DNA from: Eledone cirrhosa
Taxonomy: Eukaryota
Length of the DNA: 64,000 nucleotides
Direction of reading: 5' to 3'
Assembly (NCBI GenBank): GCA_964016885.1
Contig: OZ024740.1
Coordinates: 206,522,001-206,586,000, forward strand
Both the position numbers and the translations under genes were made by a program. Positions 1 through 64,000 of the stretch are shown here, one piece after another. Under the pieces are notes generated by a model. That model had not been told where the DNA came from. It did not search any database and was given only the letters and a program-made list of their open reading frames with translations. Numbering within the stretch: the first letter of the stretch is position 1; each line of letters begins with the position of its first letter.

Positions 1-364
1 GCACACAATGCCCAGGTTTCACTGCCATGTAACATTGCTGTTCGTATGCAGGCATCATACAGCCTGCCTTTTATTTTTAGAGAGAACCCTTTAGCGGCCA
101 ATAGTGGTATAAGCTCTCTGAACTTTTTCCATCCCGTTCTGACTCTAGCTACTGTACTTTCAGAGCACCCTCCCCCACTGCTGATTTTGTCACCCAGGTA
201 ACGGAAGGTGTCCACTATTTCTATAGAACCATCTGTGCAATGGAATGAGCTAGTATTCTGTGGGCACTTGCTGCTACTTATTGCACCAGAGCACCGGCCA
301 CATATAAAATCTATATTCTTAGTTAGCTTACCTGTGATCCCACTACTTCTTTTATGCACCCATA
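1..364 (-). mobile_element. RTE-clade LINE fragment (5'-truncated; same family as 9409-12360), running off the window start
   Basis: Near-identical to ~10276-10638 of the long RTE ORF; similarity stops abruptly after ...ttatgcacccata. Confidence 0.85.
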
Positions 365-665
365 AATATTTTCAGACTTTTAATATAAACAACTACAAAA
401 AACAATCAATATTAAATAAATATATTTTACATAATAATTGTTATAGTTTAATTAATAAAAATTAAATATTACATACAAATAGTCTAACATAATAAAAAAA
501 ATAATCTAACATAATAATAATAAAATAATCTAACATAACACGAACAATAATATGGACAAATATACAAGTAAATATGATACAACCAATATTATAAGCATGT
601 TATAACGAACTGAAAAAAAATAGTTAATATAAATTAAAAAAAATCATATATAAATTAACAATATA

Positions 666-830
666 ACTTACCAAAACGAGAAAAAATATTTTGATGATAA
701 ACGACGAAATACAGGAGGAAGATTCGAAAGCGAAACGATAAACGTGCAAACAAAGTGGCGGAGGCTTTTGAGCAACAATTACTCTCATAGGTTGATTAGC
801 CAATAAGACGATGAAATTAGCCGATAAGAC
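666..830 (-). promoter_or_regulatory. Candidate promoter and first (non-coding) exon of a minus-strand gene
   Basis: Locally CpG-richer island. Minus-strand donor TTG|GTAAGT at 672/671. attagccaataagac (CCAAT) and near-copy attagccgataagac at ~795-830. The + strand is A-rich left of the island and T-rich right of it. Confidence 0.4.
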
Positions 831-2051
831 AATACATTACAAAAGATGTTTGGCCGGGAAACCCCTTGAATTTTTTATTCACAAGCGACGCATATATGTC
901 AGACATGCAGACTTAAAACATTCTGTTGTTAGTCACTGCATGTCTAACAGATAAAACAAAATATGAGCATAATATTTTAAGGATATTTGTTTATCTGTTA
1001 GAATGGGAGCAATTACCCCGGGCCCCTGTAGTGGAGGGCCCCACCAGCGACGGCCGTAACAATTTATTTGTGCCCTCAACTGGGCTTTTTAGTTTTAGGA
1101 TGGTTAGAACTTTTGAATTCAACACCTGTATGTATGTTTTCAATTCCAATTATTTGAGTCAAGCTAACTTTGATGTATGTAAAATTAGGAGGTTTGCTGT
1201 ATATTCTAGTTTTTTGTGTATAGCCCCCCCCCCCCCCCCCCCCCCACACCAACCTGAAGTGCCACTGCACCCGCAAGGTCTAAATCCAATCCTGGGCTGA
1301 TAGCCGAACGCAGCAGGTTGCCACTTGAGAGGGTGTCACAACGTGGCATCTCAGATGAAGGGCCTACCCCCCGCAGAATAGATTGTCATGCCTCCTGGCC
1401 TTTTGCTGTTCCCTTTGGTCCAGCTCCGCTGGAATGTCTGCTGAAATCCATTCCTTGCTAGCATAGGTGTCATAATCTATTCAATTTTGAACATGTGAAA
1501 TTGATTTACACCCAAATGGTTTCTTTTTAACCACTGAACTATGAAGTAGGAATGGTATTTGTTTTCAGTCAGGTTAACTGTGAACTGTCAGATAGTTCTG
1601 TGCTGTGACTAGTTTTACTTAGAGATATCTATGTACAAGATTATTCTATATTTTAACAAGTCTACCTATGAAATAGGTCAGGTGTGCTGTGATAACCTAG
1701 CTCATTATATGACAAGAGAAATATGTTATCTTCACTGGACTTCAATTAGTTCAAATTCTAAATATTGATCTTCACATCTGCTCTGTCATTATACCAGTAA
1801 AGTTGGATGTATATTCCTTGTCAAGCTCCCCTAGTTAACCACTAAAATGGTAGTGTATTTTTTGTTTATTTTATCTTTGTTTTAAAACATTTTTTAATAG
1901 GAAATTTCTCATATTTATGTTAAATATTTTACGTTTGTTTTACTAATTGTAGTCTTATGCCTAGGTTTCAAATAATCTTCCAAACACTTAACATTATTCA
2001 TTGGAAAGGCATGAACACCACACAATCATCATGAAAGTATTTAGCTATTAA

Positions 2052-2263
2052 CCCTTTAGCATTTACATTACTCTTTATAGACTATTGTATGTTTGCAGTA
2101 AAGGCTTTACCTCACATAATTATCTCACATAATATCAAATCTATGAGATCATCATTATATTATTTATTTTGAGAACAATACCTTAACATCAGTATGAGCG
2201 ACCAGTTATGGCCTGTTTGAAAAGAAAGAGGTGAGAGAATTCTGGCCGGATAATGCTAAAGGG
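2052..2263. mobile_element. piggyBac-like MITE, family 1
   Basis: TTAA-ccctttagcatt ... aatgctaaaggg-TTGA: CCC/GGG termini, TTAA-like target, several related copies in the window. Confidence 0.7.
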
Positions 2264-2299
2264 TTGAATGATGTCTTGTAGTATTTGTTTCAATTCTTT

Positions 2300-2650
2300 C
2301 ATCATCATCGTTTCACATCCATTTTCCATGCTAGCATAGGTTAGATAGGTTGTTCCGTTTGAGGCAAGTCAGGTCAGGTGACCATGTCTTGCTCATACAG
2401 AACAGTTTTTTAGCTTATTTTCTATGGCTGGATGCCCTTCCTAATGCCAACAACATTTTCAGTGTGGACTGAGTGCTTTTTATCATGGCACCAAAATGAC
2501 CATTTTACAGTGTGGACTGGGCACTTTTAGTTGTAGCACCAAAACAACCATTTTACAGTGTGGACTGGGCACTTTTAGTTGTAGCACCAAAACAACCATT
2601 TTACAGTGTGGGCTGGGGCGGGGGTGTGTGATTAACATGTGGGCGAGGTG
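2300..2650 (-). mobile_element. RTE 3'-UTR/tail-derived repeat
   Basis: (CAT)n tail then ccatgctagcat...ggatgcccttcctaa motifs shared with the RTE 3' end at 9409-9800; internal 42-bp tandem repeat. Confidence 0.6.
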
Positions 2651-3421
2651 TATGGAAGAGGGCAGGGAGGAGTGGTGCAGACTAGATGTTTGCTTCAGCC
2701 TGTGTATATGTGAAGACGTATTTTCCGTTCTGAATTCAAATCCTGCTTTTCATCCTTACGAGGTCGATAAAATAAAGTACCAGTAATGTACATTATTATT
2801 ATTATTGTTAAGGTGAAGTGACTGAAATAGTAGGATACCTGTTTTGTGATATTGATAGTTATTCCCCTTTAAATCTCGCCAAGGTCAACTTTGCCTTAAA
2901 TTCAAGTTAATTATTCCCCTCAAAATGTTTACCTTGATTCAGTATGACACAATGTGTGACATTACTAACCCTTTGAGTTACAGCAGGCACAACTAATTTT
3001 TTCAGTATTTAAAAAGGGACCATGGGCACTGTTTTTCTCCTTGACTAAAAATAATAAAAAAAATCTCCCCCCACCTCCCAAATCTGGCTTTCTGGGTATG
3101 TTAGAAATTGTTATTGGATGATAGAAGGGGTAGAGCACTGGGCAAGATATTTTGTGCTGTTAGTTATCTCTTCATCTTTATGTACTTAGGGAGATTCAGT
3201 ATGACACAATGTGTGACATTACTAACCCTTTGAGTTACAGCAGGCACAACTAATTTTTTCCAGCTGAGTGGATTGGAGCAAATTTAAAATAAAAAGTCTT
3301 GCTCAAGGATACAACATGCCACTGGAAACCAAACATGTGACCTTATGAATGTAAGCCAAACACCCTACCCCCTATGCTGTGCACTTATATGTATGTATAT
3401 ATATATATACACACACACGGA

Positions 3422-3452
<31 letters not shown>

Positions 3453-3856
3453 GAACGGATGTAAAACGGTGATGATGATGATGACACATACATTTAACAA
3501 TGTGTATATAATCAGATTAACATACTATGTCAAGAAAATCATGTTTTTGATTAATTATGGAAAATTCTACCAATATTACTACTACTACTACTACTACTAC
3601 TAGTAGTAGTTGCAGTGGTGGCATTGGTGTTTGTAATAGTAGTAGTGTCTGTTCTCACCAGATTCAATAGGATTTTGACATTGTTTTCATCACTTCTCTG
3701 TCTATTGTCTGCTTTCTTTTCAACTATGTTTGACCTTTGTATTGAATATAAATGAATAAGTACTTGTCACATTCATTGGACTATGGTCATGCTGGGGCAA
3801 AACCTTTAGGTTTTAGTTGATTTTCTCATCCCTGGTATTCATTTTATCAATCTATA

Positions 3857-4055
3857 ATCATCATCATCATTATCATCGTTTTTATGTCTGCTTTTCCATG
3901 TTTGCTTGGGCTGGATGGGTCCATCTCAGCATGGCATCTTTCCATTTGTTGCGTTCCTTCTTCATCTCTTCCAGTCTTAGTAATTTGAGGTCAGCTCTCA
4001 TAACCTCTGCCCAGGCCTTTCTTGATCATCCTCTATTGCGGCTTCCTTCCACTAT
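3857..4055 (-). mobile_element. Decayed RTE 3' end
   Basis: Minus strand reads IVEGSRNRG*SRKAWAEVMRADLKLLRLEEM..., similar to the RTE ORF C-terminus (GRPRKTWDELINSDL); (CAT)n tail. Confidence 0.65.
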
Positions 4056-4085
4056 ATTTATTAAAATGGACACAACTTGTAGTAA

Positions 4086-4690
4086 CCTTTTAGCATTTAA
4101 ACCGTCTGTATCCAGCCAGAATTCACTCACACCTTTTTGTTCAAACTGGCTGTAACCGGCTGCTCATACTGATAAGGTAATGTTTTCAAAATAAATATTA
4201 TCAAAATCTCATAGATTCGATATTATGTGAGAATTATGTGAGGTAAAGCTTTTAGTACAAAATTATAATAGTATATATAGATTAATCATCATCATTTCAT
4301 TTTACGTCCGCTTTTCCATGCTTGCAAGGGTGGGACAGGAACTGATTCTGGCTTGATTTCTACAGCTGGATGCCCTTCCTAACACCAACCTCATTTATAG
4401 TGAGTGCTGGGTGCGTTTTTTTCCGTGGCACCTACACGTCCACTTTGCAGTGTGGGCTGGGTGATTTTTTGCTGTGGCACCTCCACGACCACTCTACAGT
4501 GGAATGATATGGACCCCAGTCCCTATCATCTCATTTCTATAGCTGAGTAAACTGGAGCAATGTGAAATAAAGTGTCTTGCTCAAGGAAACAACACATCAC
4601 CCGGTCTGAGAATTGAACTCACAACCTTTCGATTGCAAGGCCAATTCTCTAATCACTAAGCCATGTGCCTATAATGTAAATGCTTAAGGG
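4086..4690. mobile_element. piggyBac-like MITE family 1 split by nested RTE-tail (~4285-4500) and tRNA-SINE (~4540-4670) insertions
   Basis: Left end cctttttagcatttaaacc; MITE body to ~4285; right end taatgtaaatgcttaaggg-TTAA resumes at ~4672-4694. Confidence 0.65.
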
Positions 4691-5184
4691 TTAAATACCA
4701 TAGGGAATCTTTCTGTTCATTGCACCAATTTATTGGCTATCCCCTCATGCCATGCACACAGATAAGAAAACTGCAAATAGTGGAAAGGTCTCTTTTAGTC
4801 TGTAGTGGATGTGATAGACCCTCTAGTGTTGGTGTTGCAATGGAATGCATCAACACCCTTTCTAAAGTAGTTGATAAACCAAGACAAGATGGAGAGGACT
4901 CTTTAATCATGCTAGGGACTTGATAACCTCTCTAGTATTGGTACCATGATAAAATGCAGCCAGTATACTCCGTAAAGTGGTTGTCAATCATACAGAAAAA
5001 ATACATGGTAGAAAGGAGACTTCAGTCTTGTTTAGTACATGACAACCCCTTAAATGCTGATGCCATGATAAAATGTACACAGTACACCTTATCAAGTAGT
5101 TAGTGTTAAGAAGGGCATCCCCCCATAGGAACCTTGCCAAAGTATGGTATGTATAAGCAAGGAATGGGTTTCTAACTTGTTTAA

Positions 5185-5412
5185 CCCTTTCATGACTGCA
5201 TTTCTAATGAAATACACTCTATTTTAATTAAACAATGAAGAATTTTGAGGGATTTACTAAAATTATTAATTATTTTATTAAGATAGTAACTTAATGTAAT
5301 GTCCTTATATAAAATTATGTTGGAATATTTTAATATAATTTGGAAACCTTTAAAATGGATGGCTTTATTTCATAGAACCAGAGCCAGTTTGACTGTGTTG
5401 GTAGCTAAAGGG
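5185..5412. mobile_element. piggyBac-like MITE, family 2
   Basis: TTAA-cccttt ... aaaggg-TTAA; internal similarity to partial copies near 12440-12565, 29320-29460 and 51650-51805. Confidence 0.6.
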
Positions 5413-5564
5413 TTAATCTCTGACTGAGGACCCATTCAACCCATATCAACATGGGAAACATGTAAAATGATGATGTTATTAGTTACTTAATTTAAACATT
5501 TTCAAATTAATGGCTTGTTAATTTTATGTCGGTATTGAGTTGGCCAGGTTTACAGATAATCAAT

Positions 5565-5613
<49 letters not shown>

Positions 5614-5622
5614 CATACATAT

Positions 5623-5659
<37 letters not shown>

Positions 5660-5738
5660 CACACACACCCCTATGCTAGCGTGGAATATAGATGTTAAAT
5701 GATGTCCAACCCATGCTAGTAGGGAAAATGTACATTAA

Positions 5739-6147
5739 TCCATTAGCGTTTACATTATTCTAGTGGTGGATTGGCAGTATTGGTAGAGGGTCGGACGCCA
5801 TGCTTTACAGCACAGAATTATGTCCCTTTACGAACTGAGTTCAAATCCTGCCGAGGTTAACTTTGCCTTTCATCCTTACGGGGCTGATAAAATAAAGTAC
5901 CAGTAATGTACTGGGTAATTGTTGGCCTTGTGCGAAAAGTAGAAACAATTATTCTATATTTACTATATTACAGTAAACACTTTATCTCACATAATTATAT
6001 TACATAATATCGAATCTACACGATTTTGATATTATTTATTTTGAGAACAATCCTTTAACATAAGTATGAATAGCTGGTTACTGCCAGTTTGAATAGAAAG
6101 AAGTGAGAGAATTCTGGCTGGATACAACCGGTTTAAATGCTAAAGGG
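5739..6147. mobile_element. piggyBac-like MITE family 1 with nested tRNA-SINE (~5763-5950)
   Basis: TTAA on both sides, right TIR aatgctaaaggg; the SINE interrupts just inside the left end. Confidence 0.65.
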
Positions 6148-7639
6148 TTAAATGATGATATCTGTCATTTCTGTGTTGCTGTTCTATCTGCAACACCTAA
6201 TTTTCAGATTGAACAATCTTGTTTCTGGGGATTTTATGTTAGTTTCCAACTCCATAAATTAGCAATTCCAGACATTTTTTCATTTAGAATTAATCATCTA
6301 ATCACATATTTGTGAATGTATTTGATTTGAAAAAAATCTTGTAATTAAAATTTTCTGAATCACACTTGTATAAAATAAATACATCATTCACATTGAGAAA
6401 TTATGTCAGATAGTGCTTTGTAGTATTTGTTCTGGCTCTCTGAGTTCAAATCCCACCGAGGTCAACAAATAAAGTACTAGTCAAGTACTGGAGTCGATTC
6501 TCTCTCTCTCTCTCTCTCAGAAGTCTGCTGTAGTTAGACCTGGAGAAGAGATGAGGTTCATCAAGCGCCCCCAAAATGCTGTATGCTACTACAGCATCCC
6601 TTATGACTCCATCAGGAGTTTGGGACAATACCAATGTTCTTTATACCAGCTACAATCTCTCAATTCAACTTGTTAGTTTGTACATAGTTGTTTGGCCTAC
6701 AAGAAATAACTCTTAAACTTACCTCAAACTACGCTATCTTAAAAAAGAAAGGGCATATTGGATAATTTGTCCTAGATACACTATTTTGGAGGGAAAACAA
6801 TAAAAAAAACAGGGTGGTTACAACTGAAACATCATTGTTCATAAATCTGCTCGACCAGGGCTGACGAAGAGCTAAAATAACAATGACAAGCTCTGGATGT
6901 AATTAGCTTTGTTTTAATGAGTGTATTAATTACGAGTTCAAGTTTGGTATTTGATGGTCTTATCCTTTGGGTGTTTTTGTTTATTTTTAGCTTTGTTTTC
7001 AGTGTGTATTATTTACATATAGGGACATTAAGTGATTACTTTGCATTTGTTCTAGGTGTATCTATGTTCAGATGTAAGTATTTGACGGTCCTATTTGCTT
7101 ATTTACATAAATTAATATAAATTCCCTCTCCCATTATCTATCAACTTCACATGTTCGTCCATTATATGAATCATCCATTCCTATCAAATGTTAGGCTTTT
7201 ATATTGTTATTTTGTTCTTTTATTTACTTGGTCCTTAAACAAATCTATTCCCCATCACCCCTGTTATAATCACTGATATCTTGTTACCAGCCACCATTGT
7301 TTCTAAAATAGACTTTAACTTTACTGTAGCTCTCCTCCTCCTTTATTCACCATCAATAATTGTATTCCATTGACTGTTTATATTGATTAACCTTCAGTTA
7401 ATTATATACTAGAACAACTGAGGTTTCATTTTTTTGTCAAATCAACTATTATTGCTCACTCTTTAAATGTTGGACTACTGAACCATCACTTTAAAATCTT
7501 TACTTGAAATTGTTATTGTTGTTTAGGTTTTTATACCAGTATATTTCTGCTCTTCATGTTCAATAATAACCTGAGCTCAAGGTTAAATAAATCAATTAAT
7601 ATATGTATAGTCACTTCATATATAAGTATTGTTTCTTTA

Positions 7640-7972
7640 CATTATCATGTAAGGTGGTTGTGGTCTGTAAGGTGGTCACGTAGGTGTCACAACAAAAAGC
7701 ACTCCATCCACACTGTAAGATGGTTGTGTGTCATGATAAAAAGCACCCAGCCCACACTGTAAAGTGGTCTTGTAGGTGTCACAACAAAAAGCATCCAGTA
7801 CTCACTGTAAATGTGGTTGGTGTTATGAAGGGCATCCAACTGTAGAAACCAAGCCCAAATCGGTTCTGTATGAGCAAGACATGGTCATCTCACCTTGGCT
7901 TACCTCAAATAGGACAACCCGTCTTACCCATGCTAGCGTGGAAAATGGACATTAAACAGTGATGATGATGAT
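7640..7972 (+). mobile_element. RTE 3'-tail-derived repeat
   Basis: gaagggcatcc...cccatgctagcgtggaaaatggac...(TGA)n, reverse complement of the tail motif at 2300 and 9409. Confidence 0.6.
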
Positions 7973-8237
7973 ATCATTGAAATTATCAATATATTCCTGC
8001 CACTGCTGTGCCACAAAATCAGAGGAGTCTCTTTCAAAAAAATTTTCTACATAATTGTTGAAGAACTTCTCTACTTCTTGCTTAAGCTCATCTGGGTTTT
8101 TAGAAATAACAGACACTACAATATTTCATGAAAGGGTTAAAGTTACTGATAGCTCTTATTTTAAGTTTTCTGAGGTCTTGTGCTCTCTAGGTCTCTTGTT
8201 ACCTATTTCCCTTCTGTCTCTCTATCATTATCTTATC

Positions 8238-8425
8238 GGTGGATTGGCAGTATCGGTAGAGGGTCGGACGCCATGCTTTGACGCATAGAGTTACGGCCCT
8301 TTCCATTCTGAGTTCAAATCCCGCCGAGGTTAACTTTGCCTTTCATCTTTACGGGGTCGATAAAATAAAGTACCAGTCATGTACTGGGTAATTGCTGGCC
8401 TTGTGCCAAAAGTAGAAACAATTAT
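8238..8425 (+). mobile_element. tRNA-derived SINE
   Basis: ggtggattggcagtatcggtag (A-box-like), gagttcaaatccc (B box), core gcctttcatc..acggggtcgataaaataaagtaccag; about 10 copies in the window. Confidence 0.75.
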
Positions 8426-9408
8426 CTTATCTTTTTACCCGGCTATTCTAATTTCTCTCTTGAGCCAATAAGGGAGCCTGTATTTGGTCACTTGATCTGT
8501 TAGAAATAGCAATCAACGCTACCTTGAATCATACCCAACTGTCTTAAATAAAGAGCCCTTTAGATAATGCTGTGCTACTAACACCCAAGAAAATTGGATG
8601 GTCACAACTAAAATGCAATTGATAATGTCTGCTCAATGAAATTTTATTTGAAGCTAAACAACCACTATCCCTAGATTAATTTCTCTTATCATCTTAACCT
8701 CTTTTTTTCTCTCCTCCTCCTTTCACTCCCCTTATCACCTTCTGGATTGTTATTTCCTGTAAATATAAGTGAAGGAATGGTTCTCTGTTTAAGTGTTCTA
8801 TATTAGCTAAATGTATTTACTGTTATCTGTAGTATTTCTACATAACAGGGATATTGTTTTAATACAACTTCACCCACATCATCTCCTTTGGCGGTCACTA
8901 AACAGAGAGAGAAAAAGAGTTGGACATTAAAAGATTACACACCAAATATTAGTCTGTGAAGTTTTGTATTGTTTTAAATTGATGAAAAGTTAATTTTCTT
9001 TTTGGCTGAAGAAGACCCATTCACTTTTTAAGGGGCTTAGGGAATTGTCTCAATCTTTATATATTATTGATATTTATGTTGTTGAATCTGGGAAGAAGAT
9101 ACTATAAAATATATTGAGCTTTAGTAGGGGTTTGAACCAAGTCCAGTGTGGTGCTATACTAGATACTATAAAACATTGAGCTTTAGTATGGGTTTGAACC
9201 ATTTTATAGTATCTAGTTCAGTGTACCACTGAACTAGATACTATAAAATATATATATTTATGTTTAGTAGGGCTTTGAACCAAGTCCAGTGAGGTGCTAT
9301 ACTAGATACTATAAAACATTGACATTGAGCATTAGCATCTTCAGTATCTCAACAGGTTTTGTCAACATAGAATTGTAAGCCTTGTTTATTGCTGTTTTTT
9401 AAATGTTT

Positions 9409-12360
9409 CATCATCATCATCATCAGGTTTAGCGTCCGTGTTCCATGCTTGCATGGGTTTGGACGGGGGTTTTCCCACTTGAGGCAAGAGTGGTTGTCTT
9501 GCTCGCATAGGACTGTCTGGCGGGTTTTCTACAGTTGGATGCCCTTCCTAACACCAACCACATTTACAGTGTGGGGCTGGGAGGTTTTTACCGTGTTGCC
9601 TACACGGCCACATTACAGCGTGGACTGTCTGGCGGGTTTTCTACAGCTGGATGCCCTTCCTAACACCAACCACATTTACAGTGTGGGGCTGGGAGGTTTT
9701 TACCGTGTTGCCTACACGGCCACATTTACAGCGTGGACTGTGTGTTTTTTTGTCGTGACACCTACACGATCTCATTTGTTTCGGCCTGGATGTTGTGGGA
9801 CCAACATAACTGTACATTGAAAGGGGCGGTGTGGATGGGGTGGAGGTGGTGGGACGGGGGGGTGTTTTGATAGAGATGCCTACTGACTGTAGTAGGTTTT
9901 TACTTTGTATTTAGGTAAGGCGGGTCTTCTCTATTACTGAGTACCGCCAAAGGTCTCGGTCCAGTGACATTGTCTTGGAGAGGTGTAAGCGTGTGAGGTC
10001 GGAATTTATCAGCTCGTCCCATGTTTTTCTGGGTCTGCCTACTCCGTGGCTACCGTCTATCTTTATTGCCCTGCACTTTGTTATACAGCTGTCGTCTTTC
10101 ATGCGCATCACGTGACCGTACCAACGTAGCCTTCTCTCGAGTAAACAACATCTGATCCCTCTTATTTCTAATTTTTTCCTTAGTTCGTTTATGCTTTGCC
10201 GTTCACGTATATTACTATTGCACATCCAGCGGAGCATGCAAGCTTCATTCCTCTCTAGTCTGCGTATATCCTCTGCACACAATGCCCAGGTCTCACTGCC
10301 ATGCAGCATTGCTGTTCGTATGCAGGCATCGTATAACCTGCCTTTCATTTTTAGGGAGAACCCTCTACCGGCTAATAGTGGTATAAGCTCTCTGAACTTT
10401 TTCCATCCAGTTCTGACTCTAGCTACTGTACTTTCAGAGCACCCTCCCCCACTGCTGATTTTGTCACCCAGGTAACGGAAGCTGTCCACTATTTCTATAG
10501 AACCCTCTGCGCAGTTGAAGGAGCTAGTATTCTGTGGGCACTTGCTGCTACTTATTGCACCAGAGCACCGGCCACATGTAAAATCTATGTTCTTAGTTAG
10601 CTTACCTGTGATCCCACTACATCTTTTATGCACCCATACTTTGCATTTGGGACATAAAATGGAGTTTCTACCTACGCCTTTCCTACACACTGAGCATGGC
10701 CATTTCCCAGATGGGACTGCCGCCATATTTTCTTTCCTACAAACTAGAACTTTTGTCTTAGCCAGGTTAATTTTAAGGCCTTTTGATTCTAGGCCGTGCT
10801 TCCATGTTTGGAATTTCTTCTCTAGTTCGGTCATTGATTCAGCTATGAGCGTTAGATCATCTGCGTATAGGAGTTCCCATGGGCAGCCGGTCTTGAACTC
10901 CTCTGTTATAGCCTGAAGGGCAATAATAAATAGTAGGGGGCTAAGAACAGAGCCCTGATGGACACCAACTTTTACGCTAAACTCTTCACTATATTCGTTG
11001 TTAATTCTAACCTTACTGACTGTTTCTTTATACATGGCTTGTATAGCTCTCACAAGCCATTCGTCAACACCTAGTTTTCTAAGAAACCACGAGATAATGG
11101 AACGGGGGACTCTGTCGAAGGCTTTCTCCAAGTCGACGAAAGCTAAGTATAGGGGTTTACTTTTAGCTAGGTACTTCTCCTGTAGTTGTCGTACAATGAA
11201 AAGAGCGTCTGTGGTACTTTTGCCTGACACAAATCCGAACTGCATTTCATCTAGATCAATTCTCTCTCTGATTAGTTGCGTTATTACTTTTTCCGTGACC
11301 TTCATGACCTGGTCGATTAATTTAATGCCTCTATAGTTACTCCTATCTAGGGCATCTCCTTTTCCCTTATAGCAGTTAACGATGATGCTGCTACGCCAGT
11401 CCTTCGGAACAACCCCATTCTGTACGACTTGGTTAACTATCCGGGTGACCATGGTGTGTCCCACCGAACCAGATGCCTTCAGCATCTCAGCAACTATTTC
11501 CGAAGGACCAGCCGCCTTACCCGTCTTCATATCTTTGATTGCCTTGCTTATTGTACTACCCTGGACTAACACTGCTGGTCCCTCTATTGGGTCGATGTGG
11601 GGGAGACTGTCTTTCTCCCATTTGTTCTCATTTAGAAGCCTTTCGTAGTGACACTTCCAAGCTACCTTCTTATCAGCGTCGGTGATGGCAAGTATGCCAT
11701 CATCGTTAAGCACACACTTCTCCCCGACAATATCACGGTTTTCCTTGACACATTGCCTGGCAATCCTGAACACCTCACGTTTTTGGTCCTCACGTTGTAG
11801 AACATGCTTGAACTTTCTTTCCTCTGCTTCCCTTCTTGCGAAGTACACTTGTCTCCTAGCTTCCCTCCTGGCTACCTGATAGTCTTCTCTACTTCCCCCA
11901 TCCCGCCATGCTTTCCAAGCCTGCTTTTTGGCCTTAATTGACTCCTCCACCTTACTGTTCCACCACCATGTTACTCTCCTCCTACCTACAGGCCTGCTCC
12001 AGCCACAGACTTCGTCTGCCGCCGTCAGCAGGTTTGCTCTCAGGAATTCCCACTGTTCCTCTATATTATACGACTCTAATTGCTCTTCCTTACTGTCGAA
12101 AGCGTCAAGTAATATGCTTTGAAATTTATTTCTGGCTATGGGGTCCTTTAGCTTCCATCTTTTTCTCCTGAGGATAGTCCTCTTCCGCTGTCTAGTACGT
12201 CTCGTCCTGACTATGAGGTCGCTAATTATCATGTTGGGAGGTGAATTCTTCATGGGGGAGGGATTTAGTGTTAACAACAGACACTCTGTCACGTCTTCTG
12301 GTAAGGATATAATCTACCTGGCTTGTGTGTTCCCCCGATCTATAGGTGATCAAGTGATTT
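9409..12360 (-). mobile_element. RTE-clade non-LTR retrotransposon, 5'-truncated
   Basis: Long RT ORF, 3' UTR ending in (TGA)n on the minus strand, and the tail of an AP-endonuclease domain (NHLITYRSGEHTSQVDYIL...EEFTSQH) at ~12230-12360 in another frame. Confidence 0.92.
9911..12292 (-). CDS. RTE ORF (partial): reverse transcriptase, Cys/His finger and C-terminal region
   Basis: Motifs GKAAGP, NYRGIKL, QFGF, FVDLEKAFDRVP, GVHQGSVLSPLLF, LLYADDL, RLRWYGHV, GRPRKTW. The first ~20 aa are probably out of the ancestral frame. Confidence 0.9.
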   Translation of the reverse strand: MTECLLLTLNPSPMKNSPPNMIISDLIVRTRRTRQRKRTILRRKRWKLKDPIARNKFQSILLDAFDSKEEQLESYNIEEQWEFLRANLLTAADEVCGWSRPVGRRRVTWWWNSKVEESIKAKKQAWKAWRDGGSREDYQVARREARRQVYFARREAEERKFKHVLQREDQKREVFRIARQCVKENRDIVGEKCVLNDDGILAITDADKKVAWKCHYERLLNENKWEKDSLPHIDPIEGPAVLVQGSTISKAIKDMKTGKAAGPSEIVAEMLKASGSVGHTMVTRIVNQVVQNGVVPKDWRSSIIVNCYKGKGDALDRSNYRGIKLIDQVMKVTEKVITQLIRERIDLDEMQFGFVSGKSTTDALFIVRQLQEKYLAKSKPLYLAFVDLEKAFDRVPRSIISWFLRKLGVDEWLVRAIQAMYKETVSKVRINNEYSEEFSVKVGVHQGSVLSPLLFIIALQAITEEFKTGCPWELLYADDLTLIAESMTELEKKFQTWKHGLESKGLKINLAKTKVLVCRKENMAAVPSGKWPCSVCRKGVGRNSILCPKCKVWVHKRCSGITGKLTKNIDFTCGRCSGAISSSKCPQNTSSFNCAEGSIEIVDSFRYLGDKISSGGGCSESTVARVRTGWKKFRELIPLLAGRGFSLKMKGRLYDACIRTAMLHGSETWALCAEDIRRLERNEACMLRWMCNSNIRERQSINELRKKLEIRGIRCCLLERRLRWYGHVMRMKDDSCITKCRAIKIDGSHGVGRPRKTWDELINSDLTRLHLSKTMSLDRDLWRYSVIEKTRLT

Positions 12361-12645
12361 CATTTTATCAAGTTTATTTCATTTTAATATGTTTATAAGT
12401 TCTGCCTTCGTAATTTTATTTAAAAAATTGTGTGAAGTAATGCTCTAAATATCAGTTTACTAACAACTCAGTTATTTCATTAAATTCCTCTGAATATTTG
12501 ATTATTTTCAAAATTAATTGAAACACGTAAGTAGTGTATTTCATTAGAAATACGATGATACAGAGTCAAGAGATATTCTCCAGGATATGACAGTACTTAT
12601 TGCAGAAAACATTCCCAGGTGATAATTATTATTATTATAAACAAT

Positions 12646-12872
12646 GGGCGGTGGATTGGCAGTATCGGTAGAGCGTCGGACACCCTGCTTCATGGCATAG
12701 AGTTACAACCCTTTACATTCTGAGTTCAAATCCCACCGAGGTTAGCTTTGCCTTTCATCCTTATGGGGTCAACAAAATAAAGTACCAGTCATGCTACTGG
12801 GGTCTATTTAATAGACTTTCCTTTCCTTTCAAATTGCTGGCCTTGTGCCTATAGTATAAATCATTATTATTG
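12646..12872 (+). mobile_element. tRNA-derived SINE, near full length
   Basis: gggcggtggattggcagtatcggtagagcg head, B box gagttcaaatccc, conserved core, (ATT)n tail. Confidence 0.8.
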
Positions 12873-13276
12873 TAAACAACTAAATGTAGAATTTAAGGTA
12901 TTTTTTGTCCAGAAACAATGAAACTGTTGATGGATTTGAACAATTTTTAGGTGGTGCCAATTTTAAAGTTTGATGTGCAAACATTGTCTTTAAAACTGGT
13001 GTCAGTTTACCTGTGAATTACCTGTTCTGTCATTATAATCTCAAGATTTTTGCTTTTAGTTAGAGCAAATATTTTTTGTAGCTAAAACAACCTTTCTTTC
13101 TACTTTTATAGAGTTGAACTTTATTTTTGTCAGTCCATCTAGAATATACTAAGTTATGTCCTGCTCCAGGTCAAATTACTGTATATAGTAAGTTTTGAAC
13201 TCGTGACCATATAGTTGCTAGGACACCTTCTTAACTCCAAATCTATTATAAACAGGATCCCTTCTCTCCTATAAAT

Positions 13277-14479
13277 CAGGGTTTCCCAACCTTTTTTCAG
13301 CCAGCGCCCCTTTGGGCGCAAACTATTTTGTCCCCCCCCCCCCCCCCCATCAAATTAAATTTCAAATAAGATACTGAATTCATCTTACATCAAATTGGTA
13401 CAAAACCTAAAACAAATGTGCGTGTGTGGTTGGGCCTTTAATCGCCAGGGGTCAATTTAAATTCAATCGCAGAAAGGAATTCAAAACAGCAACACACTCA
13501 GTTACACGCAATCATATACATACAAACATACCCATACATACACATACATATCAGCCACTCCCAAAAGCCAGTTTCATCCAAAATTCTGACCACCATTCTT
13601 TATATATTTGCACACAAATACACACATCGACCATTTCGTTTTATTCATTGTTTTTTTTCTTTTAGTCGTTTGTCACCATTCATCTGTTTTTGTTTTCGGG
13701 GTTTCACTTTAGTGGTCACTGCTGATCCATCGTGGACTCTTTTGGCCTTCACCCGTTTTCCTGTCGCTACAGTGTCTGCCGCCCTCCATGCCATGCTGCC
13801 CTCAATGAGAGATCATAAAGCATGGCTTGGATGCTGCAGGCTTCCCTTCCCAGCTCAAGCGGGTGGGGCTGGACTGAGGGAACGGCAAAAGGCCAGACGA
13901 TATGACCATCTTTCCATCCCGCGGTGGTAAGCCCCTCGTATGGGATGCCACTTGCAGCGACACTTTCTCTAGCCGCAACCTGGTGCAGTCTGCGACTAAC
14001 CCAGGTTCTGCTGCACTTTGGGCTGAGGCGGACAAACTCTCCAAGTACCGCTCGCTCTCCGACAAGTTTGTGGTTGTGCCCTTGGCAGTGGAGACTTCTG
14101 GTGTCCTTGGCCCTAGGGCTACCTCCCTACTCACCACCATAGGCTCTTCTATGTTCGGACACATTGCACCTGTCATGTGGATCATGTGATAATGTCATTT
14201 CCTTGAATCACGTCTAATGTTAAAAGGAGATTTTAATTTATGCATTCGGCTATAGTTTAGATTCGTAAGTTCCTGATGTTACACATGGTGCCAGGAATTT
14301 GCTTGGTGTTACCAAAGTGGAAAAAGTGTTTTTAAAATTTTTGAAAATTTGAAATAAATAAAATGGATAAATGCCCTCCTCCCACCTGAGTATATTGACT
14401 GCTCCCCCTCCCCCCCCAATGAAATAAAAACGCCCAGCACCCCCTTTCAACACAATAGCGCCCACATTGGGAAACACTG
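13277..14479. mobile_element. Non-autonomous hAT-type DNA transposon
   Basis: TIRs cagggtttcccaa / ttgggaaacactg; perfect 8-bp TSD ctataaat at 13269-13276 and 14480-14487. Confidence 0.88.
13720..14150 (+). pseudogene. Fragment of a CRE-like retrotransposon restriction-like endonuclease domain inside the hAT element
   Basis: Reads VDSFGLHPFSCR..HAALNE/IIKHGL...D*GNGKRPDDMTIFP..GKPLVWDATCSDT...AE..K..KY...PLAVETSG, with one frameshift and one stop. Confidence 0.75.
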
Positions 14480-17221
14480 CTATAAATCATTGTTTATATC
14501 AAAGGGAAATGTAATTCAATTTCAAAGGGTTTTTATTTGTCATAGGACACAGATCTAATTCGCTGTTTTTTGTTTTTCATCTCTTTTGGAAAGTCACTAC
14601 TATATAAACCAATCAGAATCATTCATGGTCAGTAGTGACCATTTGCCCTTTATTTTTCTTGATTTGGTCCAGTCAATATTTATAGTTCCACTAAAAAAAT
14701 AAATATATAGATATTTTTAGAACGACCTTTGACCATCAGTCAATTCTAGGTTTTCTTTGTCTTTAAACAGTTTTTCCATTGTCATATTATATATGTAGAA
14801 TCAACATATTGTTTAGTTAATTCGTCTGATGTTTCTGCTAGTCTTCCTATATTTTCATCTTACAGTTTTGTTTTGTTGTGTTATGAGGTATTTACTACAC
14901 TTTGATCTCTTTATTGTTTTACTTCATTCAGTTTTTCTATTTAAAGAAACTCAGTAGGAAAGCCTCTCACACACAGTGTAGCAGCGTTAAGATAATTAAT
15001 GTCATTCTTTTCAATCTATCTACCAAAGACAGCAACAAAGCTGTTAAATAGTTTGAATTTGAAATTTATTTTGGAAAACAAACAGCAAGAAACATTTATT
15101 CCATGTCATTCTTTAGAGAACACAAAAGAATATTAATGCCCCAGAGACATCAATCAAATAGTGAAAGAATGGGATTTTTCACTTATCTTCCTTGGATTAT
15201 CTGCAGTTACGTTCTCTATATCCAAACATCCGTTTCTATTTTGTACGAATGAAATTAGCCTCCACCATTATTGCCTGAGATTTCATTGCACTATTCTGTA
15301 CCTGATACCAAAGTTGTATTATTGATCTACTTGCTGTGTCAGACAGAGTTTTAATTACTAATACTAGTAATGGAGGAGAAATAAAGAATAAATGTCAGCT
15401 TGATACAATTAATTATACAGGCTGGTTCATAAAGGAACTATAGCGATAATCCCTTTCTAATGATAAGGAGGGATTTCCTTCTTGGCTTTATTCTGTGTTG
15501 TTTTCAATGAAGTATTTATATTCTGCTTGTACTGAGTGCAATATTTTAACCAATAAACCCCACTTTAGTTTATCTCTGCAAATATTGTTTTGGGGGTTTA
15601 ATTCTACAATTTGGAAGCCTTGTCAAAAGGATAATGGAATTTGTGGAGAATTATTTTGCTCCCGTAGATGTAAGTAAGCATTATTTTTACATTGTAACCA
15701 TAACTTTTATATCTTAACACACACACATACACTGACAAACGGAGTACTTGGGTATGACAGTGTTGTTAGGGAGTACTATGTCTGTAAAGAAGAGGGCACC
15801 TTTTTTCCTCAATGACAATAAAAGATGTGTGAAAGTGATTCAATAAAGAGTGTTAGTTCAGTCATTCGCTCCATCTTGTGCTTGTTTCCATATTGGAGCA
15901 GTCCACTGCCAGTGTTCTCCATTGATTCTGTATTCTTCTGTGCTTCCTTCCATGTCTGTTGGTAGTTGTCTGTTTCTCACAAAGGCTGTCAACTGACACT
16001 GGAACAGAACTAAAGCCAATGGTCGTTACTGTCTTCTCCTTTCTCCTGTTGGTGACCAGTCACAATCTTTGTTCCATTTCTTAAGACTTTTTAAAATTAA
16101 ATACAAACAACATTTGTCTTTAACAAGGCCCCATTCTCTCTAACTTTCTAAGTAAAAAAACTAAATGGAAAAGGATTTCCATCAGTTTTGATGATGAATA
16201 TTCTAATTGTTTGATCAAGTGAATAGTCTGTTCATTGTTTATAGTTTAAATTGCTGAGTATTCAACAGGCATTTGTATCCTTAATGTAATTCTCAGAGAG
16301 ATTCAGTGTGGCACTGCATATGATAAGGTTGGTCCTTTAAATTGCAAGTACAAACCATCTGACTTGGCTTTCACATTTTCTCTTTACTCAGTTTTACTTG
16401 CAAGGCTTTAGTTGGCTCAAGGCTATAGTAAAAGAGATTTGTCCAAGATGCCTAACAATGGGATGGAACTTAAAACATCATGATTGCAAAGCAAACTTTT
16501 GAACCATTTGGTCATTTCTGGGTGTAAATGAATGGATTATGTAAAAAGTTCAGATCACGTATTAGGATGTGAGATAAGAATGATTTAGTATGCAGGTTGG
16601 TGACGACAGAGGTTGCTCCCTAGCCTTCTTCCTTCTGTTTTTGAGACAATTACACAAGACATCAGATTTGAATATCCAGTCCATGCTAGCGTGGAAAAAT
16701 GGATGTTAAATGGTGATGAATTTAAATATCCACGAGAGTTTCTGTATGCTGATTACCTAGCTTTTATTGTATAAATTTTCTTGTGTTGTAAGAAGTGACT
16801 AAAAGGGTTTAATCAGAAAGGGCATCTGTCTGAAGTACATTCCAACCCATGAAAGTCCCGTCCAACCAATGATGTTGATAATGAAACTAATAAACTTCAG
16901 AGGATTTGAATGTGAGAACATTAAAAAAATATTAAAGGTTAACTTGGCAAAGACTAAGAAACTGGAAAAGACCACTGAAATATATGTAAAAAATTAATGT
17001 TGCTGATTAGGATGATCTGGTATTAAGGAAGAAGTGCGGGAGGGTGGGGGTCACAACTAATTGATGATGTTGATTAGGCATAAATCTTATATATGCTTCA
17101 ACAATTTTATCTTGTGTTATGAATGAGTTTCCTAAAATACTTGCCAAGAACCACTGCCAAATGAATATTATGATAAAGTATTGAATGTAAATAACATAAA
17201 TAATGATATTAATGATAATGA

Positions 17222-18210
17222 TTTCTACTATAGGCACAAGGCCAGCAATTTTGAGGGAGAGGAAAAGTCAATTAAATCAACCCCAGTACATTACTGCTGC
17301 TTTATTTTATCAACCCCGTAAGGATGACAGGCAAAGTTAACCTCGGCGGGATTTGAACTCAGTCTAATAATAATAATAATAATTGTTTCTACTTTATGCA
17401 CAAAGCCTGCAATAGAAAGGGGAAAGTCGATTAAATTGACCCCAGTGCATTACTGGTGCTTTATTTTATTGACCCTGTAAGGATGAAAGACAAAGCCATT
17501 AGAACAAAGTGGATGAAACATCATATTGACAAAGAGGCTAGCCCACTCTGTAGGACTTGTGGAGAGAGAGAGAGAGAGAGGAAACTGTGGTTCACATTGT
17601 ATCCGAGTGTAAACACCTAGCCCAGACTCATGAAGGCATATCATAGGAAAATTGATCCACTGGCATTTATGCAAACTTAATGATTTACCCCAATCTGATA
17701 ATAATAATAATAATAATAATAATCATCATCGTTTAACGTCCATCTTCCACGCTATCATGGGTTAGATGGTTTTGTTCCATTTGATGTCGGAATGGTCGGG
17801 AGACTGTGTCTTGCTCATACGGAAGTGTCTCTGACAGGTTTTTTTACAGCTGGATGCTCTTTCTAACACCAACCACATTTACAGTGTGGACTGAGAGCCT
17901 TTTTACCGTGTTTCTTACACGACCACCTTACAGTGTGGACTGTTGTGTCATTGACACAGTGGATGGAACGGAAATGGGAGGATGGGGTAAGGTGCGTGGT
18001 TTCTGATTTAGGCACATGGCCAACAATTTTAATGGAGAGGAAAGGCGATTAAATTGACCCCAGCGTGTGACTAATACTTTATTTTATCAACCTCGTAAGG
18101 ATGAAAGGCAAAGCTAATCTCAGCAGGATTTGAACTCAGAACATAAAGAGCTGTAACTCAGGGCCACAAAGCATAGTGTCCAATGCTCTACTGATAGTCA
18201 AACCACCATA
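17222..18210 (-). mobile_element. Cluster of minus-strand tRNA-SINE copies (~17222-17362, ~17385-17495, ~18008-18210) and an RTE tail (~17722-17990)
   Basis: Reverse complements of the SINE core (ggcacaaggccagcaat..., gggatttgaactcag) and the (CAT)n/RTE tail motif. Confidence 0.65.
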
Positions 18211-18330
18211 TTAATAATAATATTTTCCATTTATCTAGTTTGGTTTGGGTTACATGTTGAATGAAGCTGTTCTTTATATTCAAATTCATTGCTAATTTAG
18301 GAAGAACCTTTCAATAAGTCTTTATCTGTT

Positions 18331-19040
18331 GCTCAATATCTTGACCACCGAAGTAAGATGATGTATAGCTCAATATCTTGACCACTGAAGTAAGATGATG
18401 TATAGCTCAATATCTTGTCTACTGAAGTGGGGTGATGTATAGCTCAATATCTTGACCACTGAAGTAAGATGATGTATAGCTCAATATCTTGACCACTGAA
18501 GTAAGATGATGTATAGCTCAATATCTTTACCACTGAAGTAACATGATGTATAGCTCAATATCTTGACCACTGAAGTAAGATGATGTATAGCTCAATATCT
18601 TGTCTACTGAAGTGGGGTGATGTATAGCTCAATATCTTGACCACTGAAGTAAGATGATACATAGCTCAATATCTTGTCTACTGAAGTGGGATGATGTATA
18701 GCTCATTATCTTGACCACTGAAGTAAGATGATGTATAGCTCAATATCTTGTCTACTGAAGTGCGGTGATGTATAGCTCAATATCTTGACCACTGAAGTAA
18801 GATGATGTATAGCTCAATATCTTGACCACTGAAGTAAGATGATGTATAGCTCAATATCTTGACCACTGAAGTAAGATGATATATAGCTCAATATCTTGTC
18901 TACTGAAGTGGGGTGATGTATAGCTCAATATCTTGTCTACTGAAGTGGGATGATGTATAGCTCAATATCTTGACCACTGAAGTAAGATGATGTATAGCTC
19001 AATATCTTGACCACTGAAGTGAGATGATGTATAGCTGAAT
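18331..19040. repeat. 37-bp minisatellite, ~19 copies
   Basis: Unit gctcaatatcttgaccactgaagtaagatgatgtata, with a variant tgtctactgaagtggggtg. Confidence 0.95.
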
Positions 19041-19234
19041 CACAAGTGTGTTTGACAATATTTACTCTCTCTCAATTCTAATTTCAAATCTCTTCTAGTT
19101 TGACATCATTTTCATTACCCTAGGCCAGACAAAATTAGTATTACTAATAATAGTTAATTGATTATATCTCTCTCTTTATGAACATTTTACTTGTGATTAT
19201 TGAAAATAAATCAATAATTTGGTATTTTTGTCTG

Positions 19235-19913
19235 TTTGACAGTGTTTTATATGATGAAGTTTGACTGACAGGTTCTATATGATGAAGTTTGATTGACAGG
19301 TTAAATATGTGGTTTGATTGACAGGTTAAATATAATGAGGTTTGATTGACAGGTTCTATATGAGGTTTGACTGACAGGTTCTATGAGGTTTGATTGACAG
19401 GTTCAATATAATGTTTGATTGACAGGTTCAATATAATGAGGTTTGATTGACAGGTTCTATATGAGGTTTGATTGACAGGTTCAATATAATGAGGTTTGAT
19501 TGACAGGTTCTATATGAGGTTTGATTGCCAGGTTTGATTGACAGGTTCAATATGAGGTTTGATTGACAGGTTCAATAAAATGAGGTTTGATTGACAGGTT
19601 CTATATGAGGTTTGATTGACAGGTTCAATATAATGAGGTTTGATTGACTGGTTCAGTATAATGAGGTTTGATTGACTGGTTCAGTTTCATGAGGTTTGAT
19701 TGACTGGTTCAGTATAATGAGGTTTGATTGATGGGTTCTATATGAGGTTTGATTGACAGGTTCAATATAATGAGGTTTGATTGACTGGTTCAATATAATG
19801 AGGTTTGATTGACTGGTTCAGTATAATGAGGTTTGATTGACTGGTTCAGTATAATGAGGTTTGATTGATGGGTTCTATATGAGGTTTGATTGACAGGTTT
19901 CATATGAGGTTTG
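19235..19913. repeat. ~25-28-bp minisatellite
   Basis: Unit gaggtttgattgacaggttc(aatataat/tatat). Confidence 0.95.
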
Positions 19914-20251
19914 CTTGCTAATTTATAAATTAATGTGTATATAACTGGTATGTTTTCTCCATGAAAATATGTGAAAAATGTTCTGCCTTATATATTGAAC
20001 CAACAAAACTTCAGTTCAAAATATAATTCACTGTAAATATTGTATGTTCAATAGAGGTCAATGTTTTAGTTATATATTATTGTTTAAGCTCTGGTCAGCT
20101 CTAATCCAGCAGATCTAGAGTCAAAGATCTTGCAGCTGTGATCATCTCATCTTATTTTCAGGCATATTATATCCAGAACTGCAGGGTGGGATTTACAAGA
20201 GATTAGGTTGCTATTTTTAGCTGGCCGAGCAACTGTATTAGTTGTTTGTTA

Positions 20252-20440
20252 GGGTTCAAAGTTAACATAAGGACTACTTTCTCTAATATTTATTAGCCCC
20301 TGGTCAATCCTTTGGGTTCAAAGTTGACATAAGGACTACTTTCTCTAATATTTGTTAGCCCCTAGTCAATCCTTTGGGTTCAAAGTTGACATAGGGACTA
20401 CTTTCTCAAATATTTGTAAGCCCCCAGGTCAATCCTTCAG
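20252..20440. repeat. ~62-bp tandem repeat, 3 copies
   Basis: gggttcaaagttgacataaggactactttctctaatatttgttagcccc..gtcaatcctt. Confidence 0.85.
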
Positions 20441-20790
20441 CTCTCAAATTGTTATGTAACTCCTGAATCATTTAAAGGACATATTTCTGTGTAAGGTACA
20501 TAACAATCTTTTATTATAATATTGTTTTATATAGACAATAAACAAACATTTTGTAGTTATCATTTAGTTGCTAATAGGTAATTGCTCTTTAAATGTCTTT
20601 GCATTTTAATTACTGCTCATGCAACTTGCACATGTCTATTCATTTTCTGACTGTATGATGAGAGAAGAATTAATTTGTTAGATCTATGCTGTTGTCTTAT
20701 TGTGTTATGTTCAAATTTGAAGACCTCTTCATAATCAGTCTCTATAAAGATACTTTGAGTTTGGCAATAGATTCATGCCCAATAGTTTAA

Positions 20791-20996
20791 CCCTTTAGCA
20801 TTTACATTATGATTACTATTGTATTTTAGTGGTAAAGGCTTTATCTCACATAATATTGAACCTATGAGATTTTGATGATGTTATTTATTTAGAGAACAAT
20901 ACCTTAGTGTTAGTATTAGTGGTCTGTTATGGCCAGTTTGAACAGAAAGAGGTGAGAGAAATCTGGCTGGATATGGCCGGTTTAAATGCCAAAGTG
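20791..20996. mobile_element. piggyBac-like MITE family 1
   Basis: TTAA on both sides; ccctttagcattt / aaatgccaaagtg. Confidence 0.7.
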
Positions 20997-22007
20997 TTAA
21001 TGACTATATAAATATATTTTTGATTAGATTTTACATCTCATTTTTGAAAGGAAAAGAATATAGTGGGTTGCTTAATTCTTGAACTAATTATTGGCCCTCA
21101 GGATTTCTAAATATTATATTCTTCTTCTTGAGAGGGTTGTGGGGACAGAGTCCTCAAACACTCCTTCCAGCCAGTCCTGTTAGAAGCAACCATCTCCAAC
21201 TGATCCAGCTGGATCCCCAATATTATATTCATTATCATAATTTATATTTTCCCATATAACATAGATTTGATGGTCTGAAATACAGCAGCATATCTCTGGC
21301 ATAGGTTCCTGCAAATCCTTATTATTAAATAAAGACATAATTATCTTATTTAAAGCTCAATATTTTAAAATCTGATTGCACTAGTTCCATTTCTGTCTTC
21401 TTTCATCTACTTGTATTATCTTTGTATCTTTTACAATTAATTAATTTACAGTAGTTTTCATCCAACACATATGTCCATACTAGTTCAGCAATTGATATGT
21501 TACATGACCTCTCAATGTCTTTCATCTCCAGCCATTATTCTATTTATTCCAGCTCAACTCTTAACAAATCACACGGTTTAGCTGTTTAACCAGTAATCTA
21601 ATTTGTTGGCTAATTATGTCACTAATTAACTAAAAACAATAGTAACAGTGTTTAGTCTCTTTCTTGGTGTTTACTCTGCTTATATTTCCTCTTTTCTTAT
21701 GTCTATATATTTCAGCATTGTAACATACTTCTATAGATAAGGAACAGCTGTTTCACTGGTTGATACATGCTCTCCGTTCTCTGCTCAGCTACATTTATTT
21801 CTGTGGATTATCATTTTTGCTGGGGGTTTCTCTATTCTCATCAGGTTTTATAACAATGATGGCATTTAGGTGAAATATGTTTGTTTTTTAAAGGAGTATT
21901 TGGAGCTTTACTCTATATATAGTCAATGATGAGTGTTATACCATGGTTGTAAAGACAATAACAATAATACAAATAAAACTAAGAATAATACACATACCAC
22001 CACCATT

Positions 22008-22665
22008 GCTACCATAATGATATATGCTTTAACAATGTGGGAGAACACTCTCCAATAATACACTGACCACTACCACAATGATATATACCTGGACAATGTG
22101 GGAGAACACTCTCCAATAATACACTGACCACTACCATAATGATATATGCTTTAACAATGTGGGAGGACACTCTCCAATAATACACTGACCACTACCACAA
22201 TGATATATACCTGGACAATGTGGGAGAACACTCTCCAATAATACACTGACCACTACCACAATGATATATACCTGGACAATGTGGGAGAACACTCTCCAAT
22301 AATACACTGACCACTACCACAATGATATATATACCTGGACATTGTGGGAGAACACTCTCCAATAATACACTGACCACTACCACAATGATATATACCTGGA
22401 CAATGTGGGAGAACACTCTCCAATAATACACTGACCACTACCACAATGATATATACCTGGACAATGTGGGAGAACACTCTCCAATAATACACTGACCACT
22501 ACCACAATGATATATACCTGGACATTGTGGGAGAACACTCTCCAATAATACACTGACCACTACCACAATGATATATACCTGGACAATGTGGGAGAACACT
22601 CTCCAATAATACACTGACCACTACCACCACTACCACAATAATATATTCCTTTCACAATGTGGGTG
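22008..22665. repeat. 61-bp minisatellite, ~10 copies
   Basis: Unit ctaccacaatgatatatacctggacaatgtgggagaacactctccaataatacactgacca. Confidence 0.95.
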
Positions 22666-23224
22666 AATGCTTTTTGATATATAGAACCCCAGGCACATAC
22701 CACCTCATTGTCCCAGAAAAACAGAATAGACAAAGGGTTACCCCAGCAGATAATGAGGGAAATGCACTGAAATAGCCAGTCTAACTCATTGGGCTCACTC
22801 CTGTAGGTGGCCAATACCATCCCAATAGCAGTGAATAGGAAGGTGGTTCGGAGTCCAGTGCTAGTCATCATCATTTAATGCCTATTTTTCCATGCTAGCA
22901 TGAGTTAGAAAGGTTGTCATGTTATGAAACTCGTCAGGTCAAGTGACCATGTCATGCTCATAAGGATCTGTATTTTGGCTTTGTTTCTTTGACTCGATGT
23001 CCTTCAACACCAATCATGTTACAGCGTAGACTGGCTGCCTTTTATTGTGGAACCAGGGTGAACTGGGTGCTTTTGTTTTCCGTGTCAACAATACTACCAC
23101 CCTACAGAGTGGACTGGGAATTTTTTTTTGTGTCACCAGCAGGACCACTATATATGGTGAACTGGGAGCCTCCTGTGTCACCAGCACAATGATTTTACAG
23201 GGTGGATTGGGTACTTCTTCTTTG

Positions 23225-24000
23225 CCCTCTTATTTCTGCCATGCAACACTTGGCATCAAACCTATCAAGTGCAAGTTGGAGATCATTTTCTGTTGATTTA
23301 AGTAACACCATGTCATCTGCAAATTCCAGCTGACGGATTTTTACACATGCCAGTTGTGATACCACTTGCAACCCGGCTGTGCATGTCAATCCTGTTCATG
23401 AAAATAATGAACAGGAGACGTGACACTATGCACACTTGATGGAGACCAACTCCTATATTGAATGGTTTCAATTTAGCACCCTTTATCTGAACACAAATAC
23501 TTGGACATCCATATAGAGACATCAAGGTAGCAAGAAGCTGACCATCGATCCCATATGCCTGCACAACTGTCCATAGCATGTTCCGAGGATAGTAGTCAAA
23601 TGCCTTTTTGAGGTCTACAAAACAAGAATATACCTCTTGGCAATACTCCCACAATTTCTCGAAGACCTGCAGCAGTGAATATTTGGTTGGTTGTGCTGTG
23701 TCCAGGGCGAAATCTGCACTGTTCATCAACTAATTTGGACTCTGCAGTCTCCTGCATCTCTTTACCAGGCACTTAGCATAGACTTTACCAGGGAGGCTTA
23801 ACAAGATACCTCTGTAATTGGAGCAATCCCTCTTGTCTTCCTTTTTGAAAATTGGGATTATCACACCCAATTACCATTGCTTTCCAGTGATCCAGGCCAC
23901 CTGGCACACATGGGGCAATCAGAGAATACCTTCTCTATTTAAGGCTTTTAACATCTCGGGCTGGATTTCATCTTCCCCAGCAGCCTTGCCACATTTGAGT
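23225..24000 (-). mobile_element. Decayed LINE (RT fragment, different RTE-like family)
   Basis: Frameshifted pieces CFVDLKKAFD, GVGLHQVCIVSRLLFIIFM, LEFADDMVLL. Confidence 0.8.
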
Positions 24001-24007
24001 TTATTAG

Positions 24008-24211
24008 CCCTTTGGCATTTAAACCGGCTGTATTCGTCCAGAAGACTCTCATCTTTTTCTGTTCAAACCAGCTGTAACTGGCTACTCATACTGACATTAA
24101 GGTATTGTTCTCAAAACAATATCAAAATCTCATAGATTCGATATTATTGAAGGTAAAGCCTTTACCATGAAAATATAATAGTAAATATAGAGTAATGTAA
24201 ATGCTAAAGGG
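24008..24211. mobile_element. piggyBac-like MITE family 1
   Basis: ccctttggcattt ... aatgctaaaggg-TTAA. Confidence 0.7.
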
Positions 24212-25445
24212 TTAACTGATTCATAGATATAGCTACCTCCTCCCCCTCCTCCTCCTCCTCCTCTATAAACATATGACAACAAAATCCTCTTTATTGTGAA
24301 TTCCCAACATTGCAGAGTTATTTCAATTCAGAATATAAACAATAAAACAAAGAATAATGTTTTGTTTTATTGATATACTTGTTGATTATTTTGTCATTAA
24401 GGTAAACTACTTGTGAACAAACAGCTGTCTTTAGACAATAAGTGGACTGACTACTTTAAGTAGTTAATTTATTGCGTATTAGTCTAGATAGTATGATAGT
24501 CTAGTGCAGAGGACCTTATTTTGGTACTCGGGGTTTCTCATTTTCAAAGACAAATTCTGTTTAACTCTTTTATTATTTCTGTTCTACAATCATGTTTTGA
24601 GCACACTTAGTTTATCTTGTCAATTATAGATCGACGTAGAGTATTACTGGTTGTAGGAACTAAATCTGAAGTGATGTACTCTTTTTTGTCACCAGCCTCC
24701 TTGATAGAATCTAGGAAAAAAAAATCAACAAAGATTTGATTAGTCAGTAAATCTTCCCACCCCAATATTCCAACATTCTTCATTTACTGATTTCTACTGT
24801 TCTGTATATTGGCAACTCTGTCACTTTATTTCATCTTACATTAAACTTTAGCAAGAATCTTGCATATCACTCTAGAATTGATAGTCATGTATATTATATT
24901 AAATGACACCAGCACTGTGAAGATGACCTCAAAATTCCAGGAAAATGTCATTAACCTGAATTTCTCTTGGAAAACTATTTATAAAACCTGATTCACTCTC
25001 ACCTAACATATTCTCTCACAAACTCATACTATCCCATATTTCATATAGCCAAAACTGCATCATAAAGGCTAAGTATTTCCTTTAGAGTAAAAATAATAGC
25101 CCCGATTAATTTCTAACTATGTTCCTTACACTAAAGTACTGAACATATGTCTGATTTATTGTCTTCATAATATGTAAATATTCTCAACTGCAACCAAGAA
25201 GAAAAAAAAAAAAAAAAAAACTGTTGAACTCAAACAAGTCAGCTTCACTAACATCACCTGAGCTAACTTTCAGCAATATCATTTCTCAGTTTTTTTTCAA
25301 CCATATCTTCTCACCATTATCCCTAAAGTGTCTTACTTTCCAGACTCTTCTACATTTAACAGCTTCTGATCCTTTTCTAACAAATTAGACCCAAGCGTAA
25401 CTCCATCATTACCAACCTTTAGCTTTTAACACCACTTATTATTAA

Positions 25446-25668
25446 CCCTTTAGTATTTAAACTGGCTGTATCTGACCAGAATTCTCTCACCAATTTCTGT
25501 TCAAATCAGCTGTAACTGGCCACTCATACTGATGTTAAGGTATTGTTCTCAAAATAATTAACATCAAAATATTGTAGTTTCGATATTATGTGAGATAATT
25601 ATATGAGATAAAGTCTTTACCGTGAAAATACAATAGTATATATATAGAGTAATGTAAATGCTAAAGGG
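25446..25668. mobile_element. piggyBac-like MITE family 1
   Basis: TTAA-ccctttagtattt ... aatgctaaaggg-TTGA. Confidence 0.7.
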
Positions 25669-25677
25669 TTGATAAGA

Positions 25678-27035
25678 TTAAAACATCTCTCCACTTTTGA
25701 TAGTGATGTTTCTCCTTTTAAACCTCTCGCCGCTTTTGATAGTGTTGTCTCTACTTTTTAAACCTCTCTCCATCTTTGATAGTGATGTTTCTCCTTTTAA
25801 ACCTCTCTCTGCTTTTGATAGTATTGTCTCTACTTTTTAAACTTCTTTCCATCTTTGATAGGGTTGTCTCTACTTTTTAAACCTCTCTCTACCTTTTAAA
25901 CTTCTCTCCACCTTTGATAGTGATGTCTCTACCTTTTAAACCTCTCTCCATCTTTGATAGGATTGTCTTTACCTTTTAAACCTCTCCCCACCTTTGATAG
26001 TGTTGTCTCTACTTTTTAAACCTCTCTCCATCTTTGATAGTGATGTTTCTCCTTTTAAACCTCTCTCTGCTTTTGATAGTATTGTCTCTACTTTTTAAAC
26101 TTCTTTCCACCTTTGATAGGGTTGTCTCTACTTTTTAAACCTCTCTCTACCTTTTAAACTTCTCTCCACCTTTGATAGTGATGTCTCTACCTTTTAAACC
26201 TCTCTCCATCTTTGATAGGATTGTCTTTACCTTTTAAACCTCTCCCCACCTTTGATAGTGTCTCTACTTTTTAAACCTCTCTCTATCTTTGATAGTGATG
26301 TTTCTCCTTTTAAACCTCTCTGCTTTTTATAGTATTGTCTCTACTTTTTAAACTTCTTTCCATCTTTGATAGGGTTGTCTCTACTTTTTAAACCTCTCTC
26401 TACCTTTTAAACTTCTCTCCATATTTGATAGTATTGTCTCTACCTTTCAAACCTCTCTCCACCTTTGATAGGGTTGTCTCTACTTTTAAACCTCTCTCTA
26501 CTTTTGATAGTGTTGTCTCTACCTTTTAAACTTCTCTCCTTTTAAACCTCTTTTCACCTTTGATAGGGTTGTCTCTCTTTTTAAACCTCTCTCCATCTTT
26601 AATAAGGTTATGTCTACCTTTTAAACCTCTCTCTACTTTAGATAGGGTTGTCTCTTCTTTTGAAACCTCTCTCCACTTTTGATAGTGTCGTCTCTACCTT
26701 TTAAACCTCTCTCCACCGTTGATAATGTTGTCACTACCTTTTAAACCTCTCTTCTCTACTTTTGATAGGGATGTCTCACCTTTTAAACCTCTCTCCACCT
26801 TTGACAGTGTTGTCACTACCTTTTAAACTTTTCTCCACTTTTGATAGGGTTGTCTCACCTTTTAAACCTCTCTCCATCTTTGATAGTGTTGTCTCTCCTT
26901 TTTAAACCTTTCTCCACCCTTGATAGGGTTGTCTCTCCTTTTTAAACCTTTCTCCACCCTTGATAGGGTTGTCTCTCCTTTTTAAACCTCTTTCCATCTC
27001 TGATAGTGATGTCTCTACCTTTTAAACCTCTCATC
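25678..27035. repeat. ~39-bp pyrimidine-rich minisatellite, ~35 copies
   Basis: Unit cttttaaacctctctccacctttgatagtgttgtctcta; ends ~70 bp before the first visible RagC/D coding exon. Confidence 0.95.
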
Positions 27036-27105
27036 CACTAATTTTTTATCCTGTTTCTAAACTTTCTTTATCTTCCATTGACAAAGTGTTTCTCTCTCCT
27101 TGCAG

Positions 27106-27245
27106 TCCTATGAAGATGATGCTGGTGGCGATTTTATGGTCGGATCATTCCAAGATTTTGGATATGGTACAGTTGACCCGGAGACGGAGGCTACAACTTC
27201 AAGTTCGGATGAGAAACCACGGATTCTGTTGATGGGTCTTCGAAG
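27106..27245 (+). CDS. RRAGC: Rag GTPase RagC/D, first visible coding exon (start ATG probably on an upstream exon)
   Basis: ttgcag| SYEDDAGGDFMVGSFQDFGYG...EKPRILLMGLR |gtcagt; resembles RagC DFGYG and KPRILLMGLRR. Confidence 0.9.
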
Positions 27246-27446
27246 GTCAGTGTTGTTCTTGAAATGGTGTGATGAATAGATGTGTGTGTATTTCTTTTTT
27301 TTTTTAATTAGTTATTTTAATAAAAAATTGTTTTAAACAACTTTGATCCTATGTAGCACTTTGCTCAAGAGTAGTCTCAGGTTGACCAATTGATCTATGT
27401 AGCGCCTTGGTCAAGAGATACTCTAATACATGTATGTGTGTGTTAG

Positions 27447-27478
<32 letters not shown>

Positions 27479-27484
27479 CACACA

Positions 27485-27556
<72 letters not shown>

Positions 27557-27685
27557 ATGTGTGTATGTGTTTACTATCTTATATATGTATATATATATAT
27601 ATATATATATGTGTATGTCTGTATTGGCTTCTTTTATATGTTTTTGTGTGTCTCCATCTTTACTTAACTCCATATTTCTTTTCAG

Positions 27686-27780
27686 AAGTGGCAAGTCCTC
27701 CATACAAAAAGTTGTGTTTCATAAAGTATCCCCGAATGAGACCCTGTTCCTCGAAAGCACTAACAAAATAGTAAAAGATG
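27686..27780 (+). CDS. RRAGC: RagC/D exon (P-loop, switch I)
   Basis: ttcag| [32 protein letters not shown] |gtaggt. Confidence 0.97.
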
Positions 27781-28054
27781 GTAGGTTTGATGATTTTATT
27801 ACTTTCAGTGAAGCCAGTGAAATGGTTTTAATGTCATCTTGTCATTAAATATTTCTTTCTCAATGTCAACATCATCATCATCATTGTTTAACGTCCATTT
27901 TCCATGGGTAGGACGAGCAGTCCCTTTGTGAGAGGTCAGGCCAGAGGTCTTTGATTCACATATATTGCTCTCTCAATGCCGACATATATTTATTTTTGGA
28001 ACTGTCTATTGTTTCTGTTTATGGTATTATATTGTATATCGACTGTGGTGTTTA

Positions 28055-28245
28055 ATTTTGTCCCCTACACCCTTCCTTTTCTACATCAATGTCCCCTACC
28101 CTGTCTTCTCTACATCAATGAACCCTACACTGTCTTTTCTACATCAATGTCCCCTACACTCTGTCACATCTCTACATCAATGTCCCCTACACTCTGTCAC
28201 ATCTCTACATCAATGTCCCCTACACTCTGTCACTTCTATACATCC
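28055..28245. repeat. ~30-33-bp intronic minisatellite
   Basis: tctacatcaatgtcccctacactctgtcacatc, ~5-6 copies. Confidence 0.85.
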
Positions 28246-28692
28246 TATATAGCTATTTGCCAATATTTCCAGCAATGCTCATTCCTATGTAGATCATACC
28301 ATCTTTCCTTTTTAACCTTCATACCATACCATTACATTATCTACACCCAGTCAAGACGTAATGTCTAAAATATATCAGTGTAACCCAGCAATCTATGTAT
28401 TCCAATAATTTAACTCCTCATATTATATTATATTGTGTCAAATTATATCATTATAACTTGACAATGTGTAACTTGTGGTTATATAAACCAATAATTGTAT
28501 GTTGAATTGATGATGTTGATGATGATTGTCACTGTTGTAACTATGTTGTAATCTATATTATATTGTATCAAATTATATCAGTATAATTAAAACAATGTTA
28601 TAAACCAATAATTGTATGTTAAATTGATGATGTTGATGATGATTATCACTGTTGTAACTATTTCCCAATCTATATCTTTCTTTCTACCACAG

Positions 28693-28826
28693 ATATTTCC
28701 AACAGTTCATTTGTCCAGTTTCAAGTATGGGATTTGCCCGGTCACATAGATTTCTTTGATACCTTATTTGATGTTGACAAAATATTTCGTGGTTGTGGTG
28801 CCTTGATTTTTGTCATAGATGCGCAA
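28693..28826 (+). CDS. RRAGC: RagC/D exon (G3/switch II)
   Basis: cacag| [45 protein letters not shown] |gtgagt. Confidence 0.97.
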
Positions 28827-28992
28827 GTGAGTATTTTACTTTCGGTAACATAGTTTTATAACAGCTGTTACAGTGAAAAGGTGATACCCATGGCCCTTTT
28901 TCAGTCAACTCTTTGATTTAATGTTATATTCTTCCTCATACTGTTTGAGTTGCTTTGTCCCTTTTCACTTAATATTTCCATTTCTTTCCTAG

Positions 28993-29192
28993 GATGAATA
29001 TGTGGAGGCGCTAGACAAACTAAATATGACAGTGACGCGGGCACATAAAATTAACCCTGAAATCAAGTTTGAGGTATTCATTCATAAAGTGGATAGCTTG
29101 TCTGATGATCAAAAGATAGAATCTCAGCGAGATATTCACCAGAGGGCTAATGATGATCTTGTTGATGCTGGATTTGAAGGGATCTACTTGAG
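28993..29192 (+). CDS. RRAGC: RagC/D exon (G4, HKVD)
   Basis: cctag| [14 protein letters not shown]...[31 protein letters not shown]...IYL ag|gtaaga. Confidence 0.97.
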
Positions 29193-29477
29193 GTAAGAGC
29201 AACACTGTGACAAATGTAAAATTAGACATTTGATGTCAGACGGTCTTACACAGATACAGTTTATAATATACACAAACATAGTTTATTTATACACAGATAC
29301 AGTTTATATGTATATTCCCTGTTAATACATTTATTACCTTATTTTTAATGAAAGACACTGCCTATAATTTACAAATAATTTTGAAAATAATCAAGAATTT
29401 GGAGGGATTTAGTAATACAAGTAATTTTCTCATTATTAAGCTGATGTTCAGAACATAAGTCTACAAAAGTTTTTACA

Positions 29478-32400
29478 TAGTTTCTATCTGACCAGTATCT
29501 ATGACCACTCTATACAGTTTCTATCTGACCAGTATCTATGACTACTCTATACAGTTTCTAACTGACCAGTATCTATGACCACTCTATACAGTTTCTACCT
29601 GACCAGTATCTATGACCACTCTATACAGTTTCTACCTGACCAGCATCTATGACCACTCTATATAGTTTCTAACTGACCAGTATCTATGACTACTCTATAC
29701 AGTTTCTACCTGACCAGCATCTATGACTACTCTATACAGTTTCTAACTGACCAGCTTCTACGATCACTCTATACAGTTTCTACCTGACCAGTATCTATGA
29801 CCACTCTATACAGTTTCTAACTGACCAGCTTCTATGACTACTCTATACAGTTTCTACCTGACCAGCTTCTATGACCACTCTATACAGTTTCTAACTGACC
29901 AGCTTCTATGACTACTCTATACAGTTTCTATCTGACCAGCTTCTATGACCATTCTATACAGTTTCTACCTGACCAGCATCTATGACCACTCTATACAGTT
30001 TCTACCTGACCAGCTTCTATGACCACTCTATACAGTTTCTACCTGACCAGCTTCTATGACCACTCTATACAGTTTCTACCTGACCAGCATCTATGACCAC
30101 TCTATACAGTTTCTACCTGACCAGCTTCTATGACCACTCTATATAGTTTCTACCTGACCAGTATCTATGACCACTCTATACAGTTTCTATCTGACCAGTA
30201 TCTATGACCACTCTATACAGTTTCTATCTGACCAGTATCTATGACCACTCTATACAGTTTCTATCTGACCAGTATCTATGACCACTCTATACAGTTTCTA
30301 CCTGACCAGTATCTATGACCACTCTATATAGTTTCTACCTGACCAGTATCTATGACCACTCTATACAGTTTCTACCTGACCAGTATCTATGACCACTCTA
30401 TACAGTTTCTATCTGACCAGTATCTATGACCACTCTATACAGTTTCTATCTGACCAGTATCTATGACCACTCTATACAGTTTATATCTGACCAGTATCTA
30501 TGACCACTCTATACAGTTTCTAACTGACCAGTATCTATGACCACTCTATACAGTTTCTACCTGACCAGTATCTATGACCACTCTATACAGTTTATATCTG
30601 ACCAGTATCTATGACCACTCTATAGTTTCTATCTGACCAGTATCTATGACCACTCTATACAGTTTCTATCTGACCAGTATCTATGACCACTCTATACAGT
30701 TTCTATCTGACCAGTATCTATGACCACTCTATACAGTTTCTATCTGACCAGTATCTATGACCACTCTATACAGTTTCTATCTGACCAGTATTTATGACCA
30801 CTCTATACAGTTTCTACCTGACCAGTATCTATGACCACTCTATACAGTTTCTATCTGACCAGTATCTATGACCACTCTATACAGTTTCTATCTGACCAGT
30901 ATCTATGACCACTCTATACAGTTTCTATCTGACCAGTATCTATGACCACTCTATACAGTTTCTAACTGACCAGTATCTATGACCACTCTATACAGTTTCT
31001 ATCTGACCAGTATCTATGACCACTCTATACTGTTTCTATCTGACCAGTATCTATGACCACTCTATACAGTTTCTATCTGACCAGTATCTATGACCACTCT
31101 ATACAGTTTCTAACTGACCAGTATCTATGACCACTATACAATTTCTACCTGACCAGTATCTATGACCACTCTATAGAGTTTCTACCTGACCAGTATCTAT
31201 GACCACTCTATACAGTTTATATCTGACCAGTATCTATGACCACTCTATACAGTTTATATCTGACCAGTATCTATGACCACTCTATACAGTTTATATCTGA
31301 CCAGTATCTATGACCACTCTATACAGTTTCTACCTGACCAGTATCTATGACCACTCTATACAGTTTATATCTGACCAGTATCTATGACCACTCTATACAG
31401 TTTATATCTGACCAGTATCTATGACCACTCTATAGTTTCTATCTGACCAGTATCTATGACCACTCTATACAGTTTCTACCTGACCAGTATCTATGACCAC
31501 TCTATACAGTTTCTATCTGACCAGTATCTATGACCACTCTATACAGTTTATATCTGACCAGTATCTATGACCACTCTATACAGTTTCTATCTGACCAGTA
31601 TCTATGACCACTCTATACAGTTTATATCTGACCAGTATCTATGACCACTCTATACAGTTTATATCTGACCAGTATCTATGACCACTCTATAGAGTTTCTA
31701 TCTGACCAGTATCTATGACCACTCTATACAGTTTCTAACTGACCAGTATCTATGACCACTCTATACAGTTTATATCTGACCAGTATCTATGACCACTCTA
31801 TACAGTTTATATCTGACCAGTATCTATGACCACTCTATACAGTTTCTACCTGACCAGTATCTATGACCACTCTATACAGTTTCTATCTGACCAGTATCTA
31901 TGACCACTCTATACAGTTTATATCTGACCAGTATCTATGACCACTCTATACAGTTTCTACCTGACCAGTATCTATGACCACTCTATACAGTTTATATCTG
32001 ACCAGTATCTATGACCACTCTATACAGTTTATATCTGACCAGTATCTATGACCACTCTATAGAGTTTCTACCTGACCAGTATCTATGACCACTCTATACA
32101 GTTTCTAACTGACCAGTATCTATGACCACTCTATACAGTTTATATCTGACCAGTATCTATGACCACTCTATAGAGTTTCTAACTGACCAGTATCTACGAC
32201 CATCTATACAGTTTCTACTTGACCAGTATCTATGACCACTCTATACAGTTTATATCTGACCAGTATCTATGACCACTCTATACAGTTTCTATCTGACAAG
32301 TATCTATGACCACTCTATACAGTTTATATCTGACCAGTATCTATGACCACTCTATACAGTTTCTAACTGACCAGCATCTATGACCACTCTATACATTTTC

Positions 32401-35400
32401 TACCTGACCAGCATCTATGACCACTCTATACAGTTTCTAACTGACCAGTATCTATGACCATTCTATACAGTTTCTAACTGACCAGTATCTACGACCACTC
32501 TATACAGTTTCTACCTGACCAGTATCTACGACCACTCTATACAGTTTCTACCTGACCAGTATCTATGACCACTCTATAGAGTTTCTATCTGACCAGTATC
32601 TATGACCACTCTATACAGTTTCTACCTGACCAGTATCTATGACCACTCTATACAGTTTCTAACTGACCAGTATCTATGACCACTCTATACAGTTTCTAAC
32701 TGACCAGTATCTATGACCACTCTATACAGTTTCTACCTGACCAGTATCTATGACCACTCTATACAGTTTCTAACTGACCAGTATCTATGACCACTCTATA
32801 GAGTTTCTACCTGACCAGTATCTATGACCACTCTATACAGTTTATATCTGACCAGTATCTATGACCACTCTATACAGTTTATATCTGACCAGTATCTATG
32901 ACCACTCTATACAGTTTATATCTGACCAGTATCTATGACCACTCTATACAGTTTCTACCTGACCAGTATCTATGACCACTCTATACAGTTTCTATCTGAC
33001 CAGTATCTATGACCACTCTATACAGTTTCTATCTGACCAGTATCTATGACCACTCTATACAGTTTCTATCTGACCAGTATCTATGACCACTCTATACAGT
33101 TTCTACCTGACCAGTATCTATGACCACTCTATACAGTTTATATCTGACCAGTATCTATGACCACTCTATACAGTTTATATCTGACCAGTATCTATGACCA
33201 CTCTATACAGTTTCTACCTGACCAGTATCTATGACCACTCTATACAGTTTCTATCTGACCAGTATCTATGACCACTCTATACAGTTTCTACCTGACCAGT
33301 ATCTATGACCACTCTATACAGTTTCTATACGACCAGTATCTATGACCACTCTATACAGTTTATATCTGACCAGTATCTATGACCACTCTATACAGTTTCT
33401 ATCTGACCAGTATCTATGACCACTCTATACAGTTTATATCTGACCAGTATCTATGACCACTCTATACAGTTTATGTCTGACCAGTATCTATGACCACTCT
33501 ATAGAGTTTCTATCTGACCAGTATCTATGACCACTCTATAGAGTTTCTACCTGACCAGTATCTATGACCACTCTATACAGTTTCTAACTGACCAGTATCT
33601 ATGACCACTCTATACAGTTTATATCTGACCAGTATCTATGACCACTCTATAGTTTCTAACTGACCAGTATCTACGACCATCTATACAGTTTCTACCTGAC
33701 CAGTATCTATGACCACTCTATACAGTTTATATCTGACCAGTATCTATGACCACTCTATACAGTTTCTATCTGACCAGTATCTATGACCACTCTATACAGT
33801 TTCTATCTGACCAGTATCTATGACCACTCTATACAGTTTCTAACTGACCAGCATCTATGACCACTCTATACAGTTTCTACCTGACCAGCATCTATGACCA
33901 CTCTATACAGTTTCTAACTGACCAGTATCTATGACCATTCTATACAGTTTCTAACTGACCAGTATCTACGACCACTCTATACAGTTTCTACCTGACCAGT
34001 ATCTACGACCACTCTATACAGTTTCTACCTGACCAGTATCTATGACCACTCTATAGAGTTTCTATCTGACCAGTATCTATGACCACTCTAGAGTTTCTAC
34101 CTGACCAGTATCTATGACCACTCTATACAGTTTCTAACTGACCAGTATCTATGACCACTCTATACAGTTTCTAATTGACCAGTATCTATGACCACTCTAT
34201 ACAGTTTCTACCTGACCAGTATCTATGACCACTCTATACAGTTTCTACCTGACCAGTATCTATGACCACTCTATACAGTTTCTAACTGACCAGTATCTAT
34301 GACCACTCTATACAGTTTTTACCTGACCAGTATCTATGACCACTCTATACAGTTTCTATCTGACCAGTATCTATGACTACTCTATACAGTTTCTACCTGA
34401 CCAGCATCTATGACCACTCTATACAGTTTCTACCTGACCAGTATCTATGACCACTCTATACAGTTTATATCTGACCAGTATCTATGACCACTCTATACAG
34501 TTTATATCTGACCAGTATCTATGACCACTCTATACAGTTTCTACCTGACCAGTATCTATGACCACTCTATACAGTTTATATCTGACCAGTATCTATGACC
34601 ACTCTATACAGTTTCTACCTGACCAGTATCTCTGACCACTCTATACAGTTTCTAACTGACCAGTATCTATGACCACTCTATACAGTTTCTACCTGACCAG
34701 TATCTATGACCACTCTATACAGTTTCTATCTGACCAGTATCTATGACCACTCTATACAGTTTCTATCTGACCAGTATCTATGACCACTCTATACAGTTTC
34801 TATCTGACCAGTATCTATGACCACTCTATACAGTTTCTACCTGGCCAGTATCTATGACCACTCTATACAGTTTCTACCTGACCAGTATCTATGACCACTC
34901 TATACAGTTTCTACCTGACCAGTATCTATGACCACTCTATACAGTTTCTATCTGACCAGTATCTATGACCACTCTATACAGTTTCTATCTGACCAGTATC
35001 TATGACCACTCTATACAGTTTCTATCTGACCAGTATCTATGACCACTCTACAGTTTCTATCTGACCAGTATCTATGACCACTCTATACAGTTTGTAACTG
35101 ACCAGTATCTATGACCACTCTATACAGTTTCTACCTGACCAGTATCTATGACCACTCTATACAGTTTATATCTGACCAGTATCTATGACCACTCTATACA
35201 GTTTCTATCTGACCAGTATCTATGACCACTCTATACAGTTTCTAACTGACCAGTATCTATGACCACTCTATACAGTTTCTATCTGACCAGTATCTATGAC
35301 CACTCTATACAGTTTCTATCTGACCAGTATCTATGACCACTCTATACAGTTTCTACCTGACCAGTATCTATGACCACTCTATACAGTTTCTATCTGACCA

Positions 35401-38400
35401 GTATCTATGACCACTCTATACAGTTTCTATCTGACCAGTATCTATGACCACTCTATACAGTTTCTATCTGACCAGTATCTATGACCACTCTATACAGTTT
35501 CTACCTGACCAGTATCTATGACCACTCTATACAGTTTATATCTGACCAGTATCTATGACCACTCTATACAGTTTATATCTGACCAGTATCTATGACCACT
35601 CTATACAGTTTCTACCTGACCAGTATCTATGACCACTCTATACAGTTTCTATCTGACCAGTATCTATGACCACTCTATACAGTTTCTACCTGACCAGTAT
35701 CTATGACCACTCTATACAGTTTCTATACGACCAGTATCTATGACCACTCTATACAGTTTCTATCTGACCAGTATCTATGACCACTCTATACAGTTTCTAT
35801 CTGACCAGTATCTATGACCACTCTATACAGTTTATATCTGACCAGTATCTATGACCACTCTATACAGTTTATATCTGACCAGTATCTATGACCACTCTAT
35901 AGAGTTTCTATCTGACCAGTATCTATGACCACTCTATAGAGTTTCTACCTGACCAGTATCTATGACCACTCTATACAGTTTCTAACTGACCAGTATCTAT
36001 GACCACTCTATACAGTTTATATCTGACCAGTATCTATGACCACTCTATAGTTTCTAACTGACCAGTATCTACGACCATCTATACAGTTTCTACCTGACCA
36101 GTATCTATGACCACTCTATACAGTTTATATCTGACCAGTATCTATGACCACTATACAGTTTCTATCTGACCAGTATCTATGACCACTCTATACAGTTTCT
36201 AACTGACCAGCATCTATGACCACTCTATACAGTTTCTACCTGACCAGCATCTATGACCACTCTATACAGTTTCTAACTGACTAGTATCTATGACCATTCT
36301 ATACAGTTTCTAACTGACCAGTATCTACGACCACTCTATACAGTTTCTACCTGACCAGTATCTACGACCACTCTATACAGTTTCTACCTGACCAGTATCT
36401 ATGACCACTCTATAGAGTTTCTATCTGACCAGTATCTATGACCACTCTAGAGTTTCTACCTGACCAGTATCTATGACCACTCTATACAGTTTCTAACTGA
36501 CCAGTATCTATGACCACTCTATACAGTTTCTAATTGACCAGTATCTATGACCACTCTATAAAGTTTCTACCTGACCAGTATCTATGACCACTCTATACAG
36601 TTTCTACCTGACCAGTATCTATGACCACTCTATACAGTTTCTAACTGACCAGTATCTATGACCACTCTATACAGTTTCTACCTGACCAGTATCTATGACC
36701 ACTCTATATAGTTTCTATCTGACCAGTATCTATGACTACTCTATACAGTTTCTACCTGACCAGCATCTATGACCACTCTATACAGTTTCTACCTGACCAG
36801 TATCTATGACCACTCTATACAGTTTATATCTGACCAGTATCTATGACCACTCTATACAGTTTATATCTGACCAGTATCTATGACCACTCTATACAGTTTC
36901 TACCTGACCAGTATCTATGACCACTCTATACAGTTTATATCTGACCAGTATCTATGACCACTCTATACAGTTTCTACCTGACCAGTATCTCTGACCACTC
37001 TATACAGTTTCTAACTGACCAGTATCTATGACCACTCTATACAGTTTCTACCTGACCAGTATCTATGACCACTCTATACAGTTTCTATCTGACCAGTATC
37101 TATGACCACTCTATACAGTTTCTATCTGACCAGTATCTATGACCACTCTATACAGTTTCTATCTGACCAGTATCTATGACCACTCTATACAGTTTCTACC
37201 TGGCCAGTATCTATGACCACTCTATACAGTTTCTACCTGACCAGTATCTATGACCACTCTATACAGTTTCTACCTGACCAGTATCTATGACCACTCTATA
37301 CAGTTTCTATCTGACCAGTATCTATGACCACTCTATACAGTTTCTATCTGACCAGTATCTATGACCACTCTATACAGTTTCTATCTGACCAGTATCTATG
37401 ACCACTCTACAGTTTCTATCTGACCAGTATCTATGACCACTCTATACAGTTTGTAACTGACCAGTATCTATGACCACTCTATACAGTTTCTACCTGACCA
37501 GTATCTATGACCACTCTATACAGTTTATATCTGACCAGTATCTATGACCACTCTATACAGTTTCTATCTGACCAGTATCTATGACCACTCTATACAGTTT
37601 CTAACTGACCAGTATCTATGACCACTCTATACAGTTTCTATCTGACCAGTATCTATGACCACTCTATACAGTTTCTATCTGACCAGTATCTATGACCATT
37701 CTATACAGTTTCTAACTGACCAGTATCTATGACCACTCTATACAGTTTCTACCTGACCAGTATCTATGACCACTCTATACAGTTTCTATCTGACCAGTAT
37801 CTATGACCACTCTATACAGTTTCTATCTGACCAGTATCTATGACCACTCTATACAGTTTCTACCTGACCAGTATCTATGACCACTCTATACAGTTTCTAC
37901 CTGACCAGTATCTATGACCACTCTATACAGTTTCTAACTGACCAGTATCTATGACCACTCTATACAGTTTCTACCTGACCAGTATCTATGACCACTCTAT
38001 ACAGTTTCTATCTGACCAGTATCTATGACCACTCTATACAGTTTGTAACTGACCAGTATCTATGACGACTCTATACAGTTTCTACCTGACCAGTATCTAT
38101 GACCACTCTATACAGTTTATATCTGACCAGTATCTATGACCACTCTATACAGTTTCTATCTGACCAGTATCTATGACCACTCTATACAGTTTCTAACTGA
38201 CCAGTATCTATGACCACTCTATACAGTTTCTATCTGACCAGTATCTATGACCACTCTATACAGTTTCTATCTGACCAGTATCTATGACCATTCTATACAG
38301 TTTCTAACTGACCAGTATCTATGACCACTCTATACAGTTTCTACCTGACCAGTATCTATGACCACTCTATACAGTTTCTATCTGACCAGTATCTATGACC

Positions 38401-41400
38401 ACTCTATACAGTTTCTATCTGACCAGTATCTATGACCACTCTATACAGTTTCTACCTGACCAGTATCTATGACCACTCTATACAGTTTCTACCTGACCAG
38501 TATCTATGACCACTCTATACAGTTTCTAACTGACCAGTATCTATGACCACTCTATACAGTTTCTACCTGACCAGTATCTATGACCACTCTATACAGTTTC
38601 TATCTGACCAGTATCTATGACCACTCTATACAGTTTATATCTGACCAGTATCTATGACTACTCTATACAGTTTATATCTGACCAATATCTATGACCACTC
38701 TGTACAGTTTATATCTGACCAGTATCTATGACCACTCTATACAGTTTCTATCTGACCAGTATCTATGACCACTCTATACAGTTTCTAACTGACCAGTATC
38801 TATGACCACTCTATACAGTTTCTATCTGACCAGTATCTATGACCACTCTATACAGTTTCTATCTGACCAGTATCTATGACCACTCTATACAGTTTCTATC
38901 TGACCAGTATCTATGACCACTCTACAGTTTCTATCTGACCAGTATCTATGACCACTCTATACAGTTTGTAACTGACCAGTATCTATGACCACTCTATACA
39001 GTTTCTACCTGACCAGTATCTATGACCACTCTATACAGTTTATATCTGACCAGTATCTATGACCACTCTATACAGTTTCTATCTGACCAGTATCTATGAC
39101 CACTCTATACAGTTTCTAACTGACCAGTATCTATGACCACTCTATACAGTTTCTATCTGACCAGTATCTATGACCACTCTATACAGTTTCTATCTGACCA
39201 GTATCTATGACCATTCTATACAGTTTCTAACTGACCAGTATCTATGACCACTCTATACAGTTTCTACCTGACCAGTATCTATGACCACTCTATACAGTTT
39301 CTATCTGACCAGTATCTATGACCACTCTATACAGTTTCTATCTGACCAGTATCTATGACCACTCTATACAGTTTCTACCTGACCAGTATCTATGACCACT
39401 CTATACAGTTTCTACCTGACCAGTATCTATGACCACTCTATACAGTTTCTAACTGACCAGTATCTATGACCACTCTATACAGTTTCTACCTGACCAGTAT
39501 CTATGACCACTCTATACAGTTTCTATCTGACCAGTATCTATGACCACTCTATACAGTTTGTAACTGACCAGTATCTATGACCACTCTATACAGTTTCTAC
39601 CTGACCAGTATCTATGACCACTCTATACAGTTTATATCTGACCAGTATCTATGACCACTCTATACAGTTTCTATCTGACCAGTATCTATGACCACTCTAT
39701 ACAGTTTCTAACTGACCAGTATCTATGACCACTCTATACAGTTTCTATCTGACCAGTATCTATGACCACTCTATACAGTTTCTATCTGACCAGTATCTAT
39801 GACCATTCTATACAGTTTCTAACTGACCAGTATCTATGACCACTCTATACAGTTTCTACCTGACCAGTATCTATGACCACTCTATACAGTTTCTATCTGA
39901 CCAGTATCTATGACCACTCTATACAGTTTCTATCTGACCAGTATCTATGACCACTCTATACAGTTTCTACCTGACCAGTATCTATGACCACTCTATACAG
40001 TTTCTACCTGACCAGTATCTATGACCACTCTATACAGTTTCTAACTGACCAGTATCTATGACCACTCTATACAGTTTCTACCTGACCAGTATCTATGACC
40101 ACTCTATACAGTTTCTATCTGACCAGTATCTATGACCACTCTATACAGTTTATATCTGACCAGTATCTATGACTACTCTATACAGTTTATATCTGACCAA
40201 TATCTATGACCACTCTGTACAGTTTATATCTGACCAGTATCTATGACCACTCTATACAGTTTCTATCTGACCAGTATCTATGACCACTCTATACAGTTTC
40301 TAACTGACCAGTATCTATGACCACTCTATACAGTTTCTATCTGACCAGTATCTATGACCACTCTATACAGTTTCTACCTGACCAGTATCTATGACCACTC
40401 TATACAGTTTCTATCTGACCAGTATCTATGACCACTCTATACAGTTTATATCTGACCAGTATCTATGACTACTCTATACAGTTTCTAACTGACCAGTATC
40501 TATGACCACTCTATATAGTTTCTATCTGACCAGTATCTATGACCACTCTATTTATAGTTTCTATCTGACCAGTATCTATGACCACTCTATTGAGTTTATA
40601 TCTGACCAGTATCTATGACCACTCTATATAGTTTCTAACTGACCAGTATCTATGACCACTCTATACAGTTTCTATCTGACCAGTATCTATGACCACTCTA
40701 TACAGTTTCTATCTGACCAGTATCTATGACCACTCTATACAGTTTCTATCTGACCAGTATCTATGACTACTCTATACAGTTTATATCTGACCAATATCTA
40801 TGACCACTCTGTACAGTTTATATCTGACCAGTATCTATGACCACTCTATACAGTTTCTAACTGACCAGTATCGATGACCACTCTATACAGTTTCTATCTG
40901 ACCAGTATCTATGACCACTCTATACAGTTTCTATCTGACCAGTATCTATGACTACTCTATACAGTTTATATCTGACCAATATCTATGACCACTCTGTACA
41001 GTTTATATCTGACCAGTATCTATGACCACTCTATACAGTTTCTAACTGACCAGTATATGACCACTCTATACAGTTTCTATCTGACCAGTATCTATGACCA
41101 CTCTATACAGTTTATATCTGACCAGTATCTATGACTACTCTATACAGTTTATATCTGACCAATATCTATGACCACTCTGTACAGTTTATATCTGACCAGT
41201 ATCTATGACCACTCTATACAGTTTCTATCTGACCAGTATCTATGACCACTCTATACAGTTTCTAACTGACCAGTATCTATGACCACTCTATACAGTTTCT
41301 ATCTGACCAGTATCTATGACCACTCTATACAGTTTCTACCTGACCAGTATCTATGACCACTCTATACAGTTTCTATCTGACCAGTATCTATGACCACTCT

Positions 41401-44400
41401 ATACAGTTTATATCTGACCAGTATCTATGACTACTCTATACAGTTTCTAACTGACCAGTATCTATGACCACTCTATATAGTTTCTATCTGACCAGTATCT
41501 ATGACCACTCTATTTATAGTTTCTATCTGACCAGTATCTATGACCACTCTATTGAGTTTATATCTGACCAGTATCTATGACCACTCTATATAGTTTCTAA
41601 CTGACCAGTATCTATGACCACTCTATACAGTTTCTATCTGACCAGTATCTATGACCACTCTATACAGTTTCTATCTGACCAGTATCTATGACCACTCTAT
41701 ACAGTTTCTATCTGACCAGTATCTATGACCACTCTATACAGTTTATATCTGACCAGTATCTATGACCACTCTATACAGTTTCTAACTGACCAGCATCTAT
41801 GACCACTCTATACAGTTTCTACCTGACCAGCATCTATGACCACTCTATACAGTTTCTAACTGACCAGTATCTATGACCATTCTATACAGTTTCTAACTGA
41901 CCAGTATCTACGACCACTCTATACAGTTTCTACCTGACCAGTATCTACGACCACTCTATACAGTTTCTACCTGACCAGTATCTATGACCACTCTATAGAG
42001 TTTCTATCTGACCAGTATCTATGACCACTCTAGAGTTTCTACCTGACCAGTATCTATGACCACTCTATACAGTTTCTAACTGACCAGTATCTATGACCAC
42101 TCTATACAATTTCTAATTGACCAGTATCTATGACCACTCTATAAAGTTTCTACCTGACCAGTATCTATGACCACTCTATACAGTTTCTACCTGACCAGTA
42201 TCTATGACCACTCTATATAGTTTCTATCTGACCAGTATCTATGACTACTCTATACAGTTTCTACCTGACCAGCATCTATGACCACTCTATACAGTTTCTA
42301 CCTGACCAGTATCTATGACCACTCTATACAGTTTATATCTGACCAGTATCTATGACCACTCTATACAGTTTATATCTGACCAGTATCTATGACCACTCTA
42401 TACAGTTTCTACCTGACCAGTATCTATGACCACTCTATACAGTTTATATCTGACCAGTATCTATGACCACTCTATACAGTTTCTACCTGACCAGTATCTC
42501 TGACCACTCTATACAGTTTCTAACTGACCAGTATCTATGACCACTCTATACAGTTTCTACCTGACCAGTATCTATGACCACTCTATACAGTTTCTATCTG
42601 ACCAGTATCTATGAACACTCTATACAGTTTCTATCTGACCAGTATCTATGACCACTCTATACAGTTTCTATCTGACCAGTATCTATGACCACTCTATACA
42701 GTTTCTACCTGGCCAGTATCTATGACCACTCTATACAGTTTCTACCTGACCAGTATCTATGACCACTCTATACAGTTTCTACCTGACCAGTATCTATGAC
42801 CACTCTATACAGTTTCTATCTGACCAGTATCTATGACCACTCTATACAGTTTCTATCTGACCAGTATCTATGACCACTCTATACAGTTTCTATCTGACCA
42901 GTATCTATGACCACTCTACAGTTTCTATCTGACCAGTATCTATGACCACTCTATACAGTTTGTAACTGACCAGTATCTATGACCACTCTATACAGTTTCT
43001 ACGTGACCAGTATCTATGACCACTCTATACAGTTTATATCTGACCAGTATCTATGACCACTCTATACAGTTTCTATCTGACCAGTATCTATGACCACTCT
43101 ATACAGTTTCTAACTGACCAGTATCTATGACCACTCTATACAGTTTCTATCTGACCAGTATCTATGACCACTCTATACAGTTTCTAACTGACCAGTATCT
43201 ATGACCACTCTATACAGTTTCTATCTGACCAGTATCTATGACCACTCTCTACAGTTTCTATCTGACCAGTATCTATGACCATTCTATACAGTTTCTAACT
43301 GACCAGTATCTATGACCACTCTATACAGTTTCAACCTGACCAGTATCTATGACCACTCTATACAGTTTCTATCTGACCAGTATCTATGACCACTCTATAC
43401 AGTTTCTATCTGACCAGTATCTATGACCACTCTATACAGTTTCTACCTGACCAGTATCTATGACCACTCTATACAGTTTCTACCTGACCAGTATCTATGA
43501 CCACTCTATACAGTTTCTAACTGACCAGTATCTATGACCACTCTATACAGTTTCTACCTGACCAGTATCTATGACCACTCTATACAGTTTCTATCTGACC
43601 AGTATCTATGACCACTCTATACAGTTTATATCTGACCAGTATCTATGACTACTCTATACAGTTTATATCTGACCAATATCTATGACCACTCTATACAGTT
43701 TCTAACTGACCAGTATCTATGACCACTCTATACAGTTTCTATCTGACCAGTATCTATGACCACTCTATACAGTTTCTAACTGACCAGTATCTATGACCAT
43801 TCTATACAGTTTCTAACTGACCAGTATCTATGACCACTCTATACAGTTTCTACCTGACCAGTATCTATGACCACTCTATACAGTTTCTATCTGACCAGTA
43901 TCTATGACCACTCTATACAGTTTCTATCTGACCAGTATCTATGACCACTCTATACAGTTTCTACCTGACCAGTATCTATGACCACTCTATACAGTTTTTA
44001 CCTGACCAGTATCTATGACCACTCTATACAGTTTCTAACTGACCAGTATCTATGACCACTCTATACAGTTTCTACCTGACCAGTATCTATGACCACTCTA
44101 TACAGTTTCTATCTGACCAGTATCTATGACCACTCTATACAGTTTATATCTGACCAGTATCTATGACTACTCTATACAGTTTATATCTGACCAATATCTA
44201 TGACCACTCTGTACAGTTTATATCTGACCAGTATCTATGACCATTCTATACAGTTTCTATCTGACCAGTATCTATGACCACTCTATACAGTTTCTAACTG
44301 ACCAGTATCTATGACCACTCTATACAGTTTCTATCTGACCAGTATCTATGACCACTCTATACAGTTTCTACCTGACCAGTATCTATGACCACTCTATACA

Positions 44401-45526
44401 GTTTCTATCTGACCAGTATCTATGACCACTCTATACAGTTTATATCTGACCAGTATCTATGACTACTCTATACAGTTTCTAACTGACCAGTATCTATGAC
44501 CACTCTATATAGTTTCTATCTGACCAGTATCTATGACCACTCTATTTATAGTTTCTATCTGACCAGTATCTATGACCACTCTATTGAGTTTATATCTGAC
44601 CAGTATCTATGACCACTCTATATAGTTTCTAAGTGACCAGTATCTATGACCACTCTATACAGTTTCTATCTGACCAGTATCTATGACCACTCTATACAGT
44701 TTCTATCTGACCAGTATCTATGACCACTCTATACAGTTTCTATCTGACCAGTATCTATGACTACTCTATACAGTTTATATCTGACCAATATCTATGACCA
44801 CTCTGTACAGTTTATATCTGACCAGTATCTATGACCACTCTATACAGTTTCTAACTGACCAGTATCGATGACCACTCTATACAGTTTCTATCTGACCAGT
44901 ATCTATGACCACTCTATACAGTTTCTATCTGACCAGTATCTATGACTACTCTATACAGTTTATATCTGACCAATATCTATGACCACTCTGTACAGTTTAT
45001 ATCTGACCAGTATCTATGACCACTCTATACAGTTTCTAACTGACCAGTATCTATGACCACTCTATACAGTTTCTATCTGACCAGTATCTATGACCACTCT
45101 ATACAGTTTATATCTGACCAGTATCTATGACTACTCTATACAGTTTATATCTGACCAATATCTATGACCACTCTGTACAGTTTATATCTGACCAGTATCT
45201 ATGACCACTCTATACAGTTTCTAACTGACCAGTATCTATGACCACTCTATACAGTTTCTATCTGACCAGTATCTATGACCACTCTATACAGTTTCTATCT
45301 GACCAGTATCTATGACCACTCTATACAGTTTCTAACTGACCAGTATCGATGACCACTCTATACAGTTTCTATCTGACCAGTATCTATGATCACTCTATAC
45401 AGTTTAATATCTCTGACCACTCTATTTTACTTCTATGCAGTTTCTAACTGACCAATAACTATGATCACTCTCTATATTTTACTCCTAAACAGTTTCTATC
45501 TGACCAGTATCTATGACCACTCTATA
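29478..45526 (+). repeat. ~16-kb intronic satellite, 37-bp unit, ~430 copies, derived from the downstream acceptor/exon junction
   Basis: Unit cag|tttctatctgaccagtatctatgaccactctata; identical to 45490-45526. Confidence 0.98.
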
Positions 45527-45607
45527 TTTGAAGCATTCAGCAAAGTGGTCCAGAAACTGATACCTCAGCTACCTACATTGGAAAACCTTCTGAACATGCT
45601 CATCTCT
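45493..45607 (+). CDS. RRAGC: RagC/D exon (G5 region and linker)
   Basis: aaacag| [39 protein letters not shown] |gtaagt. Confidence 0.97.
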
Positions 45608-46374
45608 GTAAGTAACTTAAAAACATTCTGGTTTGTAGCCAACACCACCAGGCAATATCTATATAGCACTTTACAACATCTAATTTAATATTAAACAGAT
45701 ATGGTATTACTGTACAATAGTTAAAAAAAAAAAACGTTTGTCTTTTCATCCTTGCACAAGTGTAGCAGTTTTTGATGGAGCAACTGTTTTTGTAGCTGGT
45801 TCTCATTTCTACATCCAACTTCTAGTGGAATTTGTCACATACGAAGTTATGCTCCTTGATACATACAGAGTTATGTCCCTTGAAATGTCTTGCTTGCCTA
45901 GTTAGAAACAGATTTATGTTGCTTTAGGTAAACAGAACAATATATATGATAAGGTTTGATCTGGTAACTATTCAAACACCTTTACTTCATAGCCCTAGTT
46001 TTCCAAATAAACCACAATGATCGTGAAGTAAATGTTCTTGATTGTTAGGCACAGGGTTAGAAGTTCAAACCTTACTACTCAAAATCAGAAAACAGCACAG
46101 CTCCTATGTCATTATGAAATATTTTTTCACGCTCAGAGTTGCTGAAGCATAGAACAAACTACCTGCATCAGTTGTTAACTGTCTGGACACTGCATCCTTC
46201 AAAACTTCCAAGCTTCCTTAAATTAGCCCTCAAAATATATGCACATATGTGTATGTGTGTGTGTGGCTGTGTGTATATCATGACTCTTACACTGTTCACC
46301 TTCCTGACATTTGTACATTATTCTATGTACTATTCATGTACCTATGATGAGTTGTAGTGCACCTGAGCACTGTA

Positions 46375-46597
46375 GGTGCCACGGAAAAAAAGCACCCAGC
46401 ACTCACTGTAAATGAGGTTAGTGTTAGGAAGGGCATCCAGCTGTAGAAATCGAGCCAAAATCAGTTCCCGTATGAGCAAGACAAGGTCAGCGGACTGGGC
46501 ACTGCCCACAACAGGACGACCCGTCTAACCCCAACAGGACAACCTGTCTAACCTATGCTAGCGTAGAAGAATGGATGTAAAACAGTGATGATGATTA
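46375..46597 (+). mobile_element. RTE 3'-tail-derived repeat
   Basis: tgttaggaagggcatccagctgtagaa...atgctagcgt...(TGA)n. Confidence 0.6.
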
Positions 46598-47059
46598 TTA
46601 CTTCATCCACTGTAGTGTTAATTAGTTAAATATACAGAACTCTACTGGCTTTAGGTTGTCTGACTCATATAAAACTAGTTCTGCTCCCTATTTGTGGTTT
46701 TGTAGTTAGTAATGAGAAGGGGGCCAGTTGTAAAAACAACTACTCCAACAAAAAATGAAACTAACCCATGCAAGTATAAGAAAGTCACCATCATTATCAT
46801 TTATGACCATTTTTCCATGATGGTATGGGTTTGACAGCCCATTAAAGACCCTGGATGAGTGGGGTGATGGTATTGAGGTATTGTACGGCAGGGTACACCT
46901 TGCTTGATATATATGTTTCATATTTGGCTTGATTTCTCTGCCTGAACTACCTTCCTAATGCCAACCACTTTATAGATTGGTATGTGAAATATCAATCTTT
47001 AACTTAAAAACTAATAAGATTTGTGAGTTAACTTGAAGAGACCCAAGCTCTATATTGGA

Positions 47060-47370
47060 GTGTGACTGTCTGGGGATGATGTGTAGGGTGTGGTGTGACT
47101 GGGTAGGGTGTGGTGTGATGTCTGGGTAGGGTGTGGTGTGACTGTCTGGGTAGGGTGTGGTGTGACTCTGGGTAGGGTGTGGTGTAACTGTCTGGGCAGG
47201 GTGTGGTGTGACTCTGAGTAGGGTGTGGTGTGACTCTGGGTAGAGTGTGGTGTGACTGTCTGGGTAGAGTGTGGTGTGACTGTCTGGGTAGGGTGTGGTG
47301 TGACTGTCTGGGCAGGGTGTCATGTGATGTCTGGGTAGGGTGTCGTGTGATGTCTGGGTAGGGTGTGTAG
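47060..47370. repeat. G/T-rich ~20-24-bp minisatellite
   Basis: tgtggtgtgactgtctgggtaggg repeated ~13 times. Confidence 0.9.
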
Positions 47371-47613
47371 AGTGAAATGTAACTGGTTATGAAGCTTAGT
47401 GTAGTTTGACAAACTTGAAATTTGTAGACCTGGCTGTAGCAGGGAAGAGTGGAGATGGTTGTCGGAACAGGATGTGTGGGGAGGAGCCAGGATATGATGG
47501 TTAAGTTGGGGGATTAAACTAAACTAAACTAAACAAACCAAATCAAAATAAAATCTATAACCAATTAACTCCATTCAAAATAAAATAAAAATGAGAAATA
47601 TTTATATTTTCAG

Positions 47614-47756
47614 AATTCTGGTATTGAAAAAGCCTTCTTGTTTGATGTTGTCAGCAAAATATACATTGCCACCGATAGTTCACCTGTTGACATGCAGTCC
47701 TATGAATTGTGTTGTGATATGATAGATGTGGTCTTAGATATTTCCTGTATATATGG
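47614..47756 (+). CDS. RRAGC: RagC/D exon (roadblock domain)
   Basis: ttcag| [47 protein letters not shown] gg|gtaagt. Confidence 0.97.
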
Positions 47757-48200
47757 GTAAGTTAGCAACATCTGTCACGCATTAATATCTACTACTGCAT
47801 ATCTACAGGCACACGTGTGCACACACACACTTTTAATATTTTTACTCCTATGTCCATTCATAATGTGCAACACAACATATCTGCATACACATACACACGC
47901 GTACACATATACACACACATCCCTCCCTCCCCACAGTTCTGGTGTTAACTAAGTCATTAACAAAGGCAATACCAACAGTGAAAAAACTGATAAATCAGTC
48001 ATCTTTGAGCTTTGCAATATTTGTTCTGCACCAAGTTATAGACACTCCCTTATCACCCTTGCTGTCACATGAAACCATGATAAACTCTAACCTATTGAGC
48101 CTCTACGCTTAACAAAGACTTTAACTTTAGCTATACTGACCAATACATCCCATTTCACTACCTTTAGTATGTCACATGATATTTCTTTTGTTATTTGTAG

Positions 48201-48349
48201 GTTACAGGATGATAACGAATTGAACGCATTTGATGATGAGTCTGCATCGATCATCAAACTAAACAATACAACAGTCTTATACCTTCGGGAGGTCAATAGA
48301 TATTTGGCTCTTGTTTGCATTTTACGTGAGGATAACTTCATTAAACAAG
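48201..48349 (+). CDS. RRAGC: RagC/D exon (roadblock domain)
   Basis: tgtag| LQDDNELNAFDDESASIIKLNNTTVLYLREVNRYLALVCILREDNFIKQ g|gtaaga. Confidence 0.97.
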
Positions 48350-48674
48350 GTAAGACAGGGACCAAGATTTGTGGACCACTTTACTTGTGGCCTTCATTTC
48401 TCTTAACGATGTTAACAGATTGTTTTCATGTAGTCGAGATAGGAAATTAGTTCTTTGTTTTCATGAATACGTATATATTATATTGTAGTGTTGGTGTCAC
48501 AGTAAAATGCACCAAGTACACTCTAAAGTGATTGGTGTTAGGAAGGTTACCCAGCTGTAGAAACCATTACTCCTTAATAACTCCTTTACTCCTTTGTAAC
48601 CCTCTTATTCCTTAGTAATCCCTTACTCTTTAGCAACCCCCATCTATACCGAGTTTTCTTTCATTTTCCACCAG

Positions 48675-48817
48675 GTATAATTAACTACAACTTTCTCTGC
48701 TTCCGCAAAGCTATCCAAGAAGTGTTTGAAGTGCGGCAAAAGATGTTGGCCTCCAAGACTGAGAATGGTACTGATCATCAGGTGCTCAATGGTATTGCCG
48801 TCAACAAAGATGAATGA
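48675..48817 (+). CDS. RRAGC: RagC/D last coding exon
   Basis: accag| GIINYNFLCFRKAIQEVFEVRQKMLASKTENGTDHQVLNGIAVNKDE*; TGA at 48815-48817. Confidence 0.95.
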
Positions 48818-49459
48818 ATAGAGATTATGTTTCCTGCCTGTCATCTTTCTACAGACTGGCTGCTCTTCTGTATTGAGACTGCCTTCCTCATTTTAGGATC
48901 AATTTTCAACCTTTGGCTTTCTGCAACTCTTTTTCTATCTCTCTCTCTCCCACTCTCACCCACTCTCTCTCTCTCTCATTAGAATTTTAGTGATTAATTA
49001 TTATAGTTTATGTTTTGTTCTTATATTGTACACCCAACAGTCTAACATGTATGTATAATATACATAACTGAAATATTGTGTGTGTGTGTATATATATATG
49101 TTTGGCTATATCTATCTCTCTATTTGTCTGTCTGTCTATCTATGTCTGTGTAAGAGTGTATATGACTGTGTGGTTCAGTCTGTCTGTTCAGATGTGTACA
49201 CATTTAAAGGTGTTACATCAGTGTGTGTATATTAATTCTTTGTTGTAGACATCTTTCTCTCTTTTCCTCACATCCTCTCTTTATCACACACCTACACACA
49301 CATAATCTTTCTTTCTCATATAGAATCACAGACACACACATACAGATGTTCACCATCTCTTGTCGATTCACTCTCTTTTATATCAGATGCTAAATTTACC
49401 ATCAGTCTGTTCTCTGCAGTGATTTTTGTTGCAAACAAGACATTATCACTACTCATTAA

Positions 49460-49782
49460 TTCCACCAATGTCAACTTTGCCTTTCATCCTTCTGGGGTCA
49501 ATAAAATAAAATACCTGTCGAGCACTGGAGTTGATTTAACTGACCCCCAAAATTGCTGGCCTTGTGCCTATATTAGGAAGCATTATTAGAGCGGTGGATT
49601 GGCAGTATCGGTAGAGGGTTGGACATCGTGCTTTGCAGCATAGAGTTGCGGCCCTTTACGGTTTGAGTTCAAATCCCGTCAAGGTTAACTTTACCTTTCA
49701 TCCTTACGGGGTTGATAAAATAAAGCACCAGTAATTTACTGGGGTAATTGCTGGCCTTGTGCCGAAAGTAGAAACAATTATT
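49460..49782 (+). mobile_element. Two tandem tRNA-SINE copies (partial plus near full length)
   Basis: Same head, core and tail as 12646-12872. Confidence 0.75.
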
Positions 49783-50074
49783 AGTCAATCAAACTCCTAT
49801 AGTTACTTCAGTAGAAGTTAAATGTTACAGTATGAGTTGAAGTAGCAGAGTGGTTTCTGCTGAAATTGACTTCAGATTTGACATTTCTATAGAGAATTTG
49901 ACCGTGAGAGTTTTGCTGTATTGGGCAGGTTTGTCAGAGCAATTTGCATTCCAGTTGGAATATGGTTCCATATCAGAAGGACTGCTCTGTTAGAATCCTC
50001 AACCTCTTGTCAACTTCACAATCTTTCTAGGTTCTAAGTTTTCTCTATGCTTGAATGGATGGTTTTCAAAGTTC

Positions 50075-50113
<39 letters not shown>

Positions 50114-50700
50114 TCTCCCTCTCTCTCTCTCTCTCCCTCTCTCCCCCTCTCTCCCTCTCTCCCTCTCTCTCTCTCTCTCTTCTTGTGCACACACACATGC
50201 ACACTATTATCAATGATTAAAGTGACTTGTTCTTATTAGTTACAACTGCAGTTTTGTCACACCTGCAGTGTTGTCACACCTACAATGTCGTCAACCTGCA
50301 GTGGTGTCACACTTGCAGTGGTGTCACACTTGCAGTGGTGTCACACCTGCTTTCACAAGACACCATCCTACTTTACATTGACTTGCTAATATATTTAAGT
50401 TGCAGAAATGCTTGAAACCATTTATACATACATGTATGTATATGTATACGTGTGCATATATGCAACATTTCTGTGCATGTTGCACATATGCAATTTCCAT
50501 GTTTACACATACAACATGTATGTGTGCAGATATGTACCCATATACATATATGCACTTAGAGTAGCCTGCATACATTCTTGTTTTGCAGTCTTTATTTCAC
50601 CAACAATTGCAGCCATGAGTTTATAGCTTTTTATTTTCTCCTCTTCATATTGCCAGAGTTGTTAGTGTCAGACAAAATATCTACAACATTTGTTCTAGCA

Positions 50701-51063
50701 AGGGCAGTGGATTGGCAGGATCGGTGGAGCGTTGGACAACATGCTTTATGGCATAGAGTTACAGCCCTTCATGATCTGAGTTCAAATTCTGCTGGGTCAA
50801 TAAGATAAAGTACCGGTCATGCATTGGGGATCCATTTAATCGACTTTCTCCTCCCCCAAAAATTGTTGGCCTTGTGCCTAAATCAGAAACCAATATTTGC
50901 TCCAGCTCTTTACATTCTGAGTTCAAATATCACCAAGGTCAACTTTGCCTTTCATCTTTTCAGAGTTGATAAAATAAAGTACCAGTGAAATACTGGTGTG
51001 GATACAATTAACCCCCTCCCCCAAAATTGCTGGCCTTGGACCTTAACTAGAAACCATTATTAT
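50701..51063 (+). mobile_element. Two tandem tRNA-SINE copies
   Basis: gggcagtggattggcag head, gagttcaaat B boxes, conserved core. Confidence 0.7.
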
Positions 51064-51146
51064 TTTTAAAAGTGGAAATAATTGTTGAGAGATGGCATCC
51101 TTTGATTGTCATTTTCAGGATTCTCTGGTGTGTCTTTCTGTATACA

Positions 51147-51194
<48 letters not shown>

Positions 51195-51989
51195 CATGAT
51201 GATGATGATGATATATACACACAAGAGAATTCTGTCAATATGTGATACTGTGTGTATGTTACAGTAACACATGTTAGAATTCATTGACTGATGATTAAAA
51301 CATGGCTTATCTCTGCTAGTATGAAATTCATGATATTGGCATACTTTCTGACTAAACATAACACACACACACATTCGTGTATCACTTTTGCGGTTTCTGC
51401 TGCTTGATACACTGAAATAACTGGCATCATGTGACACTGTTGATTTGTTTTGCTTCTAAATCACAGTTCTCCTTTAATATTGGTTTCGGTGACATTTCCT
51501 AGTTTGTCCAATTGTAACCCAGATAGTTATGACTAGTCTTAATATGATTTCTCTCTACTTAACGTTTTTTATATCAACCCACCTAACACCTCTGCTTTTA
51601 TCATACACAACTGTCTATTTTCAAATAATTATACTTGTATTAAAAATATTCCATCATAATTTTATTGAAGAAATGTTTTGTTATGTTCCAGACATCAGCT
51701 TACTAATGAAAAGTTTAGTTATTTTATTAGATTCTTCAAAATTTTTAAATTCAATTAAACACATAGGCAGTGTATTTCATTAAGATTACAGTAAGAAAGG
51801 GTTAAATCCTGGCCCTTATTTTCACCTTCTCACAATGTCAGTATTATGTACTAATGTACCTTTTGCATCATTGACTTGTTCTGGTGACTACCACGCACAG
51901 AGTCTTCACTAAAACACAACCCAAAATCACTCACAAGCAAGATCGGTGCTAAACTTAAGCAAAACTTACGCCAAATAATAGGTGGAGCA

Positions 51990-52165
51990 ACAGACACCAT
52001 GCTTTGCGGCATTGAGTTACATCCCTTTACATTCTGAGTTCAAATTTGCCTTTCATCCTTACAGGGTTGATGAAATAAAGCACCAGTAATGTACTGGGTT
52101 CGATTTAATCGACTTTCCCCTCCCTCCAAATTATTGGCCAGGTGCCTAAATCAGAAATCAATATT
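51990..52165 (+). mobile_element. tRNA-SINE, partial
   Basis: Conserved core gcctttcatccttacagggttgatgaaataaagcaccag. Confidence 0.7.

Positions 52166-64000: not shown

Follow-up and report, generated by a model that had tools for sequence, protein, structure and literature searches.

Why should an intron of the RagC gene carry some 16 kb of tandem copies of its own splice acceptor and of the start of the following exon, and does this array do anything for the gene or is it simply tolerated? The window (the whole stretch of DNA analysed, 64,000 nucleotides from Eledone cirrhosa) holds eight RagC exons, which join into a stop-free frame of 372 aa, 369 of these residues being the same as in Octopus RagC (P0002/P0003). 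The first coding exon, counted as exon 1, lies 28 kb ahead of the window. RagC is a single-copy gene in this genome, and a genome search found no RagC paralogue able to buffer its loss. Over 66 aa, the exon 5' of the array shows 100% identity with Octopus RagC, and it has one match genome-wide. The host intron measures 16,300 nt and is composed of a unique 5' part of 285 nt, the array and a 16-nt tail, so that without the array only about 300 nt would be left, just as the original prediction had it. The features of the locus are collected in Table 1.

Table 1. RagC exons and parts of the array-bearing intron, in window coordinates
Feature	Position	Strand	Basis
Earlier RagC exons (three)	27106-27245, 27686-27780, 28693-28826	+	Open frame, 369/372 identity to P0002/P0003
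RagC exon 5' of the array, fifth coding exon, phase-2 donor	28993..29192	+	Gtr1_RagA Pfam match
Unique 5' intron part, 285 nt	29193..29477	+	
Array, 431 short units, each CAG and 34 nt from the start of the next exon, without pyrimidine tail	29478..45399	+	TRF, segmentation
Degenerate long unit, shortened exon head + pyrimidine tail	45400..45437	+	Segmentation, acceptor scoring
52-nt boundary unit, diverged exon head + pyrimidine tail	45438..45489	+	Present in relative B too
True acceptor CAG (45490-45492) and RagC exon (45493-45607)	45490..45607	+	Homology, open frame
Later RagC exons (three)	47614-47756, 48201-48349, 48675-48818	+	Homology, Pfam, open frame

The array had been put at about 430 copies of a 37-bp unit, and both TRF and segmentation bear this out, with 431 short units, 413 of them 37 bp long. 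TRF gives a period of 37, 432.9 copies and 95% matches over 29479-45471, and segmentation of 29478-45437 yields 432 segments (413 of 37 nt, 12 of 35, three of 39, two of 34 and one each of 36 and 38 nt), the last of which, 38 nt long, is the degenerate long unit. When the 37-nt units are compared with CAG followed by the opening 34 nt of the exon that starts at 45493, mean identity is 97.1%, only three nucleotides of the unit being intronic; 105 of the 432 segments match that sequence exactly, and the AG is kept in 426. The predicted direction of descent, from exon to array, holds as well. Among the 38 residues encoded by this exon, 36 match human RagC 215-252, and since the repeated peptide is fully identical in the human protein, the array derives from the exon. 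All 295 exact 32-mer matches found genome-wide fall inside the window and none outside it, a test that sees exact copies and has diverged ones beyond its reach; arrays at several loci, as expected of a dispersed satellite, were not found. On this sequence evidence the array is locus-specific and was born in place. Higher-order blocks of 16-64 units are apparent, with identical-variant runs of 25, 21 and 17 at lags of 64, 41 and 57 units, whereas the same measure reaches only 4-6 in 50 shuffles. The true exon had also been described as the last unit of the array. Its junction is indeed the authentic terminal one, but two diverged longer units (45400-45437 and 45438-45489) intervene between it and the homogenised 37-mers. 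The opposite possibility, that the first unit is the ancestral acceptor, is not favoured, as that unit scores -2.3 and it is the 3' edge that carries the long units, in E. cirrhosa and in relative B alike.

Judged by its anatomy, the array is a mirage, or junction-spanning minisatellite, a known class of which it is an example extreme in size. Its unit spans the intron-exon boundary, the boundary units combining the 16-nt tail with the exon head; the terminal unit is the authentic junction and all others are intronic; the origin is local, and a homogenised interior is flanked by diverged boundary units. The amphioxus mirages BflGb6, BflGb9 and Adh3 likewise consist of tandem units across an intron-exon border (PMC3087553, PMC3902484), and they are reported, acceptor-side BflGb6 included, not to disturb splicing (PMC3087553). 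Like the RagC array, BflGb6 repeats an intron 3' end together with the exon 5' part and its splice signals, and boundary units of amphioxus mirages also escape homogenisation (PMC3087553). However, BflGb6 has 3-6 units (PMC3087553), whereas the RagC array has about 430 and extends over 16 kb, and, unlike in amphioxus, the unit amplified in RagC lacks a pyrimidine tract and its host is a single-copy mTORC1-pathway gene of a mollusc. Human junction VNTRs include F7 IVS7 (37 bp, 5-9 copies), CBS IVS13 (15-20), 6-16/IFI6 (25 pseudo-sites), LMNB2 (10-15) and PDGF (16-18); their end unit, too, is a real splice junction, and those of the F7/CBS type are spliced normally or nearly so (PMC1557585). The exon-adjacent site dominates, being the only one used in F7, and the nearest repeated donor sites are in use in CBS and 6-16 (PMC1557585). 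These VNTRs repeat a donor, whereas the RagC array repeats an acceptor and is about 17 times as large as the largest of them (PMC1557585). None of the junction-spanning minisatellites with which it was compared is as large, their copy numbers being 3-25 and its own about 430. We found no report of such minisatellites in cephalopods in the literature searched, whose coverage leaves out most subscription journals. Two other systems are similar in part. The giant introns of Drosophila kl-3 and kl-5 also consist mostly of tandem repeats, but they are megabase-sized, compared with 16 kb in RagC, with no junction origin described for them there (PMC6508621). Dual-specific AGGT sites of recursive splicing also place splice signals in tandem, but the RagC units read AG followed by TT (PMC10809524). 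In all 413 37-mers, AG is followed by TTT (positions 4-6) and therefore no donor is regenerated; we rejected recursive splicing through dual-specific sites, as the unit AG lacks a following GT.

Because the gene is single-copy, the array is on the acceptor side and every mis-splice amounts to a null, the locus offers a natural experiment on how a 3' splice site is chosen across 16 kb. Among 884 AGs tested, the one before 45493 alone keeps the frame open, and the remaining 883 all lead to a stop within 44 codons. The truncated product named in the original prediction is the commonest outcome, expected from 79 units, but every other AG stops as well. We accordingly rejected the ideas that an upstream acceptor is used in frame or that the repeat is coding, while the early stop that characterises the alternative product of a poison exon exists, as a potential, at all 883 AGs. 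About three quarters of the units carry a base diagnostic against the exon, so that junction reads would reveal which AG is in use.

How strong, then, are the competing sites? Calling the units near-perfect junction copies was an overstatement, for the unit holds three intron nucleotides, no pyrimidine tail and no good donor. The highest donor score among the 845 array GTs is 4.0, compared with 5.4 and 6.9 for the two real donors. By an octopod acceptor matrix, which is crude and was trained on picks selected for pyrimidine content, the unit-start AGs score 1.8 on average and 3.7 at most, and real picks have a median of 11.2; the true acceptor scores 3.5, at the 1st percentile of real picks, and the AG before 45441 scores 10.3. 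A plain pyrimidine score gives 9.0 for the true acceptor, 7.7 for array units and 12.0 for the AG before 45441, which owes its place as the top-scoring competing acceptor to the tail of unit 45400..45437. Since the true acceptor barely outscores the array units and this AG lies far above it, the array acceptors are shown only in part to be "disarmed". The AG-free zone of the true acceptor extends over 50 nt, thanks to the 52-nt boundary unit, which has lost its internal AG and places CTAAC/CTGAC at -46/-42, whereas array AGs have a zone of 19 nt (20 nt or less in 7% of real picks), with branch-point-like CTGAC/CTAAC at -27 and -31. The RNA of four array units is predicted to be unstructured (z +4.5, folding worse than 200 of 200 shuffles) and folding of the boundary region does not stand out (z +1.4); consequently, the splice sites are not predicted to be masked, and masking by RNA structure is not supported.

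A comparison with relative B would place part of this arrangement in time. Its single-depth contig covers 45360-45644, is 25 letters shorter and agrees in its repeat structure next to the exon, differing at six places besides the missing letters. Extra depth over the unit is only about 40 versus 22, and relative B appears, from these reads, to have a few longer units at this junction, a between-species hint of the length variation expected of mirages. In runs X5 (probably RNA, with the same species label), X6 and X8 the exon is not covered, and these gaps carry no weight either way. Organisms C and D share small fractions of words with the stretch, possibly from repeats, and the 3' part of the stretch compared with reads is itself a dispersed repeat.

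We consider it probable that the array is a mirage minisatellite which has grown to satellite size and is tolerated without a selected function. A stretch of about 50 bp, comprising the last 16 intron and the first 34 exon nucleotides, would have been tandemly duplicated a few times before the split from relative B, whose exon edge supports this step. In one inner copy the pyrimidine tract, about 13 nt, may then have been deleted to leave the 37-mer, as the anatomy suggests. Repeated multi-unit duplications, of which the higher-order blocks are the trace, amplified the 37-mer, with two boundary units left outside homogenisation. Exon definition is an established mode of splicing, and by it the spliceosome would match the 45608 donor to an acceptor close by. 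Nearly all array AGs would be ignored, we propose, because they lack a good donor, their tract is poor and another AG precedes them by 19 nt; rare mis-splices, bearing early stops, would go to NMD. We further propose that the array persists because its cost is low in a genome where large tandem arrays arise from local sequence of any kind. Indeed, RagC intron 1 (about 55 kb) contains a larger, 19.4-kb array of a 29-mer without junction origin, with a flank similar to the ORF of a dispersed repeat, an 8.5-kb TA array occupies 52654-61122, and minisatellites of at least 500 bp are present at 29 of 175 sampled loci. The proposed origin at the exon junction is supported, and so is a poison product from every mis-splice. 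Among the functions and non-functions then listed, tolerated expansion fits best, given the larger non-junction array in the same gene, the apparently few units of relative B and the reportedly undisturbed splicing of published mirages, although the weak true acceptor and the higher score at 45441 leave the rheostat, delay and sink readings a small probability; the array is most likely filler rather than a regulatory device, and a new regulatory system is not shown on the present evidence.

An unlikely alternative places the poison acceptor at the AG before 45441 and not in the 430 inner units, a leaky or regulated site sending its share of RagC mRNA to NMD. The matrix score of this AG, compared with that of the true site, speaks for it, as do a branch-point-like CTGAC at -25, a stop after two codons, the normal size of the resulting exon (167 nt) and the use of nearest repeated sites in human CBS and 6-16 (PMC1557585). 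On the other hand, the matrix and its picks have the weakness already mentioned, RagC is single-copy with an intact frame, the A at 45447 that creates the stop is missing in relative B, and 13 of 13 cephalopod RagC proteins inspected have the normal junction, although NMD targets would be invisible in proteins. A broader version, to which we give little credence, is that the junction-born repeat is a dosage control of RagC: the acceptor at 45441, alone or together with the 430 units, would divert a tunable share to NMD, while the real acceptor would draw its branch point and its AG-free zone from the duplicated exon head. If so, nutrient signalling to mTORC1 would be tuned through the length of the allele or the state of splicing.

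That the array is real but its length inflated is very unlikely. The size of about 16 kb is that given by the assembly, and higher-order blocks could in principle reflect read-overlap errors, but the window contains no N, the flanks are unique, many distinct unit variants occur in nested, imperfect blocks, and the relative shares the repeat structure at the exon edge. It is highly improbable that the array is a length-tunable rheostat, in which RagC falls as added units draw more splicing to the poison sites of the array. Retention of the AG in nearly all segments, the poison outcome of each use and the modulation of splicing by some human tandem repeats (PMC10078293) would agree with it, but inner units have no good donor nearby, relative B seems to manage with few, and F7 uses only the exon-adjacent site (PMC1557585). 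Equally improbable is a selected elongation delay or splicing-factor sink: although the 16 kb of RNA is predicted to be unstructured with hundreds of branch-point-like motifs, and satellite-filled giant introns are reported to affect Drosophila Y gene expression (PMC6508621), the array is a quarter to a fifth of the RagC gene length, intron 1 alone has 55 kb, kinesin exon matches in this genome reach a spacing of 75-92 kb, and its length bears no sign of selection.

Junction arrays can mislead both read mapping and gene annotation. A putative second mirage lies within RagC intron 1 at 18331-19040; for the exon-like piece beside it (15571-15669) no homologue was found, its sole match, P0133, being a repetitive protein without a matched stretch. 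In a sample of junctions from this genome, such duplications were seen 2 times among 191 acceptors and 4 times among 195 donors. This survey suggests that 1-2% of the junctions in this octopod genome may carry such duplications and, in turn, that the class reaches beyond amphioxus and humans. A kinesin mirage of 2-5 copies has kept complete acceptors, which implies that small arrays can exist with the tract intact.

The tandem array in the RagC intron is real, and it is an extreme case of a known kind of repeat. Ebner et al. (PMC3087553) describe amphioxus 'mirages' as tandem repeats across an intron-exon border: in BflGb6 the unit joins the 3' end of the intron to the 5' part of the exon in 3 and 6 units, and in Adh3 the units measure 10-72 bp. 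Boundary units there lie outside homogenisation, and no effect on regular splicing is reported. PMC3902484 gives the same account for PGBD5 and troponin C. In Borensztajn et al. (PMC1557585), the human cases comprise 5-25 copies; only the exon-adjoining site is used in F7, and the nearest two are also used in CBS and in the gene 6-16. The RagC array has the structural features of this class. It is located on the acceptor side, whereas these human cases are donor-side. Its copy number exceeds the highest among the junction repeats compared about 17-fold, and its host is a single-copy gene. The locus offers a good natural setting for testing how acceptors are chosen. A literature search for such repeats returned nothing on cephalopods.

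The eight RagC exons in the window form an open frame of 372 amino acids, 369 of them identical to Octopus RagC, which marks the genome as that of an octopod; in it the gene is matched only once. The exon at 45493, downstream of the array, encodes 38 residues matching human RagC 215-252 and also matches Pfam Gtr1_RagA. At assembly length the array intron spans 16,300 nt; about 300 nt would be left without the array, as the original prediction had it, and the six other introns in the window measure 166-2,006 nt. TRF reports a 37-bp period with 432.9 copies (assembly length), and with the last unit as template the array divides into 432 segments (29478-45437), 413 of them 37 nt long, with a mean identity of 97.1% to CAG followed by the opening 34 nt of exon 45493. 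The match is exact in 105 segments, and the AG is kept in 426. All exact genome matches of a 32-mer across the unit joint (295/295) fall inside the window. The original prediction was thus right about a junction-derived 37-bp array and its CAG-plus-34 make-up; it had missed that the intron contributes just three bases and that two diverged, longer units separate the 37-mers from the exon. Both of these boundary units end in a pyrimidine tail resembling that of the true acceptor.

We consider it probable that a duplication of about 50 bp, comprising intron tail and exon head, occurred before the split from a related species, organism B, that one inner copy then lost about 13 nt of pyrimidine tract to become the 37-mer, that this unit was amplified, and that the array would now be silent through exon definition, with rare errors removed by NMD. 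In this account the origin of the unit, its restriction to one locus, the block structure and the stop codons are shown directly, while the order of events, the choice of acceptor and the lack of a function are inferred. The intron contains 884 AGs; the frame stays open from the true one alone, and the 883 others reach a stop within 44 codons, bearing out the expectation that splicing to an upstream unit breaks the frame. We scored acceptors with a matrix from 112 sites picked beside kinase exons of the same genome; since pyrimidine content guided the choice of these sites, the real-acceptor distribution (median 11.2) has an upward bias. Scores of the 426 AGs at unit starts average 1.8 (maximum 3.7), the true acceptor reaches only 3.5 and the boundary AG before 45441 scores 10.3; a plain pyrimidine score gives 7.7 for the unit, 9.0 for the true site and 12.0 for the 45441 site. 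Judged by sequence alone, inner units would be poor acceptors and the true acceptor little better, its real competitor apparently being the site at 45441. That this boundary acceptor is leaky or regulated seems unlikely to us; it outscores the true site on both measures, and splicing to it is predicted to meet a stop after two codons. The last boundary unit has lost its internal AG, so that the AG-free zone extends to 50 nt at the true acceptor versus 19 nt for an array unit; it carries CTAAC at -46 and CTGAC at -42 from the true acceptor. Under exon definition, an acceptor would have to lie no more than a few hundred bases from the donor, here at 45608, in order to compete. As donors, the best of 845 array GTs scores 4.0 versus 5.4 and 6.9 for the two real ones. 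Hiding of sites by RNA structure is not favoured, because four units are predicted to fold worse than 200 of 200 shuffles. Recursive-splicing ratchet points are ruled out, as GT follows AG in no unit.

As to the proposed order of events, sequencing run X4 (organism B, probably DNA) yielded one 400-letter contig at depth 22 on 45360-45644. It has 25 letters fewer than the window and 12 different, six of those listed at 45390-45465, while differences near the contig end may be missing from the list. By bin depth, 23 of the missing letters fall in 45397-45433 and two in 45434-45470, a weak hint that B may have two or more units of about 50 bp upstream, with the tail kept. At only about 40, the surplus depth over the unit might fit a few more copies, not hundreds, though collapsed repeats may have been dropped. 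Of the four runs aligned, the three others (X5, X6 and X8) gave no coverage of the exon. Nested higher-order blocks in the array (identical-variant runs of 25, 21 and 17 at lags of 64, 41 and 57 units versus 4-6 in 50 shuffles) point to recent expansion via multi-unit duplication. The copy number is that of the assembly, and an inflated array length is very improbable. Still more doubtful are a length rheostat and, equally, a delay or a sink. Nothing in the present data shows regulation.

To see how common such structures are, we sampled exons from kinase (138 matches) and kinesin (107 matches) searches. A local profile retained 143 kinase exons in 105 loci, from which we called 104 acceptors and 115 donors that had 600 nt of flanking sequence; 91 of the 107 kinesin matches gave 87 acceptors, under a laxer threshold, and 80 donors, after leaving out four long intron-poor matches, the copies on contig C1636, one opposite-strand match and a few others. 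A junction 16-mer recurred in the adjoining 600 nt of intron (at most two mismatches) at 0/104 kinase and 2/87 kinesin acceptors and at 4/115 and 0/80 donors; for deep-intron control 16-mers the counts were 17/104 and 12/115 (kinase acceptor and donor sets) and 11/87 and 10/80 (kinesin). The two acceptor hits belong to near-identical copies of a single kinesin gene; together with two left-out copies these have 2, 3, 5 and 5 acceptor-spanning units of about 120 bp, with a complete acceptor and full pyrimidine tract. Junction duplications are therefore a minor but regular feature of this genome, rarer than deep-intron repeats, and when small they can include complete acceptors without harm. Nor are large arrays unusual in this genome: a minisatellite of at least 500 bp is present in 29 of 175 sampled loci (675 kb).

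Features in and around RagC and at other loci of the assembly (L-numbers; bare positions refer to the window)
Location	Feature	Remark
L115:1886-1906	first coding exon of RagC	28.1 kb before window; matches N-terminus of P0002 (Octopus RagC) and P0005
L115:4146 to L113:3580	19.4-kb array, purine-rich 29-mer	RagC intron 1, just upstream of window
10640-11078; 23345-23614	open frames, minus strand	presumably reverse-transcriptase remnants of LINE
15569-15669	exon-like piece	RagC intron 1; homologue search found none
18301-19040	52-nt exon-like piece, then 19 copies of a 37-mer spanning its GTAAG donor-like end	RagC intron 1
19241-19917	exon-like piece, then 25-28-bp array repeating an AG-containing stretch	RagC intron 1
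25681-27038	1.3-kb pyrimidine-rich 40-bp array, many TAG sites	ends ~65 nt before acceptor of exon 27106
29479-45471	37-bp array (TRF)	
45400-45437; 45438-45489	boundary units	
52654-61122	TA-rich microsatellite field, 8.5 kb	downstream of gene
62898-64000 + L111:1-1180	44-47-bp array, ~2.3 kb	crosses window end
L133, L139, L135, L138: ~975-1475 (coding strand)	2, 3, 5, 5 units of ~120 bp, kinesin copies	two among left-out matches
L107, L108, L062, L089	donor-junction duplications behind kinase exons	old or short
L093:1375-1863; L057:1197-1910	arrays terminating at or near acceptor, without exon sequence	L093: pyrimidine tract + TAG, ~21 times

RagC also carries a bigger array, the 29-mer in its intron 1 (about 55.2 kb), without sign of junction origin; the sequence on the right of that array resembles a dispersed ORF remnant, presumably LINE-like, that is matched at four other loci. 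The 52-nt piece within the same intron is possibly a putative 5' alternative exon, and the 37-mer following it is locus-specific (7/7 exact matches).

Follow-up and report, generated by a model that had tools for sequence, protein, structure and literature searches.

How might a correct 3' splice site be selected when hundreds of copies of the same junction stand in front of it? The question is raised by a RagC GTPase gene of Eledone cirrhosa, which lies on the + strand of the window (the whole 64,000-nt stretch of DNA that was analyzed) and has eight coding exons: exons 1 to 4 at 27106-27245, 27686-27780, 28693-28826, and 28993-29192, and exons 5 to 8 at 45493-45607, 47614-47756, 48201-48349, and 48675-48817. 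The junctions are GT-AG throughout, and the spliced frame is open over 372 residues, 369 of which are identical in the named RagC proteins of O. vulgaris, O. sinensis, and O. bimaculoides (362/372 in Argonauta and 344/372 in Sepia). The three RagC exons that were tested all matched Pfam Gtr1_RagA. The two exons of interest here are the fourth (28993..29192, +; 200 nt; E = 2.6e-12), whose product has 100% identity to RagC from O. sinensis and O. vulgaris and which ends in phase 2, inside a Ser codon, at the donor GTAAGA (position 29193), and the fifth (45493..45607, +; 115 nt; E = 5.7e-15), which has no amino acid differences from named Octopus RagC and is followed by GTAAGT (45608..45613, +), the sole good donor close to where the array described below ends. 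Junction spacing is equal in 73 of 78 named non-human homologues, and a duplicated junction motif was found in none of these 78; together with the conservation of the protein, this leads us to expect that the gene is correctly spliced.

The intron between these two exons (29193..45492, +; 16,300 nt) is almost entirely a tandem array, preceded by 286 nt of unique sequence at the 5' end. Tandem Repeats Finder reported a 37-nt repeat of 432.9 copies at 29479-45471, and our tiling resolved it into 431 bulk units (29479..45400, +) and two terminal units of 38 and 52 nt. Each bulk unit consists of AG, 34 exon bases, and a C. The first-pass annotation, made from the letters of the sequence, had stated that the bulk consensus matches the exon exactly, and it does: the first 36 nt of the consensus are identical to AG plus the first 34 nt of the 115-nt exon, which is thus the template of the array. 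Most bulk units are 37 nt long (411, with 14 of 35 nt, 3 of 36 nt, and 3 of 39 nt); 110 of the 431 are exact copies of the consensus, the mean distance from it is ~1.1 differences, and a single unit carries five. The array holds 868 AGs when the real acceptor is included. For all 867 of those upstream, the resulting frame stops before the true exon ends, and the frame is kept only by the real AG and by an exonic AG at +15. The latter belongs to a CAG within 45493-45507, 15 nt 3' of the acceptor, whose use would mean the in-frame loss of five codons.

Three structural features of the sequence identify this array as an acceptor-side mirage. Its unit holds intron and exon parts of one boundary (C, AG, and 34 exon bases in the bulk; 16 plus 34 bases in the terminal copies); its copies are intronic and the authentic exon is intact, as seen in the 372-residue open frame; and the splice dinucleotide is kept, with the junction AG starting 427 of the 431 bulk units.

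The internal organization of the bulk array bears on how it grew. In the one haplotype analyzed, we distinguished 63 unit types, which follow one another in a non-periodic order, and found that stretches as long as 26 units are duplicated exactly, at several distances. No simple higher-order period was dominant in the bulk array, the best lags being 108, 64, 16, 149, and 41. These patterns point to multi-unit block duplication as the driver of array growth, and the block copies would indicate unequal exchange. Variants are also unevenly placed along the array: counted by sixths, CCAAT occurs 0, 0, 0, 1, 4, and 5 times (3' half only), and a T-to-C change at unit position 18 occurs 12, 5, 3, 0, 3, and 0 times (mostly 5'). 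The first unit at the 5' end is a perfect consensus copy, and degeneracy is confined to the 3' edge. An excess of synonymous variants (11 of the 20 possible synonymous changes observed versus 18 of 79 others; raw P = 0.007) was considered as a sign of exchange between exon and array and was given up, since P rose to 0.08 to 0.21 once the variants were stratified by substitution type.

Among the 431 bulk units, 74 contain TTCTAAC, 10 contain CCAAT, and 420 contain CTGAC, so branch-like motifs, at -27 and -31, are available to bulk junctions too. These junctions have no T-run tract, their longest T-run being ~1. On the donor side, the best of the 846 GTs in the array matches at 6/9 positions, and it does so once; the real RagC donors match at 6 to 7 of 9. 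A recursive splice site consists of an AG followed directly by a donor GT. Recursive splicing was rejected for this array, whose junctions read AG|TT or AG|TA and whose donor matches do not exceed 6/9.

The two units at the 3' end differ from all others. The first-pass annotation had described the two or three copies nearest the exon as degenerate; this holds for two (45401-45438 and 45439-45490), and the third from the end, at 45364, has one difference only. The penultimate copy (45401..45438, +; 38 nt) has a shortened exon-derived head without the internal AG, followed by a tract. In the last copy, the exon-derived head (45441..45476, +) carries four substitutions and a 2-nt insertion across its 34 exon-derived bases (P ~0.003 at a 3% rate), and the tract and AG of the working acceptor follow (45477..45492, +; tract at -16 to -4). 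The changes described earlier within the head were found as described: CCAGT has become CCAAT at 45452-45456 (the changed base is 45455), and TTCTAAC lies at 45442-45448. The combination of TTCTAAC with loss of the internal AG occurs in the last copy only, as does AATAAC (1 of 433 units). The extra tract that had been attributed to the last copy is indeed present, as a T-rich stretch at 45473-45489, but it is not special to that copy, because the penultimate copy has one as well; these are the only 2 of the 433 units that do. Tandem Repeats Finder separately called a 52-nt, two-copy repeat at 45423-45527.

Comparison of the two terminal copies suggests where they came from. Before their indels, both are 50-nt units made of 16 intron-type bases and a 34-base exon head; the 16-base tails, which are in register with the exon head, show 3 differences between them. 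Removal of 13 nt from the 50-nt unit yields the exact 37-mer, although this is a weak test in which one tail base is kept. The first-pass annotation had offered two readings of the terminal copies, selective reshaping and descent from older, longer units, and both the shared tract-plus-AG tails and the 13-nt relation fit the second, which we regard as the better of the two. On balance, we think it probable, though well short of certain, that the terminal copies are relics of a tract-bearing 50-nt unit, that a tract-less 37-mer derived from it was the form that expanded, and that the last AG is used through exon definition plus its tract. The order of events that we infer is as follows. A 50-nt piece lying over the ancestral acceptor (16 intron bases, including the tract and AG, and 34 exon bases) would have been tandemly duplicated at least twice, and the last two copies would be the decayed relics of this unit. 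A 13-nt deletion would then have removed the tract, plausibly by slippage between similar words of the exon (ACTCTATA) and the intron (ACTCCTAAA); the exon word does resemble the tail word, which marks a possible slippage site. The resulting 37-mer would have risen to 431 copies through block duplication, with the longer edge copies escaping homogenization. The working acceptor would thus have inherited its tract and would take its branch point from the formerly exonic head of the last copy.

Several observations count against the 50-nt model. Degeneracy is seen at the 3' edge only, and for a bulk of equal age under neutral change, the probability that the consensus differs from the exon at 0 of 34 positions is 0.014 to 0.044. 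The latter value implies that the bulk is younger than the edge or was reseeded from the exon or else that the edge has been changing faster. In addition, the 5' flank of the array scores -2.4 with our acceptor matrix (described below), and as a relic of the ancestral acceptor it was not significant: 15 to 32% of random AG flanks match the tails as well as it does. The unchanged bulk consensus and the non-significant likeness of the 5' flank to the tails make room for another origin, in which the 37-mer came first and the tract arose de novo when a later 50-nt duplication brought together TATATTT, with which the exon continues, and the end of a 37-mer variant, producing a T-run before the last AGs, such that the working 3' signal would be made wholly from repeat and exon pieces. 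The last copy does follow the exon for three T residues beyond base 34, the remainder of its tail looks like the frequent GACTACTCTATAC variant, whose C-to-T change is found in 21 copies, and the lack of significant tail-likeness in the 5' flank agrees with such an origin. Yet both terminal tails have, in an identical position, one additional base that the 37-mer lacks; the 5' flank ends in TTTTAC plus three bases plus AG, a hexamer that is present in 0.5% of 12-nt windows (a post hoc comparison); and the de novo route requires a stage at which an intact, conserved gene depended on an acceptor of bulk strength. We therefore regard it as possible but doubtful, and we retain descent from the tract-bearing 50-nt unit as the preferred reading.

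How would the last AG be chosen? The suggestion that exon definition aids this acceptor is plausible in terms of exon length: measured from the donor at 45608, just 7 of the 868 AGs yield exons of ≤300 nt, and 2 yield exons of ≤200 nt. Exon definition with this donor could narrow the field to about those 7 AGs, and a T-run tract could narrow it further to 2, those ending at 45440 and 45492. Between these, the last AG may be favored by the shorter exon (115 versus 167 nt) and by a stronger competing branch point 3' of the other AG; for 45492 to be used, the branch point should fall 3' of that AG, within 45441-45476. NMD is an established pathway, and mis-spliced products, which would be frameshifted or stopped, could be removed by it, including any leakage to the AG at 45440. 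Judged from sequence features, the most likely explanation is that the last AG wins through exon definition and its tract, with NMD clearing errors.

The AG at 45440 deserves separate attention as a decoy. This acceptor (45411..45440, +), at -52 relative to the real site, comprises CTCTGAC (branch A at 45416, -25), a tract at 45425-45438, and AG at 45439-45440; it has the best tract among the 868 array AGs and an AG-free stretch of 36 nt. Acceptor matrix scores were 8.2 for the decoy, 4.0 for the real site, and 1.0 on average for bulk junctions (maximum, 3.3). The matrix is crude, having been trained on only the seven other acceptors of the gene (leave-one-out range, -2.2 to 7.6), but the decoy outscored the real acceptor in all seven leave-one-out models, and direct counts agree: in the 17 bases before NAG, pyrimidines/T number 13/10 for the decoy, 11/8 for the real site, and ~11/6 for the bulk. 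Sequence scores thus do not explain why the decoy should lose. We also considered and rejected RNA structure as a means of hiding decoys, since the predicted structure has little stability (-4.7 kcal/mol over 127 nt) and accessibility differs little (0.72 for the last of the final eight junctions and 0.38 to 0.62 for the others).

Use of the decoy would add 52 nt and lead after two codons to TAA (45445-45447), which sits inside TTCTAAC. The decoy might accordingly be a real alternative 3' splice site whose stop-containing product is lost to NMD, reducing or tuning RagC output. Its tract, CTGAC at -25, AG-free run, and 167-nt exon are all compatible with use, and the nearest pseudo-sites were used in two human donor-side cases, those of the 6-16 gene and CBS (PMC1557585). 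Against this, the amphioxus repeats discussed below were reported without aberrant mRNA (PMC3087553, PMC3902484), and low-level use of the decoy would be noise rather than regulation. This reading of the -52 site seems to us rather unlikely, although it is compatible with the 50-nt-unit origin.

The properties of the working acceptor itself were also assessed, since the first-pass annotation had proposed that selection reshaped the terminal copies such that only the last junction is used. Its claim that terminal repeats form the splice signal stands insofar as the branch point would have to fall in sequence derived from the repeat, since nothing but array precedes the AG for 16 kb. It was likewise right that 45441-45490 is free of AG; this 50-nt gap is the longest in the array. 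The zone is nevertheless ordinary. The AG-free stretches of the seven other RagC acceptors measure 17, 237, 109, 41, 16, 31, and 19 nt, so that 50 nt is exceeded at two of the seven; stretches of ≥50 nt precede 6.3% of 1,733 non-array AGs; and a 50-nt gap also occurs in this intron's unique sequence. The branch-point consensus is TACTAAC. The head at 45441..45476 offers five candidate branch points, with A at -46, -42, -35, -29, and -26, among which TTCTAAC (45442..45448, +; A at -46) is the best match to this consensus (6/7) and -35, -29, and -26 have the more favorable positions. With the internal G restored, the AG-free zone would still be 35 nt, longer than at four of the seven other acceptors. 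The restored AG would lie 7 and 3 nt 3' of the candidates at -46 and -42, respectively, and 5' of the other three. AGs within ~12 to 15 nt of a branch point can be bypassed (PMC1431707), and given this range, the lost AG would be dispensable under every branch-point candidate.

Selective reshaping of the last copy, through loss of the internal AG, gain of TTCTAAC and AATAAC, and a stop in the decoy frame, such that the last AG wins, therefore has to be weighed against ordinary decay. The last copy is ~4-fold more diverged than the bulk, whose consensus is identical to the exon; it alone joins TTCTAAC to AG loss and alone has AATAAC; its branch match is the best, its AG-free run is unsurpassed in the array, and its predicted accessibility exceeds that of the other seven among the final eight junctions; and the internal AG is absent from both terminal copies. 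These features are common or cheap, however. TTCTAAC and CCAAT both occur in the bulk, loss of the internal AG has a probability of 0.22 given four random substitutions, and restoring that AG would break no exclusion rule. Moreover, divergence at the edge is expected without selection (PMC3087553), and the strongest competitor, 52 nt upstream, was left unweakened: the penultimate junction has the better tract as well as CTGAC at -25, which is at odds with selection for exclusive use of the last one. Selection of this kind is unlikely. Misassembly of the array length or of the terminal copies is very improbable: long arrays are hard to assemble and this one contains exact blocks of up to 26 units, but the window has no N, the unit types follow a non-periodic order, and the terminal copies, unique in sequence, run directly into an intact exon.

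Tandem repeats across exon-intron boundaries have been described in amphioxus, where they were named mirages (PMC3087553); the reported host genes are Adh3, the globin genes BflGb6 and BflGb9, and troponin C and PGBD5 (PMC3087553; for the last two, PMC3902484). Like the RagC array, amphioxus mirages consist of boundary-spanning tandem units that include splice dinucleotides, and BflGb6 likewise has its mirage on the acceptor side, with three and six units and normal mRNA by RT-PCR (PMC3087553). The 37-nt RagC unit falls within the 10- to 72-bp range given for the Adh3 mirages (PMC3087553, PMC3902484). The amphioxus arrays also undergo concerted evolution from which boundary copies are excluded (PMC3087553); in RagC, such exclusion would hold at the 3' edge only, the 5' edge starting with a consensus unit. 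Since both the mirage class and degenerate edge copies were already known, what the first-pass annotation noticed is mostly expected behavior. The RagC array differs in its 431 copies (16 kb), against three to six for BflGb6 (PMC3087553), in its mollusc host, and in having two unit classes of which the tract-less one expanded. Splicing was checked by RT-PCR for the amphioxus mirages (PMC3087553), whereas the RagC array is known from its sequence.

A second group of comparable repeats comprises human VNTRs at splice sites: F7 IVS7 (37 bp, 5 to 9 copies), the 6-16 gene, CBS IVS13, lamin B2, and PDGF, all on the donor side and ranging from 5 to 25 copies (PMC1557585). As in RagC, a splice site is reiterated in the intron, and the copy adjoining the exon is the authentic one. 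These human repeats are donor-side, and 5'-to-3' scanning takes the first copy (PMC1557585); the RagC array is acceptor-side. Because RagC needs the last of ~430 acceptors, scanning from the 5' end offers no explanation for its choice.

Other systems share single features with RagC. In ATP2A1, an intron was gained through tandem duplication of an AG|GT site, with YTNAY at -48 (PMC3265369); as may be the case in RagC, a branch point and a tract can come from exon sequence that has been duplicated. Such a duplication makes an intron, whereas the RagC intron is older, with an AG|TT junction and a unique 5' end. Three named fish gene models (Acipenser, Polyodon, and Pangasianodon) are broken at the junction codon of the array intron, and this shared break codon implies that the intron position predates the array. 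We therefore ruled out both an intron created by the array and one gained by tandem duplication, on the grounds of the 286 nt of unique 5' sequence, the AG|TT junction, and the position shared with the fish models. Exons with distant branch points resemble the RagC acceptor in having the best branch motif where the AG-free zone begins (PMC1431707). In RagC, however, the zone is only 50 nt, inside the gene's own range of 16 to 237 nt, and the tract is beside the AG rather than beside the branch motif, a conventional layout unlike that of such exons, and we rejected this class. A literature search found no report of splice-junction repeats in cephalopods or other molluscs, most subscription journals lying outside its reach, and the accessible portions of the SPLASH preprint and of the O. 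minor genome paper held nothing relevant to such repeats.

The mirage class is known; what is new here is how large the array is, that its host is a mollusc, and that the decoy at -52 is a candidate poison acceptor. One exon of a highly conserved gene is preceded by 867 decoy AGs, all leading to stops, and the end of the array forms a graded series: tract-less copies, a tract-bearing decoy at -52, and the real site. This layout is a natural test of exon definition versus branch-point scanning and an acceptor-side counterpart of the F7 donor model, and the -52 acceptor, stronger-looking than the real site, is the most useful new lead. We offer, as a conjecture that is quite unlikely to hold in full, that splicing filters satellite growth: only the tract-less unit could expand, to >400 silent acceptors; the branch point would be formerly coding sequence; and the -52 poison acceptor would set the dosage of RagC (mTORC1 pathway) via NMD. 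Were this true, and were giant mirages to recur across octopod genes, they would offer a general means by which introns expand and, in nature, a titration of the choice of a single 3' splice site out of hundreds.

Several minor observations were made elsewhere in the window. A 40-bp pyrimidine-rich array at 25681-27038 (+) ends 67 nt before the acceptor at 27105; its 32 AGs that follow C/T-rich runs all score below 4.0 with the acceptor matrix (best, 2.9), so that RagC would have another group of decoys that splicing seems to ignore. A 37-bp array at 18301-19040 (+) has a unit with a donor-like GAA|GTAAGA; a possible 52-nt exon running from the AG at 18300 into its first unit would constitute a donor-side mirage, with no protein support. 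A 44-bp array at 62898-64000 is cut by the window end and starts right after CTGCAG; its minus-strand 33-aa frame had no hits among 1.84 billion proteins, leaving a second mirage at that array unproven. When 11 other arrays in the window were examined by eye, none overlapped a mapped RagC exon. Upstream of the mapped exons, RagC probably has an alternative first coding exon at 15634-15675 (+), which ends in a GTAAGT donor and matches the N terminus of O. sinensis isoform X2 at 6 of 12 residues, and a second donor-ended candidate of this kind lies at ~7056-7080. An 8.5-kb TA-rich run (52654-61122) is interrupted near 53105, possibly by an assembly join or an insertion, and the interrupting sequence recurs in a long frame that joins a dispersed-repeat copy. 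Finally, 9940-12220 (-) reads by eye like the remnant of a LINE-type reverse transcriptase, with a second partial copy at 1-361.
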